From Dehalococcoidales bacterium (lineage in GTDB: Bacteria; Chloroflexota; Dehalococcoidia; Dehalococcoidales; UBA1222): a DNA stretch of 57,856 bases. The translations under genes and the position numbers were made by a program. Below are positions 1 through 57,856 of this stretch, in pieces; the first letter of the stretch is position 1; each line of letters starts with the position of its first letter. The stretch spans positions 1 through 57,856 of the forward strand of contig JAEESL010000004.1 in assembly GCA_016286345.1 (NCBI GenBank), written 5' to 3'. The notes under the pieces were generated by a model. That model searched no databases and was not told where the DNA came from. It saw only the letters and a program-made list of their open reading frames with translations.

Positions 1-73
1 AACCCCAAAAAGCACTTTATGATTATATAGATTTGAATAAAGAAGTGCAAAAAGAAAGAAGGATTGATTTCCA

Positions 74-457
74 ATGTCAACTTGTTTTATTAACAGCTTC
101 TTGTTTAAATACAAAATCAACAGTTTAGTCATCAGTTATGCATGTGATCTGACCCGCGATGATATGGCTGCTATTAAAATATCGAAGGTTTCCAAAGAGA
201 AGAATGAATTAATAAAGAAAGAAGTAGACCCTGAAATCGTAACCAGTATTGAACGTATTATCCGCGATAACAGGGCGAACTTATGGACAGATGAACCTCT
301 GGCCGAATCAGCTCAGAAGTCTTTGATAAAATACAGTCTCCAGGTCAGCTGCGACAGCGGACATAACCTTAAATGCAATAATGAAGAGTATGGATCTCTT
401 CCGGATACTTTCCTTAATTTCTGTACTGACATTGATGTGCTTTTTACTAAAGCCTGA
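74..457 (+). CDS. hypothetical protein; true start may be downstream (MAAIKISK)
   Basis: Open frame of 127 codons, no recognisable motif. Confidence 0.4.
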   Translation: MSTCFINSFLFKYKINSLVISYACDLTRDDMAAIKISKVSKEKNELIKKEVDPEIVTSIERIIRDNRANLWTDEPLAESAQKSLIKYSLQVSCDSGHNLKCNNEEYGSLPDTFLNFCTDIDVLFTKA

Positions 458-525
458 TAACTTATTGTTTTATTAATGTATTCCTACTGCTAAAATCATA
501 TAAAAATAGATGAGGTCAATTTCGT

Positions 526-1086
526 ATGACAAGTGTCATCGTCATTATTGCAATAAACTTATTTATCTTTATATGCGCACAGTTTGTTCCTGACAATATC
601 ATTTATGATCTGTGTGTCAGCCGTGCATCATTTACTCATCCATGGCAGTTTATTACCAGTATGTTCCTGCATACGGAGTTTTTTCATATTCTGGGCAATA
701 TGTATACTCTTTATTTTTTCGGAACGGCAATATGCAGGTTACTTGATGAAAAGAAATTCCTTCTCATTTATTTCATAGGCGGTATTGCAGGCGGCATTTT
801 CTTTGCTTTGCTTGCTCCTCACTACAGCATTGCTCTCGGTGCCAGCGGTGCTATCTTTGCCGTAGGTGCGGCTCTGGCGGTACTGCAGCCTAAGATGAAG
901 GTCATGGTATTCCCGATTCCTGTCCAGATGCCGTTATGGGTCGCATTGCTGGGTGGCGGTATACTGATTTCTTTTCTGATGTCCAATATTGCCTGGCAGG
1001 CACATCTCGGCGGTGCTGTGGCAGGGGCTTTGTTTGGTTTGTATTACAGGAAAAAGTATCTTAAATCTTTCAGATATTACAATTAA
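526..1086 (+). CDS. rhomboid family intramembrane serine protease
   Basis: PWQFITSMFLH, HILGNM, catalytic GASG and AHLGG motifs; hydrophobic; GAGG RBS upstream. Confidence 0.95.
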   Translation: MTSVIVIIAINLFIFICAQFVPDNIIYDLCVSRASFTHPWQFITSMFLHTEFFHILGNMYTLYFFGTAICRLLDEKKFLLIYFIGGIAGGIFFALLAPHYSIALGASGAIFAVGAALAVLQPKMKVMVFPIPVQMPLWVALLGGGILISFLMSNIAWQAHLGGAVAGALFGLYYRKKYLKSFRYYN

Positions 1087-1088
1087 CA

Positions 1089-1116
1089 AAAAAGGCGAAC
1101 TGCAGTTCGCCTTTTT
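1089..1116. terminator. bidirectional intrinsic terminator
   Basis: Perfect palindrome AAAAAGGCGAACTGCAGTTCGCCTTTTT between the convergent rhomboid gene and ccm operon. Confidence 0.85.
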
Positions 1117-1136
1117 GATCTGTTCTTAGTTATTTA

Positions 1137-1274
1137 CTATTTTTCAATTTTGTCTTTGAGGGTTTCGATTTCCTGTCGGTTTTTCTTCTGTTTTCGCATT
1201 ATATCAAAAACAAGAACACATAAACCGATCCAGATAAGTGTGTAAGCAGCGAATAAATATCCTAAATTATCCAT
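1137..1274 (-). CDS. ccmD: heme exporter protein CcmD (45 aa, not in the ORF track)
   Basis: Manual translation MDNLGYLFAAYTLIWIGLCVLVFDIMRKQKKNRQEIETLKDKIEK*; ATG overlaps the ccmC stop (TAATG); one TM with YLFAAY plus charged tail. Confidence 0.85.
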   Translation of the reverse strand: MDNLGYLFAAYTLIWIGLCVLVFDIMRKQKKNRQEIETLKDKIEK

Positions 1275-1951
1275 TAGTCATTCTCCTTTAAAAGTCTTTT
1301 CTTCATTCTTGCAATTTCATATTCATCTGTTCTCAGATCGTAGTAGAGGAACATGAAAAGGAAATAGACTGCAAACATAGCGGCAATTGAAAGGAGTAGT
1401 GTAAGCAGCATCGTTCCATGAAGGCCGTCGTTGAAGATCATTGCTTTTGGATGGGTGGTAGGTGCCAGCTGGATGCTAAGGGCGACGATGGGAATATCAA
1501 TGAAACCGACAATGCCGATGATTGAACCGAATCTGTATTTTTTCTCTTCTTCAGAGATATATGATCTGATTATAAAGTAAGCAAGATAGATCAGCCACAT
1601 TACAAGTGAACTTGTAAGCCTGGCGTCCCATGTCCACCAAACGCCCCAGATAGGCTTTGCCCAGATCATTCCGGTAAGAAGGATCAATGTGGCAAATACA
1701 AGGCCTATTTTTGCGGATGATTCAGCAATAAAATCATATTTGGGGTTACGGGTCTTCAGATAAACTATTCCAAAGACAAATGTTACAAAGAATGAGAAAA
1801 ATGCATTCCATGCAACCGGGACGTGGAAATAGAAGATACGTTGAATATTGCCCATAGTGGCTTCTGTAGGACAAACAATAAAAACCATGACAAGCGCAAC
1901 AATAATCATTACTGCGCTTATACCGAATGCAATAAGTGTTCTACGTCGCAT
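1274..1951 (-). CDS. ccmC: heme exporter protein CcmC
   Basis: RIFYFHVP and Trp-rich WAKPIWGVWWTWDARLT motif; operon context. Confidence 0.95.
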   Translation of the reverse strand: MRRRTLIAFGISAVMIIVALVMVFIVCPTEATMGNIQRIFYFHVPVAWNAFFSFFVTFVFGIVYLKTRNPKYDFIAESSAKIGLVFATLILLTGMIWAKPIWGVWWTWDARLTSSLVMWLIYLAYFIIRSYISEEEKKYRFGSIIGIVGFIDIPIVALSIQLAPTTHPKAMIFNDGLHGTMLLTLLLSIAAMFAVYFLFMFLYYDLRTDEYEIARMKKRLLKEND

Positions 1952-1960
1952 AACTCCTCC

Positions 1961-2632
1961 TTATTCTTCAACAATATATCTAAATAAAATAAACGGGACT
2001 GTAACAAAGATGATGTCAAATGCCACAATAATCAGCATGTATTGTGTGATATCACTGAATTTGCCTCCGTCGAGAATGACGGATGTCGCAGATACGGCGG
2101 CGATAATCAGTGGTACCACTGTGGGAAGAAACAGAATAGGGAGTACCATTTCCCGTGCTCTCGTATTGACTGCAAGCGCTGAGAAAAGTATTCCTATCGA
2201 AACAAATCCGATCGTGGCAAGTAAAGTGACAAGAATAACAATGGGATTGATAACTGATACATTATATAAAAGTGTAAAAACAGGGAAGACAACGATTTCT
2301 ATGATCAGCATGAAAACAATGCTGCCTATTGCCTTGCCCAGGAAAATCGCATCCCTGCTTACAGGGCTTGCAAGAAGACCTTCCATACAGTTATCTTCTT
2401 TTTCAGAAATAAAGGCTCTGTTGATGGATAAGACACCTGAAAACGCAAACGCCACCCATAACATACCGGGAGCAAGCGAAAGAATTGTTTTCTGATCAGC
2501 TGTGAAAGCAAAATGGAAAATGATAAGTGTCAGAACAGCAAACAGCAGAACAGAGGAAATAATCTCTCTGTTTCTAAGTTCGGAAATAACATCCTTTTTT
2601 GCTATTGCGAAGACTGCTTTCCAGTAGTTCAT
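1961..2632 (-). CDS. ccmB: heme exporter permease CcmB
   Basis: FISEKEDNCMEGL (FxxE/DxxDGxLE-like) and LPILFLP motifs, multi-TM, overlaps ccmA. Confidence 0.93.
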   Translation of the reverse strand: MNYWKAVFAIAKKDVISELRNREIISSVLLFAVLTLIIFHFAFTADQKTILSLAPGMLWVAFAFSGVLSINRAFISEKEDNCMEGLLASPVSRDAIFLGKAIGSIVFMLIIEIVVFPVFTLLYNVSVINPIVILVTLLATIGFVSIGILFSALAVNTRAREMVLPILFLPTVVPLIIAAVSATSVILDGGKFSDITQYMLIIVAFDIIFVTVPFILFRYIVEE

Positions 2633-3339
2633 TTTTTGCCTTCGTTGACTTCACTGTATATTTTTTCCAGATCACTCTCTGTGATGCCGTTATTATCCTG
2701 TCGGTGAACAACAGATCCCTTTTTCATGATTATAAATTCATCACAGATTTTTACAGTGCTCTGAAAATTATGACTTGTAAAAATAACTGTTCTTTCTGTA
2801 TCGTCTGTTCTGACGATTTCCCATAACAGCTCCATGCTGTCACGGTCCAGTCCTGTTTCCGGTTCATCCAGCAAAAGAATAGACGGCTGATGTAAAAGAG
2901 CTCTCGCCAGACTCAGCCGCTGTGTCATACCGCGCGAATATGTTCCGACACGATCGTTCCTTCTGTCATACAGATTTACTTTTTTCAGTATCTCATCGAT
3001 CCGTTTGTCCGGATCCTTTAAATTGTAAAGGCTGGAATAGAACTTCAGATTCTCCTTTGCGGACAGATTTGAATACAGGTAACTGTTATGAGACAGTAAA
3101 CCAATCTTGCTTCGCAGTAAAGTGTCATCTTCTTTCAGTTCTTTGCCGTCGATGAAGACTTTACCTTCAGTAGGGTGCATGATGGTTGACAGTACTCTGA
3201 TAAGCGTACTTTTTCCGGCTCCGTTATGACCAAGGATTGCAAGTATTCTGTTTTTGTCTACGGATAGATTGACGTTTTTAAGGGCTTTAAAATCCCCAAA
3301 CCGTTTTGTTAAATCCTTACACTCTATCGCATATGACAT
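2629..3339 (-). CDS. ccmA: heme exporter ATP-binding protein CcmA
   Basis: Walker A GHNGAGKST, signature YSRGMTQR, Walker B LLLDEP; next to ccmB. Confidence 0.92.
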   Translation of the reverse strand: MSYAIECKDLTKRFGDFKALKNVNLSVDKNRILAILGHNGAGKSTLIRVLSTIMHPTEGKVFIDGKELKEDDTLLRSKIGLLSHNSYLYSNLSAKENLKFYSSLYNLKDPDKRIDEILKKVNLYDRRNDRVGTYSRGMTQRLSLARALLHQPSILLLDEPETGLDRDSMELLWEIVRTDDTERTVIFTSHNFQSTVKICDEFIIMKKGSVVHRQDNNGITESDLEKIYSEVNEGKK

Positions 3340-3354
3340 CTGAATAATGTTGCC

Positions 3355-5310
3355 TTATCTTTCCTTGGAGAATGCAACCAATCCGCCCAGGACAAGAATG
3401 ATACCGCCGATCCAGATCCACAGTACTCCGGGATTGACTTTAACTGAGATAGTGGAAGTATTATCATCCCAGTCATCCAAACTGATGTATATATCATCAA
3501 TGAGTGTGGATCTGATTCCTATCTCTGATACCCACTGGGCCTGGCTTCTGTAGAATGATCTGTGAGGAGTTATTCTGCCGACGTATTTGCCATTCTTGGT
3601 GACATCATAGAATGCGTAATAGTTTATCTTGTTACCCATTCCTCCGCCTTCAGGTATCTGATCCATCGATAACTGCATTCCATCAAAGGTTATTTCATAA
3701 TTGCTGACTGTAAGTGATTCACCTATCGCCAGAGTATTTGATTCGCTTTCAGGGAAAACAGTTGATGCCATGATACCGAGAGCCATAATGGCAATACCAA
3801 TGTGTGCAAGATAAGAACCATATCGCGGTCTGTTTGTCTTGAATAAATTGCCAAGGGCTTCAAAGACGGTCTTATTTGTACCGCTGGCAGCCGTTTTGAT
3901 ATCCATGATCCATTTCCAGATGGTGCTGGCAATCATATAGAAGAATGCAAATCCGCTTACAATTACATACCATTTTGTCCAGCCAATGAAAGCCATGACA
4001 ACAGATGCGGCAATTGCTACCAGAACAGGGACCAGAATATCAAGTTTCATTTCTTTTGCAGATTTCTTCTTGAAATCAAACATAATGCCGATTCCGGCGA
4101 TTACAGCCAGTATTACAAATAAAGGTACATTTACTGTCTGGAAGAACGCCTTGGTCTGTTCAATTCGTCTGCCTGTCAGGATTTCTGAGAAGAAAGGATA
4201 CATTGTGCCAACCCAGGTAGCGAATGTTGAAAGAGAAAGAAGTACATTTACCAAAAGGAATGAAGTATCTGAAGAGAAGAAACTGTCTTCTTCTGATGTT
4301 GTCTTATATAGTTTTTTGTTTCTGATAAGTAAAGTCAGGGAAACACCAAGTGAAATAATCAGGAATACAAGGAAAGCAGGACCCATTGCGGTCGATCCGA
4401 ATGAGTGAACTGATTCCAGAATGTCGCTTCTGGAAAGAAATGCGCCAAACATTGTCATATTGAATGCAAAAATGATAAGGACATAATTCCAGATCTTGAA
4501 GGAATTGCGTCTCTTTTCCATGAGAGATGAATGGAGGAAAGCAGTGGCAAGCAGCCATGGCATCAGACCGCTGTTCTCAACAGGATCCCAGGCCCAGTAG
4601 CCACCCCAGCCGAGTTCCACATAAGCCCACCACATACCGAGAATGTTACCGGCTCCGAGGAATAACCATCCAAGCAGAGCCCATGGACGTGCTTCTGTAA
4701 TCCAAAGACTGTCAGTTCTTTTCTGTATAAGAGAAGAGACTGCAAGAGCAAATGGTACTGCAAGCAGTACATAACCTATCAACAATAGGGGAGGATGCAG
4801 GATCATTGCTATGTTTTCAAGGAGAGGGTTAAGACCGTGACCATTGGTGTACGGCATAGCTGCGGGAGTGAACGGGTTAGCTGAAAAAATAAGTACAATA
4901 AACAAAATATTGACCAGGAGCATTACAGGCATTGCCTGGGGAACTAATTCTTTAAGCCCCGGTCTCTTGATCTTAATAAGAAGGAAACTCAACAGACTGC
5001 ATATCCATGCCCATATAAGAAGTGCACCTGCATTACCTGCCCACAGAGCTGTAATCTTGTAAATAAGGGCTGTTTCATTTGATGTGTATTGATATACATA
5101 TTGCAGGGTATAATTGTCTGCGATAAGTGCTATCAGAAGCAGAAGCTCAGAGAGTGTTAAAATCGCAAAGATGGTTTTTATGCCAAATTCCGCATATTTG
5201 TTCAGTACAGTGGTATCCTTCTTTTTGTTCCATGACATAAAATAAAGAACACCTGTCATTACTGACACTATAAGTGCAATGACCAGCAGCAGATTTCCTA
5301 ATGTACTCAT
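3355..5310 (-). CDS. ccmF: cytochrome c heme lyase CcmF
   Basis: GLNPLL, HPP, WGGYWAWDPVEN and SVHSF motifs. Confidence 0.97.
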   Translation of the reverse strand: MSTLGNLLLVIALIVSVMTGVLYFMSWNKKKDTTVLNKYAEFGIKTIFAILTLSELLLLIALIADNYTLQYVYQYTSNETALIYKITALWAGNAGALLIWAWICSLLSFLLIKIKRPGLKELVPQAMPVMLLVNILFIVLIFSANPFTPAAMPYTNGHGLNPLLENIAMILHPPLLLIGYVLLAVPFALAVSSLIQKRTDSLWITEARPWALLGWLFLGAGNILGMWWAYVELGWGGYWAWDPVENSGLMPWLLATAFLHSSLMEKRRNSFKIWNYVLIIFAFNMTMFGAFLSRSDILESVHSFGSTAMGPAFLVFLIISLGVSLTLLIRNKKLYKTTSEEDSFFSSDTSFLLVNVLLSLSTFATWVGTMYPFFSEILTGRRIEQTKAFFQTVNVPLFVILAVIAGIGIMFDFKKKSAKEMKLDILVPVLVAIAASVVMAFIGWTKWYVIVSGFAFFYMIASTIWKWIMDIKTAASGTNKTVFEALGNLFKTNRPRYGSYLAHIGIAIMALGIMASTVFPESESNTLAIGESLTVSNYEITFDGMQLSMDQIPEGGGMGNKINYYAFYDVTKNGKYVGRITPHRSFYRSQAQWVSEIGIRSTLIDDIYISLDDWDDNTSTISVKVNPGVLWIWIGGIILVLGGLVAFSKER

Positions 5311-5322
5311 TGATTTATTCTC

Positions 5323-5709
5323 CTAAACTGCAGGTTCATATTTAGATGAGCATTTGACGATTAATTCATTTGCAATGAAAGTTGCTGTATTAGGATCGTA
5401 CTTTCCTGCGGCAACAACTTCATTGCCGATTTTGAATGTATCAGGAATTGAGCCTTCATAATAAGCATTAAGAACCAAGGATTCATCATTCATATCAGTG
5501 AGGACAAATGCCACTGAATTCTTATCTCTTTCTTCAGACAAAAGGGTTCCATTGACTTTGGTGTTATGCATCTGCTGTTCAACAGTCTGTGACAAAAAAT
5601 CACCGACTTCATAATAATATGCATTATCACCCATAAAATAAGCATATCCGAGTACTGCAATTGCAAACGCAACTGCTACTGATGAAATTACAATCGTTTT
5701 TGATTTCAT
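5323..5709 (-). CDS. ccmE: heme chaperone CcmE, CxxxY (System I*) variant
   Basis: N-terminal TM, YEGSIPDTFK and KCSSKY motif instead of HxxxY. Confidence 0.93.
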   Translation of the reverse strand: MKSKTIVISSVAVAFAIAVLGYAYFMGDNAYYYEVGDFLSQTVEQQMHNTKVNGTLLSEERDKNSVAFVLTDMNDESLVLNAYYEGSIPDTFKIGNEVVAAGKYDPNTATFIANELIVKCSSKYEPAV

Positions 5710-5735
5710 TTCTTTGTCCTCACAATCATTTTGTC

Positions 5736-5744
5736 ATTATATCA
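5736..5744 (-). promoter_or_regulatory. extended -10 (TGnTATAAT) upstream of ccmE
   Basis: Minus strand reads TGATATAAT about 27 nt before the ccmE ATG, followed by a GAGGA RBS. Confidence 0.5.
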
Positions 5745-5753
5745 CATTAATAT

Positions 5754-6206
5754 TTACACGTGTTCAATCTGGTGTTCTTTGATATCGTCCAGAAGCTCAT
5801 ACAACAGTGTATACAGCTGACCGGCTTTTTCCGGAGATAAGCTGATACAATTTTTCATGGAATCCGGGATGGTTGCGGCTTTCTCCCGCATTTCCCATCC
5901 TTTTGATGTCAGTCTAATTTTAACAATACGTTCGTCTGATAACTCCCGTGATTTGGTGATGTAACCATTTGATTCCATTCTTTTCAGCAATGGTGTCAGA
6001 GTACTGTTATTTAGATACAACTTTTCTCCAAGATCACCGACGGTTATATCATCTTTTTCCCAAAGAACCATGAAGACAATGTATTCTGTATAGGTTAGTC
6101 CGAGTGGTTTGAATGCCGGGTTATACAGATTTACAACCTGTCGTGCAGCTGCATAAAGAGGAAAACATAACTGATTTTCCAGCTTAAGCTTTAGATACTG
6201 ATCCAT
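5754..6206 (-). CDS. MarR family regulator, OhrR-like
   Basis: LENQLCFPLY with the N-terminal Cys typical of OhrR; TLTPLLKRME...DER winged helix. Confidence 0.88.
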   Translation of the reverse strand: MDQYLKLKLENQLCFPLYAAARQVVNLYNPAFKPLGLTYTEYIVFMVLWEKDDITVGDLGEKLYLNNSTLTPLLKRMESNGYITKSRELSDERIVKIRLTSKGWEMREKAATIPDSMKNCISLSPEKAGQLYTLLYELLDDIKEHQIEHV

Positions 6207-6235
6207 TCGAAATCTCCGAAATTATATTCATAAAT

Positions 6236-6274
6236 ATACGTTTATAATATATACGTATGTATCAAATACGTCAA
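6236..6274 (-). promoter_or_regulatory. sigma70-type promoter of the MarR gene with three phased ATACGT repeats
   Basis: -35 TTGACG (6274-6269), 17 nt spacer, -10 TATATT (6251-6246); ATACGT at 6236, 6251 and 6266. Confidence 0.55.
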
Positions 6275-6320
6275 GACTTAAATCATTGAATCGGGTGATT
6301 CACTGAGACCTGATGGCAAT

Positions 6321-6352
6321 AAAAAAACCGCTAGTGGTGTAGCGGTTTTTTT
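6321..6352 (-). terminator. intrinsic terminator after the small multiheme cytochrome gene
   Basis: AAAAAAACCGCTA-GTGGTG-TAGCGGTTTTTTT hairpin with A/T tails. Confidence 0.85.
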
Positions 6353-6376
6353 ATCAATATTCAATTGTAATGATTA

Positions 6377-6853
6377 TTAGATATTTGAAATATCGGTCAA
6401 ATCATGGCACATAGTGCACATATCATTACTATATGCCTTGTGGTTATCAGGAAGTGCACCAGCAACAGCACCGGTATGACACTTTCCTGCAAGTGATACA
6501 TCGAAGTTTGAGTGATCAGGAACAACTTTGTTGGGAAGTGCTTCGATGTTAGTTACATCATGACACAACACACACAGGTCAGTAGTAAAGTCTTTATGGC
6601 TTTCTGGAACAGCACTGGCCGATGAACCATCGTGGCATGCAGCACAAAGATCGCCGGAAGTGTATGAGGCGTGGCTGGGTGTTGGTTCAGGTCCGGATGT
6701 AGGAGGATTGGTTGTGGGAGGAGTTGTTGTAGGTCCCTGTGATGTAGGAGGATTGGTTGTGGGAGGAGTGGAAGTTTTCTTACCGCTACATGCAACAGAG
6801 AACAGTGAAAGAACCAATACTGTCACAGCAATGACTGTCAAAAGCTTTTTCAT
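6377..6853 (-). CDS. lipoprotein multiheme cytochrome c (3 CxxCH plus 1 AxxCH) with Pro/Thr stalk
   Basis: Lipobox SVA-C; PPTTNPPTS repeats; CAACH, CVLCH, AGKCH, CTMCH. Confidence 0.88.
   Translation of the reverse strand: MKKLLTVIAVTVLVLSLFSVACSGKKTSTPPTTNPPTSQGPTTTPPTTNPPTSGPEPTPSHASYTSGDLCAACHDGSSASAVPESHKDFTTDLCVLCHDVTNIEALPNKVVPDHSNFDVSLAGKCHTGAVAGALPDNHKAYSNDMCTMCHDLTDISNI
6696..6769. repeat. 29-bp exact direct repeat, two copies at 45-bp period, encoding the TPPTTNPPTS linker
   Basis: GATGTAGGAGGATTGGTTGTGGGAGGAGT at 6696-6724 and 6741-6769. Confidence 0.85.
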
Positions 6854-7016
6854 TTTGTCCGTACATTCATCCTTTCTTTAGATTTTACAATTTTCTATTC
6901 TAACAAACTCTTATCGTGTAGACAAGTACAGCTATTTTTTAAACAATCTTATTATTCCATCAATGATGAGTATTAGATATTACCAATGTCACATTTTTCC
7001 AGAACAGCAGGCAAAT

Positions 7017-7044
7017 AAAAAGGCCCTTCAGACGAAGGGCCTTT
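7017..7044 (-). terminator. intrinsic terminator after the dodecaheme cytochrome gene
   Basis: AAAAAGGCCCTTC-AGAC-GAAGGGCCTTT; U-tract on the minus strand. Confidence 0.85.
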
Positions 7045-7064
7045 AATAACATATGCTTTAGATA

Positions 7065-8072
7065 TTAGATGTTTGTAATATCGTTAATATCGTGGCAGGC
7101 GAAGCACATATCGTTGTTGTATGCCTTGTGATTGTCAGGCATTGCATTTGCAGCTGATCCATCGTGACAAGTTGCACAGATTGCAGGATCAGTGAAGGTT
7201 GAGTGATCAGGAACTGTCTGAGGATTTTCGATATCGTTTACATCGTGACAATTGAAACACTGATCAACAGAGTAGCCTGCATGATTCTCAGGGAGTGCAT
7301 TTGCAGCTTTGCCGTTGTGGCAGGTTGCACAGGTTGAAGGATCAGTGAATGCAGTGTGATCAGGCAGTGTCTTAGGATTCTCGATATCTTTAATATCATG
7401 GCAGGCGAAGCACATATCAGTTGCGAAAGCTGAGTGATCAGGGGTAGTGGGGAGAGCGCCTGCGGCTGAGCCGTCATGACATGTTGCACAGATTGCGGGA
7501 TTAGTGAATCCGGAGTGATCAGGAGTGGATTTAGGATTCTTGATGTCGTTCATATCATGGCAGTTGAAACACTTTGATTTGTCATATCCGGCATGATCTG
7601 CAGGAAGGGCATGAGCATAGCTGCCGTTGTGACATACTTCACAGTTGGCTGCTGAAGTGAATTTTGAATGATCAGGTGTAACTGCACTGTTAGGAAGTTT
7701 TTTGATGTCCTTGGTGTCATGACAAATCAGACACTGAGCTGCAGTGTACTTGCTGTGATCTGCAGGAAGTGCTGATGCTTGTTTTCCATCATGGCAGTAA
7801 GCACAGCCGTCACCAGTGGTCATCTGGGTGTGATCATACATACCGGAAGGATTATCAATTGTATGACACTGTCCGCAGTCCTGGTTGGTATACTGTGAGT
7901 GATCAAGACCGCTCATAGCGGTAGCACCGGCATGACATGCATTGCAGTCTCTGAAGAGCCATTCAGGGCTGTGAGGACCACCGTTCATCGATTTGTTGCC
8001 ACAAGCAGTGGCGCCCAAAGCCAATGCTGCGATAAGGAGTAAACCGAAAATTACTTTTTTGTTAGTTTTCAT
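7065..8072 (-). CDS. lipoprotein dodecaheme cytochrome c built from six tandem di-heme repeats
   Basis: Lipobox ATA-C; 12 CxxCH motifs, each preceded 8-9 residues upstream by another His (PH/DH/NH); AGGAG RBS. Confidence 0.93.
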   Translation of the reverse strand: MKTNKKVIFGLLLIAALALGATACGNKSMNGGPHSPEWLFRDCNACHAGATAMSGLDHSQYTNQDCGQCHTIDNPSGMYDHTQMTTGDGCAYCHDGKQASALPADHSKYTAAQCLICHDTKDIKKLPNSAVTPDHSKFTSAANCEVCHNGSYAHALPADHAGYDKSKCFNCHDMNDIKNPKSTPDHSGFTNPAICATCHDGSAAGALPTTPDHSAFATDMCFACHDIKDIENPKTLPDHTAFTDPSTCATCHNGKAANALPENHAGYSVDQCFNCHDVNDIENPQTVPDHSTFTDPAICATCHDGSAANAMPDNHKAYNNDMCFACHDINDITNI

Positions 8073-8084
8073 ATTTGTATCTCC

Positions 8085-8951
8085 TTATCTTCCTCTCAAT
8101 TTGTCATACCAAACCAAGAAGTGATGTTTGGTATCTTCCAGGGTCATATCAAATGTCCACCAGGACCAGAATGAAGCCCAGTGACCAAGAATTACGACGA
8201 TCATTACGTGAACACAGGTGTAGAAGATAATGAAAATACCGAAATAGTCATGGAGAATGGTAGCAATACCATCAATGATAGCCGGCATGCTAATGAGATG
8301 TGCACCAAACTTGACTGCACCGGATAAGAAACAAACAACACCGATTAAGAAGTAAGGTACAGCTGCAGCTTTCTGGCTGGCCATGTATTTGTCGGGTTCT
8401 TCCCAGTAATTTCTGTAAGTATATTTGCCGATGAAACCTTTGATAACTTCGTGCCATTTAGGAACGAGATACCAGATGTTCCAGTTTGCAATGTAGTCGC
8501 ATACGAATAACGCACCGCCAAAACAAATCAGACATACTGCAAAGTAATGGAAGTTAAGAGGTGCGACTGTTGCTCCTGCAGTTCGGGCAAACGGACCAAT
8601 CATACCGAAGCCGAGTGAAAGGCCGAGTATTGCACCGGATACTGCTGCAGCGAAGATGCCGAATGCAGTGTACCAGTGTTCAATAAATGAACCTATGCCA
8701 TGTCGAATCACTACGCCTTTCTCAATTCTTGACTGTTTCTTTAATCTGCCTCGCATGAAGCCCAGAATACATCCAAGAACGAATATGCCGATTAAGACAT
8801 ACTGTCCAATCTTGTTGTCCCAAAGAGAAACATCTTTGAGAACGGTGTAGGATGCAACAATGCCACCTGCCAGGGCAGCCAAAAGAACAATCGTCAGGAT
8901 AATAGCCTGTGGTTTAAAACGTGATGCATAACGTTTAAGTGTTTTGATCAT
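8085..8951 (-). CDS. membrane di-heme cytochrome b (FdnI/HyaC-like) with two extra N-terminal TMs
   Basis: RH...EHW, H92/H135/H234/H248 (last pair 14 apart as in FdnI), KYMASQK resembling FdnI KYNAGQK; AAGGAG RBS. Confidence 0.8.
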   Translation of the reverse strand: MIKTLKRYASRFKPQAIILTIVLLAALAGGIVASYTVLKDVSLWDNKIGQYVLIGIFVLGCILGFMRGRLKKQSRIEKGVVIRHGIGSFIEHWYTAFGIFAAAVSGAILGLSLGFGMIGPFARTAGATVAPLNFHYFAVCLICFGGALFVCDYIANWNIWYLVPKWHEVIKGFIGKYTYRNYWEEPDKYMASQKAAAVPYFLIGVVCFLSGAVKFGAHLISMPAIIDGIATILHDYFGIFIIFYTCVHVMIVVILGHWASFWSWWTFDMTLEDTKHHFLVWYDKLRGR

Positions 8952-9203
8952 AAACCATCAATCTCCTTCGATTATTTTTTTGCCTGTTGTAAACCAAAAT
9001 CAATCGTGCAGAAATATTTGCACAATTTTGAACAATGATATTATGAAAATCACCCCAATGTCAATATTTTTAACATAGTTTTAGGCACAAAAATGCTTTT
9101 ATTTTTTTGATAACATTTATGACATTTTTTTCAGTAAATTTCATTTTTTTATAGATTTTTTTTGGACGGTTTATTGAACAGATTATTGAAGTTATAATAA
9201 TAA

Positions 9204-9830
9204 TTGATGTTATTACCTAATGATGTAAAAATACCGGCTATTCTCATGGCTGCCGGAATGAGTACCAGAATGGGAAGAAACAAACTGCTTCTTCCTTTTA
9301 ATGGACATACAGTTATTGCTGAGACTTGCGATAGGCTTCTGGCATCTCATGTAAGTGAAGTCATTGTCGTTCTGGGCAATGATCACGATAAGGTACTGAA
9401 CCAGGTCGCAGATAAAGGTGTCCAAATGGTCCTTAATCCTAATTTTGCGCGGGGTATGATGACTTCGCTGCAGACCGGTATCAGTTATCTTCCTGAGAAT
9501 ACCAGGTTCTTTATGGTTGCTTTGGGAGATCAGCCTCTTGTTTCTGTTGGAACTTATAATGCACTCATTGGTGCTACTGCCTATACCAGCAGGAAGATAT
9601 TTGTCCCTGTGTATGGAAGACAGCGTGGTAATCCTATTATTCTGTCTGCTGATTATATCCAGGAAATAATGGGTATGGATGGCGATATCGGAGGCCGTGA
9701 GATCCTGAGACGGTATCCCGGAGATATACAGGAAGTTGCAACCACTAATGAAGGTGTAATCATTAATATGAATACACCTGAAGAATATGCCCGCCGAAAA
9801 GCCGAATTTGATAAAAAGATGGGTTTATGA
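9204..9830 (+). CDS. MobA/MocA-like nucleotidyltransferase (molybdenum cofactor cytidylyltransferase-like)
   Basis: MAAGMSTRMGRNKLLL, LGDQP, GNP, GDIGGR, NMNTPEEY motifs. Confidence 0.85.
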   Translation: MMLLPNDVKIPAILMAAGMSTRMGRNKLLLPFNGHTVIAETCDRLLASHVSEVIVVLGNDHDKVLNQVADKGVQMVLNPNFARGMMTSLQTGISYLPENTRFFMVALGDQPLVSVGTYNALIGATAYTSRKIFVPVYGRQRGNPIILSADYIQEIMGMDGDIGGREILRRYPGDIQEVATTNEGVIINMNTPEEYARRKAEFDKKMGL

Positions 9831-10858
9831 CGAATATTTCTGATTATAGTCCGGAACAGCTAACCGAATATTTCAAATCAAAGAAAATACCTTCATTCAG
9901 AACCAAACAGCTTTTGGAATGGGTCTACAGAAAACCCGTGTTCAAGTTTGATGAAATGACTGATCTTCCCAAGACTCTTCGTGACGATCTGGCTGCGGAT
10001 TTCAGTCTTTATTCGGTCAGGGAACTTATCAGAAAAGTCAGTATTGACGGAACCAATAAAGCATTATTTGAACTGGGTGACGGGGAATCGGTTGAGACTG
10101 CCTTGATCCCGTCAGGTGATGGTTTCAACTATACGATATGTGTTTCATGTCAGGTGGGCTGCCCTATGGGCTGTGCATTCTGCTCAACCGGACATCAGGG
10201 CTTTCAGCGTAATCTCAGTGTCAGCGAAATTGTTGACCAGGTAAGATACTTTAATGCGTTGCTTGGATCCAATGGAAGAATAAGCAACGTTGTGTTCATG
10301 GGAATGGGAGAACCTTTTTCAAACTATGACAATGTCATACGTGCGGCAAATATTATGAACGCTGACTGGGGAATCAATATCGCTGCAAGATCCATAACTA
10401 TATCTACTGTGGGTGTAATCAGCGGAATACGAAACTTCATGAGGGAAGGACATCAGTTCGGTTTGGCAGTATCGCTTCATGCCCCCAGTGATCAGATCAG
10501 AAACCGTTTGCTTCCTTATAATAAATCAACGGGTGTGGACAAACTGCTCAAAGCCTGCCGTGATTATGTGAGCATCACAAACAGAAGGATCACTTTTGAA
10601 TACTGTCTGTTCAAAGGAATTAATGATACCCGTGAAGTGGCGGATGAACTAATAGATAAGCTTAAAGGACTTAACTGTCACGTCAATCTTATAGCCCCGA
10701 ATGCTACATTTGATCATGGCCTTCAGCCATCTGAATCTGTGCTTGACTTTGAAAACTATCTGAAGGATAACCATATCAATGTGACGCTGCGCAAAAGCAT
10801 GGGCAGTGATATCGATGCTGCATGCGGTCAGCTCAAGAGCAACAGCTACAGAACGTAG
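9827..10858 (+). CDS. rlmN: 23S rRNA m2A2503 methyltransferase RlmN
   Basis: CPMGCAFC, MGMGEP, SLHAP, AACGQL motifs. Confidence 0.96.
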   Translation: MTNISDYSPEQLTEYFKSKKIPSFRTKQLLEWVYRKPVFKFDEMTDLPKTLRDDLAADFSLYSVRELIRKVSIDGTNKALFELGDGESVETALIPSGDGFNYTICVSCQVGCPMGCAFCSTGHQGFQRNLSVSEIVDQVRYFNALLGSNGRISNVVFMGMGEPFSNYDNVIRAANIMNADWGINIAARSITISTVGVISGIRNFMREGHQFGLAVSLHAPSDQIRNRLLPYNKSTGVDKLLKACRDYVSITNRRITFEYCLFKGINDTREVADELIDKLKGLNCHVNLIAPNATFDHGLQPSESVLDFENYLKDNHINVTLRKSMGSDIDAACGQLKSNSYRT

Positions 10859-11802
10859 GTTACAAACAGAAACGCAATGAATGTTGTGGCAGCCAGCGGC
10901 GGCAGTGCCGGCATAGGCTTTCCATGAAGGATCTTTTCCTGGATGAAATAGACCAGAACAAGTCCGACAACAGAAGATAATCCGATAATAACTGATGCAA
11001 TAAGCTGGTGTCTGAAATAACAGGCTGCACTGAGGATGAGAGGAAATGCGATATCTCCGCCTCCAAGTATCGAATAATCTTTATCTTCCGGTTTCTGTTC
11101 TGCAATGACTTTGATATTGGGAGTATTGAGATTATCTTTTAATTCATCCGGTGTTGCAGGAAGAACGAAAGCAGGCAGACTGTTCACGTTGGACATTTTA
11201 TCGACCATCCAGAGCATAAGTCCTTTTTTGACAGCGATCTAGTCATAAACTGCCATAAGAATGAGCAGGATCATTGCTGTCCACGGACTGATGAATCTGC
11301 CGAAAATACTTGCAATGCTTACCATTGATGTGATCATGAGAGTATCATGAAGCCAAATCTTGGGTCTGATGAACCAGCATACTGCAAGGACAACTGCCAA
11401 TCCTATGGCCACCCAGATATTTATCCATATTCCGAGAAGAACTATTACGCCCCATGCAAACAGTATCGTAAACAAACATTTGAACACTACAGACAGGGCT
11501 TTAAGCGGAATGACTGCAAATACTATCGCAATAATAGCTATTACCACAGCAAAATAGATAACTATCACACCTATCGAAGAAGTCGGATCCGGTGCAGGTT
11601 CGATTATTTCTCCGGTATCAGGATCTGTAACCGGAGTCGGCCAGATAACGATATCTGTGTCAGGCTGTGTCGGAACATAAATCTGGTGATCGTCCAGAAA
11701 CGGCTGCTGGTGCCAGACCGACACAATCGTAAGCGCCTGGGCAATGATCAGAATTATTATGCTCCAGTACAGGGGCTTGATAAACCATTTTTTCTTAGTC
11801 AT
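10846..11802 (-). pseudogene. presenilin/SPP-family (A22) aspartyl protease interrupted by one in-frame TAG (pseudogene, read-through or split gene)
   Basis: ORFs 11239..11802 and 10846..11217 share a frame: ...MAVYD-TAG-IAVKKGLMLWM...; YD, LGGGD and PALP motifs all present. Confidence 0.75.
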
Positions 11803-11894
11803 TTCAAAAATGATAATAGCTTTATTGATTTGAACTGTTCAACTCTGACTGTATTCTGCTATGATTAACCTATAGATGTGAAAGGGAAAATGCC

Positions 11895-12401
11895 ATGAAG
11901 TATTGTTTGAATTGTGGACAAGAGAACCATACTGACGGGTTATATTGTGAAAATTGCGGCGGTACAGCAGTTACTTCTACCGTTGATCAAGTTAACACTT
12001 TTGACGAAGCAGTTCCCGAAGATGAAAAGGAAGATGTCATTGTTTTTGACGATGACAAAGAAGCAACAGCTGTTTCCTACAGTCCTGTTCCTGAAACACC
12101 GGTTGCTGAAACCCAATACGCTGCTGCTCCTGCAGAACCTGTATCAGGAAAGGTATTTGTACCTGCTGAAGATAAGCATTCACCTTGGTTTGGATTATTG
12201 TCTTTCTTCTATCCGATAGTGGGTTTCGCACTTTATTTTTCATATAAAAAGAATTACCCGATCAAAGCAGGACGAATATGTCTCTGGGCCTGGGTCGGGC
12301 TTGCTGCCAGAGTTATTTTCAATCTGTTGACAGATGCTTTTTTAATTGCAATGATTCTTTTTGCGATTAACTGGGGGTATGAGTTTATTAATGTATTCTA
12401 A
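11895..12401 (+). CDS. zinc-ribbon membrane protein
   Basis: N-terminal CLNCG...CENCG, acidic Pro-rich linker, C-terminal TM segments. Confidence 0.8.
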   Translation: MKYCLNCGQENHTDGLYCENCGGTAVTSTVDQVNTFDEAVPEDEKEDVIVFDDDKEATAVSYSPVPETPVAETQYAAAPAEPVSGKVFVPAEDKHSPWFGLLSFFYPIVGFALYFSYKKNYPIKAGRICLWAWVGLAARVIFNLLTDAFLIAMILFAINWGYEFINVF

Positions 12402-12403
12402 AA

Positions 12404-13045
12404 TCAGCAGATACTGTTGATGTATTCTGTGACGGTTTCCAAACCTGCCATTTTCGTGTATGGCAGGTTATTTTTTATATAGACCTGTTCAAGATCATCG
12501 CATGCGAATACCTTGTCGCACATTCTGGATGCGTTGAAATCGCTTGTGCCGTCTCCAAGGTATATGATCTTATATCCCTGCTCTTTGAATCTCTGTGTAT
12601 AAGAATCTTTGAACCCGTTAAGAACTCTTTCACCGTCAGGGTTTTCATACCAGCTTTTCATTCCTGAAGGATCATAGAGCGCTTTTGCTGCCGCATATTC
12701 GATTTCACCTATTCCAAGTTTTTCGATAAATGCATCAATATACGTTACGATTCCGTTGCTTACTATGTGGAATCGTATTCCTTTTCTACGGCATGTCTCT
12801 ATCAGTTCTTTGCATCCCGGTTTAATGACCATTTGCTCATATGAATAATTTCTGAATTCCTGCTCAGATGCCGTTACATAGCCGAAGGCCTTGGAGTTGA
12901 ATTCATCAAGTCCGAGTTTTCCGTTGCAGTAATCATCGTACAGATATCTCCATTTTTTGTCGGTGAAGTAATCTAACGTGATTAGTGCCATATCTCCTTC
13001 GGTGAGAGTACCGTCAAAGTCGCTTTGTATCATCAGCTTACACAT
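12404..13045 (-). CDS. HAD-superfamily phosphatase (MtnX-like)
   Basis: DFDGTLT motif I, VSNG motif II, GDGTSD motif IV. Confidence 0.88.
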   Translation of the reverse strand: MCKLMIQSDFDGTLTEGDMALITLDYFTDKKWRYLYDDYCNGKLGLDEFNSKAFGYVTASEQEFRNYSYEQMVIKPGCKELIETCRRKGIRFHIVSNGIVTYIDAFIEKLGIGEIEYAAAKALYDPSGMKSWYENPDGERVLNGFKDSYTQRFKEQGYKIIYLGDGTSDFNASRMCDKVFACDDLEQVYIKNNLPYTKMAGLETVTEYINSIC

Positions 13046-13050
13046 ACCTG

Positions 13051-13677
13051 TTATTTTTTCCTTTCAGAAATAAAGCCTGCGATTGCATCCAGAATTCCGC
13101 TCCACGGAAATGTGATCATAACACATCCGACACAAATCATATGGATCATAAGTATGTATTTCATTGATGAAACTTCAATTGCCTCAGGAAATCCCGGTGA
13201 CAGGTGAATGACGTGCGAGATCATTTCTCTGTATATCTCCAGGGAATAGGGCTGACTGAACTGAAGTATTGTGCCAAGAGTTATTGTTACAAATGCAAGG
13301 ATAAAGAAAGCTGTCAGTCTTTTGCTTTTCTTTTGAGTGACTGACAGGTATAGAAACAATCCGATTAATACCATCAAAAATATGCCGAGTATGCATCCGA
13401 AGATATGACCTGCTGAATTCATTGTCTCGTAGGAGATGATTTTGAGTGTAAAAGGAATATCACCGAGCATACGGGAGTGTCCGAATATCAGAACTACGGT
13501 TCCGAGCATTGCGGCAATCAGCAGAATATAGCGGGTCGTTTTTTCCAGATCCAGCTTGTAGTCAAGTGCGAAGGAAGGGGATTTCTCTTCTTGACATAAT
13601 CTCACAACGTTGTAGATAAGCCCGAAAACAAAACCGATTATTCCTGCATACAAAAGAATGCTGATAAATCTAAACAA
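13051..13677 (-). CDS. membrane protein, probable degenerate NarI/DsrM-family cytochrome b
   Basis: About five TMs; IFGH (H67) and IH-x10-FPWS (H179) resemble NarI H66 and H187-x10-FPFS; TTG start. Confidence 0.55.
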   Translation of the reverse strand: MFRFISILLYAGIIGFVFGLIYNVVRLCQEEKSPSFALDYKLDLEKTTRYILLIAAMLGTVVLIFGHSRMLGDIPFTLKIISYETMNSAGHIFGCILGIFLMVLIGLFLYLSVTQKKSKRLTAFFILAFVTITLGTILQFSQPYSLEIYREMISHVIHLSPGFPEAIEVSSMKYILMIHMICVGCVMITFPWSGILDAIAGFISERKK

Positions 13678-13871
13678 TTATCTTACCTTTCTTACCTTTT
13701 ATTATATATTAACACTTGTTTACGACTGACAAATGGATTTTTTATCTGTTCAATGCTATATTTATAAACTTGTTGTGAAACGATTATCAAATTAAATATG
13801 GAACATAAAATTGCTAATCTTCTTTGGTTAGTATATAATATCAACTTGTTCTAAATAGAAGGAGTATTGTT

Positions 13872-14138
13872 TTGGCAAATATTAAAGCATCAATGAAAGA
13901 TATTCGCGTCTCTGCTGCACGAAGAGAACGCAACAAAGCTGCAAAAAGCAACTTACAGTCAACTGTCAGAAAGACCAGAACTGCAATCAATGAAAACAAT
14001 AGTGAAGCTGCAGTTGCTTCATTAAATGCATCGATTTCAAAGCTTGACAAAGCTGTTCAGTCAGGTCTTATTCACAAGAATGCTGCAGCCCGCAAGAAGT
14101 CACGTTTAACCAAGCAAGTAAACGCTCTTTCTAAGTAA
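13872..14138 (+). CDS. rpsT: 30S ribosomal protein S20
   Basis: MANIKAS...IHKNAAARKKSRL; TTG start after AAGGAG. Confidence 0.98.
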   Translation: MANIKASMKDIRVSAARRERNKAAKSNLQSTVRKTRTAINENNSEAAVASLNASISKLDKAVQSGLIHKNAAARKKSRLTKQVNALSK

Positions 14139-14163
14139 TTAAAAGAACAATCGTTTTGATCAT

Positions 14164-14195
14164 AAGAGGAACACATCGTGTTCCTCTTTTTTTTT
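14164..14195 (+). terminator. intrinsic terminator after rpsT
   Basis: AAGAGGAACAC-ATC-GTGTTCCTCTT followed by a T run. Confidence 0.9.
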
Positions 14196-14492
14196 ATCCG
14201 TTTGCTTAAATCTATGTGAAAATGGAGTTAGTAATGATATACTTTTTTTCAAAGTTGCAAGTATCAATTTGAACATTAAAATGATTGGCTTTTCAGTATT
14301 GATTAACACCCGGAATAATGTTGTTAATGAATTGCATTTGGTTATAGCAGTATCGGGTGGATGTATGAAAAAGCAACTCGGAGTTCCGTTTAATGTATCC
14401 GATAATGCATGAAACGGAAAATATGACAAGGAGTTGTTCGGTACAGGTTTATCATACGGAATTATGAGTACTTAAATTTCTGTATCGTAACA

Positions 14493-14936
14493 ATGGAAGT
14501 TATGAAAATGATATACAGATATGTTGTAGATGCAGTTCTTGAAAGTGTCACGGAAATAACAGATAAGGTTGACACGATACTTGATAGCAACGGATGCCCT
14601 TTGAAGGTTAAATCGCAGATCGATGTTGCGATAGATGAGTTGCTGGGCAATATTGTCATGTATGCCTACAGCGGCGAAAAGGGTAAAGCCATCATCACTG
14701 TGGATACTTCAGTCGACAATCAGATCAAGATTGTTTTTGCCGACGCAGGTATTCCGTTTGATCCGACCGCGAAGGAAGACCCCGATATCACACTTGAAGC
14801 TGATGAGCGACAGATCGGCGGTCTTGGTATTTTTATGGTCAAGAAAATGATGGATTCAGTAGTATACGAACGCAAAGATGACAAGAACGTTCTTACTATC
14901 GTTAAAAGTTGGGAGCCGCAGTCTGATGAAAAATGA
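14493..14936 (+). CDS. anti-sigma factor / serine kinase (RsbW/SpoIIAB-like)
   Basis: DELLGNIVMYAY N-box, DAGIPFDP G1, GGLGIFMVKK G2. Confidence 0.9.
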   Translation: MEVMKMIYRYVVDAVLESVTEITDKVDTILDSNGCPLKVKSQIDVAIDELLGNIVMYAYSGEKGKAIITVDTSVDNQIKIVFADAGIPFDPTAKEDPDITLEADERQIGGLGIFMVKKMMDSVVYERKDDKNVLTIVKSWEPQSDEK

Positions 14937-15507
14937 TTCTAAACTGTTTGAAAAGGCATTGAAATTTGCGATTAAAGCCCACAGCGGCATGGTTCGCAAG
15001 AACGGTAATTCTCCTTATGTCCTTCATCCCATGGAGGTTGCTGTGATCCTCTCCAGTATGACTGAAGACAATGAGATCCTTGCGGCAGGACTCCTTCATG
15101 ATGTCGTGGAGGACACTGAGCATACACTGGATGAAATAAGAGAATTGTTCGGTGAAAGAGTTGCTCGGCTCGTGAGTTCAGAAAACGAAAACAAGCGCCA
15201 TGGTCAGTCATCTAAAAAAACATGGAAGATCAGAAAACAGGAATCTCTGGAAGAACTGAAAAACAGCGGTGATACAGCCGTTAAGATGATATGGCTGGCA
15301 GACAAGCTTTCCAATATGCGTTCATTTTACAGGCTGTATCTGGCTGAAGGTGCAGCAATGTGGAATCACTTTAATCAGAATAATCCTGTGGAGCAGGAAT
15401 GGTATTACAGAACAATAGCAGATAATATCTCAGAATTATCCGATACCAACGCCTACAAGGAATACTTGTGGATGGTTGATCAGGTTTTTGCTGATAATAA
15501 TAAATAG
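14926..15507 (+). CDS. small HD-domain hydrolase (Mesh1/small alarmone hydrolase-like)
   Basis: AH..RK..PYVLHP, LLHDVVEDT, ADKLSNMR motifs; ATG 14926 overlaps the upstream gene. Confidence 0.85.
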   Translation: MKNDSKLFEKALKFAIKAHSGMVRKNGNSPYVLHPMEVAVILSSMTEDNEILAAGLLHDVVEDTEHTLDEIRELFGERVARLVSSENENKRHGQSSKKTWKIRKQESLEELKNSGDTAVKMIWLADKLSNMRSFYRLYLAEGAAMWNHFNQNNPVEQEWYYRTIADNISELSDTNAYKEYLWMVDQVFADNNK

Positions 15508-15516
15508 TGAGAGAGA

Positions 15517-16704
15517 TTGTTTATGGATAATGTAAATGAAGTTTATCAGGATGGAGCACTGACAATCGCATTAAGCGGACACGTGGACACTAATAATGCT
15601 CCTCAGGTTGAGCAGGCTGTCAATGGCATGCTGGAAGCTCATCCTAAGGACAGCGTAATTATCGATATGGAAAAGCTGGAATATATCTCCAGCGCCGGAT
15701 TACGAATAATCCTCAGAGTTAGGAAAGCACATCCTGAACTGAGAATAATCAATGTCTCATCTGAGATCTATGACATTCTTGAAATGACCGGTTTCACTGA
15801 AATGATCACGGTTGAGAAAGCATACAAGCGTGTGAGTGTAGAAGGGTGTGAAACGATCGGGGAAGGCTCAAACGGTAAAGTGTACCGACTTGATGCCGAA
15901 ACAATCATCAAAGTTTATAAAAATCCCGATTCTCTCCCCGATATCAAGCGTGAAAGAGAGCTTGCAAGAAAAGCTTTTGTTCTGGGTATTCCAACTGCAA
16001 TACCTTACGGCGTCGTCAAAGTAGGCGACAGTTACGGGTCTGTTTTTGAGCTTCTCAGCGCACAGTCTTTCTCAAAGCTTATCGTCAAGGAACCTGAAAA
16101 TGCAGACAAATATATCGGCATATATGTCGATCTTCTCAAGAAAATCCATGGTACGGAATTGAAAAAGGGTGAGATGCCTGATATGAAGGAAGTTACCGTC
16201 GGACGAACAGAGTTTCTGAAGGATTATCTTCCTTCAGAAACATATGAAAAACTGCACAGTCTGATTTCTGATGTTCCTGATAATAATCATATGCTTCATG
16301 GGGATTATCATACTAACAATGTAATGCTCCAGAACGGAGAGGTCCTGCTTATCGATATGGATACTCTCTGCCTGGGAGATCCTATATTTGAATTTGCCTC
16401 AATCTATCTGGGATACCTAGGATTCAGCGAGATCGATCACAATGTGACCATGTCTTTCCTTGGCCTCCCGTATGAGACATGCAGATATATCTGGGATGAA
16501 ACACTGAGGCTTTATTTCGGCACTGAAGACAAGGATCTTCTTGCTTCTATCGAGAAAAAAGCCATTATCGTTGGTCAGCTCAGATTACTTAGAAGAACTA
16601 TCAAGCGTTTGGGAAATACAGAAGAAGGTAAAAGACAGATCGAATTATCCCGCAAACACCTGATTGAACTGGTTCCTCAGGTCGATTCCCTGTCTCTGGC
16701 ATAA
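15517..16704 (+). CDS. STAS domain fused to an APH/kinase-like phosphotransferase
   Basis: YISSAGLR STAS motif; IGEGSNGKVY Gly-loop, IIK, HGDYHTNN and IDMD kinase motifs. Confidence 0.85.
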   Translation: MFMDNVNEVYQDGALTIALSGHVDTNNAPQVEQAVNGMLEAHPKDSVIIDMEKLEYISSAGLRIILRVRKAHPELRIINVSSEIYDILEMTGFTEMITVEKAYKRVSVEGCETIGEGSNGKVYRLDAETIIKVYKNPDSLPDIKRERELARKAFVLGIPTAIPYGVVKVGDSYGSVFELLSAQSFSKLIVKEPENADKYIGIYVDLLKKIHGTELKKGEMPDMKEVTVGRTEFLKDYLPSETYEKLHSLISDVPDNNHMLHGDYHTNNVMLQNGEVLLIDMDTLCLGDPIFEFASIYLGYLGFSEIDHNVTMSFLGLPYETCRYIWDETLRLYFGTEDKDLLASIEKKAIIVGQLRLLRRTIKRLGNTEEGKRQIELSRKHLIELVPQVDSLSLA

Positions 16705-16707
16705 CAG

Positions 16708-19416
16708 ATGAACACTAATAAGAAATCTAACAGACTTATTTACCTGGCAACCGTTTTATTAGTCCTGATTTCCGTATTAGGTACATTCACCGGCTGCAGT
16801 AAGGAAACCGAATCCAATGAGATCAAATATAAGACCTTTGATGATTTTGCAGGTACATCCATCGGCAGTTCTCTCGGTGATGATTACGAATCACTGATAT
16901 TCGATACATTTCATGATATCACTCATAAAGAATACACTGACTTTCATGCCGCTCTGGTAGGTCTCGAACACAGACAGATTTCAGCAATGCTGACCCAGAA
17001 GCCCTGTGCACTGGCAGTCGCCGCAGAAAACAGTGAACTGGCAGTATTTCCTATTGTTGTTGATACAGAAAACACAAGTTTTCTTTTCAAATATGGAAGT
17101 GAACTGACTGCTCCTGTTTCAGCAATAATGAAACAAATGGATGAAGACGGGACGATTGCAGCTCTTCAGGAAAAGTGGCTTGATTTCGAAGGTGAGGATC
17201 CTGTTATAGATCCCTCTTTGAGAGACACTTCAGGAAGGACCGGCGGAAAGATCAGATTCCTTATTGACATTGCCGGAATTGTTCCTTTCGGTTACTTCGA
17301 TGCAGACGGACAGCCTACCGGTTATGAAGTTGAACTATTCCTGATGATCGCACAGAAATTAAATATGGATGTCGATATCAAGAGCATGGATCTTGTATCT
17401 TCCATGCAGGCACTTAAACAGGGAAAGGCCGATATGCTCGGCAGTAACATCCCTTATACAGCTGAGCGTGCTGAAGAATTTGATTTCTCATATCCCGACT
17501 GGGTGAATGATATTGTCCTCCTCTGCCAGAAAGCAGATATTATGGAGGTCGAAGAAGAGGAACATAAAAACTTCTTCCAAAGCATTGCAGACAGTTTTTA
17601 CAAGACATTCATCAGAGATGCCAGATGGAAACTTGTACTCAATGGTTTGCTCATTACATTACTGATCACATTCCTTTCCGGTATTTTCGGAACTGTTGTC
17701 GGATTTTTCTGGGCGATTGGTTTCAGAGCAAAGAAAAAATGGATTTCAACACCTCTGAAGGTCATATCAAAGTTTCTGTCCGGAGTGCCGAGTATCGTTA
17801 TACTTCTGCTGACTTATTATGTCGTATTTAAATCGATTGATATTGCTCCGCTCGCAGTAAGCATAATTGCCTTTACGGTCATATTCGGCAATAAGATTGC
17901 AGGGATGATCGACGGCGGTATTGCATCAGTCGGAAAAGGGCAGTGGGAAGCTGCAACAGCTCTTGGCCTGACCAGAAAACAGACCTATAACAAAGTCGTA
18001 TTTCCTCAGGTGATCCGTGCGATACTTCCGTCATACAAGGAAGCTTTCGGCGGCTTGCTTGAATCAACTTCCATTGTGGGTTACATCGCAATTGCAGACC
18101 TTACCAAAGCGGTTGATATCATCAGAAGCAGAACGTATGAAGCTTTCTTCCCGTTAATTGCTGATGCAGCGATATATTTCATGGTTTCATGGCTGATCAT
18201 ATTTATCTTTACTAAGATTGAGATCAAAGTTGATGTTTATAACAGGAAGCGTGCCCTCACACGCGGTGTTAATAAAAACGTAACGATCAAAAAAGGTATT
18301 TCCAATGTCGAAGGTGAAAAAGGCGAGGAAATCATTCGTCTTGAACATATAAAGAAAGTGTATCCGAAGGTGACTCCTCTTGTTGATGTCAATGGTATGA
18401 TCAAGAGGGGAGACGTTATTGCGATAGTCGGCCCTTCAGGCACAGGAAAGTCAACACTGCTTCGATTGATCAACCGTATGGAAGACCCGACCGAGGGTAA
18501 GATATATGCATTTGGACAGGATACCGATTCCGAAGATTACGATCTTGTTGAACTTCACAAAAATATGGGAATGGTCTTCCAGCATTTCAATCTGTTCACT
18601 CATCTGAACGTAATTGAAAATGTAATGCTTGCTCCTATGGTGGTCAATCACATGTCGGCACAGGAGGCATATGAAGCAGGTATGGGCCTGTTGAAAACAC
18701 TTGGTGTTGCGGAAAAGGCTTTGGTTTATCCTGATGAACTGTCAGGCGGCCAGATGCAGAGAGTCGCAATTGCAAGAGCAGTTGCCATGAATCCCCAGGT
18801 ACTTCTTTTTGATGAGCCGACAAGTGCACTCGACCCTGCGATGGTGGATGAAGTTATTGCAAGTATGAAGATTCTTGCAAAACGTGGATTGACAATGCTT
18901 GTCGTAACGCATGAAATGCAGCTTGCACGTGATATTTCCACAAGACTCTTCTACATGGATAAAGGTGAGATCTATGAAGAAGGTCCGACTGAGGAGATGT
19001 TTGAGAATGCCAAGCGTCACAGAACTCTTGCTTTCATCAACAGAATGAGAGTGCTTGAACTCACCATCTTCAGTGCCGATTATGACTTCCTGGCAATGAA
19101 CAAAAGGATCACTGTTTTCTGCGACAGACATGAGATCCCTCATGCCAGAAATGAACAGATACTCAGATGCTTTGAAGAAATCGTTGCAGTCAACATCGTT
19201 CCTAAACTTGAAACAGGTTCAAAGCTTCATGTATTCATCGATTATCAGAGTGACAGAAAAGAGCTCTCCATGGTCTTCAACTGGCGGGGTGCAAGATTTG
19301 AGCCTATGGTCGACGGTGATGAAATCTCGGTTATGATCATCAGAAAGAGTATTACACGTGACGATTATCGTTATGATGATGCTGACACCAGAAATATTTT
19401 CAAAGTCGTACTTTAA
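16708..19416 (+). CDS. single-chain polar amino-acid ABC transporter (substrate-binding domains, permease, ATPase) with extra C-terminal domain
   Basis: Lipobox-like FTG-C; PFGY..G.PTGYEVEL SBP motif; GQWEAATALG EAA loop; GPSGTGKST, LSGGQMQR, FDEPTSALDP; about 120 aa tail. Confidence 0.9.
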   Translation: MNTNKKSNRLIYLATVLLVLISVLGTFTGCSKETESNEIKYKTFDDFAGTSIGSSLGDDYESLIFDTFHDITHKEYTDFHAALVGLEHRQISAMLTQKPCALAVAAENSELAVFPIVVDTENTSFLFKYGSELTAPVSAIMKQMDEDGTIAALQEKWLDFEGEDPVIDPSLRDTSGRTGGKIRFLIDIAGIVPFGYFDADGQPTGYEVELFLMIAQKLNMDVDIKSMDLVSSMQALKQGKADMLGSNIPYTAERAEEFDFSYPDWVNDIVLLCQKADIMEVEEEEHKNFFQSIADSFYKTFIRDARWKLVLNGLLITLLITFLSGIFGTVVGFFWAIGFRAKKKWISTPLKVISKFLSGVPSIVILLLTYYVVFKSIDIAPLAVSIIAFTVIFGNKIAGMIDGGIASVGKGQWEAATALGLTRKQTYNKVVFPQVIRAILPSYKEAFGGLLESTSIVGYIAIADLTKAVDIIRSRTYEAFFPLIADAAIYFMVSWLIIFIFTKIEIKVDVYNRKRALTRGVNKNVTIKKGISNVEGEKGEEIIRLEHIKKVYPKVTPLVDVNGMIKRGDVIAIVGPSGTGKSTLLRLINRMEDPTEGKIYAFGQDTDSEDYDLVELHKNMGMVFQHFNLFTHLNVIENVMLAPMVVNHMSAQEAYEAGMGLLKTLGVAEKALVYPDELSGGQMQRVAIARAVAMNPQVLLFDEPTSALDPAMVDEVIASMKILAKRGLTMLVVTHEMQLARDISTRLFYMDKGEIYEEGPTEEMFENAKRHRTLAFINRMRVLELTIFSADYDFLAMNKRITVFCDRHEIPHARNEQILRCFEEIVAVNIVPKLETGSKLHVFIDYQSDRKELSMVFNWRGARFEPMVDGDEISVMIIRKSITRDDYRYDDADTRNIFKVVL

Positions 19417-19446
19417 GTTATAATATTTTTTGGAAGGAATAGATCT

Positions 19447-19749
19447 ATGGATATTTCAAAAAGTGTAGAAAACAATGTATTAACATTTAAAATCTCCGGC
19501 AGACTTGATACTGTAACTGCTCCAAGCCTGGAGGCTGCAGTCAAGGAAGCTGTGACTCCTGAAACTTCAGGTATGATCTTTGATATGAGTGATCTTGAAT
19601 ATACATCTTCTGCAGGCTTAAGAGTTATTCTGATGTCCCATAAACTTATGTCTAAAACTGCTGAGGGATTCAAACTGATTAACGTATCAGCAGATGTCAG
19701 GGAAGTTCTTGAAATGACAGGTTTTCTTGATATCCTGACAATTGAATAG
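19447..19749 (+). CDS. anti-sigma factor antagonist (STAS, RsbV-like)
   Basis: GRLDTVTAP and YTSSAGLR phospho-Ser motif. Confidence 0.92.
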   Translation: MDISKSVENNVLTFKISGRLDTVTAPSLEAAVKEAVTPETSGMIFDMSDLEYTSSAGLRVILMSHKLMSKTAEGFKLINVSADVREVLEMTGFLDILTIE

Positions 19750-19857
19750 ATTTTGAATTTAATCCTTCTGCTGTTGCCTATAACATGAATATGGTCGTGT
19801 TGCATCAAACAGAAGGATTTTTGTTTTTGTATAATAGAATAAAGGATCGTAATAATA

Positions 19858-20088
19858 ATGCTTTCAGTTGTGGCATTGGTAATAAGCATAGTAGGCATAC
19901 TGGTATCACTGATACCGTTTGCCAATCTTTTTACTCTTTTTATTCCTCTGGTCGGAATAGTACTGGGGGCTCTGGCCACACATTTTTCAGACCGCAAGGG
20001 AATGGCGGTAGCCAGCATCATTCTTGGCGTGCTGGGAATAGGTGTTTCAGCCGCAGTTATGATCTGGGTTATTAACTTCTTATCCTGA
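19858..20088 (+). CDS. small membrane protein (DUF4190-like)
   Basis: Very hydrophobic; GIVLG...KGMAVASIILG pattern; AAGGA RBS. Confidence 0.7.
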   Translation: MLSVVALVISIVGILVSLIPFANLFTLFIPLVGIVLGALATHFSDRKGMAVASIILGVLGIGVSAAVMIWVINFLS

Positions 20089-20099
20089 TAAGCTGACTT

Positions 20100-22757
20100 C
20101 TATTTTTCAAGGCTTTTGATGTGATCTCTGAGCTTTTCCTGCTTCTCAAGAACTGCATCGAGTCTTGCCTGTTCCTTATCAATGACCTGCTTTGGAGCTC
20201 TTGATAAGAATGACTCATCCTTGAGATGTTTCTCGAGTCTTGCCTGTTCGTTGACTGCTTCAGTTAATTCCTTGTTCAGTTTTGCAAGCTGTGCTTCAAG
20301 ATCGAACAGCTTTGCCATAGGGATAATGATCTCTGCATTGGGAAGAACTTCAACGATGGCCTGGCCGGGGGTTTCTTCATTTCGTTTTTCTTCAAATGAA
20401 ACATCTGCCTTGGCGAGTACTGAAACAGCCTTTGAATAGTGAGTGAAGGTTGATGCAAGATCACCGCAGTAGATGGTTGCACCGATTACTTTGTTGATAT
20501 CAACATCATATTCACTTCTGACATTTCGCAGAACACGGACGATCTCAGTAAGAGTATCCATTTTTTCTTCATCTTCAGAATAATCCCATGCTTCATTCCA
20601 CTGAGGATATTCCGTGATCATAACTGAAGAAGGAGTGTCTGTAAGATTGGCTGCCTTCTTTATTGACTGCCATAATTCTTCAGTAATGAAGGGCATAATA
20701 GGATGGAGCAGTCTGAGGGATTGTTCGATTACTGTGAGAAGTACAGGCAATGGTGAATTGGCATCATTGCTGTTAAGACGTACCTTTGCGATTTCAATGT
20801 ACCAGTCGCAGATCTCTCCCCAGATGAAGTCATGGATGCATCTGACTGCTTCACCGAACTGGAAATCCTGGAGCATCTGATTCATTTCTCTGGTTGTTTT
20901 ATTGAGGCGTGAAAGAATCCATTTGTCTTCAAGAGTAAGTTTTGAGGAATCAATTGCAGTTGTTGAATTTTCATCCGTATATCGCAGTACGAATCGTACG
21001 GCATTATAGAGTTTATTGGCGAAGTTACGTCCTGCTTCGATCTTTGTCTTTCCAAGTTTGGAATCGTTGCCGGGAGTGATACCTGATATGACAGAGAATC
21101 TTAATGCATCGGCTCCATATTCATTGATGACGACCAGAGGATCAATTACATTGCCTTTGGTCTTGCTCATTTTTTCGCCTTTTTCATCTCTGATGAGACC
21201 GTGCAGATAAACATGATGGAACGGTACCTTGCCGGTGTTCTCAATACCCATCATGATCATACGTGCGACCCAGAAGAAGAGGATGTCATATGCTGTTTCC
21301 ATAACGGAAGTAGGGTAGAAATACTCAAAATCTTCTGTCTTATTGGGCCATCCGAGTGTTGAATGAGGCCAGAGACCTGATGAGAACCATGTGTCGAGTA
21401 CATCATCATCCTGATGGATGTGTGTTGAATGGCATGCTTCGCATTCAGTCGGTGTTTCAATGGAACATGTCATATGCTTGCAGTCATCGCAATACCATAC
21501 AGGGATTCTGTGTCCCCACCACAGCTGTCTTGAAATACACCAGTCACGGATGTTTTCCATCCAGTTGAGATATACCTTGGTGAATCTCTCAGGAACGATC
21601 GTGATCTCACCGGATTTAACTGCTTCGATGGCAGGTTCTGCCAACGGCTGGATTTTTACAAACCACTGGCTTGATACCTGTGGTTCAATTGTTGTCCTGC
21701 ATCTCTGACAGTGTCCGACGGCATGAACATGGTCTTCGATCTTGGTAAGATAGCCCTGGTCTTCCAGATCTTTGACTATCTTGATTCTGGCATCTTCTCT
21801 GCTGAGACCTTTATATGCACCGCCGTTCTCATTGATGCATGCATGTTCATCGAAAATATTGATTATGGGCAGATTGTGTCTCTGACCGATCTCAAAGTCA
21901 TTGGGGTCGTGGGCAGGAGTGGTTTTTACTGCGCCTGTACCGAAATCGATGCCGACTACATCATCTGCAACAATAGGGATCCTTCGGCCTACCAGAGGAA
22001 GTATCAGTTCCTTGCCGATCACATCCTTGTATCTTTCATCTTCCGGGTTAACAGCAACACCGGTATCGCCGAGAATAGTCTCAGGCCTTGTGGTGGCTAC
22101 TGTAATGAATTTTGATGGGTCATCGGCAAACGGGTATCGGATATACCAAAGCTTGCCTTTTTCGTCCATATGATCGACTTCAAGGTCTGAGAGCGCTGTC
22201 GTACAGCGGGGACACCAGTTGGTGATCCTTTCACCCTTGTAAATAAGACCTTTGTCATAAAGATGCTTGAATGTTGTTCGTACAGCCAGAGATGGACCGG
22301 GATCGAGGGTAAATGCTGCACGTGTGTTGTCATAGGATACGCCTAATCTGGTGTGCTGATTTGCAATGTGTGAACGGCAGTTTCCGACCCATTCCCACAT
22401 TCTCTTCATGAATGCTTCTCTTCCGATTTCCTGTCGGGTCTTGCCTTCCTTGGCGAGAGCGCGTTCCACAACTACCTGTGCGGCAATACCTGCATGATCT
22501 GTGCCGGGAAGCCATAATGTCGGTTCACCCAGCATTCTGTGATATCTGACCATGATGTCTTCAAGTGTGGCGGTCAGTGCATGACCGAGATGAAGATCAC
22601 CGGTGATATTGGGAGGCGGCTGGATCAGGACAAACGGTTTTTTCGATTTGTCGATCTTGGGTGTGAAATAGCCGTTGGCCAGCCAGTAGTCATACCACTT
22701 CTTTTCATTCTGTTTTGCATCATATGCTTTTGGAAGTTCGCTCTCATTATCAATCAT
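20100..22757 (-). CDS. valS: valyl-tRNA synthetase
   Basis: PPPNITGDLHLGH, DWCISRQLWWGH, KMSKT, C-terminal coiled coil. Confidence 0.98.
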   Translation of the reverse strand: MIDNESELPKAYDAKQNEKKWYDYWLANGYFTPKIDKSKKPFVLIQPPPNITGDLHLGHALTATLEDIMVRYHRMLGEPTLWLPGTDHAGIAAQVVVERALAKEGKTRQEIGREAFMKRMWEWVGNCRSHIANQHTRLGVSYDNTRAAFTLDPGPSLAVRTTFKHLYDKGLIYKGERITNWCPRCTTALSDLEVDHMDEKGKLWYIRYPFADDPSKFITVATTRPETILGDTGVAVNPEDERYKDVIGKELILPLVGRRIPIVADDVVGIDFGTGAVKTTPAHDPNDFEIGQRHNLPIINIFDEHACINENGGAYKGLSREDARIKIVKDLEDQGYLTKIEDHVHAVGHCQRCRTTIEPQVSSQWFVKIQPLAEPAIEAVKSGEITIVPERFTKVYLNWMENIRDWCISRQLWWGHRIPVWYCDDCKHMTCSIETPTECEACHSTHIHQDDDVLDTWFSSGLWPHSTLGWPNKTEDFEYFYPTSVMETAYDILFFWVARMIMMGIENTGKVPFHHVYLHGLIRDEKGEKMSKTKGNVIDPLVVINEYGADALRFSVISGITPGNDSKLGKTKIEAGRNFANKLYNAVRFVLRYTDENSTTAIDSSKLTLEDKWILSRLNKTTREMNQMLQDFQFGEAVRCIHDFIWGEICDWYIEIAKVRLNSNDANSPLPVLLTVIEQSLRLLHPIMPFITEELWQSIKKAANLTDTPSSVMITEYPQWNEAWDYSEDEEKMDTLTEIVRVLRNVRSEYDVDINKVIGATIYCGDLASTFTHYSKAVSVLAKADVSFEEKRNEETPGQAIVEVLPNAEIIIPMAKLFDLEAQLAKLNKELTEAVNEQARLEKHLKDESFLSRAPKQVIDKEQARLDAVLEKQEKLRDHIKSLEK

Positions 22758-22772
22758 GGGTACGTATCCTCT

Positions 22773-23960
22773 TTATTTAGTCCATTTTGGGTTTGAAACA
22801 AGCCAGTCGCAGATGACATCCGAGACTTTGCGCTTTGTCATTATGGGTAATTCGTTGATATTTTCATTGCCGTCAATAAGAGTGACCTTATTGTATTCGG
22901 AACCGAAGCCCCAGGCATCCTGCGTGATATCATTGGCAACGATCAGATCAAGCTCTTTCTTATGCAGCTTTTCGATTGCATTCCGGATGATATCATTGCT
23001 TTCTGCGGCAAAACCGATTTTTATCATATCTTCCTTTACCTGGGAAAGAATATCGGTATTCTTTGACAGATGCAGATCAAGTTCCTGATCGCTCTTCTTG
23101 ATTTTCTGTTTAGCAACATTGCTTGGTTTGTAATCGGAAACTGCAGCCGTCATCATCAGGGCGTCCGCATCCTTGCATGCCTTGACAACTTCGGCACACA
23201 TTTCGTCGGCTGTATTGACCGGAATAATATCCATGCCGGCAGGGTAGTCCATGGTGGATGCAGTTATAAGAGTGACGAGTGCGCCTCTGTCTCTTGCTGC
23301 TTCAGCAAGGGCATGGCCCATCTTGCCTGATGATCTGTTTGAAATGAATCTTACCGGGTCGATCGGTTCTCTGGTGCCTCCGGCTGTAATAACAACCTTT
23401 TTGCCGGCCATATCTCCGCTTCTTCCGATAACCGTACGGATTATTCCGAGTATGTGATGAGTTTCAGCAAGCTTTCCTTTACCGTAAACACCGCAGGCCA
23501 GCCTTCCTTCGACAGGCTCAATGAAGATAAAACCTCTGTCCTTGAGCTTCTGTATGTTCTCCTGGGTTATAGCATTTTCATACATGTTGACGTTCATCGC
23601 GGGAGCAATTACAACAGGTGATCTGGTAGCAAGCACCACATCGGTGAGAAGATCATCTGCATAACCGTTGGCAAGCTTTGCAATGATGTTTGCGGTTGCC
23701 GGTGCAATGAGTACGACGTCAGCTTTCTGGGCAAGATCGATATGAACGACACCTTCGTTGCTCTCATCCCACAGACTGGTATAGACTTTTCGTCTGGTCA
23801 AAGTCTGAAAAGTCAGAGGAGTGACAAATTCCTGTGCTGATCGAGTCATTACTACATCAACATTGGCTCCATCCTGTGTAAGTTTGTTGGCAATATCTAC
23901 AGCTTTGTAAGCAGCGATACTTCCTGTCACACCAATGACAATGTTTGAGTCTTTAATCAT
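22773..23960 (-). CDS. coaBC: bifunctional phosphopantothenoylcysteine decarboxylase/synthetase
   Basis: GVTGSIAAYK, APAMN, TREPIDPVRFISNRSSGKMG. Confidence 0.97.
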   Translation of the reverse strand: MIKDSNIVIGVTGSIAAYKAVDIANKLTQDGANVDVVMTRSAQEFVTPLTFQTLTRRKVYTSLWDESNEGVVHIDLAQKADVVLIAPATANIIAKLANGYADDLLTDVVLATRSPVVIAPAMNVNMYENAITQENIQKLKDRGFIFIEPVEGRLACGVYGKGKLAETHHILGIIRTVIGRSGDMAGKKVVITAGGTREPIDPVRFISNRSSGKMGHALAEAARDRGALVTLITASTMDYPAGMDIIPVNTADEMCAEVVKACKDADALMMTAAVSDYKPSNVAKQKIKKSDQELDLHLSKNTDILSQVKEDMIKIGFAAESNDIIRNAIEKLHKKELDLIVANDITQDAWGFGSEYNKVTLIDGNENINELPIMTKRKVSDVICDWLVSNPKWTK

Positions 23961-24026
23961 GCCGACCTCCGTGCCAGTTTACTGAATAATTTTTAATTAT
24001 ATAACTTAATTACTGACCAACAAAAA

Positions 24027-24791
24027 TCAGATGTTGTTTTCAAATATAATTCTCAGTCCGTCAAGTGTAAGATACGGATTTATATCATCAAAAATGGCTG
24101 TGTGATGTCCGATAAGTGTTGCTCTTCCGCCGGTTGCAACAACAATACAGTCATCATTGAATTCAGTCTTTACTTTTCTGGTAATTCCTTCAATTATGCT
24201 TAAATAGCCGTTGAGAAGACCTGACTGCATTGCACTGGTCGTGGATTTACCGATAACAGGCGGTTTCTCGCTGACGTTGATCTGAGGAAGCAGAGCTGTC
24301 TTAGCCGACATGCTTTCAGCGATCATATCAATGCCGGGTGCGATGACACCTCCGATATATTCACCGTTTTCAGTAATGATATCAAATGTGGTTGCTGTAC
24401 CCATATCGACTGCAATCACATTTTTCTTGTACAAATGATGTGCTGCAACTGCATTGGCGATTCTGTCCGCACCGACTTCCTTGGGGTTATCTATCCTTAT
24501 TTTGATTCCGGTCTTTACCCCTGAAGCTACGATGAGAGGAGAAATCCGGAAATATTTATTCATGGTTTCATCGATGAGTTTTGTCAGTTTCGGTACTACC
24601 GATCCGATCGAACATTGGTCTATTTTGTTTATATCAATTCCGCTGAATTCAATGAGGTTTCTTATATCCAGCCAGTATTCATCCACTGTTCGGATCGTAT
24701 TTGAAGACAGGCTCCATGTGTGGAGCAGCTTATCCTTGTCGAATAAGCCCAAAACAATCTGAGTGTTCCCGATATCAATGGCTAATAACAT
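24027..24791 (-). CDS. coaX: type III pantothenate kinase
   Basis: AIDIGNT, GADR, DMGTATT motifs. Confidence 0.96.
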   Translation of the reverse strand: MLLAIDIGNTQIVLGLFDKDKLLHTWSLSSNTIRTVDEYWLDIRNLIEFSGIDINKIDQCSIGSVVPKLTKLIDETMNKYFRISPLIVASGVKTGIKIRIDNPKEVGADRIANAVAAHHLYKKNVIAVDMGTATTFDIITENGEYIGGVIAPGIDMIAESMSAKTALLPQINVSEKPPVIGKSTTSAMQSGLLNGYLSIIEGITRKVKTEFNDDCIVVATGGRATLIGHHTAIFDDINPYLTLDGLRIIFENNI

Positions 24792-26343
24792 TCTTTTCTC
24801 CGTTTTTCATTGTCTTGATCGCTAATGGTATCTGTTTAATTAGATCTGATGCAATTATACCTGTATCTCCATATTCGGACCTGAGCTGTTCTGCAGTTTC
24901 CCCATGTATGCATACTCCTGCACAGGCAGCTTCAAATGATTCTAATCCCTGAGCCATAAGAGAAGCTATTATTCCGGCCAGGACATCTCCTGATCCGGCT
25001 GTTGCTAGACAGGGATTCGAATAAGGACTGACTGCGGCTCTTCCGTCAGGTGATGCGATCACTGTATGTGCGCCTTTGAGAACGACGATATGTCCCCATT
25101 TATCAGCAGCTTTTATTGCAGTGTCGATTCTGTTCTTATTGATCGTTTCTGTATCTGTACCGGTGAGTCTGGACATCTCTCCTGTATGAGGAGTAAGCAC
25201 AGCCGGTTTCTTAAAACCTTTCCACCAATTCTCCCGGGTTGAAAGAATGTTCAGCCCGTCTGCATCTATAAGACAGCTGATGCCGCTTTCCTTGACTGCA
25301 TCGATTGCTATGGTGACGGTATCTTCCGCAAATTGTGATCTTCCCAGGCCGCATCCGATCAGTACTGCCTGATGTCTGCATACTGCTTCTCTGATGCATT
25401 CAGGTCCGTTGTCTGTAATAAGATATGTGATTTCGGGGTAGACCGTTGCGACTACTGTCTGAAGCTGTTTTGATGCAGCCTGGGTAACAAGTCCGCATCC
25501 GCTTCTTATTGCTGAACCGCCGCTGAGAACTGCTGCACCGATGTACTGGTCTGATCCCGTAATCGAGAGAAGTTTGCCGAAAGTTCCCTTATGTGCATTC
25601 AGAGGTCTCTCGGGCAGAATGCCTTTTATCAGTTCATTCGTAAGATACTCAGATGAGTTATTCTTAAATGAATTATCCCTGGAAGGGGAGGAATAATGAT
25701 CTGAAATATCAGTGTTTGTGTAAAAAATATCTGAAACGATCAGTTTTCCGATATATGCAGAATTGTCTGCAGCCAGCAGTCCGTATTTGGGGAGCCCCAT
25801 AGTTACTGTGATATCTGCTGCAACGGTATGTTTATCAACGATTCCGTTATCATTGATCCCGGTCGGAAGATCGATTGCAATGACCTGTAAATTCTTTGTT
25901 TTTCTGACATCCGAAACCAAGTCCAGGATTTCTGCAATTGTTCCTTCAATTGGTCTGCTCTGACCGGTTCCGAGTATTGAATCAATAATGATATCAGATG
26001 TCAGCAGTACTTCTTTTGCTCGGTCTTCGTTTTCCCAGAAGTTGAACTGTTCGATCTTTGTCTGTCTGATCAGTGAGGTATTGAGGTCATCCTCTTTTCT
26101 TTCGCAGATAAAGATGACTTTGATATTGTATTTCTTTTCATTGAGAAGTCTTGCGATTACAAGTCCGTCGCCGCCATTGTTTCCCGGTCCTACGAGGATA
26201 GCGATCTGACACGGTCCGATCATTCCGCAGATGATGTCGGCAACAGCCTGCCCGGCATTTTCCATCAGGACATATTCCGGTATGCCGGCTTCAATGGCTT
26301 TCTTCTCGAAATTCTTCATTTCAGATGAATTGACTATCTGCAT
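24775..26343 (-). CDS. nnr: bifunctional NAD(P)HX epimerase/dehydratase
   Basis: LMENAG, GPGNNGGDG, HKGTFG, DADGL, TPHTGE, AGSGDVLAG; likely start MQIVNS at 26343. Confidence 0.95.
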   Translation of the reverse strand: MQIVNSSEMKNFEKKAIEAGIPEYVLMENAGQAVADIICGMIGPCQIAILVGPGNNGGDGLVIARLLNEKKYNIKVIFICERKEDDLNTSLIRQTKIEQFNFWENEDRAKEVLLTSDIIIDSILGTGQSRPIEGTIAEILDLVSDVRKTKNLQVIAIDLPTGINDNGIVDKHTVAADITVTMGLPKYGLLAADNSAYIGKLIVSDIFYTNTDISDHYSSPSRDNSFKNNSSEYLTNELIKGILPERPLNAHKGTFGKLLSITGSDQYIGAAVLSGGSAIRSGCGLVTQAASKQLQTVVATVYPEITYLITDNGPECIREAVCRHQAVLIGCGLGRSQFAEDTVTIAIDAVKESGISCLIDADGLNILSTRENWWKGFKKPAVLTPHTGEMSRLTGTDTETINKNRIDTAIKAADKWGHIVVLKGAHTVIASPDGRAAVSPYSNPCLATAGSGDVLAGIIASLMAQGLESFEAACAGVCIHGETAEQLRSEYGDTGIIASDLIKQIPLAIKTMKNGEKNVISH

Positions 26344-26455
26344 GATCTGTACCTGAAAAACAATTTGTCTACATATATTAATAAGAAACAATTGTCCTTT
26401 GCAAAATTATTGTGTAAAATAGGCAAGAATCTATGTCGGAGAAAGGACGCAAAAC

Positions 26456-27415
26456 ATGGCTGATATTGTTCGCGTTCATGAAGAAGACTTAAACGTAGAT
26501 AGGATCACTTACGGTGATCTTACATGGATTAGTATTATGCCTCCGACCACCAAGGAACTGGAGTACCTTTCAGCACATTTCGGATTCCATCCTCTCGATC
26601 TGGATGATACTCTCACCAGAACTCAGAGACCTAAAATCGATGAATACCGTGATTATCTGTTCATAGTCTTCAATTTCCCACGATATTTCAAATCAGATGC
26701 AATGATGGGGCATGCCCAGCTTTCAGTATTCATCAAGGATAATTATCTGATTACTATCCATAAGGGTGAACTCAAACCGCTTATCGGTCTTTTTGAATCG
26801 GTTGCAGAAGATAAAGAGCTTGCAGAAGATATAATGACCAAAGGCTCCGGTTATCTGCTGTATCGTGTTCTGGACAGACTTGTTGATTACTGTATGCCTA
26901 TTTTGAACAAGATCAGCGATAATATTGAGGATATTGAGGACGATATCTTCTCATCCAATAAGACCGAGACTTTGAGGGATATTACCAGAATCAGACGGGA
27001 TATCATTGCTTTCAGAAGAACTATCTGGCCTATGAGAACAGTTATTTCCAGCCTGGAACCGAGGATCAGGGAATACACAACTACAGATCTGACGGTTTTC
27101 TTCGGAGATATTTCGGACCATCTCGATAAGATATGGGATGGACTGAACGAACATAAGGAAGTTATTGAAAGTTTACACTCAACATATGACAGCCTTTCAT
27201 CCCAGCATGTTAATAACATCATGCGTATATTGACAATGTTTACAGCCATCGGTGCAGTATTGCAGATAGTTGTCGGTTTCTACGGCATGAATGTATGGCT
27301 TCCCGGTGGGAATGACATGGCAGGTTTCAGATATTCCTGGCTGATAATTGTCGGTGTAATGCTCGTACTCAGCCTTATCATTCTTTGGTACTTCAAACAC
27401 AAAGATTGGCTCTGA
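26456..27415 (+). CDS. corA: CorA family Mg/Co transporter
   Basis: QRPKID, GFYGMN signature, two C-terminal TMs. Confidence 0.93.
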   Translation: MADIVRVHEEDLNVDRITYGDLTWISIMPPTTKELEYLSAHFGFHPLDLDDTLTRTQRPKIDEYRDYLFIVFNFPRYFKSDAMMGHAQLSVFIKDNYLITIHKGELKPLIGLFESVAEDKELAEDIMTKGSGYLLYRVLDRLVDYCMPILNKISDNIEDIEDDIFSSNKTETLRDITRIRRDIIAFRRTIWPMRTVISSLEPRIREYTTTDLTVFFGDISDHLDKIWDGLNEHKEVIESLHSTYDSLSSQHVNNIMRILTMFTAIGAVLQIVVGFYGMNVWLPGGNDMAGFRYSWLIIVGVMLVLSLIILWYFKHKDWL

Positions 27416-27417
27416 TA

Positions 27418-28173
27418 ATGCAGCTTCGATTCCTGGGTGCCCATAATTGTGAAACCAAAGACAAACTTTTACCGGGTTTGCTTCTTGACGGGCATATTGC
27501 ATTCGATTGCGGATCACTCAGCCGTTCCCTTACTGAAGAAGAATTGCTTGCAGTAAAAGATGTCTTTCTGACGCACCGTCATTTTGACCATATAAGGGAT
27601 GTTGTAACTCTTGCAATGACTGATCTTCAGTTCGGCGGTAAGTTTACTATATACGGAAACGAAGAGACTAAAGATGCTATTCAGTCTCATCTTTACAATC
27701 ATTGTCTTTATTCTGATTTTTTCAAAAAAGAAATCGCTTCTTATCACGTGATTGAAAACGGAACCCCGGTGATACTGGAAGACTATTCCGTGACTCCTTA
27801 TGCAGTTAATCATGGAGTCAAATCACATGGCTACCTGGTGGAAAAGGGTGGAAGATCTTTTTTCTATACAGGTGATATTTCATTGAAGAACAATGATACA
27901 TGGAGCCGGATCAAACCTGATGTTCTGATAATTGAAGTGACCTGTGATAATTCATTCACAGCGAAGTTTACCAGTGGTCCGCATCTAACACCGGAACTGC
28001 TGGGAGAAGAACTCAAGGTATTCAGGGAATTCCATGGATACATTCCCGAAGTTTATACAGTGCATATGTCTGCAAACAGGGAAGCGCAGATCAGAACTGA
28101 GATCGAAGATCTGGCCGCAGAACTGAATGCAGAAATCATTGTCGGGCATGAAGATCTAGTAATTGAAGTTTAA
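27418..28173 (+). CDS. metallo-beta-lactamase-fold hydrolase
   Basis: THRHFDH, YTGD; likely start MQLRFLG at 27418. Confidence 0.85.
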   Translation: MQLRFLGAHNCETKDKLLPGLLLDGHIAFDCGSLSRSLTEEELLAVKDVFLTHRHFDHIRDVVTLAMTDLQFGGKFTIYGNEETKDAIQSHLYNHCLYSDFFKKEIASYHVIENGTPVILEDYSVTPYAVNHGVKSHGYLVEKGGRSFFYTGDISLKNNDTWSRIKPDVLIIEVTCDNSFTAKFTSGPHLTPELLGEELKVFREFHGYIPEVYTVHMSANREAQIRTEIEDLAAELNAEIIVGHEDLVIEV

Positions 28174-28179
28174 GCATTT

Positions 28180-28536
28180 ATGGATATCGAAAAGAAGAGA
28201 GAAAACGAAAAGAAGATTGTCGCTGATATGATCATGCTTTACTGCCACGGCAATCACGGGAAAGAACTGTGTGATGTCTGCAGGGAGCTGATTGCTTATA
28301 CCGCTGAAAGAAGTGACAAGTGTCCGTTTATGGAGAACAAAACGTTTTGTTCCAATTGCAGCGTTCATTGCTATAAACCTGAGATGCGGGAAAAGATCCG
28401 TGAGGTAATGCGATACTCAGGCCCGAGAATGATATTCCATCATCCCGTTGCTGCAATAAAACATATGGTATCGACAAGAACTGAAAAGCGCAGATTAAAA
28501 AGAGAAAATAAACATGCTTATGAGGCAAAAGAATAA
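28180..28536 (+). CDS. YgbA-like Cys/His-rich protein (nitrous oxide-stimulated promoter family)
   Basis: MIxLYC..H, KCP, CSNCSVHCYKP, VMRYSGPRM..HHP pattern. Confidence 0.85.
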   Translation: MDIEKKRENEKKIVADMIMLYCHGNHGKELCDVCRELIAYTAERSDKCPFMENKTFCSNCSVHCYKPEMREKIREVMRYSGPRMIFHHPVAAIKHMVSTRTEKRRLKRENKHAYEAKE

Positions 28537-28546
28537 GGAGAATTAA

Positions 28547-28954
28547 ATGAAAAAGTTTCCATTTTTAGCTCTACTATTACTTGTGACAGGTATTGGTCTG
28601 ATCATCTGGTTTTTTGTTTCAGGCGGTGGCCCGTATTCAAAATATACTGAACATGTTACAGGCAAGGTTTATAACTGTGAACAAACGATTCAATCCATAG
28701 GCGAAGACTACTTTGAGTTCGAGGGAACAGTCAAATATACCGTTGATGGCAAGGATTATTCAGCTGACAATGTTATTTTCGGAAGTGATTATTACAACGA
28801 TGGCGAATCTGTTGAGTTGATTTATGAACCCGGTAATCCTTCCAAAGTAGTTACTGCAGATCAGGGAAAGAATCAGTTTCTTTGGGTGGTTATCGGCGGT
28901 GTAGCGATTCTCTTAAGTATCGTACTGTTCTTTAAATGGCTGCGCGGCAATTAA
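28547..28954 (+). CDS. membrane protein, DUF3592-like
   Basis: TM, beta domain (VKYTVDGKDY, YEPGNPSK), TM; AAGGAG RBS. Confidence 0.75.
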   Translation: MKKFPFLALLLLVTGIGLIIWFFVSGGGPYSKYTEHVTGKVYNCEQTIQSIGEDYFEFEGTVKYTVDGKDYSADNVIFGSDYYNDGESVELIYEPGNPSKVVTADQGKNQFLWVVIGGVAILLSIVLFFKWLRGN

Positions 28955-29001
28955 TAATTCATTGATAAGTTTTGCATTTTAACCATGCTGTATGAACCAA
29001 G

Positions 29002-29229
29002 GAAAATGAAACTATATTTTTTGAAACAGAGGATGGAAGTATTACATTACCTGTACAGGTAAATGCAGATACAGTTTGGTTGAATCGAAACCAACTGGCG
29101 GAGCTTTTTGGCAGAGATATTAAAACCATAGGCAAGCATATCGGAAATGCTTTGAGAGAAGAACTTGAGGAATCTGAGGTAGTCGCAAATCTTGCGACTA
29201 CCACTCGACATGGTCATGAATTGTATTGA
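29002..29229 (+). pseudogene. truncated RhuM-family gene remnant
   Basis: Manual translation ENETIFFETEDGSITLPVQVNADTVWLNRNQLAELFGRDIKTIGKHIGNALREEL...VVANLATT resembles the RhuM N-terminus; no in-frame start, early stop. Confidence 0.75.
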
Positions 29230-29328
29230 TTGAAAAAATGACTATGGGTAGTACAATCAGAATCCAGTTGAGATAGATGGCAGAATTGAAATTGGAGTAA
29301 ATAATGATTATGGAGACCTCCATCTCGG

Positions 29329-30279
29329 TTATCGAACCTCGATTCGGATATCGCCCGAATCGGTGCTGATCTCGCATCTTCCTCCGGTGACACTTTTCGG
29401 CACCTCAACCTTGCCGGTGTCTGTCTTTGTAAGGAATACTTTCTCTGTGAGGAGGGTACCTGAGACATCGCCCGTGTCAGTCTGTACGAAGATGGATGCC
29501 GCGTCACTTTCAGAAAATTTTACATCGCCGGTACTCCTTGTGATGGAAATCGCGTCATCGACCACAACATGATCCAGCGTCAGGTCCCCGGTGGTACCTT
29601 CCGAGGTGAGATTTCGGCAGATTATATCCTGTAATTTCACTTCTCCCGTGTCCACATGGATGTACACGTCTCCTGCGCACTCCACAGATTCTGCGCTGAT
29701 CCTTCCGGTCGTCGTTTTAAGATCCATTCTTCCAGCTGTAACAGCCGATACAGTTATATCACCTGTCGTAATAGCAATTTTTATACCGTTTATTGCGGAC
29801 GCATAGCAGGCCACATCCGAAGTATCCCCGTTAATTGTGATGCTGTCAAATGTGAAACCCGTGGGAATATTGATATCTCCCGTATCGGTCTCTATGTGAA
29901 GATCGGAATAAACGCTTTCGGGCAGATAGACCGTGATCTCCGGTTCCTGGACGGAAAAGCCGAAGTGAAAAGAAGGTTTGCGACTCTCAACGCGTTTGAT
30001 CGTGAGCGTTCCGTCCGTCACGGCGACCTCATGCCTGCTGTTTTCTTCCTCGAGGCAGACGACTGTGCATTTCCCGTCTTTGGCGGGCTTGAAAAACACA
30101 TTTTCCGTGGATGCGGTGACAGATATGCAGAGGAAACTTTCACCGACCGTGTAGGTGTTGGTTTCGTATTTTCCGTTGTCCAGTTTTTTGAAATCGAAAT
30201 GCATGATTGCGGCTGCTGCAAAGCAGATGATTGCACCAACCATGATTATCGCAACAGCGGTGATGATCCACTTTTTCAT
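29329..30279 (-). CDS. DUF4097/Toastrack beta-strand repeat protein
   Basis: N-terminal TM, repeated TxTGDI/V strands. Confidence 0.88.
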   Translation of the reverse strand: MKKWIITAVAIIMVGAIICFAAAAIMHFDFKKLDNGKYETNTYTVGESFLCISVTASTENVFFKPAKDGKCTVVCLEEENSRHEVAVTDGTLTIKRVESRKPSFHFGFSVQEPEITVYLPESVYSDLHIETDTGDINIPTGFTFDSITINGDTSDVACYASAINGIKIAITTGDITVSAVTAGRMDLKTTTGRISAESVECAGDVYIHVDTGEVKLQDIICRNLTSEGTTGDLTLDHVVVDDAISITRSTGDVKFSESDAASIFVQTDTGDVSGTLLTEKVFLTKTDTGKVEVPKSVTGGRCEISTDSGDIRIEVR

Positions 30280-30881
30280 CGTTCAGTGTTCTCCCTTCCT
30301 ATAAACATCGTCTTGACGCCTAAAAGTATTTTTTTAGTAAGCCGCAGCAGACCCCTCGACAATTCCAGGCAGCCGAAAAACAGAAGGATCGCAAGCCCGG
30401 CACAGACTAACGCAATGCCCAACATAAAAGCCCCTCCGGCCGGATTGCCTCTTATCAGGTCGAAGACGGCCATGAACAGACCGCCGACAGCGCTGACCGC
30501 AAGCGAAAGATCTACTGCCCAAAGGCTGCTCAGCACCGCCCATAATACGATGTAAAGCGAGAGGCAAACCGCGAAAGCGGCAATCAGCAGAGAAAGCCAT
30601 ACCGGCGAACCTAGCACTAACAAAAGAATCTCCCAGGCTTTCAGACCGCGCCTTTGCTGTATTTTTTCCTTTACGAGCCTTGAGAGCGGCGTCTCTGCCA
30701 TGATTTGCTCAACGATCTCATCCACGGAAGCGATCCCAGCGACAGCCTCCTCTTCCGTCAGACCATCCTCTATCCGATCGTCGATCATCTCGCTGTAAAA
30801 CAGGAGACGCTCATCCATATCACTTTGCGGTAATCCCGATAGCCGCCTCTTGAGTTCTTCCAAAAACTGAGTTTTATCCAT
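30276..30881 (-). CDS. DUF1700 (HAAS domain) membrane protein
   Basis: MDKTQFLEELKRRLSGLP..YSEMIDDRIEDGLTEEEAV followed by TMs. Confidence 0.9.
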   Translation of the reverse strand: MDKTQFLEELKRRLSGLPQSDMDERLLFYSEMIDDRIEDGLTEEEAVAGIASVDEIVEQIMAETPLSRLVKEKIQQRRGLKAWEILLLVLGSPVWLSLLIAAFAVCLSLYIVLWAVLSSLWAVDLSLAVSAVGGLFMAVFDLIRGNPAGGAFMLGIALVCAGLAILLFFGCLELSRGLLRLTKKILLGVKTMFIGRENTER

Positions 30882-31194
30882 TCAAGTTGTCCTCCTTGGT
30901 AATGAACCTATATATGGATATGATCTCTTTCCAGTCGTCCCTGAATTCATCCAGGCGGTTCAGCCCCAGTTTTGTGATGTGATAGTATTTGCGAAGCCGA
31001 CCATCGTGTTCCGCCGTCCGAACTGTGAGCATCTCCGCGGATTCCAGTCGCTTCAGGATGGTGTACAGGGTGGATTCTGACAGTTCCAGATAGGGCTTCA
31101 TGTCTTTAATGATTTTATACCCATAGGAATCTTCGTCTTTGATCGCGGCAAGCACACAAACATCCAACAGACCGCGTTTCAGTTGAATATCCAT
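30874..31194 (-). CDS. PadR family transcriptional regulator
   Basis: QLKRGLLD, SYGY, ESTLYTILKRL, GRLRKYY; GGGAGG RBS. Confidence 0.94.
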   Translation of the reverse strand: MDIQLKRGLLDVCVLAAIKDEDSYGYKIIKDMKPYLELSESTLYTILKRLESAEMLTVRTAEHDGRLRKYYHITKLGLNRLDEFRDDWKEIISIYRFITKEDNLNG

Positions 31195-31214
31195 ATAATA
31201 CCTCCCTTAACGCT

Positions 31215-31247
31215 ATACATCGTAACACGAAGTATTATCGTTATCAA
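31215..31247 (-). promoter_or_regulatory. padR promoter with overlapping inverted repeat (probable PadR operator)
   Basis: -35 TTGATA, 17 nt, -10 TACGAT; ATACATCG-TAACA-CGAAGTAT inverted repeat (one mismatch) covers the -10. Confidence 0.6.
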
Positions 31248-31512
31248 GGCTCACTTTGAAAATAATGACAACTCCAAAAAGGAAAAACGGCTCTCCGCTG
31301 TTTGCCATATATTCCTGTATGAGAGGTTTTTAGCGTTATTGAAAAAATGCTTGGATAACTATATAATTCATGCGTTTTTTAAATTTTCTTTGATTATTTA
31401 GAAAAAATTGTTTTATTTTTAAATTTTTTTGTAGTTTCTTGTAGATTTTTATTAAATTTAATGTTATAGTTATCGCACTTTATAAAGTACGGTAGCTATG
31501 GAAGGAAAGACA

Positions 31513-32511
31513 ATGCTTGTTTCCTGGATGACAACAAACAAATGTAATCTTAAATGCAAACACTGTTATCAGAATGCCAAGGAAAAGTATGATGACGAGC
31601 TTACGACAAATGAAGCTAAAGAAATGATCGACGGCATCGCAAGAGCCGGATTTAAGATCATGATCTTCAGCGGAGGTGAACCGCTTCTCAGACCTGATAT
31701 TTTTGAACTTGTGTCGTATGCTGCATCCAAAGGACTCAGACCTGTTTTCGGCAGCAACGGAATGCTTATCACCAAGGACATTGCTATCAAGCTTAAACAA
31801 GCCGGAGCTTTGGCTATGGGTATAAGTATCGATAGTGCTGACCGTGAAAAGCATGATGAGTTCAGAGGTGTGCCGGGTGCTTTTGAAAAAACGCTTCAGG
31901 GCATACAGAACTGCAAAGAAGTCGGACTGCCTTTCCAGATTCACACAACAGTGCTTGAATGGAACAAAAAAGAGATTCCTGAGATTATTGATTTGGCTGT
32001 TGACCTGGGAGCAATGGCATCATACATTTTCTTCCTGATCCCGGTAGGAAGAGGACTTTATCTTGAAGATGATGCAGTCGGTGTCATGGAAAATGAAGAA
32101 CTTCTCCGAACTATTATGACTAAACAACAGTCGATACCCATTCCAATCAAGCCTACGTGTGCACCTCAGTTCACACGTATAGCAAAACAGCTCGGTATCA
32201 AACTTGATCCCAGATTCAGCAGAGGATGTCTTGCTGGTCTTACATATGCAATTATCAGTCCCAATGGTGTAGTCCGACCCTGCGCCTACATGACTGAACA
32301 GGCTGGAAATGTAAGAGAGCAGACCTTTGATGAGATCTGGAAGACAAGCCCCGTCTTTAATAAACTCAGAACGAAAGCATATTCCGGAACATGCGGAAAA
32401 TGTGACTACAACGATATCTGCGGAGGATGTCGTGCTCGTGCTGCCTATTATCATGACGGTGATATCCTTGCTGAAGACAGCTATTGCGCTTACGGAAGAA
32501 ATCTAATCTAG
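31513..32511 (+). CDS. ahbD: radical SAM/SPASM heme b synthase AhbD (NirJ2-like)
   Basis: CNLKCKHC, FSGGEPL, KPTCAPQF, GCLAG, CGKC..C..GGCRARA; length fits NirJ2/AhbD rather than AhbC; AAGGA RBS favours ATG 31513. Confidence 0.75.
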   Translation: MLVSWMTTNKCNLKCKHCYQNAKEKYDDELTTNEAKEMIDGIARAGFKIMIFSGGEPLLRPDIFELVSYAASKGLRPVFGSNGMLITKDIAIKLKQAGALAMGISIDSADREKHDEFRGVPGAFEKTLQGIQNCKEVGLPFQIHTTVLEWNKKEIPEIIDLAVDLGAMASYIFFLIPVGRGLYLEDDAVGVMENEELLRTIMTKQQSIPIPIKPTCAPQFTRIAKQLGIKLDPRFSRGCLAGLTYAIISPNGVVRPCAYMTEQAGNVREQTFDEIWKTSPVFNKLRTKAYSGTCGKCDYNDICGGCRARAAYYHDGDILAEDSYCAYGRNLI

Positions 32512-32526
32512 CAAGGAATTAAATAG

Positions 32527-33507
32527 ATGAAAACAAAATTGTTATCTTTTGCCATGATGGCATTGGTACTCGTTTCCTGTTTCATGTCCGCCTGTACAAA
32601 CAAGAATACAACAACAACTGATACTCCTGATCCCACTCCTGTTTCCCGGGAATATACATTTACTGATGATCTCGGAAGAAGTGTTACTGTAAACAATCCT
32701 CAGCGGGTTGTTACGGTAATGGGTAGCTTTGCTGAAATCTATGCTTTGGCAGGTGGCGCAGAAACAATCGTTGGTTCAACCGATGATACGATTGATACCA
32801 GAGATCTTGGTATCCCCAGTGATGTTGCCAAAATCGGCAGCTATTTGAAACCTAATGTTGAAGCAATTATCGCCCTTAATCCTGATCTGGTCATCCTGAC
32901 CTCTTCCACAGCAGATACTGTTGCTGCCGATCAGAAGACATACAGTGATCTTTTCAGTGATGCCGGCATTAATACTGCATACTTTACAGTTACTCATTTC
33001 CCTGACTACTTACACATGTTAAAGATTTGTACAGATATTACCGGCAAAACCGATGCGTACAAGAAATATGGTCTTGATGTTCAGGAAAGAGTCAATAAAA
33101 TCATTGCGGATAACAAAGTTTCCGGTTCACCCACCTATATGCTGTTGATTACTTACTCTGCAGGTATCCGACCTCAGCAGACATCTTCAATGACAGGTAA
33201 CATGCTTACTGAACTTGGTGCACATAACATTATCGATGATCATCCCAGCTATTTGAGACAGCTCAGTATGGAAATGGTTCTTGAAGAAGATCCTGACTAC
33301 CTGTTTGTTATTGCAATGGGTAATGACAGTGAAGCAATGGAGAAAGCTCTGAAGGATAATATTACAAGCCAGCCCGCTTTCAACAGCTTGACTTGTGTTA
33401 AGGAAGGCCGATATCATGTTCTTCCATATGACACATTTATGTTCAAACCTAACGATAAATGGGATGAAGCATATCAGTATCTAGCGGACATTTTGAATGG
33501 AAAATAA
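32527..33507 (+). CDS. iron-chelate/heme/cobalamin-type ABC substrate-binding lipoprotein
   Basis: Lipobox MSA-C; FTDDLGRSV, PQRVV, PNVEAIIALNPDLVI. Confidence 0.9.
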   Translation: MKTKLLSFAMMALVLVSCFMSACTNKNTTTTDTPDPTPVSREYTFTDDLGRSVTVNNPQRVVTVMGSFAEIYALAGGAETIVGSTDDTIDTRDLGIPSDVAKIGSYLKPNVEAIIALNPDLVILTSSTADTVAADQKTYSDLFSDAGINTAYFTVTHFPDYLHMLKICTDITGKTDAYKKYGLDVQERVNKIIADNKVSGSPTYMLLITYSAGIRPQQTSSMTGNMLTELGAHNIIDDHPSYLRQLSMEMVLEEDPDYLFVIAMGNDSEAMEKALKDNITSQPAFNSLTCVKEGRYHVLPYDTFMFKPNDKWDEAYQYLADILNGK

Positions 33508-34507
33508 TCCAAGACATTTTCGGGCATCACATGTTCTTATTATTGCAATTGTTCTTTGTTTCGTTGCTGTGGTGCTCGGAGTTTGCCTTGGTGCTATAAA
33601 GGTTTCACCTCTGGATTTTTTGCAGGACTGGATGAGTGGCAATAAGACATCCACGGCCTACAGAATTGTGATGTATACAAGAATCCCCAGAGTGTTCGGT
33701 GCGCTCCTTGCCGGATGTTCACTGGCTGTTGCCGGTGCAATTCTGCAGGCAGTGCTTCAGAACCCGTTAGCAAGTCCTAATGTAATTGGTATAAATTCCG
33801 GAGCAGGCCTGTTCGTACTGGTCTGCTCCTCATTTTTCCCTGCCCAGTTCGGTTGGATTTCATTTGCTGCATTTCTCGGGGCACTGTTTACGGCAATGTT
33901 TGTCTATGTCCTTTCAGCAGGAATCAATTCATCCAAGGCAACATTGATCCTTACCGGTATTGCTGTGACAAGCGTATTAGGCGCAGGAATGAACCTGATC
34001 CTTATTATTGATCCTGATGCATATGTCGGTGCCAGCAATTTCCTTGTCGGCGGATTCCAGACAATTACGATGAAGCAGCTGGGTTTTCCTGTCTTTTATA
34101 TCATTGCCGGGCTTATTCTTGCGATGTTCCTGAGACAGGATCTGAATGTTATCGGACTCGGTGATTCAAAGGCTCAGTCTCTTGGTATGAATGTACCTCT
34201 TGTCAGATTTGTCATGATAATGACTGCGGCACTGTTGGCCGGAGCTGCTGTAAGTTTTGCGGGTCTGATCGGATTTATCGGCCTTATCGTTCCTCATGCA
34301 ATCAGATTTTTAATAGGGAATGACAATAAATGGGTCATTCCTATCTGTGCTTTCGGAGGCGCAGCCTTCACTGTGCTGTGTGATCTTTTTGCAAGGACAG
34401 CATTTGCTCCTTATGAAATACCTGCAGGCATTATTCTTGCCTTGCTTGGCGGTCCGTTCTTCATCTTCCTGGTATTGAAGAACAGAAAAAAGGTGAGAAA
34501 TGATTAA
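33497..34507 (+). CDS. FecCD/BtuC-family ABC permease
   Basis: RIPR, QNPLASP, GLIGFIGLIVPH, GGPFF. Confidence 0.93.
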   Translation: MENNPRHFRASHVLIIAIVLCFVAVVLGVCLGAIKVSPLDFLQDWMSGNKTSTAYRIVMYTRIPRVFGALLAGCSLAVAGAILQAVLQNPLASPNVIGINSGAGLFVLVCSSFFPAQFGWISFAAFLGALFTAMFVYVLSAGINSSKATLILTGIAVTSVLGAGMNLILIIDPDAYVGASNFLVGGFQTITMKQLGFPVFYIIAGLILAMFLRQDLNVIGLGDSKAQSLGMNVPLVRFVMIMTAALLAGAAVSFAGLIGFIGLIVPHAIRFLIGNDNKWVIPICAFGGAAFTVLCDLFARTAFAPYEIPAGIILALLGGPFFIFLVLKNRKKVRND

Positions 34508-35267
34508 CGTAGATAATGTTTCTTTTTCTTATAACGAAAAGGTTCAGATTATCCGCGATGTTACCACTGAGATAGAGGATAAAAAGATCACCACTATCCT
34601 CGGACACAATGGCTGTGGAAAAACCACACTGCTGAAACTGATTGCTCATCTTATTCGTCCGCAGGCAGGCTCTATTTCGCTTGACGGCAAGGATGTCTCT
34701 GAGTTTTCAAATAAGAACCTTGCCAAACGTATTGCATTGCTTGCACAGAAGGATTATTCATCTGATATTACTGTTGAACAGCTGGTAAGTTTCGGAAGAT
34801 ATCCTTATCAGCGTTATGGTATGGGTCTGTCCCAGAAAGATAAGGACAGGGTGGATTATGCTCTCAGAGAAATACATATTGAGCAGTTCAGAAACAACAG
34901 CATTCTTCATCTGTCAGGCGGCCAGAAACAAAAGGTCTATATTGCACTGGCTCTTGCTCAGGATACCGATATTATTATTCTCGATGAACCGACTACATAT
35001 CTTGATATCAATGTCAGGTTTGAGATCATGGATCTTGTGAAACGCCTGAATCAGTCAGGCAAGACTATCGTGATGGTGTTGCATGATCTTGATTTAGCTT
35101 TGGAATACTCAGATAACATTATTCTTATGGATCAGGGAAGGATCGTGATACAGGGGCCTAAACAAGAAGTAATTGAATCAAAAATGATTGAAAAGATTTT
35201 CAATGTGGAACTTTATCCGATCAATTACAAGGGCAAGACTGTTTATCACTTTATGAGAAACGACTAG
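34500..35267 (+). CDS. FecE/BtuD-like ABC ATPase
   Basis: GHNGCGKTT, LSGGQKQ, LDEPTTYLD, VLHDL. Confidence 0.93.
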   Translation: MINVDNVSFSYNEKVQIIRDVTTEIEDKKITTILGHNGCGKTTLLKLIAHLIRPQAGSISLDGKDVSEFSNKNLAKRIALLAQKDYSSDITVEQLVSFGRYPYQRYGMGLSQKDKDRVDYALREIHIEQFRNNSILHLSGGQKQKVYIALALAQDTDIIILDEPTTYLDINVRFEIMDLVKRLNQSGKTIVMVLHDLDLALEYSDNIILMDQGRIVIQGPKQEVIESKMIEKIFNVELYPINYKGKTVYHFMRND

Positions 35268-35614
35268 TCGTTATCTTCCTTTTCAGATTTGTTTTTCTCT
35301 TCCAGTTCATTGAATTTAGCCAGCAATTCATCTTTGTTTTCAACCAGATACTTAAATGTGGTCATCATTATATACACTCTCGCTTCATAGCTCTTGAAAA
35401 TGAAATAAGACGGTATGAGTGATATTCCGATTGAAAGCATTATGTAATGAATTATTGTCGGAAAATCAAACCTGAATGCCAGAAAGGCACTCCCGAAGAC
35501 AATTACTGACTCAATGATAAGATGAGTTGTGACAATGATGAAGTTTTCTCTGTTGACGTAATTGTTCGGATCTTCAATGTCTTTTTTCGTGAAAGCGAAA
35601 TCTATTTTCTTCAT
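35264..35614 (-). CDS. hypothetical membrane protein
   Basis: 116 aa ORF with two hydrophobic segments. Confidence 0.6.
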   Translation of the reverse strand: MKKIDFAFTKKDIEDPNNYVNRENFIIVTTHLIIESVIVFGSAFLAFRFDFPTIIHYIMLSIGISLIPSYFIFKSYEARVYIMMTTFKYLVENKDELLAKFNELEEKNKSEKEDND

Positions 35615-35673
35615 GGCTTTTCCCAGGCTTATTATCCGTTTTTTGAGGTATTAATTACAATAGCTTTGTAATT

Positions 35674-35709
35674 AAAAAAGCCGTTCCGACAAATATATCA
35701 GAACGGCTT
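35674..35709 (-). terminator. intrinsic terminator after the MFS gene
   Basis: AAAAAAGCCGTTC...GAACGGCTT stem with U-tract on the minus strand. Confidence 0.7.
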
Positions 35710-35730
35710 GAATAAGTCAGTGATAAGGTT

Positions 35731-36990
35731 CTATACGAATTTTGTTGTTCTCTTTGAAGCTGCAACGATCTGAACACTGATGAAAAGTGCGACCAGATAG
35801 AGGACTAATGTCGCAATCAGGATATAGTCGTATTTCATATTTGTGCTCTCGAGAATAATCTCTGACATATTGTTTCCTGTAAGACCGGCAACTGCCCATG
35901 CTGATAATGTAAGACCGTGGATCTTACTGATCTTGTCCATACCGAAACGGGCCTGCAGAAGTGCGGGCAGGGTGGAGAAACCGCCGCCGTATCCGGCGTT
36001 GACGATGAGAAGCAGTGCAATGACGATGATTCCGAAGATGAGTGACTTGGGTCCGTTGGTGATTGCAAACGTTGCCAGAGCAATTGCGGTGATTACTACA
36101 GAGCTGGTGAAGATGATCTTGTAAACAGTGTCACGGTCCTTCATGCCGTCTGATATTGTTGAATAACCGATTCGGCCGAGGGCGTTGAAAGCTGCTGTTA
36201 CTGAAGGAACAATGCTGACAAGAGCTGCAATCGTAGCTGCAGAAGATGCAGCAAATGCAGTTCTTACAATCTGTTTTTCATAAGTAATGAGGGCAAGACC
36301 GCAGTGGATATTGAGGAAGAACATGATCCATATACCGACATAAACGGGATCTTTGAACATTGAAAGGACATGGAATGAGCCTTTGACATCTGCAGGTTCA
36401 ACCCATCCTTCAGGTTTTTTGATGAGGAAATGACCGAGCATCATCATGGCAAAATAAACAGCACCGAGGATATAGAACATGGCAGAGATACCGAAACTAT
36501 TCTGAAGTGCTTCCATGATTGGGGTGGCAATAGCCTTTGCCAGACCGAAGCCCATGATAGAAATACCGGTTGCAAGACCTTTTCTCTTATCAAACCAGAG
36601 CATGAGTGTTTTGACAGGAGTCAGATAGCCGATACCAAGGCCGATACCCATAATGCAGCCGTATGATAAAAGAATACATACCAAAGCAAGAGGACCGGTC
36701 AGGAACTGGATCGACAGACCAGTGCCGATCATACCGGCAGTGAAACATAAACATGCGATGAGAGAGGATTTCTTGATGTCTCTCTCGACCATTCTGCCTG
36801 CGAACGCAGCAGACATACCGAGGAAGAAAATTGCCAGTGAGAATGCCCATCCCACTGCAAATGTGCTCATACCGATTTTAGTAGCGATTGCTTCTTTGAA
36901 TGTTGACCAGCAGTATACGGTGCCGATTGAACAATGAATCAGCAAGGCAGGAACTGCAGCCCGCATCCATTTGTTGTTTAGCCAGGTCAT
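35731..36990 (-). CDS. MFS transporter, oxalate:formate antiporter (OFA) family
   Basis: IGTVYCWS, GIGLGIGYLTPVKTLMLWF..RKGLATG, YGGGFS; GGAGG RBS before ATG 36990. Confidence 0.9.
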   Translation of the reverse strand: MTWLNNKWMRAAVPALLIHCSIGTVYCWSTFKEAIATKIGMSTFAVGWAFSLAIFFLGMSAAFAGRMVERDIKKSSLIACLCFTAGMIGTGLSIQFLTGPLALVCILLSYGCIMGIGLGIGYLTPVKTLMLWFDKRKGLATGISIMGFGLAKAIATPIMEALQNSFGISAMFYILGAVYFAMMMLGHFLIKKPEGWVEPADVKGSFHVLSMFKDPVYVGIWIMFFLNIHCGLALITYEKQIVRTAFAASSAATIAALVSIVPSVTAAFNALGRIGYSTISDGMKDRDTVYKIIFTSSVVITAIALATFAITNGPKSLIFGIIVIALLLIVNAGYGGGFSTLPALLQARFGMDKISKIHGLTLSAWAVAGLTGNNMSEIILESTNMKYDYILIATLVLYLVALFISVQIVAASKRTTKFV

Positions 36991-37018
36991 ATGCGCTTTA
37001 CCTCCGGACTTAATATTT

Positions 37019-37101
37019 TGCCCAGACGGTCGGCACATACCGCAGAAGATCTGTGGACGCCTATCGCACTGTGTTAAATCACATAATCCGTCAGCGATAG
37101 G
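37019..37101 (-). ncRNA. ZMP/ZTP (pfl) riboswitch candidate
   Basis: P1 CCUAUCGC/GCGAUAGG, junction CUGACGGA, P2 UGUG/CACA, 3' hairpin GCCGACCGUCUGGGCA with GACGG:CCGUC pseudoknot complementarity. Confidence 0.8.
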
Positions 37102-37118
37102 TGAATTTGATGCTAGGC

Positions 37119-37127
37119 ATTATAACA
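37119..37127 (-). promoter_or_regulatory. extended -10 promoter for the riboswitch-OFA transcript
   Basis: TGTTATAAT about 18 nt upstream of the aptamer. Confidence 0.65.
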
Positions 37128-37225
37128 TAATAAAAAATAACAGACCAAACTATTCTTGTGCCTAGACATCACTTTTTTTGATTTTTTGTTATTCAATATC
37201 TTGTAGTTATGATAGAATTTTTCAT

Positions 37226-38467
37226 ATGAAATACTACTATATTTGGACAATCGGCTGTCAGATGAATGAGTTCGAATCGGAGGAACTGCAGTCCCGTATT
37301 GAAGCTGCAGGATACTGCGAGGTATTTCGACCTGAAGAAGCTGATCTTATCGTAATGAATACATGTATGGTCAGGCAGAGCGCCGAGACAAAGGCAATCA
37401 ACAAACTTGAAAACCTTAAACCTCTCAAGAAATTAAACCCTGACCTGAAGATCATTCTGACAGGATGCCTTGTCGGTTTTGAAGGAGCTACCGATGCCCT
37501 GAAAAAACAGTTTAAATATGTAGATGAATTCCTGCCTCCCGGCAAACTTCCGGTCTGGCTGCAGAGTTATGACCGTCAGATGAAAACCGGAATATGCTCG
37601 TTCGTTCCGATACAGGAAGGATGCGATAATTTCTGCACATACTGTATCGTTCCATACAGACGCGGCAGGGAACACAGTGTACCGCTTGACGAAATAGAAC
37701 GTAAAGCGAGAAAGATGGTTGCTCTCGGAGCAAGAGAAATAACTGCACTGGGACAGAACGTGAATTCCTATGGCAAGGATCTTGTGCCTCAGGCTGATAT
37801 CACGGATGTCCTTGAAACACTCAATGCCATAGAGGATCTCAAAAGAATAAGATTCCTTACTAATCATCCCAAGGATATGACACGTAACTTAATTGAGACT
37901 ATGGCAAGACTTCCCAAGGTCTGCGAGCATATCAATCTGGCTGTTCAGTCAGGTAATAATGAAGTGCTGAGAAGAATGAACAGGAATTATACTGTTGAAC
38001 ATTTTCTGGATCTCGTAGATATGATGCGTGAGATCATACCCGATATCGCAATAGTCACGGATATGATCGTAGGCTTCCCGGGTGAGACCGAGGAACAGTT
38101 TATGGATACCATCGGACTGATAAAAAAGGTCGGATTTGATGCCATACATATTGCTGCTTACTCTCAGCGGTCCGGAACTTATGCTTCCGAACATCTGAAG
38201 GATGATGTTCCGGAAGAAGAAAAGGAAAGAAGACTTCATATGGTCGAAGATATACAGAAGGATATTCTTACTGAGAAGAACAAAAAGTATCTCGGTCAGA
38301 GTGTTGAAGTGCTTTTTGAGAGTAAAAAGAACGGCAGGTGGCAGGGCAGGACCAGAAGTGATAAACTAACCTTTACTGAAAGTGAAAAAGATCTCGCTGG
38401 AATAGTAACGAGAGTCAATATCGATAGGACTACAGCTTGGTCGTTACACGGTAATTTGGAGGAATAA
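37226..38467 (+). CDS. miaB: tRNA methylthiotransferase MiaB
   Basis: TIGCQMN, NTC.VRQSAE, GCDNFCTYC, IVGFPGET, TRAM domain; likely start 37226. Confidence 0.92.
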   Translation: MKYYYIWTIGCQMNEFESEELQSRIEAAGYCEVFRPEEADLIVMNTCMVRQSAETKAINKLENLKPLKKLNPDLKIILTGCLVGFEGATDALKKQFKYVDEFLPPGKLPVWLQSYDRQMKTGICSFVPIQEGCDNFCTYCIVPYRRGREHSVPLDEIERKARKMVALGAREITALGQNVNSYGKDLVPQADITDVLETLNAIEDLKRIRFLTNHPKDMTRNLIETMARLPKVCEHINLAVQSGNNEVLRRMNRNYTVEHFLDLVDMMREIIPDIAIVTDMIVGFPGETEEQFMDTIGLIKKVGFDAIHIAAYSQRSGTYASEHLKDDVPEEEKERRLHMVEDIQKDILTEKNKKYLGQSVEVLFESKKNGRWQGRTRSDKLTFTESEKDLAGIVTRVNIDRTTAWSLHGNLEE

Positions 38468-38824
38468 ATGTTTGATAGCCCTTACATCATGATTGTAGTC
38501 TTGGTGCTTATGATGGTTTTCTTTTATTTCATGATCATCAGACCCCAGAAAAAACAGCAGAAGGAAGCCCAGGATCGAATCAATTCACTCAAAGTAGGAG
38601 ATAAGGTCGTCACAATCGGTGGATTTTTCGGAACGATCAACCGAGTTCTTGATGACGGTTTTCTTCTCGAGGTAGCAAATGGCGTTGTCGTTAAGATTGC
38701 AAAGCAGGGTATTGCTTATCCCCAGAATCCTCCTGCAGCAACTTCTGAACCTGCTGCTGAAGAAACTGAAACTGCAAAAGATGACGACAAGAACAATCAG
38801 TCACCCATAGAAGATAAAAAATAA
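38468..38824 (+). CDS. yajC: preprotein translocase subunit YajC
   Basis: FYFMIIRPQKKQQK, LKVGDKVVTIGG. Confidence 0.95.
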   Translation: MFDSPYIMIVVLVLMMVFFYFMIIRPQKKQQKEAQDRINSLKVGDKVVTIGGFFGTINRVLDDGFLLEVANGVVVKIAKQGIAYPQNPPAATSEPAAEETETAKDDDKNNQSPIEDKK

Positions 38825-38971
38825 ACGTGCTGATCAAATAAAGTTTACAGCGTCAGGCGTAAATCGCACTTGTAATTTAGTGCCATTTACTGATATTATT
38901 ACAAACTGTTGTATAACGGAATAAAACAGTTTTACGTTTGTTTGGCTGTAAGATAGTTAGGAGTTAGAAAA

Positions 38972-39334
38972 ATGGCTGAAGATACTCAGAATAATGTTGC
39001 AGTAGAAGAAGCACCCAAGTCAGTGGTTCCTGAACTGGCTTCCGGTGATACTGTCAAGGTAAGCGTCCGAATTAAGGAAGGCGACAAATCCCGAATCCAG
39101 GTATTCGAAGGTGTCGTTATTAAGATCGTCAACAGTGTTGACGGCGGTAACTTTACTGTACGACGTGTAGCATATGGCGTTGGTGTTGAAAGAACCTTCC
39201 CCAGAATGAGCCCTATGCTTGCCAAAGTTGAAGTACTCAGACATGGTAAAGTTCGACGAGCTCGACTTTTCTACTTGAGAGATCGATCCGGTAAGGCTGC
39301 TCGTATCAAAGAACGCCGTGTCTTTACCAAGTAA
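38972..39334 (+). CDS. rplS: 50S ribosomal protein L19
   Basis: [34 protein letters not shown]. Confidence 0.98.
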
Positions 39335-39357
39335 TTGGTATATTGAATCAGTAACTG

Positions 39358-39391
39358 AAATAGTCATGGAGAAATCCATGACTATTTTTTT
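39358..39391 (+). terminator. intrinsic terminator after rplS
   Basis: AAATAGTCATGGA-GAAA-TCCATGACTATTTTTTT. Confidence 0.9.
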
Positions 39392-39423
39392 ATTCAGCAG
39401 TTTTTCTTATTCGTTAATATATA

Positions 39424-41802
39424 ATGATATCTATGAGATACGCGGATGTATGTGTTGATTCCCCGGTATTGGCAAATGAGGGAATCTTTTCATATTCAGT
39501 GCCTGAAGGAATGTCTGTAAAGATCGGGCAGGCAGTTATCGTACCCTTCGGCAAAAGGATAATTCAGGGAATAGTAGTCGGCCTTCCTGACGAGCCGCAG
39601 GTTGAATCTGTTAAGGATATCGATGCTGTTATAGGTGATAACAACCTGATCAGACCGGATCAGATCGTGCTGGCAAAGATGATCAGCAATTATTACAAAT
39701 GTCCTTTGTATTCTTCAGTTTCTCTGTTCCTTCCGCCCGGTTTTAACCGTCAGTCAGTACAGTACGTATGGAAAACCGATAAGCAATCTGCTGCTGAATT
39801 ATCTGCAAACCAGCAGGAAATTCTGAACCAGCTGGACAATGGTCCGTGCAAGATATCCTTGTTCGATAAAAAGGATGTTCATTCCCTGATCGAAGCAGGA
39901 CTGGTCAGGACAGAATACAGACTGGGAATTCCGAGAGTCAAACCGAAGTACGAAGTAGTCTACAGATGTAAGCTTTCCAAAGATGCTTTTGATGAGAAAA
40001 ACAGATATCTTGTAGAGCACAGAATGTCAGCTCGTGCAAAACTGCTTTCTTTCATCTATTCTTCCGAAAAACCTTTGTCTATGACAGAGATAAAAAATGC
40101 CGGTTATACAAATAATCTTGTTAATCTTCTGGTTGCAGACGGTCTGATTGAAAAAAGACTAAGGGAAGTTATCAGAGGAACACTTAATTATCCCGCCACT
40201 TCGACTCTTCCCTATGAACTGACATACCATCAGAAGATTGCTCTCAGTGAGATCACCAAAGGAATATCAAAACAGAAGGGTGACAAATATCTGCTTCAGG
40301 GCGTAACGGGAAGCGGAAAAACTGAGGTGTACCTCAGAAGTGCGGAAGCTGCTTTGAATAAATCAAAGCAGGTTATTGTCCTGGTTCCCGAGTTAACTCT
40401 TGCGTCCCAGATAATAAAAGCCTTTTCACAGAGATTCCCGGGAAGAGTATCGATCCTGCACAGCGGAATGACTCTTGGTGAGAGATATGATCAGTGGAGA
40501 CAGATAAAAGCCGGTAAATGCGACATTGTGATCGGAGCAAGAAGTGCTGTCTTTTCTCCTGTCGAAAATATCGGACTGATAGTAATTGATGAAGAACATG
40601 AATATGCCTATAAGCAGAGCGACAGTCAGCCATTGTACCATGCCACAAGAATAGCTGAGACGATCTGCAAGATGACCGGGTGTGTCCTTGTTCTTGGCAG
40701 TGCAACACCTGATGTCTGTACCCGCTATGGTGCAGACCATAAAAGATACGAATTGCTCGAGCTTCCCAGACGGATCAATGGAAGCGACAAACTTGATTAC
40801 AGAATTGTAAATATGTGTGATGAAGTTAAGAATGGCAATACTTCGATTTTTTCCAAACTGCTCAGAGATAGTATCAGCGAAACACTGAAAAGAGGCGAAC
40901 AGGTCATTCTGTTCCTTAACAGACGCGGAGACGGGCAGTTCGTACAGTGTCATAACTGCGGATATGTGGTCAAGTGTAAAAGCTGCAATATTGCCATGAC
41001 ATATCATTCGGATATAAATAAGCTGATTTGTCACCGCTGTGATGCAAAAAAGAAATTGCCTGATATCTGTCCCAGCTGTAAAAAAAGTAAATTGACGGTG
41101 TATGGTATTGGCACTCAGACTGTGGAAAGAGAAGTCGCCCGTCTTTTCCCGAAAGCGAGAATGATGCGATGGGATGGCGATTCAGTAAAAAACAGTGTCA
41201 CGACTGAAAAGCTTATCTCAAGCATGGCCAATAAAGAAACAGATATTCTGATAGGTACCCAGTCTATTGCCAAAGGTCTTCATTTCCCTTTTGTAACGCT
41301 TGTAGGTGTCGTTTCAGCGGATATGTCGCTGAATATGCCTGACTTCAGGGCATGTGAGAGAACATTCCAGATCATCTCTCAGGCTGCCGGCAGAGCCGGA
41401 AGGGGAGATAAACCGGGGACTGTGATAATACAGACATATCAGCCTGATAATTACGCCATCACATCAACAAAAACTGAATATGATGACTTTTACAGAAAAG
41501 AAATAAAAATGCGTAAAGAGATGGGTTATCCTCCCTTCAGCAACATGGCCATAATCACCGGTGAAGAATCGGATGAGGAAAAAATAGTTGAGAAGATGCA
41601 GTCTTTGAAGGAACGGCTGATCAAACATGCCGGCAGTATGGATGTTTCGGTCAGTATCCTGGGACCGACTCCTTCATTCATCTCCAGGAGACGGGGAAAA
41701 TACAGGTATGAACTGAATATCTGCGGACAGGTCAACCGCTTGCTGGAAGGAATCAATATACCCAGGGAATACTTTATTAACAAAGATCCACTCGGTTTAT
41801 GA
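39424..41802 (+). CDS. priA: primosomal protein N' (PriA)
   Basis: GVTGSGKTEVY, DEEHE, GSATP, four CxxC pairs, GRAGR. Confidence 0.97.
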   Translation: MISMRYADVCVDSPVLANEGIFSYSVPEGMSVKIGQAVIVPFGKRIIQGIVVGLPDEPQVESVKDIDAVIGDNNLIRPDQIVLAKMISNYYKCPLYSSVSLFLPPGFNRQSVQYVWKTDKQSAAELSANQQEILNQLDNGPCKISLFDKKDVHSLIEAGLVRTEYRLGIPRVKPKYEVVYRCKLSKDAFDEKNRYLVEHRMSARAKLLSFIYSSEKPLSMTEIKNAGYTNNLVNLLVADGLIEKRLREVIRGTLNYPATSTLPYELTYHQKIALSEITKGISKQKGDKYLLQGVTGSGKTEVYLRSAEAALNKSKQVIVLVPELTLASQIIKAFSQRFPGRVSILHSGMTLGERYDQWRQIKAGKCDIVIGARSAVFSPVENIGLIVIDEEHEYAYKQSDSQPLYHATRIAETICKMTGCVLVLGSATPDVCTRYGADHKRYELLELPRRINGSDKLDYRIVNMCDEVKNGNTSIFSKLLRDSISETLKRGEQVILFLNRRGDGQFVQCHNCGYVVKCKSCNIAMTYHSDINKLICHRCDAKKKLPDICPSCKKSKLTVYGIGTQTVEREVARLFPKARMMRWDGDSVKNSVTTEKLISSMANKETDILIGTQSIAKGLHFPFVTLVGVVSADMSLNMPDFRACERTFQIISQAAGRAGRGDKPGTVIIQTYQPDNYAITSTKTEYDDFYRKEIKMRKEMGYPPFSNMAIITGEESDEEKIVEKMQSLKERLIKHAGSMDVSVSILGPTPSFISRRRGKYRYELNICGQVNRLLEGINIPREYFINKDPLGL

Positions 41803-41826
41803 GTATGTGCTATTATCTCTAATAAT

Positions 41827-43308
41827 ATGCTCGATTTCATTAAATACATTGGTAAGCCTGAAAAGCAGGTATTAAACGATTGGGTATCTTCCTTCCCGGA
41901 CGTTCCATCATATATCGTAGGCGGCACTGTACGTGACTGCATACTTAAAAAGACGATTTCAGACGTTGATATTGCGGTTGAAAAGATCCCGTTCGAAGAT
42001 ATAGAACAGTTTGCCGTTCAGCATGAACTCAAGGCGATATGGCTTGACCGTGAAAACGGAGTGATACGCATACTTCCAAGGGATAATGAATGGCATATCG
42101 ATGTCGTTTATATCAGCAGTATTGAAGAAGATCTGAACAGACGTGATTTTACCTGCAATGCTCTTGCTGTAGACCTTAAAGAAGCATTGAACGGTGAACC
42201 GGAACTGATAGATTTCTGCGGAGGACTAAAAGATACTCTTGCTCACAAGCTCAGAGTTCTGAATGACAATACTCTTACTGAGGATCCTATCAGAATACTG
42301 AGAGGAATCAGGTTAAGTGCAACACTGGGTTTCTCTCTTACTCTTTCTGCCAGGAAACAGATAAAACGAGATGCATACTGCCTGGAAAAAAGTGCAGGCG
42401 AAAGAGTCAGAGACGAACTGCTTGCATTGCTGAGAGCCCAGGATTCATCAAAATACTTTCAGCTTATGCTTGATCTCGGAATCATTGACATACTCTTTCC
42501 TGAAATGCTGCCCTCGTTGGAAGTGGATCAGCCGGGTGAGCAGCAGTGGGATGTTTTCCACCATTCCATCAATACTATGGATGCTTTTGATTTTATTGCC
42601 CGTAAAGGTAAATGGCCATATACAGATAAAGAGGTTCTTAAATACTTTATATGGGATGATGAACTTGCTGATCATTTTAATGAGGAGATCAGTTTCGGCA
42701 GTACCCGTCACGAGCTTATGAAAATGGCAGCCTTCCTGCATGATGTTTCGAAGCCTGAAACAAGACTTGTAACACCTGAAGGAAAGATACGTTTTTACGG
42801 ACATCCGAAGAAAGGTGCTGAAGTCAGCCGTGAAATTCTGAAAAGACTGCGTTTCAGCAGTAAGGAAACTGATATTATCTGCAGGCTTATTGAACACCAT
42901 CTCCATCCGGTTCAGCTGTCAGGGAAAAGAGAAGAGGAATTCGTGCCTCCAACATCCAGATCGTTATATCGGTACTGCCGTGATCTGGGCAATGAGGCAA
43001 TAGATGCAACATATCTTTGTCTGGCCGATGAACTGGCGGCTGTTGGAGAGAGTTTAGATTTAACAAACTGGATTTGGCATGGTAAAATCAACAACTGTAT
43101 TGTTGAGTATTACCGTCAGATAAAAAGTGCCCCGTTAATTAAACTCATAAATGGCAATGACTTGCTGAATATGGGATTAAAAGGGCCTTTGATCGGACAG
43201 TTACTTGACCAGGTTAGGACATTACAGAGTGAAGGTACGATTCAAACTCGTTCCGAAGCTTTGGAATATGTAAATAAAATACTTGAACAGGGGCAAAATG
43301 AAACGTAA
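41827..43308 (+). CDS. class II tRNA nucleotidyltransferase with HD domain, probably CC-adding
   Basis: GGTVRD..DVD, RRDFTCNA, EDPIRILR, LHDVSKP; short segment before EEDLNRRD. Confidence 0.85.
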   Translation: MLDFIKYIGKPEKQVLNDWVSSFPDVPSYIVGGTVRDCILKKTISDVDIAVEKIPFEDIEQFAVQHELKAIWLDRENGVIRILPRDNEWHIDVVYISSIEEDLNRRDFTCNALAVDLKEALNGEPELIDFCGGLKDTLAHKLRVLNDNTLTEDPIRILRGIRLSATLGFSLTLSARKQIKRDAYCLEKSAGERVRDELLALLRAQDSSKYFQLMLDLGIIDILFPEMLPSLEVDQPGEQQWDVFHHSINTMDAFDFIARKGKWPYTDKEVLKYFIWDDELADHFNEEISFGSTRHELMKMAAFLHDVSKPETRLVTPEGKIRFYGHPKKGAEVSREILKRLRFSSKETDIICRLIEHHLHPVQLSGKREEEFVPPTSRSLYRYCRDLGNEAIDATYLCLADELAAVGESLDLTNWIWHGKINNCIVEYYRQIKSAPLIKLINGNDLLNMGLKGPLIGQLLDQVRTLQSEGTIQTRSEALEYVNKILEQGQNET

Positions 43309-44611
43309 AAGCTACTGGCAGATTTCAGTGGTACTGGTTGTGCTTGTATTGGCATTACTGGTCGTGTTCCCTATTCATCGCGGCATTCTCGGTCATAAGG
43401 ATGTAGTTTTAGGTCTCGATCTTCAGGGCGGTCTCTATCTGGTATATGAAGCGGATCTTGAAAACATCGAAGACAAGAATGTCGATGATGTATTGAGCGG
43501 AATCACTTCAGTTATTCAGAACCGAGTTAATCCTCTTGGTTTAACTGAAGCTTCTATTGAACAGCAGGGCGAAAACCGAATTGCTGTCCAATTACCTGGT
43601 GCTACACTGACCCAGGATCAGATCGATGCGATCGGAAGGACCGCATTGCTTGAGTTCAGAGAACAGTCAACTGATGCAGACGGAAAATTAATCTGGATTC
43701 CTGCAACAGGTGAACTCAACGGAGAAACAGTTGTATTGTCATCCAATTACTTCAAGGATAATACCTATGTTGCAATGGATGATACGACAAAAGCAATCTA
43801 TCTTGTATTCAATTTCACTGAAGAAGGTGCCAAACTTTCAGAACAGGTTACCACCCGTTTGCTTCATAAACAGCTCGGTATCTTCGAAGGTGATCAGATG
43901 CTGATGGATGCTACCGTTCAGGCTGTTATTACAACCAGCGGTCAGATCACAGGTCTTTCTTCAGCAGAAGCTACAATCCTTTCAAAACAGTTGAATGCCG
44001 GCCGATTACCTGTCGCACTGGACATGGTATATCAGGAAACGGTCACACCGACACTCGGTGCTGATTTTGTCCGTCTGGCTGTTATTGCGGCTGTCATCGG
44101 AACCATCCTTGTGATGTTGCTGATGAGCTTATATTATAAAGTTCCCGGTATTGTTTCATCTGTGGCACTGCTTATATATGCCGTGATTCTTCTGGCAGTA
44201 TTTAAGCTTTTCAATGTTACATTATCACTGGCCGCAATCGGTGGTTTCGTAGTATCCATCGGTATGGCTGTTGATGCCAATGTTCTTATTTTTGAACGAT
44301 TGAAAGAAGAACTTGCCAATAAGAGAACCCTGAATGCGGCTTGTGAAGTTGGTTTCAGCCGAGCATGGTCCGCTATCTGGGACTCAAATATTACCACCAT
44401 CATTGCCTGTATAATCCTGGCAGTTATGGGTTCAAGCATCCCGGGCGGTGCCTCGGTTCAGGGCTTCGCTATTACTCTGCTCATCGGTGTGATCGTCAGT
44501 CTTTTCACTGCAACATTTGTCACCAGATCATTACTGAGACTTGTTGTTGCCACTCCTCTTTCAAACAATCCTGGTTTATTCACACCTGCAAGGAGGAGAA
44601 AAGATGCTTAA
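43298..44611 (+). CDS. secD: protein translocase subunit SecD
   Basis: LGLDLQGG, RIAVQLPG, IGMAVDANVLIFER, DSNITT. Confidence 0.96.
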   Translation: MKRKSYWQISVVLVVLVLALLVVFPIHRGILGHKDVVLGLDLQGGLYLVYEADLENIEDKNVDDVLSGITSVIQNRVNPLGLTEASIEQQGENRIAVQLPGATLTQDQIDAIGRTALLEFREQSTDADGKLIWIPATGELNGETVVLSSNYFKDNTYVAMDDTTKAIYLVFNFTEEGAKLSEQVTTRLLHKQLGIFEGDQMLMDATVQAVITTSGQITGLSSAEATILSKQLNAGRLPVALDMVYQETVTPTLGADFVRLAVIAAVIGTILVMLLMSLYYKVPGIVSSVALLIYAVILLAVFKLFNVTLSLAAIGGFVVSIGMAVDANVLIFERLKEELANKRTLNAACEVGFSRAWSAIWDSNITTIIACIILAVMGSSIPGGASVQGFAITLLIGVIVSLFTATFVTRSLLRLVVATPLSNNPGLFTPARRRKDA

Positions 44612-45509
44612 TATTATCGGAAACAGATTCAAGTTACTCTTAGCAGGCATCGTTGCATTACTTGTCAGTGTTATTTTGCTGGTGATTTTCGGCCTTAAAC
44701 CGGGTCTTGAATTCACAAGCGGTACTATGTTTACTCTTCGTTTTGAAGATCAGACTGAACTTTCTGTAGCTGAAGTCCGTTCAGCTATGAATGATCTCGG
44801 TTATGCAAATGCTGTCGTTCAGTCCACATCCCGCGGCGATTTCCAGATCAGAATCAGCCTTGCGGAAAATGATGAAGTCAGCCAGATAGAAAACAAACTC
44901 GCTGAGAAATACGGCAAAGTGACCAGAGAAGGTATCACAAAGGTTGAACCTACTATTTCACATCAGACTGTCCGTGCAACTGTGATTGCTATTATTGCCG
45001 CATCCATCGGTATGCTGCTGTATATCACTTTTGCATTCAGAAGAATGCCTAATCCGTTCCAGTATGGTGCATGTGCTATCATCACTTTGATCTGGGACCT
45101 TACAATGGTCATCGGCACTTTCGCACTTATTGCCGGTATAGCCGACTGGGAAATCAACCTGATGTTCATCACCGGTCTCCTCTCAGTTATTGGTTACAGT
45201 GTCAATGATAAGATAGTTATGTTCGACCGAATCCGAGAGAACAAACGAAGATCAGTTTCAACCAACTTCTCCACTCTCGCAAATGTTTCTGTTGTTGAAT
45301 CGATCAACCGTTCACTTCTTACTTCAGTCAGTACAATGCTTGCAGTTCTTGCATTGATGTTCTTTGTCGGTTCATCTATCAAAACATTCCTTATGGTTCT
45401 CCTTCTCGGTATCATTTACGGTACATACAGCTCCATTTTCTTCTGTGTACCTTTCCTCACCGTTTGGGAAAACAGAGAATGGGGTAAGATCTTTTCCTTC
45501 GGTAAATAA
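44604..45509 (+). CDS. secF: protein translocase subunit SecF
   Basis: GLEFTSG, IGYSVND..MFDRIRE, GTYSSIF; AGGAG RBS before ATG 44604. Confidence 0.96.
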   Translation: MLNIIGNRFKLLLAGIVALLVSVILLVIFGLKPGLEFTSGTMFTLRFEDQTELSVAEVRSAMNDLGYANAVVQSTSRGDFQIRISLAENDEVSQIENKLAEKYGKVTREGITKVEPTISHQTVRATVIAIIAASIGMLLYITFAFRRMPNPFQYGACAIITLIWDLTMVIGTFALIAGIADWEINLMFITGLLSVIGYSVNDKIVMFDRIRENKRRSVSTNFSTLANVSVVESINRSLLTSVSTMLAVLALMFFVGSSIKTFLMVLLLGIIYGTYSSIFFCVPFLTVWENREWGKIFSFGK

Positions 45510-45531
45510 CCGGTTGTTTTGGTTTGCATAC

Positions 45532-45569
45532 AGGGGTTCCGATTTAAGATAATCGGAACCCTTTTTTTT
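45532..45569 (+). terminator. intrinsic terminator after secF
   Basis: GGGTTCCGATT-TAAGAT-AATCGGAACCC followed by T8. Confidence 0.88.
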
Positions 45570-45596
45570 AATTTCAGAAAACGGGTATCATTAAGT

Positions 45597-46784
45597 ATGA
45601 TTGATTTAATTGAAGAACAGCGTCTGAAAGAAGCAAAAAGAATTGAAAGGGTGCTGAGCTATCAGAGATGGCTTTATGTGCCTGCTCTTCTTCTGACAAC
45701 ACTGATGTATGACAGATTGTTTTCCATTTGGACACTGTTTCTTCTTCTGTCACTTGTCCTGACCAATGTTGCAGTGTGGTTTTTCAGCACACGAAGCGAT
45801 ACATACAGGAAACAGCTTGTTCTTGGTTGGGCTGTTCTGATCATCGATACTATCATTCTAATAGGACTTGCATTGTTCCTGCTTCAGGTCGGCAATTCAT
45901 TTATCATAGCTGCATTCTTCCTTATCGTAACTGAAGCATCTGTCCGGTTCGGGCTTAAGGGCAGTCTGATCGTAGATATTATCTGTGCAGCCATTATTGC
46001 ATTTCTGTATAAAGTTGCAAATGATAATTTCGGTGTTGAAATCAGTTTTGCAGATTATATGGTAAATATCGGCATCATGAGTTTTGTTTCATTGATGGTC
46101 GGAATGTCATCACGAAATTCATCCAAACTGAGAGAATCACTGAATCAGCTTGCCAGGGAAAGAGCTCTTATTGAGGAAAGACACAGAATGTCCAACGAAC
46201 TTCATGACAGCGTTCTGAAATCTCTTCAGGGCCTTTCATTGGAAGCATATGCATTTGGTGCAGGATCTGATGATGAAAAGATCAAAAAGGAATCCGAATA
46301 TATTGCAGGTGTCTGCCAGCAACTCAGTCATGATATCCGTAATATCATTCTGGAACTCCGTGAAGATTCACAGAAAGGTGATATTTCAGATCAGCTGCAG
46401 GTGATCGTCAATAAATACAATGGGCAGAAAGGCCTTCAGTGTGAACTGGAATGCAGTGAAAAAATAGATAATCTGCCGCTCAAACTGAGACATGATCTTA
46501 TCGAGATAACTCAGGAAGCACTTCATAATGTTATAAAGCATTCGTCTGCAACCAGTGCAAAGGTTACCCTGAAAAAACAGGAAGACGAATTGTGTCTTAT
46601 AATACGGGACAACGGAGAAGGCTTTAAAGAAGAAGTGACTGATTTCAATACTTTCGTGAATATGGGTAAAATAGGACTTGCTTCCATAAAAGAAAGAACT
46701 GACAGTCATAATGGTATCCTTTCAGTGGATAGTTCAGACCAGGGTACTGTGATCAGTGTTACAATACCACTCAAAAGCACTTAA
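45597..46784 (+). CDS. membrane sensor histidine kinase (HisKA_3, NarX/DesK type)
   Basis: ERHRMSNELHDSV H-box, EALHNVIKHS, DNGEGF; multiple TMs. Confidence 0.92.
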   Translation: MIDLIEEQRLKEAKRIERVLSYQRWLYVPALLLTTLMYDRLFSIWTLFLLLSLVLTNVAVWFFSTRSDTYRKQLVLGWAVLIIDTIILIGLALFLLQVGNSFIIAAFFLIVTEASVRFGLKGSLIVDIICAAIIAFLYKVANDNFGVEISFADYMVNIGIMSFVSLMVGMSSRNSSKLRESLNQLARERALIEERHRMSNELHDSVLKSLQGLSLEAYAFGAGSDDEKIKKESEYIAGVCQQLSHDIRNIILELREDSQKGDISDQLQVIVNKYNGQKGLQCELECSEKIDNLPLKLRHDLIEITQEALHNVIKHSSATSAKVTLKKQEDELCLIIRDNGEGFKEEVTDFNTFVNMGKIGLASIKERTDSHNGILSVDSSDQGTVISVTIPLKST

Positions 46785-46803
46785 AAGCTGAAAAGGCGAA
46801 GTT

Positions 46804-47463
46804 TTGGAACAGATAAGATTATTTATAGTTGATGACAATTTTGTGGCCAGACGTGGTCTCAGGACCGTTTTGGAAAAAGAAGAGAGCTTCAGTGTGATCG
46901 GTGAAGCTGCCAGCGGACTGGATTTGCTGAAATCCGAAGAATTGAAAGATGCCGATATGGTATTAATGGATATCAGGATGGCCGGAATGGGTGGTATCCA
47001 GGCAACCGCAGAAGTTAAAAAGAAGTATCCTGAAATAACAGTACTGGCGATGACAAGTGTTGATGATCCGATCATTCTGGCGAATATCATAAATGCAGGC
47101 GCATGCGGATATCTGGTATATGGCCAGTTTCAGCCCAATGAAATGATAGATGCTATCAAAAAGGCGGCAGCCGGGGAAAAAGTGTTTATACCGCAGCTTG
47201 ATCAGTTCTTTGATTCAAACACAGTCAGTACACTGTATGATATAAAAACTTATTATCACGATCCTCTGACTGCAAGAGAGGAAGATGTTCTCAGTCTTAT
47301 CGGCAACGGATTCGATAACTCCCAGATATCAGCCATCATGGGAATCAATGAAAAAACTGTGAAGAATTATGTGACCCGTATCTATTCGAAACTCGGTGTG
47401 ACAAACAGACGTGAAGCTATTCTGTATGTTTTGAATCATATCCTGACGGGGGAAAACTACTAG
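46804..47463 (+). CDS. NarL/LuxR family response regulator
   Basis: IVDD, LMDIRM receiver; LTAREEDVL...EKTVKNYV..IYSKLGV HTH. Confidence 0.93.
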   Translation: MEQIRLFIVDDNFVARRGLRTVLEKEESFSVIGEAASGLDLLKSEELKDADMVLMDIRMAGMGGIQATAEVKKKYPEITVLAMTSVDDPIILANIINAGACGYLVYGQFQPNEMIDAIKKAAAGEKVFIPQLDQFFDSNTVSTLYDIKTYYHDPLTAREEDVLSLIGNGFDNSQISAIMGINEKTVKNYVTRIYSKLGVTNRREAILYVLNHILTGENY

Positions 47464-48248
47464 AATCTTGAGATAAATTCATCAAAGTTCTTGTAAAGGA
47501 TATTATCCAGTTCAAAGTCCTTCAGAGGTAAGCTTCTTAATATCTCAAGTTCATCTTTTGCATCCCACATGGGATAGTCAGATCCGAAAAATATCTTTTC
47601 AGAACCATATGTATGCAGAAGTTTTATGATCGTTTCTCTGTCAGTAAGCTGCATGGAAGATGAAGTGTCAACGTGGATATTCTCTCGTTTTGCCATTTCT
47701 TCAGCGTGGTCGCCCCAGATAGACCATCCACCGAAATGAGCAAGGATCATCTCCAGTTCAGGATGCTTGTCGCTGATATGCAGAAGTCGTTCGGGTCTTG
47801 AAAATTCTGTTCTGTAATCACCTGCATGAAACAGGACAGGCACTCTGCCGTTTATTATGGAATACAGTCTCATGGCGTCATCATTGTCGCAGTTGAATTT
47901 CTGAAAATCCGGATGGAGTTTGATGCCTTTGAGGCCGATTGCAATAAGATTTTCAACCTGTTCTTCCATGTCATCCGCACCTGGGAAGATAGTGCCGAAT
48001 CCGTAAAATTTATCGGGGTGTTCAGCAACACTGGCTGCAATGAAATTGTTGATCGAATGGACCTGTTCAGGTTTTGTTGCCACAGAACAAACCAATGCTT
48101 TGTCCACACCGGCTCTTTTGTGAACATCCAAAAGGCCCTGAACTGTACCCGGGCACTGTATGGTGATTTCATAGAAATCACCGATGCCTTTGACTGCTCT
48201 CTCTGCAATTTTATCGGGGTATATATGTGTATGTGTGTCGATTATCAT
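47460..48248 (-). CDS. amidohydrolase family protein
   Basis: IDTHTH, GIKLHP, LAHFGG, FGSDYP. Confidence 0.9.
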   Translation of the reverse strand: MIIDTHTHIYPDKIAERAVKGIGDFYEITIQCPGTVQGLLDVHKRAGVDKALVCSVATKPEQVHSINNFIAASVAEHPDKFYGFGTIFPGADDMEEQVENLIAIGLKGIKLHPDFQKFNCDNDDAMRLYSIINGRVPVLFHAGDYRTEFSRPERLLHISDKHPELEMILAHFGGWSIWGDHAEEMAKRENIHVDTSSSMQLTDRETIIKLLHTYGSEKIFFGSDYPMWDAKDELEILRSLPLKDFELDNILYKNFDEFISRF

Positions 48249-48249
48249 T

Positions 48250-49983
48250 CTATTCAGTCTTTATCTTTTTATTCTTCTCAAATAATGCATGTTTTACTGC
48301 AGAGAAGTACCTGAGATTCACGATCGTCCCAATCGGAATTTCGAGTTCAAGTCTTTCGGCAGCCTTAAAGCCGTTGATTCTGTCCATTTCGGGTTTGAGA
48401 GCCAGTAGACCTTCCTTATCGTTCTTGGCAACAAGTTCATCAATCTGTTTTTCGATCGCACGTGCATCATCAATTCTCTTGAGCTGCGTGTCACAGAGGT
48501 CCTGTGCCAGAAGACCGTGTTTGGCTTTATAAACGGTCAGCTGACGAATGGCATCATAAGTTACCTCGGTAATATCATCTGCAGGAAGCCATTTGGTTTC
48601 ATAGTTAAGTGAATATCTCCAGCTGGGCATTGCAAGTGCCTGGCGGTGTTCTTCAAGGGTCTTGAATCTGAGTTTGAATCCGTATCGTTCAGGGAAATCA
48701 AATGCAAGACAACCAGGTGCCATGAACGGTGCCTGATGTCCCATGAAGAGGAACAACTTGGGATTATCATGGAATTTAGTCATCAATTCATCACAGTAGT
48801 CGATATTATCCATGACATTTTTGCGGTCCTGTTTCCACAGGCCGATCATGAAGAAGATCTCGACTCTGCAGGCGCCGAACTCAAGTGCTGCACCTATCAT
48901 CTCTTCCATTGCTTCATTGGTGAAGTTTCTTCCGAGACTGACAGATCTTACTTCGGGATCATGTGATTCCGGAGACATATCGAGAGAGAAGCCCGGGCAG
49001 CAGTCGGCCACCTTCTTGGTGAACTCTCTTGTCCAAGGATTGAAAGCTTCGAACATAAGGGTATTCTTGACTTTGTTAAGCTTAATGAGGTCAAGGATCC
49101 TGTTGGCTCTTTCTTCTCCGCCTTCTCTGATATCACCCACAAGCAGGATCGGAGCACGGGTTATCTTGCTAAGGTGAACGATATCCTTGACGATATCTTC
49201 TGCTGCTCTTCTTGCAGGTCGTGTTCTGTTAAGGTAATTCGGAGTTGCATCTCTTGCTCCGCCGCAGAAAATACAGTTATACTGACAGCCTCTTGTAGTA
49301 AATACAGCTGTCACAGGGTATTTGATCCAGCCTTTGAACGGAACAACACTGGCAAAATCATGATACTTTATAACCTGTCTGACCATTTGTGAATAATGGT
49401 TGCCCATGACATGTCTGATGTCATTAGGCACGTATGAAAAGTCATTGAACTGAGGTTCGTTCCTTTCGTTTTTCCAGCATAAGTTAGGGATCTTCGAGAA
49501 ATCCTTGTTACCATTGAATTCCTTCATAAACTCAAGGAACGGAACTTCTGTGGAATCGCCGCGGAGGATAAAATCCACTTCGGGATATTGGATAAGCTCA
49601 TTATAGAAACGTGATGATGAATATCCGCCGAATATGATCTTTGAATTCGGATGATACTTTTTTACTATTCTTGCTATTTCAATTGAACCATGGCAGTGAA
49701 CCATCCAGTGGAGATCGATACCAAAAATCGGTGCTTCAAGCTTGGCTATGAATTTTTCTGCATCGAACTTTGCATTTCGGATCATTCTCCATGCAATGTT
49801 GACCACACGTGCATTGAATCCGCCTTTTTCAAGGTATTCGGAAATACTTGCCAGACCAACCGGATACATTTCAAAAACAGGTGTCGCAAGCACAAGATCT
49901 GAGACCGGTCCGTAAAGCTGTGGAATCTTTCTGAAATCATAAACATGAGGTGCATGCAGCAATATAATATCCGGTTTTGCCAT
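48250..49983 (-). CDS. B12-binding radical SAM protein (resembles the TIGR04190/Ta0216 family from memory)
   Basis: LLHAPHVYDFR N-terminus, IDLHW, RGCQYNCIFCGG, PES motif. Confidence 0.8.
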   Translation of the reverse strand: MAKPDIILLHAPHVYDFRKIPQLYGPVSDLVLATPVFEMYPVGLASISEYLEKGGFNARVVNIAWRMIRNAKFDAEKFIAKLEAPIFGIDLHWMVHCHGSIEIARIVKKYHPNSKIIFGGYSSSRFYNELIQYPEVDFILRGDSTEVPFLEFMKEFNGNKDFSKIPNLCWKNERNEPQFNDFSYVPNDIRHVMGNHYSQMVRQVIKYHDFASVVPFKGWIKYPVTAVFTTRGCQYNCIFCGGARDATPNYLNRTRPARRAAEDIVKDIVHLSKITRAPILLVGDIREGGEERANRILDLIKLNKVKNTLMFEAFNPWTREFTKKVADCCPGFSLDMSPESHDPEVRSVSLGRNFTNEAMEEMIGAALEFGACRVEIFFMIGLWKQDRKNVMDNIDYCDELMTKFHDNPKLFLFMGHQAPFMAPGCLAFDFPERYGFKLRFKTLEEHRQALAMPSWRYSLNYETKWLPADDITEVTYDAIRQLTVYKAKHGLLAQDLCDTQLKRIDDARAIEKQIDELVAKNDKEGLLALKPEMDRINGFKAAERLELEIPIGTIVNLRYFSAVKHALFEKNKKIKTE

Positions 49984-50088
49984 TATTAACTCCCTCTGGC
50001 TATAAACGCCATTTTTTATTATAGATTAAACAATGTCATAAACAAAATTGATTAAGTTTAAAAATGCAGTTATTATATCGGTGAAGTT

Positions 50089-50595
50089 ATGAGACTTATA
50101 TGTAATAAGCTGATGGTTGCTGACCTTGCGAAAGCAACAGCCTTTTATGAAGACGTCCTTCATCAGGAAGTTTATGAGGTATTTGATGATATGATCGTCT
50201 TCAAGTCGAATATTGCACTGGTGAGTCTCAGCCGCTGGAGTGAAAAAGCAGCATCATTCAATCAGAATGTAACGGTTGGTTTTGCCGATTCCATTCTTCA
50301 TTTTGAGGAATCTCACTTTGATCTGTATCTTTTTGAAATTGAAAGCAGGGGAGATATCAGATTTTTGCACAGGGTTGTCAAACGAAAAAATGGTCAGCGT
50401 CTGATAAGATTCTTTGATCCTGATAATCATGTTATAGAAGTCAGTGAGGCAAATAATCGTTTACCGGATGATTTAATGGCATCCCTGGTCGACTACAACG
50501 AAGAAGTCGATATCCTATCATGTACCGAACAGCCATGTATTTCACATTGTTCCGGAATTGCTTTCCTTGATAAAAAGACCGATAAAAAAGAATAA
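50089..50595 (+). CDS. VOC/glyoxalase-like protein
   Basis: VADLAKATAFYEDVL, GQRLIRFFDPDNHVIEVSE. Confidence 0.82.
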   Translation: MRLICNKLMVADLAKATAFYEDVLHQEVYEVFDDMIVFKSNIALVSLSRWSEKAASFNQNVTVGFADSILHFEESHFDLYLFEIESRGDIRFLHRVVKRKNGQRLIRFFDPDNHVIEVSEANNRLPDDLMASLVDYNEEVDILSCTEQPCISHCSGIAFLDKKTDKKE

Positions 50596-50623
50596 CCCGA
50601 TAATTTTGAAATTATCGGGTTAT
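50592..50623. terminator. long inverted repeat between convergent genes, probable terminator
   Basis: ATAACCCGATAATTT-TG-AAATTATCGGGTTAT; lacks a clear U-tract. Confidence 0.6.
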
Positions 50624-50643
50624 CAGTAATCGGCTTAATTATT

Positions 50644-51279
50644 CTATTTGCTTACATCCAGCAGGGAAATTGTCGGGGTCAGAGGCAGTGACTGCTTGGT
50701 TACCGTAAGCTTTGCAAGGGGATCATGTTTGTTGGAGCCCATTTCCTTAAAGAAATTGTCAACAGGCTCAAGATCGGCTGAATACAGATCTCGGTTGTAA
50801 TGCATAGGGATAACGATCTTCGGTTCAATATGTCGGGTGATCGTTGATGCCTGTTTGGAATTGATCGTATATTTGCCGCCGACCGGAATCATCAGAATAT
50901 CAATGTTGTCGATTTCGTCAAATACTGATGATGTTACGATATGACCCAGGTCCCCAAGATGACAGATGGTGATCTCATCAATGGTGTAAACAAAGATGAT
51001 ATTCTTTCCTCGTTCTGCACCCTCCATGCCGTCATGGAAAGAAGGAATGCCGTTGATAAGAACACCAGAGACTTCATATTCTCCGCATCTGGAAATAACC
51101 TTGGTCACATTATCGACTGCCTGGGTATAGTTGTGGTCAGCGTGGTCGTGACTGACTGTTACAATGTTTGCAGACTGCTTGCCCATAAGCCCGAAATCCG
51201 GACCGTACGGATCGGTAATAATGGTTGCCTGCTTACCTTTGATTTTAAAACATGATCTGCCTAAATATGTTATGTCCAT
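50644..51279 (-). CDS. metallo-beta-lactamase-fold hydrolase
   Basis: ITDPY, SHDHADH, HLGDLGH, IPMHY. Confidence 0.9.
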   Translation of the reverse strand: MDITYLGRSCFKIKGKQATIITDPYGPDFGLMGKQSANIVTVSHDHADHNYTQAVDNVTKVISRCGEYEVSGVLINGIPSFHDGMEGAERGKNIIFVYTIDEITICHLGDLGHIVTSSVFDEIDNIDILMIPVGGKYTINSKQASTITRHIEPKIVIPMHYNRDLYSADLEPVDNFFKEMGSNKHDPLAKLTVTKQSLPLTPTISLLDVSK

Positions 51280-51316
51280 GCCTGTAATTATACCTTTTCT
51301 CGAAGAATTGGGTCAA

Positions 51317-53923
51317 TTATAACGATGCCTGATTTACTATATGATCCAGTTTCTTTTCCGGATAGTAATTGTATGTGAAAACCGGTACCACAGAATAGTG
51401 CTTCTCAGATGTTTTCATTACCTTTTCAGAGTCGTATGTGACGTTGTACCCCAGATCATCATACTCCATTGTTCTGACAAGTCCGCTCTCATCAAATACA
51501 TTAATGACATTGCCGTAATCATCATAACTGAACCTGACTGAATGATTTTTGTTGTCTTTTTTCGTCACAAGATGTCCATCGGAATCATATTCCATATCGA
51601 TGCGGTATCCTTCGGAGTCTTCTATTTTTATGATTTTGTTCTTCTCATTGTATTCAAAACAGGTTTCTTTTCCGTAATTATCTGTGAATCCGATCAGTCG
51701 GTTTGCTTCATCGAATGAATAAGAATAACTGTTTCCCTGATTATCGGATTTTCCAATACAGTTTCCGCTTGAATCATAGGAATACTCCTGGTCACCGATA
51801 ACAATGGGTTCATTTATGGCATCGTAGATTATTCTCATATGATCGCCGTCAAAAGAATCCACTGATATTGTCAGACCTTTCATATTCGTTACGGTGGCGG
51901 TACCTTTTTCTGAATCAATAATCTTTATTGTGGACATATCATCAAAACGCTGGAACAGGACTTCTTTTCTTGCAGAGTAGGTGATCTTTTCAATGACAGG
52001 TGCAAGGCCTCGTCTGTCGTATACAATGTCATACAGAACGTTATACGGGGAGTCGCTGATGGATGTAAGTAATCCGTCTGATGAATAATTGAAGAATATA
52101 TTCTTATTCTCTGTATCCGTGATACATGTCAGATTATCGAGATTATCATATTCAAACTTAAACATTGTTCCGTCAGACAGTTCCATTGAAATACATCTGT
52201 TTCTGTCATCATATTTGAAAAGGAATTTCCTGCCGGCTGTATCCATGATGTCCTTTATTTTCAGTCCGTCATATGTGAGTGTCAGAGCATTTCCATAAGC
52301 ATCGGAAACGTATTCAAGGTAATAATCGGCGGTATTGGTAAAGGATGAATACTTGTAATACATGTTATCAACGCCACGGTACACAAATGAATCATCACCC
52401 TGTACCAGTTCTCCGGTCTCATGCATGATAGGCAGAAGTACACGGGGCTTCTCATTGCTTATCTGTCTTGTGGTAAAACTGCTTGAATCTCCATCCCCGC
52501 TTGTCACTGTGAATGTATCGGCGCTGGATCCTCTGAATACTGCGGAAGAGTAATTGAAATGCCATCCGTTTCCGAACATGCCTGATTCGCTTGCCCGGTT
52601 TGTATTGAAGCTCAGACATGGTCTGATCGTAAGCCCGGACATATGTGTTTCAAGCATCTTGTAGCGGATGAACAAACCAAGATCTGTAGTGTTTATCTGG
52701 CATGACAGATGATGTGACAGCTTATGCTTCAGATACAGTGTCTGTTTGTTGAACTCGGGCGATGATGCACTGTTGGGAGTAAGGGGTTCGACTGACATGG
52801 ATACAAGAGCCTTCAGAGATTGCTTCAGTGAAGTCAGATTGGTATCGGTGCTGTACTTGTCAGGTCTGTTCTGTGAGGCGGCTTCATCTATTGCTTTCTG
52901 TATTGAAGCTATTTCATCTTCTTTATTTACAAATACGACCTTCTTCGGCTTGTATTCGATATCTTCAGGCTTGTCCTGATATTCGACTTTCGTTCCGCAG
53001 ATAGGACAGAATGCATATATATTCTTCAGTGCTGAATGACAATTGGAGCAGAAAATCACATTTTCATCATCAATAAATGCTTCCGGATTATTGTTGATTA
53101 TTACAGGAGCAGTTTCCGCTTTTACTGTCTGAATTGTCGGGTTCGGTGTTTCATTGAACTTACTTGTTTCAGATATTGGTGATGCTGATATAAATTCTTT
53201 TACTGTTTCCGGTTCTGATTCCACGGATGTTTCAGAAATATATTCAGTTTCTGTTCCTGTTTCCAGTACCGGTTCGTTGTATACAGGCTCAACAACTTCA
53301 GATTTGGTGTCTTCTACTGTTTCCTCTGTTTCAGAATATACCGGAATATCTTCAATCGGTGGTTCTTCTGTATATGATGATTCTTCAGCCTGTTCAATAT
53401 CAGTTGTACTTATTGAATTCTCTGAAATCTGTTCATCAGCAACAACAGAAACTGATGAATCACTGGTTTTGGGAATAATCGGAATGATCACTTCGGATTC
53501 AATAGGTTCGCGTACAGGCTGCTGATCACTGCCCTGGGTTTTTGCCTCTATTACATAAGTCTGGGTTTTCTCTGGCTGTGTTATTTCAGCTCCGCACCAG
53601 TGGCAGAACAGGGCAGACGGTCTGATCTTCTTTGAACAATTTTGACATTCGATCAGGTTTTCATCATTGATCACGGTTCCGCACCATCGGCAGAAAGTTG
53701 CGGTCGGTTTGATCTTTTCTGAACAATTGGGACAGTTTATCAGTGTTTCCAGATCAGTTCCGCAGAATCTGCAGAACTTTGCAGTTACAGATATTTTTTT
53801 AAGACAGACGGGACAATCTTTTTCCTGTGATTTGCCACAGAAATGACAGAACTTCGCATCAGAATTAATGCTGTTTCCGCAGTAAATGCAATCTTTCTCT
53901 GTTTCAGAATTATTCATAGCCAT
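51317..53923 (-). CDS. multi-zinc-ribbon protein fused to an RHS/YD-repeat region
   Basis: Four CxxC-x10-CxxCG units, acidic linker, fifth zinc ribbon, GMFGNGWHFNY, many YDxxGN/R repeats. Confidence 0.8.
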   Translation of the reverse strand: MAMNNSETEKDCIYCGNSINSDAKFCHFCGKSQEKDCPVCLKKISVTAKFCRFCGTDLETLINCPNCSEKIKPTATFCRWCGTVINDENLIECQNCSKKIRPSALFCHWCGAEITQPEKTQTYVIEAKTQGSDQQPVREPIESEVIIPIIPKTSDSSVSVVADEQISENSISTTDIEQAEESSYTEEPPIEDIPVYSETEETVEDTKSEVVEPVYNEPVLETGTETEYISETSVESEPETVKEFISASPISETSKFNETPNPTIQTVKAETAPVIINNNPEAFIDDENVIFCSNCHSALKNIYAFCPICGTKVEYQDKPEDIEYKPKKVVFVNKEDEIASIQKAIDEAASQNRPDKYSTDTNLTSLKQSLKALVSMSVEPLTPNSASSPEFNKQTLYLKHKLSHHLSCQINTTDLGLFIRYKMLETHMSGLTIRPCLSFNTNRASESGMFGNGWHFNYSSAVFRGSSADTFTVTSGDGDSSSFTTRQISNEKPRVLLPIMHETGELVQGDDSFVYRGVDNMYYKYSSFTNTADYYLEYVSDAYGNALTLTYDGLKIKDIMDTAGRKFLFKYDDRNRCISMELSDGTMFKFEYDNLDNLTCITDTENKNIFFNYSSDGLLTSISDSPYNVLYDIVYDRRGLAPVIEKITYSARKEVLFQRFDDMSTIKIIDSEKGTATVTNMKGLTISVDSFDGDHMRIIYDAINEPIVIGDQEYSYDSSGNCIGKSDNQGNSYSYSFDEANRLIGFTDNYGKETCFEYNEKNKIIKIEDSEGYRIDMEYDSDGHLVTKKDNKNHSVRFSYDDYGNVINVFDESGLVRTMEYDDLGYNVTYDSEKVMKTSEKHYSVVPVFTYNYYPEKKLDHIVNQASL

Positions 53924-53977
53924 AATTCACTGTCTTTAAGTGAAGTATAACTTATTTATCCCTTTGAAAGAAAACCC

Positions 53978-55918
53978 TTATCTGTTGGGATTGTCTTTTG
54001 GATGATATTCAGGTACAACAGTGCTGATTGCCTTGACAACAGCATTGCTGTCACCGGTTTCAATGGCCGCATTCAGTACATCAAAGTCCTTGGCTATATC
54101 TCTGAGAGCACTGTCTTCAGGTTGTCTTTCAACATAAATTCTGTCATTTGCTGTTTTATAGTGAATGTCATTCTGAATTAGAGTCTCTTCAAAAAGCTTT
54201 TCACCGGGACGTACGCCGATTTCCTTTATATCGATATCCTTGTACGGTTCGAAACCGGATAATCTGATCAAGTTTTCAGCAAGGTCAAGAATTTTAACGG
54301 GTTCGCCCATCTGTAACACATAGATTTCGGTTTTCTTGGCAAATGCACCTGCGGCAAGAACCAGAGAAGCGGCTTCCGGTATCGTCATGAAGTATCTGGT
54401 CATCCGTTTATCTGTAATAGTGACCGGTCCTCCAAGCTCGATCTGGCGTTTAAACAAGGGGATCACTGAACCGGATGATCCGAGAACATTTCCGAAACGT
54501 ACGGATACAAATTCCGTCTTGCAGGAAGGATCCTTAGACAGAGCGAATGTCATATATTCGCAGTAACGTTTTGTAGCTCCCATGACGCTGGTAGGATTGA
54601 CTGCTTTATCAGTGGAGATGAACACGAATTTGGGACATCCGAATTCCATTGCATTTTTCATCAGGTTGTAGGTGCCGAAAATGTTATTCTTTACTGCTTC
54701 TGCAGGATTGTGTTCCATCAAAGGAACATGCTTATGCGCTGCTGCATGGAATACAACATCAGGATTATATTTTTTGAAAAGATCTTTTACTCTCTTCTGA
54801 TCTCTTACTGAACCTATTTCAATAATAATCTCAATTTCATGGGTAATCAGCCTGTTGAGTTCATTCCTCAGGTCATATGCATTATTCTCAAAGATATCAA
54901 AGATGATCAGTCTGCTTGGTCTGTGTGATGCGATCTGTCTGCACAGTTCACTGCCTATTGAACCACCACCGCCTGTCACCAGAATAACTTTGCCTGTTAC
55001 ATATTTACGGACATCTTCGGCATTCAGCTGGACTTCAGTTCTTCCGAGAAGGTCTTCGACCTGGACGTCTCTGATCGCGGCACTGAGGTTGGTGTTTGCC
55101 ATTACCATCATGGTATCAGGGAGAATCCTCAACTTACATCCTGCAGATTTGCAGATGTTGACTATTTCCTGTCTTCTATTGACCGGAAGGGAAGGTATTG
55201 CAAGAATTGCATCGTAGATCTTGTTTTTCCTGAGGGTCTCATCAAGATCATCAATATTGCATTTGACTTCAATACCGTGGATGGTTTTACCTGTTTTCTC
55301 TTTATCGTCATCAACCAGACCCCAAACGACATATGGGCTCTTGTAGTTGTACATGAGTTCTTCCATTAGTGCTACACCTGATTCACCTGCACCGATAATG
55401 GCAACAGGCCTCTTTTCATCAGCGGGAACACTTGATTCGATCTGACCGGAAAGCTGATGACGGAAAATTCTGTAGCAGAATCGTAAGGAAAGGGAACCGA
55501 TTACGAAACAGGTCGCAACAGCCATGGTTGCAAAAGGTGTAGCCTGTCTCCAATCGATAATGTAACTGATCACAAGATACAGGAGAAATGAAATGATGTT
55601 GCTGAAAACAATAACAATATAGTCTTTTGCTTCACTGTATCTCCAGAGACGTTTGTATGATCCAAATGCAAAATCCATCAAAATAGAACAAACGCCGTAT
55701 ATGCCTACATTTCGTAAAAACAGAGGAAGTTCGGATCCTATCGTTTTGAAGTAGATTCTTGAGTAACCGTAGTCATGTGAAAGTTCAAGGTAAACATATA
55801 CCGCAACACATATGATTGCGTATGTCAGTATGTCCAAAACAAGGACTATATTTCTTCTGTATTTGCTAACAAATTTACTGCCGAATAGTTTATTGAAGAA
55901 TGAGTATAATTTGTTCAT
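53978..55918 (-). CDS. membrane-anchored UDP-sugar 4,6-dehydratase (CapD/PglF/WbpM family)
   Basis: TGGGGSIGSEL, HAAAHKHVP, STDKAVNPT..MGATK, RFGNVLGS, GEKLFEE. Confidence 0.93.
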   Translation of the reverse strand: MNKLYSFFNKLFGSKFVSKYRRNIVLVLDILTYAIICVAVYVYLELSHDYGYSRIYFKTIGSELPLFLRNVGIYGVCSILMDFAFGSYKRLWRYSEAKDYIVIVFSNIISFLLYLVISYIIDWRQATPFATMAVATCFVIGSLSLRFCYRIFRHQLSGQIESSVPADEKRPVAIIGAGESGVALMEELMYNYKSPYVVWGLVDDDKEKTGKTIHGIEVKCNIDDLDETLRKNKIYDAILAIPSLPVNRRQEIVNICKSAGCKLRILPDTMMVMANTNLSAAIRDVQVEDLLGRTEVQLNAEDVRKYVTGKVILVTGGGGSIGSELCRQIASHRPSRLIIFDIFENNAYDLRNELNRLITHEIEIIIEIGSVRDQKRVKDLFKKYNPDVVFHAAAHKHVPLMEHNPAEAVKNNIFGTYNLMKNAMEFGCPKFVFISTDKAVNPTSVMGATKRYCEYMTFALSKDPSCKTEFVSVRFGNVLGSSGSVIPLFKRQIELGGPVTITDKRMTRYFMTIPEAASLVLAAGAFAKKTEIYVLQMGEPVKILDLAENLIRLSGFEPYKDIDIKEIGVRPGEKLFEETLIQNDIHYKTANDRIYVERQPEDSALRDIAKDFDVLNAAIETGDSNAVVKAISTVVPEYHPKDNPNR

Positions 55919-55920
55919 TA

Positions 55921-57708
55921 TTATTCAACCGTTACAGTTTTTGCCAAGTTTCTTGGGAAATCGACCGGATTGCCTTTCTTCACTGCTGTATAGTATGCAA
56001 GTAATTGTACTACAACCAGGTTCAAAATAGGAGATAATATCGGCTTTGTATGAGGAACAGTGATAACGTAATCTGCCAGGTTGGAAATAGTCAGATCATT
56101 CTCCTCTGAAATAGCTATCAGCGGGGCTTGTCTTGTTTTGACTTCTCTCAGATTAGTAACCAGTGAGTCATAGTTTTCATCATGCGATACGATTGCGATT
56201 ACCGGAACTTCCTTTCCCAGCAATGCAAATGGTCCATGTTTCAATTCCCCGGCTGCATATCCTTCACCGTGAATGTAGGATATTTCCTTAAGCTTCAGTG
56301 CTCCTTCAAGAGCTATCGGGTAGTTGAGTCCTCTGGCTATATAGATAGCATCCTTGAAGTCAGCAAGATAAGATGCAACAGATATAATACTGTCTACATT
56401 TTCAAATATCTTATTGATCTGGTCAGGAAGTTTTCTGAATGTATCCATGGCATCTTCTTTGTTAAGCTTGGATAAAGATGGATGTGCAAGTATAAGTGAA
56501 TACAGTGCTGCAATCTGGCTCAGAACTGTTTTTGTAGCTGCAACACTTACTTCAGGACCGGCCTTTGTTGTCCAAACGTAATCTGCTGCTCTGGCAAGCT
56601 GTGAATTCTTTACATTCGTTATTGCCATCAGCTTGTATCCGTTTGCCTTGGCTGCTTTCGCAGCTTTTATTGTATCTGCAGTTTCTCCTGACTGGGATAT
56701 GGCAATTGCAAGTGTGCCTTTTTGTCCTTTTGTAAGTGAGCAGTATTCGCTTCCAAGTTCTGCAAAAGTCGGGATTCCAAGGATCTGGGGTGCCAGATAA
56801 CGCATCATCAGTGATGCATAATATGAACTTCCGCATGCCAGCGTTTTGATCATTCGTATTCCGCCAAGATCCTTGTCGATCGTTGCAAGCAGAGTGGCAA
56901 GATCATCGAGATCATCAATGGTAGTGGTAATAACACGAGGCTCCTCATGGATTTCCTTGAGCATAAAATGAGGATATCCGTGAAGCTCTGCATCATTGAG
57001 ATTCTTATCGAGCAACTCTATTTCAGGTTCAGTTTCCTTGCCGTTTCTGAACAGCTTAATGCTGTCAGGAGTCAAAACAGCAGTATCGTGATCTTTCAGA
57101 TATATGAATCTGTTAGTGTATTTTGACAAAGCAGATGAATCAGATGCTACGTAGCATTCACTGTCACCGACACCGATTACAAGCGGGCACCCGACTTTGC
57201 CGACATACAGCTTGTTTTCATTCTGTACGATTGCAGCTACAGCAAATGCGCCCTGAATTGTTCCCAGTGCTTTTTTGACGGCATCATCTGCGCTCATTGT
57301 TTTCATGTTTTCTTCTATCAGATGCGGAATGATTTCTGTATCTGTTTCGGATTTAAAAACATGACCTTTGTTTATAAGATCTTCCTTTAACGGAATAAAC
57401 TGGTCAAGCGTTCCATTGTGAACGACTGCTACTTTATCTCCGCAGGAAGAATGAGGATGTGCATTTGCGGCAGTGGGCTCACCGCAGGTAGCCCATCTTG
57501 TATGACCGATTCCGATCTTGGAATTGACTTTCTTATGTTTTGCTTCAAGTTCTTTGACGCGACAGGTATCTTTTATTACTTTGATTCCATCAGATTGTAC
57601 CAAAGCTATACCACATGAATCATAGCCTCGGTATTCCAATCTTTTCAGGCAGTCAAATAATACTTTGTCTGCATTCTTATATCCGATATATCCTGTAATT
57701 CCGCACAT
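55921..57708 (-). CDS. glmS: glutamine-fructose-6-phosphate aminotransferase
   Basis: MCGI, LEYRGYDS, GHTRWAT, SQSGET, PRNLAKTVTVE. Confidence 0.98.
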   Translation of the reverse strand: MCGITGYIGYKNADKVLFDCLKRLEYRGYDSCGIALVQSDGIKVIKDTCRVKELEAKHKKVNSKIGIGHTRWATCGEPTAANAHPHSSCGDKVAVVHNGTLDQFIPLKEDLINKGHVFKSETDTEIIPHLIEENMKTMSADDAVKKALGTIQGAFAVAAIVQNENKLYVGKVGCPLVIGVGDSECYVASDSSALSKYTNRFIYLKDHDTAVLTPDSIKLFRNGKETEPEIELLDKNLNDAELHGYPHFMLKEIHEEPRVITTTIDDLDDLATLLATIDKDLGGIRMIKTLACGSSYYASLMMRYLAPQILGIPTFAELGSEYCSLTKGQKGTLAIAISQSGETADTIKAAKAAKANGYKLMAITNVKNSQLARAADYVWTTKAGPEVSVAATKTVLSQIAALYSLILAHPSLSKLNKEDAMDTFRKLPDQINKIFENVDSIISVASYLADFKDAIYIARGLNYPIALEGALKLKEISYIHGEGYAAGELKHGPFALLGKEVPVIAIVSHDENYDSLVTNLREVKTRQAPLIAISEENDLTISNLADYVITVPHTKPILSPILNLVVVQLLAYYTAVKKGNPVDFPRNLAKTVTVE

Positions 57709-57710
57709 AA

Positions 57711-57856
57711 CTAAATTACTGTTGCCCCACTAGGGATTATACCAAAAAGCTTTTCATTATTATTAATTTTCACGTTATTGCCGATAACCGTACCGGCAGA
57801 TGCCGAGACATTGTCCATGATAGTGCACCCGTTACCTATCATGCTTCCGATCTGCA
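57711..57856 (-). CDS. partial C-terminus of an archaeal-type GlmU-like nucleotidyl/acetyltransferase
   Basis: Manual translation QIGSMIGNGCTIMDNVSASAGTVIGNNVKI...IPSGATVI*; hexapeptide-like repeats; abuts glmS. Confidence 0.7.
   Translation of the reverse strand, partial: QIGSMIGNGCTIMDNVSASAGTVIGNNVKINNNEKLFGIIPSGATVI

Follow-up and report, generated by a model that had tools for sequence, protein, structure and literature searches.

What a membrane cytochrome b is wired to when no catalytic subunit is encoded beside it is the question raised by a compact locus of a Dehalococcoidales bacterium, an uncultured relative of Dehalococcoides, in which such a gene is followed by multihaem c-type lipoproteins and a haem-attachment operon. 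The window analysed is the whole 57,856-nucleotide stretch of contig JAEESL010000004.1. A preliminary description of this DNA had read the locus as a self-contained, split CbcL-like path from a membrane carrier to a surface haem wire, used for extracellular or interspecies electron transfer.

Gene content and layout of the locus

The genes are all found where the preliminary description had placed them and share the minus strand, in the order cytochrome b, 12-CxxCH lipoprotein, stalked 3+1-haem paralogue, MarR/OhrR-like regulator, ccmEFABC and a CcmD-like ORF. The features, by position in the window, are as follows.

526..1086, plus strand: rhomboid protease (PF01694), convergent on the ccm operon
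1089..1116, no strand assigned: two-way terminator-like hairpin separating the CcmD-like ORF from the rhomboid gene, which converges on it
1137..1274, minus strand: CcmD-like ORF, 45 aa, one helix, named from position only; overlaps the ccmC stop
1274..1951, minus strand: CcmC (PF01578; TIGR01191, E 1.9e-39)
1961..2632, minus strand: CcmB (PF03379, E 4.8e-34)
2629..3339, minus strand: CcmA-like ABC ATPase (PF00005; TIGR01189 at 125.7 bits, just under the 131.6 cut-off)
3355..5310, minus strand: CcmF haem lyase (PF16327, PF01578, TIGR00353)
5323..5709, minus strand: CcmE (PF03100, E 1.4e-17)
5754..6206, minus strand: MarR-family OhrR-like regulator (Pfam/NCBIfam match), 44 nt upstream of ccmE
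6377..6853, minus strand: stalked 3+1-haem lipoprotein, 158 aa (motifs and similarity to the 12-haem repeats)
7019..7044, minus strand: terminator-like hairpin of 11 pairs followed by a T-run, directly 3' of the 12-haem gene
7065..8072, minus strand: 12-haem lipoprotein, 335 aa (Pfam Paired_CXXCH_1, Cytochrome_C7, Cytochrom_c3_2)
8085..8951, minus strand: cytochrome b, 288 aa, six-helix FdnI-family dihaem protein (family alignment, profile, AF2 model, Foldseek)
9035..9064, minus strand: promoter-like site with 11/12 consensus positions, upstream of cytochrome b
9204..9830, plus strand: MocA-like molybdenum cofactor cytidylyltransferase, divergent from cytochrome b (TIGR03310 at 175.1 bits, under the 186.45 cut-off)

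The coordinates confirm that the 12-haem gene begins 12 nt downstream of cytochrome b, and the hairpin that follows it suggests that the two form a two-gene unit; promoter-like sites in the region were no more numerous than in shuffled sequence. As had been noted before, no catalytic subunit adjoins cytochrome b, the flanks being MocA-like, radical-SAM and rhomboid genes. The radical-SAM gene, read by eye, is putatively RlmN. The rhomboid gene is a conserved neighbour of ccmC, which it follows in L015, L017, L024, L028, L030, L037, L039 and contig C28. A MocA-like gene was not found next to cytochrome b at the other related loci; the product of MocA-type enzymes is the cofactor of xanthine-dehydrogenase-family enzymes. 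The MarR regulator (OhrR-like at 146 bits, below the 200 cut-off) was not seen at the related loci examined and is specific to this genome among them. CcmE carries CSSKY (CxxxY) in place of the C-terminal HxxxY motif, and a Pfam search with the 45-aa CcmD-like ORF gave no match.

An FdnI-family cytochrome b and its haem-repeat partner

Searched as a single sequence, the cytochrome b matched nothing in Pfam, NCBIfam or the PDB sequences. The profile of its family (32 members), however, had its best hit in Escherichia coli FdnI (1kqf_C), over residues 18-211 (E 9e-19), 30 of the 32 members matched PF01292, and a Foldseek search with the AF2 model (pLDDT 91, six helices including two extra N-terminal ones) returned the same chain C of 1KQF as best match (probability 1.00, TM 0.67 on target). 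The FdnI-type assignment proposed earlier thus holds by family profile and fold. Where four His ligands had been proposed, the family alignment has five invariant histidines (H84, H92, H135, H234 and H248), of which the last four do keep the FdnI register, aligning with H18, H57, H155 and H169; they are predicted to ligate the inner haem (H92 with H248) and the outer haem (H135 with H234). The helix II-III loop and the C-terminal motif of FdnI are conserved as well. Also conserved across the family are the invariant R83-H84, which has no counterpart in FdnI, and a KY..SQK loop that aligns with GKYNAGQK of FdnI, a loop that in the FdnGHI structure reportedly forms the quinone site. The protein further differs from FdnI in having two additional N-terminal helices and in standing without FdnG and FdnH, its partner being a c-type lipoprotein.

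That partner has 12 CxxCH motifs in six tandem dihaem units of ~51 aa, with 25 His in all; its signal peptide ends in Cys24, and the conserved N-terminal dihaem domain precedes the tandem repeats (TIGR04257 scored 29.1 bits against a 40-bit cut-off). The 158-aa protein combines a lipoprotein signal, a ~40-aa Pro/Thr-rich linker and two dihaem units with 3 CxxCH and one AGKCH, and its 50% identity to the 12-haem repeats over 105 aa (E 2e-33) substantiates the paralogy claimed for it. This is far beyond chance; only 5 ORFs with at least three CxxCH motifs exist in the whole 1.46-Mb genome: the two lipoproteins of the locus, two NrfA (PF02335) and one octahaem protein. The N-terminal dihaem domain was invariant in 13/13 aligned lipoproteins. 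In relatives the lipoprotein has about four haems, in two dihaem domains split by a Pro/Thr stalk of ~40-60 aa, and CxxCH counts are 12 here, 9 in G001 of the same genus and 1-4 elsewhere; in this genus the stalk has been replaced by tandem dihaem repeats. Geobacter GSU1996-type dodecahaem "nanowire" cytochromes likewise reach twelve haems by tandem repetition of a small haem domain, but their unit is the trihaem c7 domain rather than a dihaem one, and the protein described here is lipid-anchored.

We modelled cytochrome b together with the lipoprotein, as the preliminary description had proposed. The complex predictor gave a median score of 0.44 against 0.00 for the best control, a value reached by 58/80 solved complexes and 2/110 mismatched pairs, although scores that reach 0.44 without exceeding 0.60 came from only 7/80 solved complexes and from both mismatches. 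The runs shared at least 32% of contacts, and the partner pLDDT was at least 49. By the calibration of the tool, these values weakly suggest that cytochrome b contacts the lipoprotein.

The closest architectural parallel is CbcL of Geobacter sulfurreducens, an inner-membrane bc-cytochrome and menaquinol oxidase which joins a dihaem b part of the FdnI/Hyd/Phs kind to a multihaem c part, lacks FeS, flavin, NiFe and molybdopterin subunits, as the module here does, and serves extracellular acceptors (10.1101/2022.08.31.506072). The module differs in being encoded by two genes instead of a fusion, in a c part that is a lipoprotein with 12 haems (~4 in relatives) instead of 9, and in the two extra N-terminal helices of its b part, the likeness drawn here being one of architecture. 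A search for b-c fused relatives found none, which is weak evidence. Together, the FdnI family membership, the conserved pairing described below and the weakly predicted contact make "split CbcL-like" a fair description.

Conservation of the pair and its candidate partners

At 31/33 distinct loci, an ORF with CxxCH and a Cys-ending signal peptide starts between -65 and +46 nt from cytochrome b, mostly at a spacing of 9-12 nt; a strict lipobox pattern was passed at 26/33 loci. ccmE or ccmF lies within 4.5 kb of cytochrome b at 15/20 loci with enough sequence. The Dehalococcoidia-like host considered in the preliminary description is supported as Dehalococcoidales-like, the nearest related loci carrying the titles Dehalococcoidia/Dehalococcoidales. 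Its view that such a conduit would be striking in this class is weakened, since CcmF was found in 32/61 sampled genomes of the order and cytochromes are not rare there. Cytochrome b was present in 15/15 other genomes of the family and gave no match in 10 sampled genomes of family f10. Contigs from RNA libraries of four studies, which can contain DNA, cover the cytochrome genes with an identity of at least 95%, and two of them span the junction of the 12-haem gene and cytochrome b; runs holding the sequence were labelled gut, bovine and anaerobic digester.

The terms "self-contained" and "orphan" are not supported. Encoded elsewhere are five PaoABC-like molybdoenzymes, two NrfA (CxxCK and 4 CxxCH each) and the octahaem protein, which make eight outer-face lipid-anchored redox enzymes that have no other evident partner; Lgt is present. 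Each of the five operons encodes three subunits: a small one that bears both a Tat signal and a lipobox, a MoCoBD one and an FAD one. E. coli PaoABC is likewise a three-subunit enzyme (2Fe-2S, Mo and FAD subunits), exported by Tat (PMC4273604), but the small subunit of the present enzymes has a lipid anchor in addition, and the set is enlarged, with 5 operons in this genome and 42 small-subunit matches in the 1.5-Mb relative G018. Among the matches listed, beyond which there were 55 further ones, Tat-type small subunits occurred in 17/21 genomes with cytochrome b and in 0/40 without it, a co-occurrence that spans mainly one family and three others and thus represents few independent events. 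A molybdoenzyme operon lay within 10 kb of cytochrome b at only 1/30 fetched loci, and no c-type cytochrome gene was found beside 10 such operons in six stretches of G018. Two genomes that carry cytochrome b, G051 and G058, lack both Tat-type molybdoenzymes and CcmF, which also speaks against the link.

The module may also stand in for the quinol dehydrogenases NrfH and NrfBCD that feed NrfA, since searches for the NrfH/NapC family in G000, G001 and G003 gave no match and NrfA here is without NrfH; the module belongs to an unrelated family, whose haems in the membrane are b-type. NrfA occurs in 4/61 genomes, all with cytochrome b (4/21 module carriers), and is not a general partner because it is missing from the other 17/21.

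The same class includes the organohalide respiration complex of Dehalococcoides mccartyi, whose catalytic subunits likewise lie on the outer face and occur as many paralogues, and which is described as without quinones and cytochromes (PMC10772276). No reductive dehalogenase was found in the present genome (91% complete).

Direction and destination of electron flow

NuoB and NuoD are present. The preliminary description had pointed to quinone synthesis genes, and a search of 5 genomes found no menaquinone pathway (MenB 0/5; MenD and MqnA/D 0/5 above cut-off). The carrier is unproven for this reason, the quinone-related matches being only two weak MenA-like prenyltransferases.

One alternative reverses the flow in the manner of formate dehydrogenase-N: exported molybdenum hydroxylases would oxidise extracellular aldehydes or heterocycles and pass electrons through the haem lipoproteins, in place of FdnH, to cytochrome b and a quinone on the cytoplasmic side, so that a redox loop would generate proton motive force. 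We consider this unlikely, though it has real points in its favour: the FdnI fold, ligand register and the loop aligned with GKYNAGQK are kept, the hydroxylases co-occur with cytochrome b, and a MocA-like gene adjoins it here. The inward direction would conserve energy, while outward flow would not, because an FdnI-type carrier site lies on the cytoplasmic side; for CbcL, outward flow is argued to be non-conserving (10.1101/2022.08.31.506072). In four of the 61 genomes, all of this family (G004, G008, G009 and G011), cytochrome bd would complete a chain to oxygen. Some xanthine-dehydrogenase-family enzymes, namely AldFGH of acetic acid bacteria and NicAB, feed the respiratory chain through cytochrome c subunits. 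The operons here retain the FAD subunit, and no cytochrome gene lies next to them. The genome itself yielded no quinol oxidase besides cytochrome b, neither cytochrome bd nor NrfH being found, so electrons that entered inward could leave the pool only back through cytochrome b, and the quinone pathway was likewise not found.

A dedicated conduit that ends on minerals, humics, an electrode or a syntrophic partner, with the 12-haem protein as surface wire, appears to us comparably doubtful. We take the host cell to be without an outer membrane, and hence without a periplasm bounded by one, and lipid-anchored cytochromes would be exposed on such a cell. Haem repeats in place of a stalk look like the result of selection for reach, the b and c pair has no enzyme next to it and at L034 even stands among housekeeping genes, two cytochrome b genomes (G051 and G058) are without NrfA and Tat-type molybdoenzymes, and the architecture is that of CbcL. 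Against this, the source-run labels say nothing on minerals, the eight outer-face redox lipoproteins need a partner, and in most relatives about four haems are broken by a non-conducting stalk, which would fit a tethered shuttle linking membrane-anchored proteins no less well than a wire. It is highly improbable that cytochrome b merely anchors a formate dehydrogenase or uptake hydrogenase encoded elsewhere, with the adjoining cytochromes c unrelated to it, since, for all its FdnI/HyaC kinship and the name "cytochrome b subunit of formate dehydrogenase" given to relatives by one source, the c-type lipoprotein follows it so regularly, the one PF00384 enzyme encoded in the genome (C61, 732 aa) has no twin-arginine signal at its start, with MobA as its only neighbour, and the small subunit of the sole NiFe hydrogenase (C97) has no Tat motif.

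The reading we prefer, to which we give an even chance, is that of a two-part "bc" coupling module of the split CbcL-like kind, encoded together with its own haem-attachment machinery, that serves outer-face enzymes; rather than standing alone as a wire to minerals or partner cells, it probably links the membrane to enzymes anchored outside. Cytochrome b would carry electrons through the cytoplasmic membrane, connecting a cytoplasmic-side site for a lipophilic carrier, probably a naphthoquinone, with the haem near the outer face, on which the N-terminal dihaem domain of the 12-haem protein would dock. A chain of bis-His haems and the stalked paralogue could then conduct electrons over the membrane surface and outwards from it, most likely to the outer-face lipoproteins, that is, the two NrfA, the octahaem protein and the five molybdenum hydroxylases. 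In this genome the favoured flow would be outward, from complex I through the carrier, cytochrome b and the haem lipoproteins to NrfA, with the module in the role of NrfH, and the molybdoenzymes would either supply this haem pool or take from it.

Layout of the locus and the family of its cytochrome b

The locus lies at 1137-8951 on the minus strand, and its genes are as follows.

Genes of the cytochrome b locus
8085-8951, minus: membrane cytochrome b, 288 aa
7065-8072, minus: lipoprotein with 12 CxxCH motifs, 335 aa (the 12-haem protein), 12 nt past the cytochrome b gene
6377-6853, minus: lipoprotein with a Pro/Thr-rich linker, three CxxCH motifs and one AGKCH, 158 aa (the 3+1-haem protein), 211 nt past the 12-haem gene
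5754-6206, minus: MarR-family, OhrR-like regulator
5323-1274, minus: CcmE, CcmF, CcmA, CcmB and CcmC
1137-1274, minus: single-helix ORF of 45 aa overlapping the ccmC stop, CcmD from position alone

A promoter-like site was seen 5' of the cytochrome b gene, together with a strong terminator-like hairpin 3' of the 12-haem gene and a second one 3' of the CcmD-like ORF (consensus matches only). Because of this promoter-like site and the two hairpins, the sequence suggests three putative transcription units, namely cytochrome b with the 12-haem gene, the 3+1-haem gene alone, and marR-ccm. Between 12% and 26% of sampled words of sequence were found in 24 metatranscriptome runs from 12 studies, whose labels, the only source for the habitat, read gut, bovine, sheep and anaerobic digester. 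Contigs from four of these runs aligned to the cytochrome genes with at least 95% identity, which does not in itself prove transcription; two RNA-library contigs spanned the junction between the 12-haem gene and cytochrome b, and the contigs left 6958-7051 and parts of cytochrome b uncovered. The regulator was rejected as part of the conserved module (cytochrome b plus its haem lipoproteins), not having been seen at the related loci examined. A rhomboid protease gene (window 526-1086, plus) is convergent on ccmC, as it is at seven related loci (L015, L017, L024, L028, L030, L037 and L039) and on another contig of the genome, C28; this conserved neighbour has no known role in cytochrome maturation. 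Elsewhere in the window, a single 902-aa chain (16708-19416, plus) combines family-3 solute-binding, permease and ABC ATPase domains, an entire amino-acid-type ABC importer in one polypeptide, and an 868-aa protein (51317-53923, minus) carries several zinc-ribbon domains and RHS repeats.

Taken alone, the cytochrome b had no match among Pfam and NCBIfam models or PDB sequences. An exhaustive HMMER search of 1.84 billion proteins returned 69 representatives at E <=0.001, and in an alignment of 32 of them H84, H92, W93, G106, H135, G211, K214, H234 and H248 were invariant. The 32-member family profile matched FdnI, the gamma subunit of formate dehydrogenase-N from E. coli (1kqf_C), at E 9e-19 across residues 18-211, and 30 of the 32 members individually matched PF01292 (prokaryotic cytochrome b561, Ni_hydr_CYTB). 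Invariant in all 32 sequences, H92, H135, H234 and H248 align with FdnI H18, H57, H155 and H169, which we take to be the FdnI haem ligands; helix I and helix II hold one each and helix IV holds two, 14 residues apart, in the FdnI register. The AF2 model (pLDDT 91.3) has six long helices, and the first-ranked Foldseek hit was again 1kqf_C (probability 1.00, target-based TM 0.67, E 0.068); HyaC ranked 13th. Family profile, His register and fold agree with the preliminary description, which had recognised an FdnI-type cytochrome b with four His ligands. Its observation that no hydrogenase, formate dehydrogenase or reductase catalytic subunit is adjacent was also upheld, since no FdnI-type catalytic partner (an exported FeS plus molybdopterin or NiFe dimer) adjoins cytochrome b.

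Two additional N-terminal helices set a narrow subfamily apart. Of 301 genomes sampled evenly across the class, 64 had some cytochrome b match at E <=1e-10; a full-profile match at about E 1e-84 or better occurred in just five, the window's own genome (G000) and four relatives (G002, G018, G051 and G102), and in the remaining matching genomes the alignment began only from about position 60-80. Another family in the sampled relatives, f10, gave a match in 0 of 10 sampled genomes, most of them single-contig. Eight residues before the first haem ligand, R83-H84 is invariant or nearly so in the 32 sequences; FdnI lacks an equivalent of this pair, which the model places in a short hairpin predicted to face the cytoplasm. 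The pair could belong to the carrier site.

Haem lipoproteins and their pairing with cytochrome b

The 12-haem protein is built from a dihaem unit of about 51 aa repeated six times in tandem, with a conserved His after every CxxCH and 25 His in total, enough for bis-His ligation. At the DNA level the units have drifted apart, no tandem repeat with this period having been reported. In several registers the 3+1-haem protein aligns with the 12-haem protein, at 50% identity over 105 aa (E 2e-33), which makes it a true paralogue; the tandem-repeat multihaem lipoproteins initially described, one with 12 haems 12 nt downstream and a stalked paralogue with 3+1, are confirmed from the ORFs and the alignment. 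At residues 123-127 the third haem site of the 3+1-haem protein reads AGKCH, one Cys having been lost relative to CATCH in its paralogue; any haem that this Ccm system attached there would be of the single-thioether kind. Only five ORFs in the 1.46-Mb genome have at least three CxxCH motifs. The signal peptides end in lipobox-type sequences (...GATAC and ...FSVAC) that fit the lipoprotein pattern, which we take to be that of PROSITE, and Lgt (PF01790) is encoded. The 12-haem protein scored 29.1 bits, below the cut-off of 40, against the trihaem c7 'nanowire' repeat (TIGR04257), and by sequence it had no close solved relative, the best being a reaction-centre cytochrome subunit at E 0.0058. The protein atlas returned only generic c3/c7 clusters below 0.9, and the AF2 model (mean pLDDT 50.1) was too poor to use.

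Related loci were located using an 8-row cytochrome b alignment. Of 30 such loci, 27 are labelled Dehalococcoidia, Dehalococcoidales or Dehalococcoidaceae, one Chloroflexi and two Clostridiales. The ORF tables of eight of them coincide with those of loci from genomes of the window's family, which makes this family Dehalococcoidales-like. Among 61 relatives cytochrome b is present in 21, with 15 of the 15 other genomes of the window's family and 5 of 45 other families of the order. Downstream sequence was available for 33 distinct cytochrome b genes, and in 31 of them a CxxCH ORF with a signal peptide ending in Cys follows between -65 and +46 nt. The gaps are mostly 9-12 nt, and 26 of the 33 passed the strict lipobox pattern. 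The two exceptions are the most distant loci, L041 and L042; at L041 a pyridine-nucleotide-disulphide oxidoreductase gene lies next to cytochrome b. A distant b and c pair (L034) sits among housekeeping genes. Within 4.5 kb downstream, ccmE or ccmF was found in 15 of the 20 loci having enough sequence. The neighbourhood of cytochrome b, multihaem protein and ccm that the preliminary description proposed to look for is conserved in its pairing (31/33) and, at most loci, in the nearby ccm genes (15/20).

Compared to the window protein, the lipoproteins of the relatives are built differently: their conserved dihaem domain at the N-terminus (P-H, F and CxxCH, with a CX4-5CH variant site after them) leads into a Pro/Thr stalk of about 40-60 aa, and a second dihaem domain lies at the distal end. 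Within the genus of the window, haem repeats stand in the stalk's place, giving 9 CxxCH in G001 and 12 in the window protein. This natural series, from a flexible stalk between haem domains to a growing repeat chain of about 4, 9 and 12 haems, bears on the evolution of haem wires.

The complex of the two proteins envisaged earlier was predicted for cytochrome b with the N-terminal part of the lipoprotein (residues 24-88) and four haems. The median score was 0.44 against 0.00 for the best control. In the calibration, 58 of 80 solved complexes attained the mark, as did 2 of 110 mismatched pairs; with scores of 0.60 or less, it was attained by both mismatched pairs and no more than 7 of the solved complexes. 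The runs agreed in at least 32% of contacts, with a partner pLDDT of at least 49. These models lend weak support to a putative contact between cytochrome b and the lipoprotein.

Haem maturation and the membrane carrier

The genome encodes a System I Ccm with CcmA, B, C, E and F. The ccmEFABCD operon first proposed stands by family for E, F, A, B and C and by position only for D, whose 45-aa ORF had no family match. CcmE ends in CSSKY in place of HxxxY, which we liken to the CxxxY-type CcmE known from archaea and Desulfovibrio, and the lack of a CcmH match (PF03918; 0 of 5 genomes) fits this type. Across the order, CcmF was found in 32 of the 61 genomes: 19 of the 21 with cytochrome b and 13 of the 40 without. 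In the genomes G051 and G058 cytochrome b is paired with c-type proteins and CcmF was not found; an ORF near cytochrome b in G051 looks like ResB. At locus L069 of G051 (contig C24, 7409-8875, minus), a protein with 17 CxxCH motifs and a NapC-like small ORF are convergent on a distant cytochrome b homologue.

Outside the window, contig C28 of the same genome (2-5427) carries a second syntenic locus, ccmF-A-B-C ... rhomboid, cut at the contig start, whose proteins are 58-80% identical to those encoded in the window. Either the segment is a paralogous copy, or C28 comes from a related organism that was binned with this genome (contamination estimate 2.46%); in the latter case one of the two NrfA contigs could be foreign too. 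Dehalococcoides is described as having no quinones or cytochromes (PMC10772276).

NuoB and NuoD are encoded. A look for quinone synthesis genes, proposed as a check at the outset, had a negative outcome, as none of five genomes, including one that is 100% complete, showed a menaquinone pathway; only two MenA-like prenyltransferases, both weak, were seen. Conservation extends to the cytochrome b loop aligned with 'GKYNAGQK' of FdnI. Cytochrome bd is present in 4 of 61 genomes, all within the window's family, and its presence in sister genera implies, at the level of gene content, that quinols would occur in the family. We infer that the carrier is a scavenged naphthoquinone.

Candidate partners and the role of the module

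An uptake hydrogenase or formate dehydrogenase anchor was rejected as the role of cytochrome b, and such classical partners are unlikely on gene content because neither the sole PF00384 enzyme (contig C61) nor the sole NiFe hydrogenase (C97) has a Tat signal. Other candidates for the outer face are encoded away from the locus. The genome has two NrfA lipoproteins (PF02335; C96 and C109), each with CxxCK and four CxxCH, and an octahaem protein with a lipobox and a C-terminal helix (C87). It also has five molybdoenzyme operons (two on C81 and one each on C58, C1 and C9), every one comprising a 2Fe-2S small subunit with twin-arginine signal and lipobox, a MoCoBD large subunit and an FAD subunit. 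A sixth Tat-lipobox protein is a solute-binding protein. With two NrfA, the octahaem protein and five operons for Tat-exported, lipid-anchored molybdoenzymes elsewhere in the genome, the preliminary description of a 'self-contained' conduit does not hold.

A search for the NrfH/NapC family in G000, G001 and G003 found no member. NrfA occurs in 4 of 61 genomes, each with cytochrome b; it was rejected as the general partner, being present in only 4 of the 21 genomes with cytochrome b. Reductive dehalogenases are present in G002 and G003 and were not found in G000, G001 or G018. Among the matches listed, small subunits with the Tat/lipobox extension occur in 17 of 21 genomes with cytochrome b vs 0 of 40 without; also among the matches listed, the xanthine-dehydrogenase-type small subunits of 11 genomes without cytochrome b are short and aligned only from about residue 70-80, and G054 matched the signal only. 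Independent support for this co-occurrence comes only from G018, G031 and G033, which lie outside the family. A molybdoenzyme operon lies within 10 kb of cytochrome b in just 1 of 30 loci, and a c-type cytochrome gene adjoins none of 10 molybdoenzyme operons on six stretches of G018. This complete 1.5-Mb relative has at least 42 matches to the Tat-type small subunit, an expansion that recalls the dehalogenase gene families of Dehalococcoides, and holds strings of small-large-FAD subunit operons with a recurring helper gene (L071-L076).

The module resembles the bc-cytochrome CbcL of Geobacter sulfurreducens, which ties menaquinol oxidation to extracellular acceptors, in combining a b-type dihaem part with a multihaem c-type part and no further cofactor subunit. 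Unlike CbcL, it is encoded by two ORFs, separated by a stop codon and a signal peptide. As weak evidence, no fused b-c relative was found among proteins of 135-702 aa (a near-length word search covering only 19 proteins) or of 703-2005 aa (a search of longer proteins). The best-supported reading is a split CbcL-like coupling module linking the membrane to a pool of outer-face lipoprotein enzymes, with a direction of flow and partners that we infer. Of the 'split CbcL-like path' first suggested, the two-gene b/multihaem c module is retained, and the extracellular role becomes one of the live alternatives: a dedicated extracellular conduit is one, and an Fdn-like inward redox loop is another.

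The coupling module might, in a tentative extension that we regard as rather doubtful, be the shared membrane coupling site of an undescribed Dehalococcoidales respiration. Expanded, dehalogenase-like, Tat-exported and lipid-anchored molybdenum hydroxylases would act on aromatics and heterocycles of plant origin, as substrate-specific electron donors or as terminal reductases, wired to the membrane via stalked or wire-like multihaem lipoproteins. The repertoire is counted from five operons in the window's genome and many more in the 1.5-Mb relative. No description of the module in Dehalococcoidia was found in the literature searched, where supplementary gene tables may mention it.

Cultured Dehalococcoides respire with neither quinones nor cytochromes, and very little has been described of how their many uncultured relatives of guts, digesters and sediments conserve energy. 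The module is expressible as a concrete set of one b-type protein, one or two c-type proteins and Ccm. Even for E. coli PaoABC the physiological acceptor has, to our knowledge, not been settled. Found in all sampled genomes of an entire family, the module may explain the membrane link of exported enzymes without an obvious redox partner, such as NrfA without NrfH and PaoABC-like hydroxylases.

Follow-up and report, generated by a model that had tools for sequence, protein, structure and literature searches.

The ORF at positions 7065..8072 of the window (the whole stretch of Dehalococcoidales DNA that was analysed, 57,856 nt) encodes a putative membrane-tethered, lipoprotein-type cytochrome with twelve predicted heme attachment sites in six di-heme modules, and the gene preceding it (8085..8951) encodes a cytochrome b of the FdnI/HydC type. 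Our preferred reading, to which we assign a probability of about 0.6, is that both proteins form a split, CbcL-like conduit that leads electrons from the membrane to the outside. The membrane di-heme cytochrome b would exchange electrons with the membrane carrier pool, and the lipid-anchored dodecaheme cytochrome would dock through its conserved first unit on the outer face of its partner. Electrons would then travel along units 2-6, which may be arranged linearly and whose hemes are probably all bis-His ligated, to partners beyond the cytoplasmic membrane, with a linker-tethered small cytochrome (6377-6853) as the likely next station. The hemes would be attached by the adjacent Ccm system. 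Functionally, the pair would be the two-gene counterpart of quinol oxidoreductases in which a b domain and a multiheme c part are fused, for example CbcL of Geobacter. All genes and gene parts of the locus are encoded on the minus strand.

The dodecaheme product consists of 335 aa and contains 12 CxxCH motifs, which start at residues 43, 66, 90, 114, 144, 168, 195, 221, 248, 272, 299, and 323 and follow each other at distances of 23-30 residues. Chance is excluded as their source, because about 0.0014 motifs are expected at the amino acid composition of the genome and 20,000 shuffles of the protein gave a mean of 0.13 and a maximum of 3. The protein comprises 25 His, of which 12 lie within the motifs. 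Of the 13 others, twelve are located exactly 9, 8, 9, 8 and so on residues ahead of the first Cys of successive motifs and the thirteenth is H154. An earlier interpretation made without database searches (the sequence-only reading) had described six units of the form H-x8-CxxCH ... H-x7-CxxCH, in which each motif has its own upstream His. Both statements are borne out by these positions, as a His at -9 or -8 is found for all 12 motifs. The signal peptide (8001..8072) ends at Cys24, which is kept in 10 of 10 orthologues and is the presumable site of a lipid anchor; genes for Lgt and LspA were found in the genome search. After Cys24 the mature protein has 312 aa, equivalent to 26.0 aa per heme. 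The CxxCH motifs, the export signal and the adjacent ccm genes together point to a c-type multiheme cytochrome. An AlphaFold2 model based on a 26-row alignment reached a pLDDT of 61 and a pTM of 0.25 and is unusable for geometry; Foldseek searches with this model returned no match at E ≤ 0.001, with HmcA and a fragment of GSU1996 listed at E > 2.

Alignment of the protein yielded six units of 47-54 aa each (~51 aa): unit 1 (aa 30-76, hemes 1-2, 7845..7985), unit 2 (aa 77-130, hemes 3-4, 7683..7844), unit 3 (aa 131-181, hemes 5-6, 7530..7682), unit 4 (aa 182-234, hemes 7-8, 7371..7529), unit 5 (aa 235-285, hemes 9-10, 7218..7370), and unit 6 (aa 286-335, hemes 11-12, 7068..7217). Units 3-6 share 52-70% protein identity, whereas unit 1 is just 26-35% identical to the others. 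It is the sole unit kept in all orthologues, among which P33, H34, F40, C43, C46, H47, H58, C66, C69, and H70 are invariant, and it is the predicted docking module. At the DNA level the units are 61-71% identical to one another. The recurrence of DNA stretches quoted in the sequence-only reading is real: a 57-nt family comprises four copies (at 7158, 7311, 7470, and 7623; 70-79% identity to the reference copy) and a 153-nt family comprises three stretches (7129-7281, 7282-7434 with 74% and 7441-7593 with 67% identity). Tandem Repeats Finder reported no 153-nt array at a score of 30 or more on the locus. The unit copies are old rather than recent.

The same reading had seen signs of tandem expansion. 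A recent or ongoing expansion is not supported, given the divergence of the units and a 1174-nt contig of another study (X5 record 21). This contig covers 6740-7913 with five differences and no gap and thus runs gapless over units 2-6. In the strongest sense of ‘length-tunable’, the number of repeats would vary among strains even today by slippage or recombination, and direct tandem units with common 57-nt and 153-nt stretches could in principle recombine. We hold this for very improbable, since the units have diverged to 61-71% identity, an array of 153-nt period is absent, the 1174-nt contig is gapless and a metagenome scan for the locus found one locus alone, which was 100% identical and hence allows no comparison between strains. 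The X10, X11, and X12 contigs are likewise colinear with the locus and no unit-length joint was listed for them, although contigs can hide rare unit-number variants. One joint (8050>8118) in a single X12 contig was discounted, as its shorter side measures merely 22 letters. Of the proposed “modular, length-tunable” heme chain, the di-heme modules and a module number that differs among homologues stand, but given the DNA identity and the lack of unit-length changes in the contigs the length varies on an evolutionary time scale only.

By its profile match, the repeat unit is the already described Paired_CXXCH_1 domain (PF09699), which reached 71.3 bits (cut-off 20.6) over four stretches of the protein; the repeat is not new and the surprise is limited to that extent. 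Relative to the unit used in the sequence-only reading, the register of the Pfam domain is shifted by half a unit. TIGR01905 matched with 30.0 bits (cut-off 25.2). All five PF09699 matches in the genome are located at the dodecaheme locus. Compared with other Paired_CXXCH_1 cytochromes, the dodecaheme protein consists of almost nothing else and keeps an even H-x7/8-CxxCH period of ~25 aa throughout. Models of characterized families of fixed size remained far below their cut-offs, namely the DmsE/MtrA family TIGR03508 (50.2 bits against a curated cut-off of 192.2; aligned aa 140-328) and the GSU2203 decaheme family NF041028 (33.9 against 325), so that no full-length match to such a family was found. 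The c7 tri-heme repeat TIGR04257 (29.1 bits against 40) and the NCBIfam NrfH model (30 against 134) also stayed below theirs. NapB is a small module with two c-type hemes, both bis-His ligated, and the unit resembles it in this general respect, bis-His ligation being predicted here. The NapB-type likeness that had been suggested is not supported, however: NapB is absent from the five Pfam families listed for the dodecaheme cytochrome up to E 0.1, and no NapB chain occurs among the best 60 of 82 profile matches to solved structures.

The best sequence matches are very large multiheme cytochromes of 588-3592 aa, which are uncharacterized and labeled ‘cytochrome c3 family protein’ or ‘hypothetical’ in their sources. 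They share about 30-35% identity over 250-aa stretches that recur up to 19 times. These proteins are 3 to 10 times longer than the dodecaheme cytochrome and include no full-length orthologue; those with a named source derive from other phyla (Gammaproteobacteria, Zixibacteria). Paired_CXXCH_1 is present in nearly all long relatives, and among the wider relatives the CxxCH count ranges from 3 to 131 per protein, with about 25-30 aa per heme. An HMM built from the unit matched 148 of 155 sequence hits. It undercounts diverged units, with no more than 24 units recognized where a protein has 129 CxxCH, so that the number of heme motifs is the more reliable measure. Recovery of the relatives required an exhaustive search, since only five weak matches came from a word-indexed search among proteins of similar length. 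An Atlas search returned generic multiheme clusters alone (0.85-0.87, under the 0.9 line).

A single-sequence search of solved structures gave nothing significant (best E 0.0058), whereas a profile of 26 homologues matched chain 6r2q_A, presumably the decaheme MtrA inside its porin, in one colinear stretch (positions 182-403 on 62-319 of 333, E 2.8e-19). The profile also matches other multiheme structures. The likeness to MtrA/DmsE concerns the colinear heme spacing, seen with TIGR03508 and with 6r2q_A, and the similar size (333 aa in the solved chain), while the dodecaheme cytochrome differs in having 12 hemes instead of 10, in its lipoprotein anchor and in its low TIGR03508 score. GSU1996, the dodecaheme ‘nanowire’ cytochrome of Geobacter sulfurreducens, is alike in its twelve hemes on about 320 residues and its repeated small modules; its hexaheme fragment 3ouq_A was matched in the profile search with E 9.5e-12 and by fold weakly (3oue, E 7.4). 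The module of GSU1996 is a c7-type tri-heme domain in contrast to the di-heme unit found here, and some of its hemes are His-Met ligated.

The dodecaheme gene starts 12 nt after the cytochrome b stop codon. Upstream of the cytochrome b gene, a promoter-like site (TTGACA-18-TATCAT, 9035..9064, minus strand) agrees with the consensus at 11 of 12 positions and is proposed on this consensus match alone. A terminator-like hairpin of 11 pairs followed by a T run (7019..7044, minus strand) lies 20 nt past the dodecaheme stop codon. Further downstream is the gene of the small cytochrome (6377..6853), a 158-aa paralogue with a lipoprotein signal, a Pro/Thr-rich linker and two units that hold three CxxCH and one AGKCH. 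Its sequence shares 50% identity with aa 233-335 of the dodecaheme cytochrome, and the DNA at 6375-6481 is 71% identical to that at 7063-7169. A gene for a MarR-family regulator (5754..6206, family match) separates the cytochrome genes from the ccm genes. The latter encode the heme chaperone CcmE (5323..5709; PF03100, E 1.4e-17) and, according to family matches, a CcmF/NrfE-type heme lyase (3355..5310) as well as CcmA (2629-3339), CcmB (1961-2632), and CcmC (1274-1951), which together span 1274..3339. Contigs from two metatranscriptome runs of two studies overlap the dodecaheme gene and one of them, 759 nt in length, joins it to the 3′ end of the cytochrome b gene; such RNA-library contigs prove neither transcription nor a single transcript, and parts of the window that the compared runs leave uncovered are no evidence of absence.

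The neighboring gene (8085..8951) encodes a protein of 288 aa which is classified as an FdnI/HydC-type (PF01292-like) cytochrome b with a four-helix core and two extra N-terminal helices and is predicted to bind two hemes. The assignment is based on the orthologues and on the fold. PF01292 is matched by 11 of 13 orthologous cytochromes b (best E 1.8e-10), while the copy in the window reaches no Pfam threshold. The AF2 model (pLDDT 76, pTM 0.73) matched FdnI best (1kqg_C, 189 of 216 residues aligned, rmsd 3.6) with a Z of 10.7, which is modest for a helical bundle, followed by CybB (5oc0_A, Z 8.4). Foldseek ranked 1kqf_C first with a probability of 1.0, at an E of just 0.086. H92, H135, H234, and H248 are invariant in all 13 sequences and fall into the predicted helices 86-112, 125-155, and 224-255, giving a putative ligand pattern of 1 + 1 + 2. 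The pair H234/H248, 14 residues apart, is taken by us to mirror the His pair of FdnI. As regards the membrane carrier, the 91%-complete genome gave no match for MqnA/D and none for MenB, MenA-like matches remained below the cut-off and NuoLMN are present.

Complex prediction supports the view that unit 1 docks to the cytochrome b on its outer face. Three runs with the cytochrome b, unit 1 and four hemes scored 0.73, 0.02, and 0.73 (median 0.73), and the best control scored 0.00. Of 157 solved complexes 116 attain this mark, as do 2 of 215 mismatched pairs; the calibration is only rough here because our own alignments were supplied and hemes were included. The runs share at least 58% of contacts with a partner pLDDT of at least 47; in the run scoring 0.02 the fold of the partner was uncertain. 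The predicted contact residues on the cytochrome b (40-45, 109-132, and 214-232) are all situated in loops which positive-inside reasoning on the model helices puts outside the cell.

In CbcL of Geobacter, a HydC/FdnI-type di-heme b domain is fused to a multiheme c domain. The pair described here is likened to it by domain make-up: in both, a PF01292-like cytochrome b goes together with a multiheme c part that faces outward. The pair differs in consisting of two separate ORFs instead of one polypeptide and in a c-type part that is probably lipid-anchored and built of Paired_CXXCH units. A passage of PMC11492766 describes CbcL homologues as inner-membrane-associated multiheme cytochromes. Of the two reasons given there for a high number of hemes, one is electron storage, and a small protein with twelve hemes would suit a capacitor or generic redox buffer rather than a directional conduit. 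The tight coupling to the cytochrome b gene and the predicted docking point to through-flow instead, and most orthologues manage with four hemes; we therefore regard a storage function as improbable.

Within the order Dehalococcoidales the cytochrome b is present in 42 of 301 genomes, among them all 15 genomes sampled from the family to which the analysed genome belongs. Thirty loci were compared, and in 28 of them the next gene encodes a heme lipoprotein; 25 of these genes are complete and three are cut by a contig end. The syntenic position holds 2, 3, 4, 10, or 12 heme motifs. Four motifs split by a Thr/Pro-rich linker are the arrangement of 16 of the 25 complete genes, and 10 or 12 hemes without a linker are restricted to the genus of the analysed genome. 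The family-wide conservation (15/15) of the locus of cytochrome b, heme lipoprotein and ccm genes is found in an order whose Dehalococcoides strains are reportedly without quinones and cytochromes (PMC10772276). No description of this locus was found in the literature searched (Dehalococcoidia multiheme cytochromes, nrfA, rumen, Thr-rich-linker lipoproteins).

NrfA is one candidate acceptor of the conduit. Contigs C96 and C109 of the genome carry two nrfA genes (PF02335, E about 1e-67), whose products have the active-site CxxCK and lipoprotein-type signals. As a special case of the conduit, the pair of cytochrome b and dodecaheme cytochrome might be the dedicated electron donor to both NrfAs and replace NrfH or NrfBCD, a role we judge to be unlikely. 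It would agree with the absence of a cytochrome gene next to either nrfA gene, with the lack of a match to PF03264 (NrfH/NapC/CymA) in the 91%-complete genome, with the finding that apart from the NrfAs and one octaheme protein no multiheme ORF was found elsewhere in it, with the presence of NrfA in both genomes of the genus (12 and 10 hemes) and with the cytochrome b being found in six of the seven NrfA-bearing genomes out of 301. On the other hand, 36 of the 42 genomes that encode the cytochrome b gave no NrfA match, so the module of cytochrome b and heme lipoprotein is not NrfA-specific. Moreover, genome G003 possesses NrfA and yet the ordinary 4-heme linker form, the nrfA genes are unlinked to the dodecaheme locus, and a chain of 12 hemes exceeds the length needed for a periplasmic hand-over.

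A further possibility, which we consider less likely than not, is an envelope-spanning wire that carries electrons to or from insoluble or external acceptors, for instance humics, metals or other cells acting as partners. The chain would extend from the membrane across the surface layer of a cell that has no outer membrane. Such a wire is favored by the heme density of the chain (26 aa per heme) and by its closest sequence relatives, multiheme proteins of very large size in which the CxxCH count rises to 131. According to a passage of PMC11492766, long wires are predicted for comparable multiheme proteins made of one polypeptide. The Thr/Pro-rich linkers of the relatives and the linker-tethered small cytochrome suggest a distance to bridge, and the module occurs far more widely than NrfA. 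Against it, no partner in the envelope or surface layer was identified, the model gives no geometry (pLDDT 61) and the animal gut, the habitat indicated by the runs, offers no clear acceptor. The organism was seen in DNA runs from gut as well as in contigs of RNA libraries from several studies. As regards the split conduit, no candidate other than this locus was found that could connect the membrane with the two NrfAs or with acceptors outside.

For this one genus we propose that duplicated heme units replaced the Thr/Pro-rich tether between the two di-heme modules of the relatives. In doing so, tandem heme modules in place of the disordered tether may have turned a ‘ball-on-a-string’ shuttle into a continuous 10- to 12-heme wire, a step that is conceivable rather than probable at present. 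If true, the locus would offer a natural side-by-side comparison of tether diffusion and wire hopping across the same gap. The H-x7/8-CxxCH element of ~25 aa would then be a self-sufficient, stackable wire segment, of which other bacteria use up to about 130. Linker and heme-filled forms of 180-335 aa are expressible and could test the effect of heme number and tethering on reach and rate.

The dodecaheme cytochrome is encoded by the ORF 7065..8072 (-), whose product of 335 aa contains 12 CxxCH motifs with a motif-to-motif spacing of 23-30 residues. With the composition of the genome about 0.0014 such motifs would be expected by chance, and a maximum of three was reached in 20,000 shuffles of the protein's own sequence. 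The mature protein, past the invariant Cys24, comprises 312 residues, which corresponds to 26.0 residues per heme. Twelve of its 25 His residues lie inside CxxCH and 13 outside, and with the exception of H154 each of the latter precedes the first Cys of one motif, at a distance that alternates between 9 and 8 residues from motif to motif. The H-x8-CxxCH ... H-x7-CxxCH pattern proposed in the sequence-only reading was thus borne out for all 12 motifs.

The repeat is composed of six alignable units of 47-54 aa, and each unit consists of two similar halves of about 25 aa with the form (P)DH-xx-[FY]-x4-CxxCH. Units 3-6 share 52-70% identity on protein and 61-71% on DNA level; the N-terminal unit 1 is the most divergent one, with 26-35% protein identity to the others. 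The recurrence on DNA level that had been noticed before is real and comprises two repeat families within the gene, one of 57 nt with four copies and one of 153 nt with three copies (74% and 67% identity). Tandem Repeats Finder detected no array with a period of the 153-nt type at the gene, from which it follows that the copies are old.

The unit corresponds to the Pfam family PF09699 (Paired_CXXCH_1), which was matched in four stretches with 71.3 bits (cut-off 20.6), and it also matches TIGR01905. The previously suggested likeness to NapB did not hold, as no NapB family occurred among the Pfam matches up to E 0.1. Models of characterized families of fixed size all remained far below their cut-offs, namely DmsE/MtrA (50 vs. 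192), GSU2203 (34 vs. 325), the c7 tri-heme nanowire domain (29 vs. 40) and NrfH (30 vs. 134). An exhaustive phmmer search against 1.84 billion representatives yielded 607 relatives at E <= 0.001, of which 42 reached E <= 1e-30, the top ones being very large proteins with up to 19 matched stretches each. Among 155 relatives examined, the number of CxxCH motifs ranged from 0 to 131 per protein with typically 25-30 aa per heme; P0010 carries 131 motifs in 3592 aa and P0006 129 motifs in 3274 aa. An HMM of the six units matched 148 of the 155 with a median of seven units, whereby the units in the largest relatives are undercounted. The long relatives, nearly all with PF09699, are labeled "cytochrome c3 family protein" or "hypothetical" in the source records, and the few with a named source derive from Gammaproteobacteria and Zixibacteria. 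The dodecaheme cytochrome is a new compact member of the already known Paired_CXXCH multiheme cytochromes.

A single-sequence search with the dodecaheme cytochrome matched no solved structure. A profile of 26 homologs matches many multiheme structures, and with chain 6r2q_A (333 aa), which we take to be the decaheme MtrA despite a different label in the structure record, it aligns in one colinear stretch (residues 62-319, E 2.8e-19). Since the AlphaFold2 model was too poor for use (pLDDT 61, pTM 0.25) and a Foldseek search with it gave no match, a linear heme geometry can only be inferred.

The start codon of the cytochrome lies 12 nt past the stop of a gene for a 288-aa membrane protein (8085-8951 (-)). 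A promoter-like site, by consensus match only, precedes this gene at 9064-9035, and a terminator-like hairpin of 11 pairs is located 3' of the cytochrome gene at 7044-7019. The membrane protein of the window itself has no Pfam match; 11 of 13 orthologs match PF01292 (prokaryotic cytochrome b561/Ni-hydrogenase b type, best E 1.8e-10). The fold nearest to its AlphaFold2 model (pLDDT 76, pTM 0.73) is FdnI of formate dehydrogenase-N (1kqg_C; Z 10.7, 189 aligned residues, rmsd 3.6), which was also ranked first by Foldseek (prob 1.0, E 0.086), followed by CybB (5oc0_A, Z 8.4). Four His residues, H92, H135, H234, and H248, are invariant among the orthologs and all lie in predicted membrane helices, an arrangement as required for a di-heme cytochrome b of the FdnI type; presumably they correspond to the heme ligands of FdnI itself. 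The complex was predicted with four hemes from cytochrome b and unit 1 (aa 24-80), using alignments supplied by us. The scores were 0.73, 0.02, and 0.73 (median 0.73) with a best control of 0.00. Of 157 solved complexes, 116 attain 0.73, as do 2 of 215 mismatched pairs; for a run with own alignments and hemes this calibration is only rough. The runs share at least 58% of contacts, with a partner pLDDT of at least 47, and the predicted contact residues on cytochrome b are 40-45, 109-132, and 214-232. By the positive-inside rule, applied to the helices of the model, these loops face outward, to the side where the lipoprotein would sit; genes for Lgt and LspA are present in the genome.

The additional interest of this member of a known family is its context: Dehalococcoidales possess a conserved module of cytochrome b and heme lipoprotein, and in one genus heme units have taken the place of a tether. 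Of 301 sampled genomes of the order, 42 were found to encode cytochrome b, among them all 15 of the same family. Directly downstream, 25 of 30 loci compared carry a complete heme lipoprotein gene, three are cut by the contig end and in two no such gene was found. Two heme motifs are encoded in four of the complete genes, three in three and four in 16, while the single genes with 10 and 12 motifs belong to the sister genome in the same genus and to the window, respectively. The 4-heme forms keep the conserved first unit, followed by a gap and the last di-heme module. This gap spans 28-80 residues (46-80 in 15 of 16, with 45-74% Thr, Pro, Ser or Gly in these 15) and is occupied by heme units in this genus. 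Loci with a linker are spread over several families, while those rich in heme are confined to one genus, and from this distribution we infer the linker form to be ancestral. Among themselves, units 3-6 of the window are 52-70% identical, whereas none of them exceeds 45% with a unit of the sister genome; in the latter, units 2 and 3 share 56%. Hence either the duplications are specific to the lineage or the units were homogenized.

The genome that the window belongs to comprises 1.46 Mb in 115 contigs (91% complete, 42.6% GC). The stretch 6300-9000 is present in at least 20 public runs from 13 studies, labeled as sheep, bovine and other animal gut metagenomes plus one anaerobic digester; eight of them are RNA libraries. 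Two studies contributed RNA-library contigs on the cytochrome gene, one of which (759 nt) bridges it and the cytochrome b gene; this is evidence of presence, neither of transcription nor against rare variants. In the four runs compared, contigs were colinear with the window and contained no joint of unit length, although rare variants could be hidden in contigs; a DNA contig of run X5 (1174 nt) covers 6740-7913 with five differences and no gap. The idea of a length-tunable chain stands across lineages, with 2, 3, 4, 10, and 12 heme motifs, but, on the evidence so far, not within the species.

The best reading of the dodecaheme cytochrome and cytochrome b is that of a split, CbcL-like conduit. 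The membrane di-heme cytochrome b would give electrons to, or receive them from, the lipid-anchored heme chain reaching outward, and the linker-tethered small cytochrome may be the next station. As candidate acceptors the genome encodes two lipoprotein-type NrfA nitrite reductases (C96:507-1694 (-) and C109:2263-3486 (+); both PF02335, CxxCK and four CxxCH, lipoprotein-type signal); it also encodes one octaheme cytochrome of 487 aa (C87:21986-23449 (+), L027:4987-6450; PF13447, C-terminal hydrophobic anchor), the gene of which adjoins glycosyltransferase genes. The two NrfA sequences are closely similar (L025, L026); both genes lie on short contigs and neither is flanked by a gene for a cytochrome partner. 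No NrfH/NapC family member was found in the 91% complete genome. Of the seven NrfA-bearing genomes among the 301, six also possess cytochrome b; conversely, the search found no NrfA in 36 of 42 cytochrome b genomes, so that NrfA can be no more than one client of the conduit. As for the membrane carrier, the 91% complete genome encodes NuoL, M and N, but searches for MqnA/D and MenB gave no match and MenA-like matches were below the cut-off.

The literature searched on Dehalococcoidia and multiheme cytochromes, a limited collection, contained no description of this locus. According to these sources, Chloroflexi supergroup cytochromes with at least 20 motifs occur mostly in Anaerolinea (bioRxiv 10.1101/2021.08.23.457424), predicted single-polypeptide "nanowire" cytochromes reach up to 27 hemes, with high heme numbers being ascribed to storage and long-distance transfer and CbcL homologs also mentioned (PMC11492766), and Dehalococcoides strains are without quinones and cytochromes (PMC10772276).

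Downstream of the cytochrome gene follow, in this order, genes encoding a small paralog, a MarR regulator, CcmE, CcmF and CcmA/B/C. The paralog (6377-6853 (-), 158 aa) consists of a Pro/Thr-rich linker and two units; the PTTNPPTS-type linker is encoded by a 15-nt tandem repeat at 6698-6771 (4.9 copies, 66% matches). Its third heme site (residues 120-124) reads AGKCH, the first Cys of CxxCH being replaced by Ala, and so either carries its heme by one thioether only or is dead; the other three are intact. In four of five genomes, the small cytochrome shares in its heme part 50-61% identity with the C-terminal part of the large one encoded in the same genome and only 26-39% with the large cytochromes of other genomes; the fifth gives 40%. 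This comparison, which includes the window (6377-6853 vs. 7065-7370), L002, L004 and L008, points to a repeated within-locus duplication or gene conversion between both genes.

The C-terminus of CcmE (5323-5709 (-)) reads CSSKYEP; the relatives have CASKYEP (L008) and, where L002 is cut off, ...ECAS. A Cys thus stands at the position which in the common HxxxY motif is taken by the His that binds heme. The CxxxY variant of CcmE is known from archaea and Desulfovibrio. Divergent from cytochrome b, the relatives encode a small His-rich helix-turn-helix protein, Fur-like by eye (L002:3154-3555, L004:3122-3394, L008:3000-3242); the window has a MobA-like gene (9204-9830) at this position and the MarR gene downstream instead. 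Finally, a single ORF of 902 aa at 16708-19416 (+) combines solute-binding (PF00497), ABC permease (PF00528) and ABC ATPase (PF00005) domains and would be a fully fused ABC importer.
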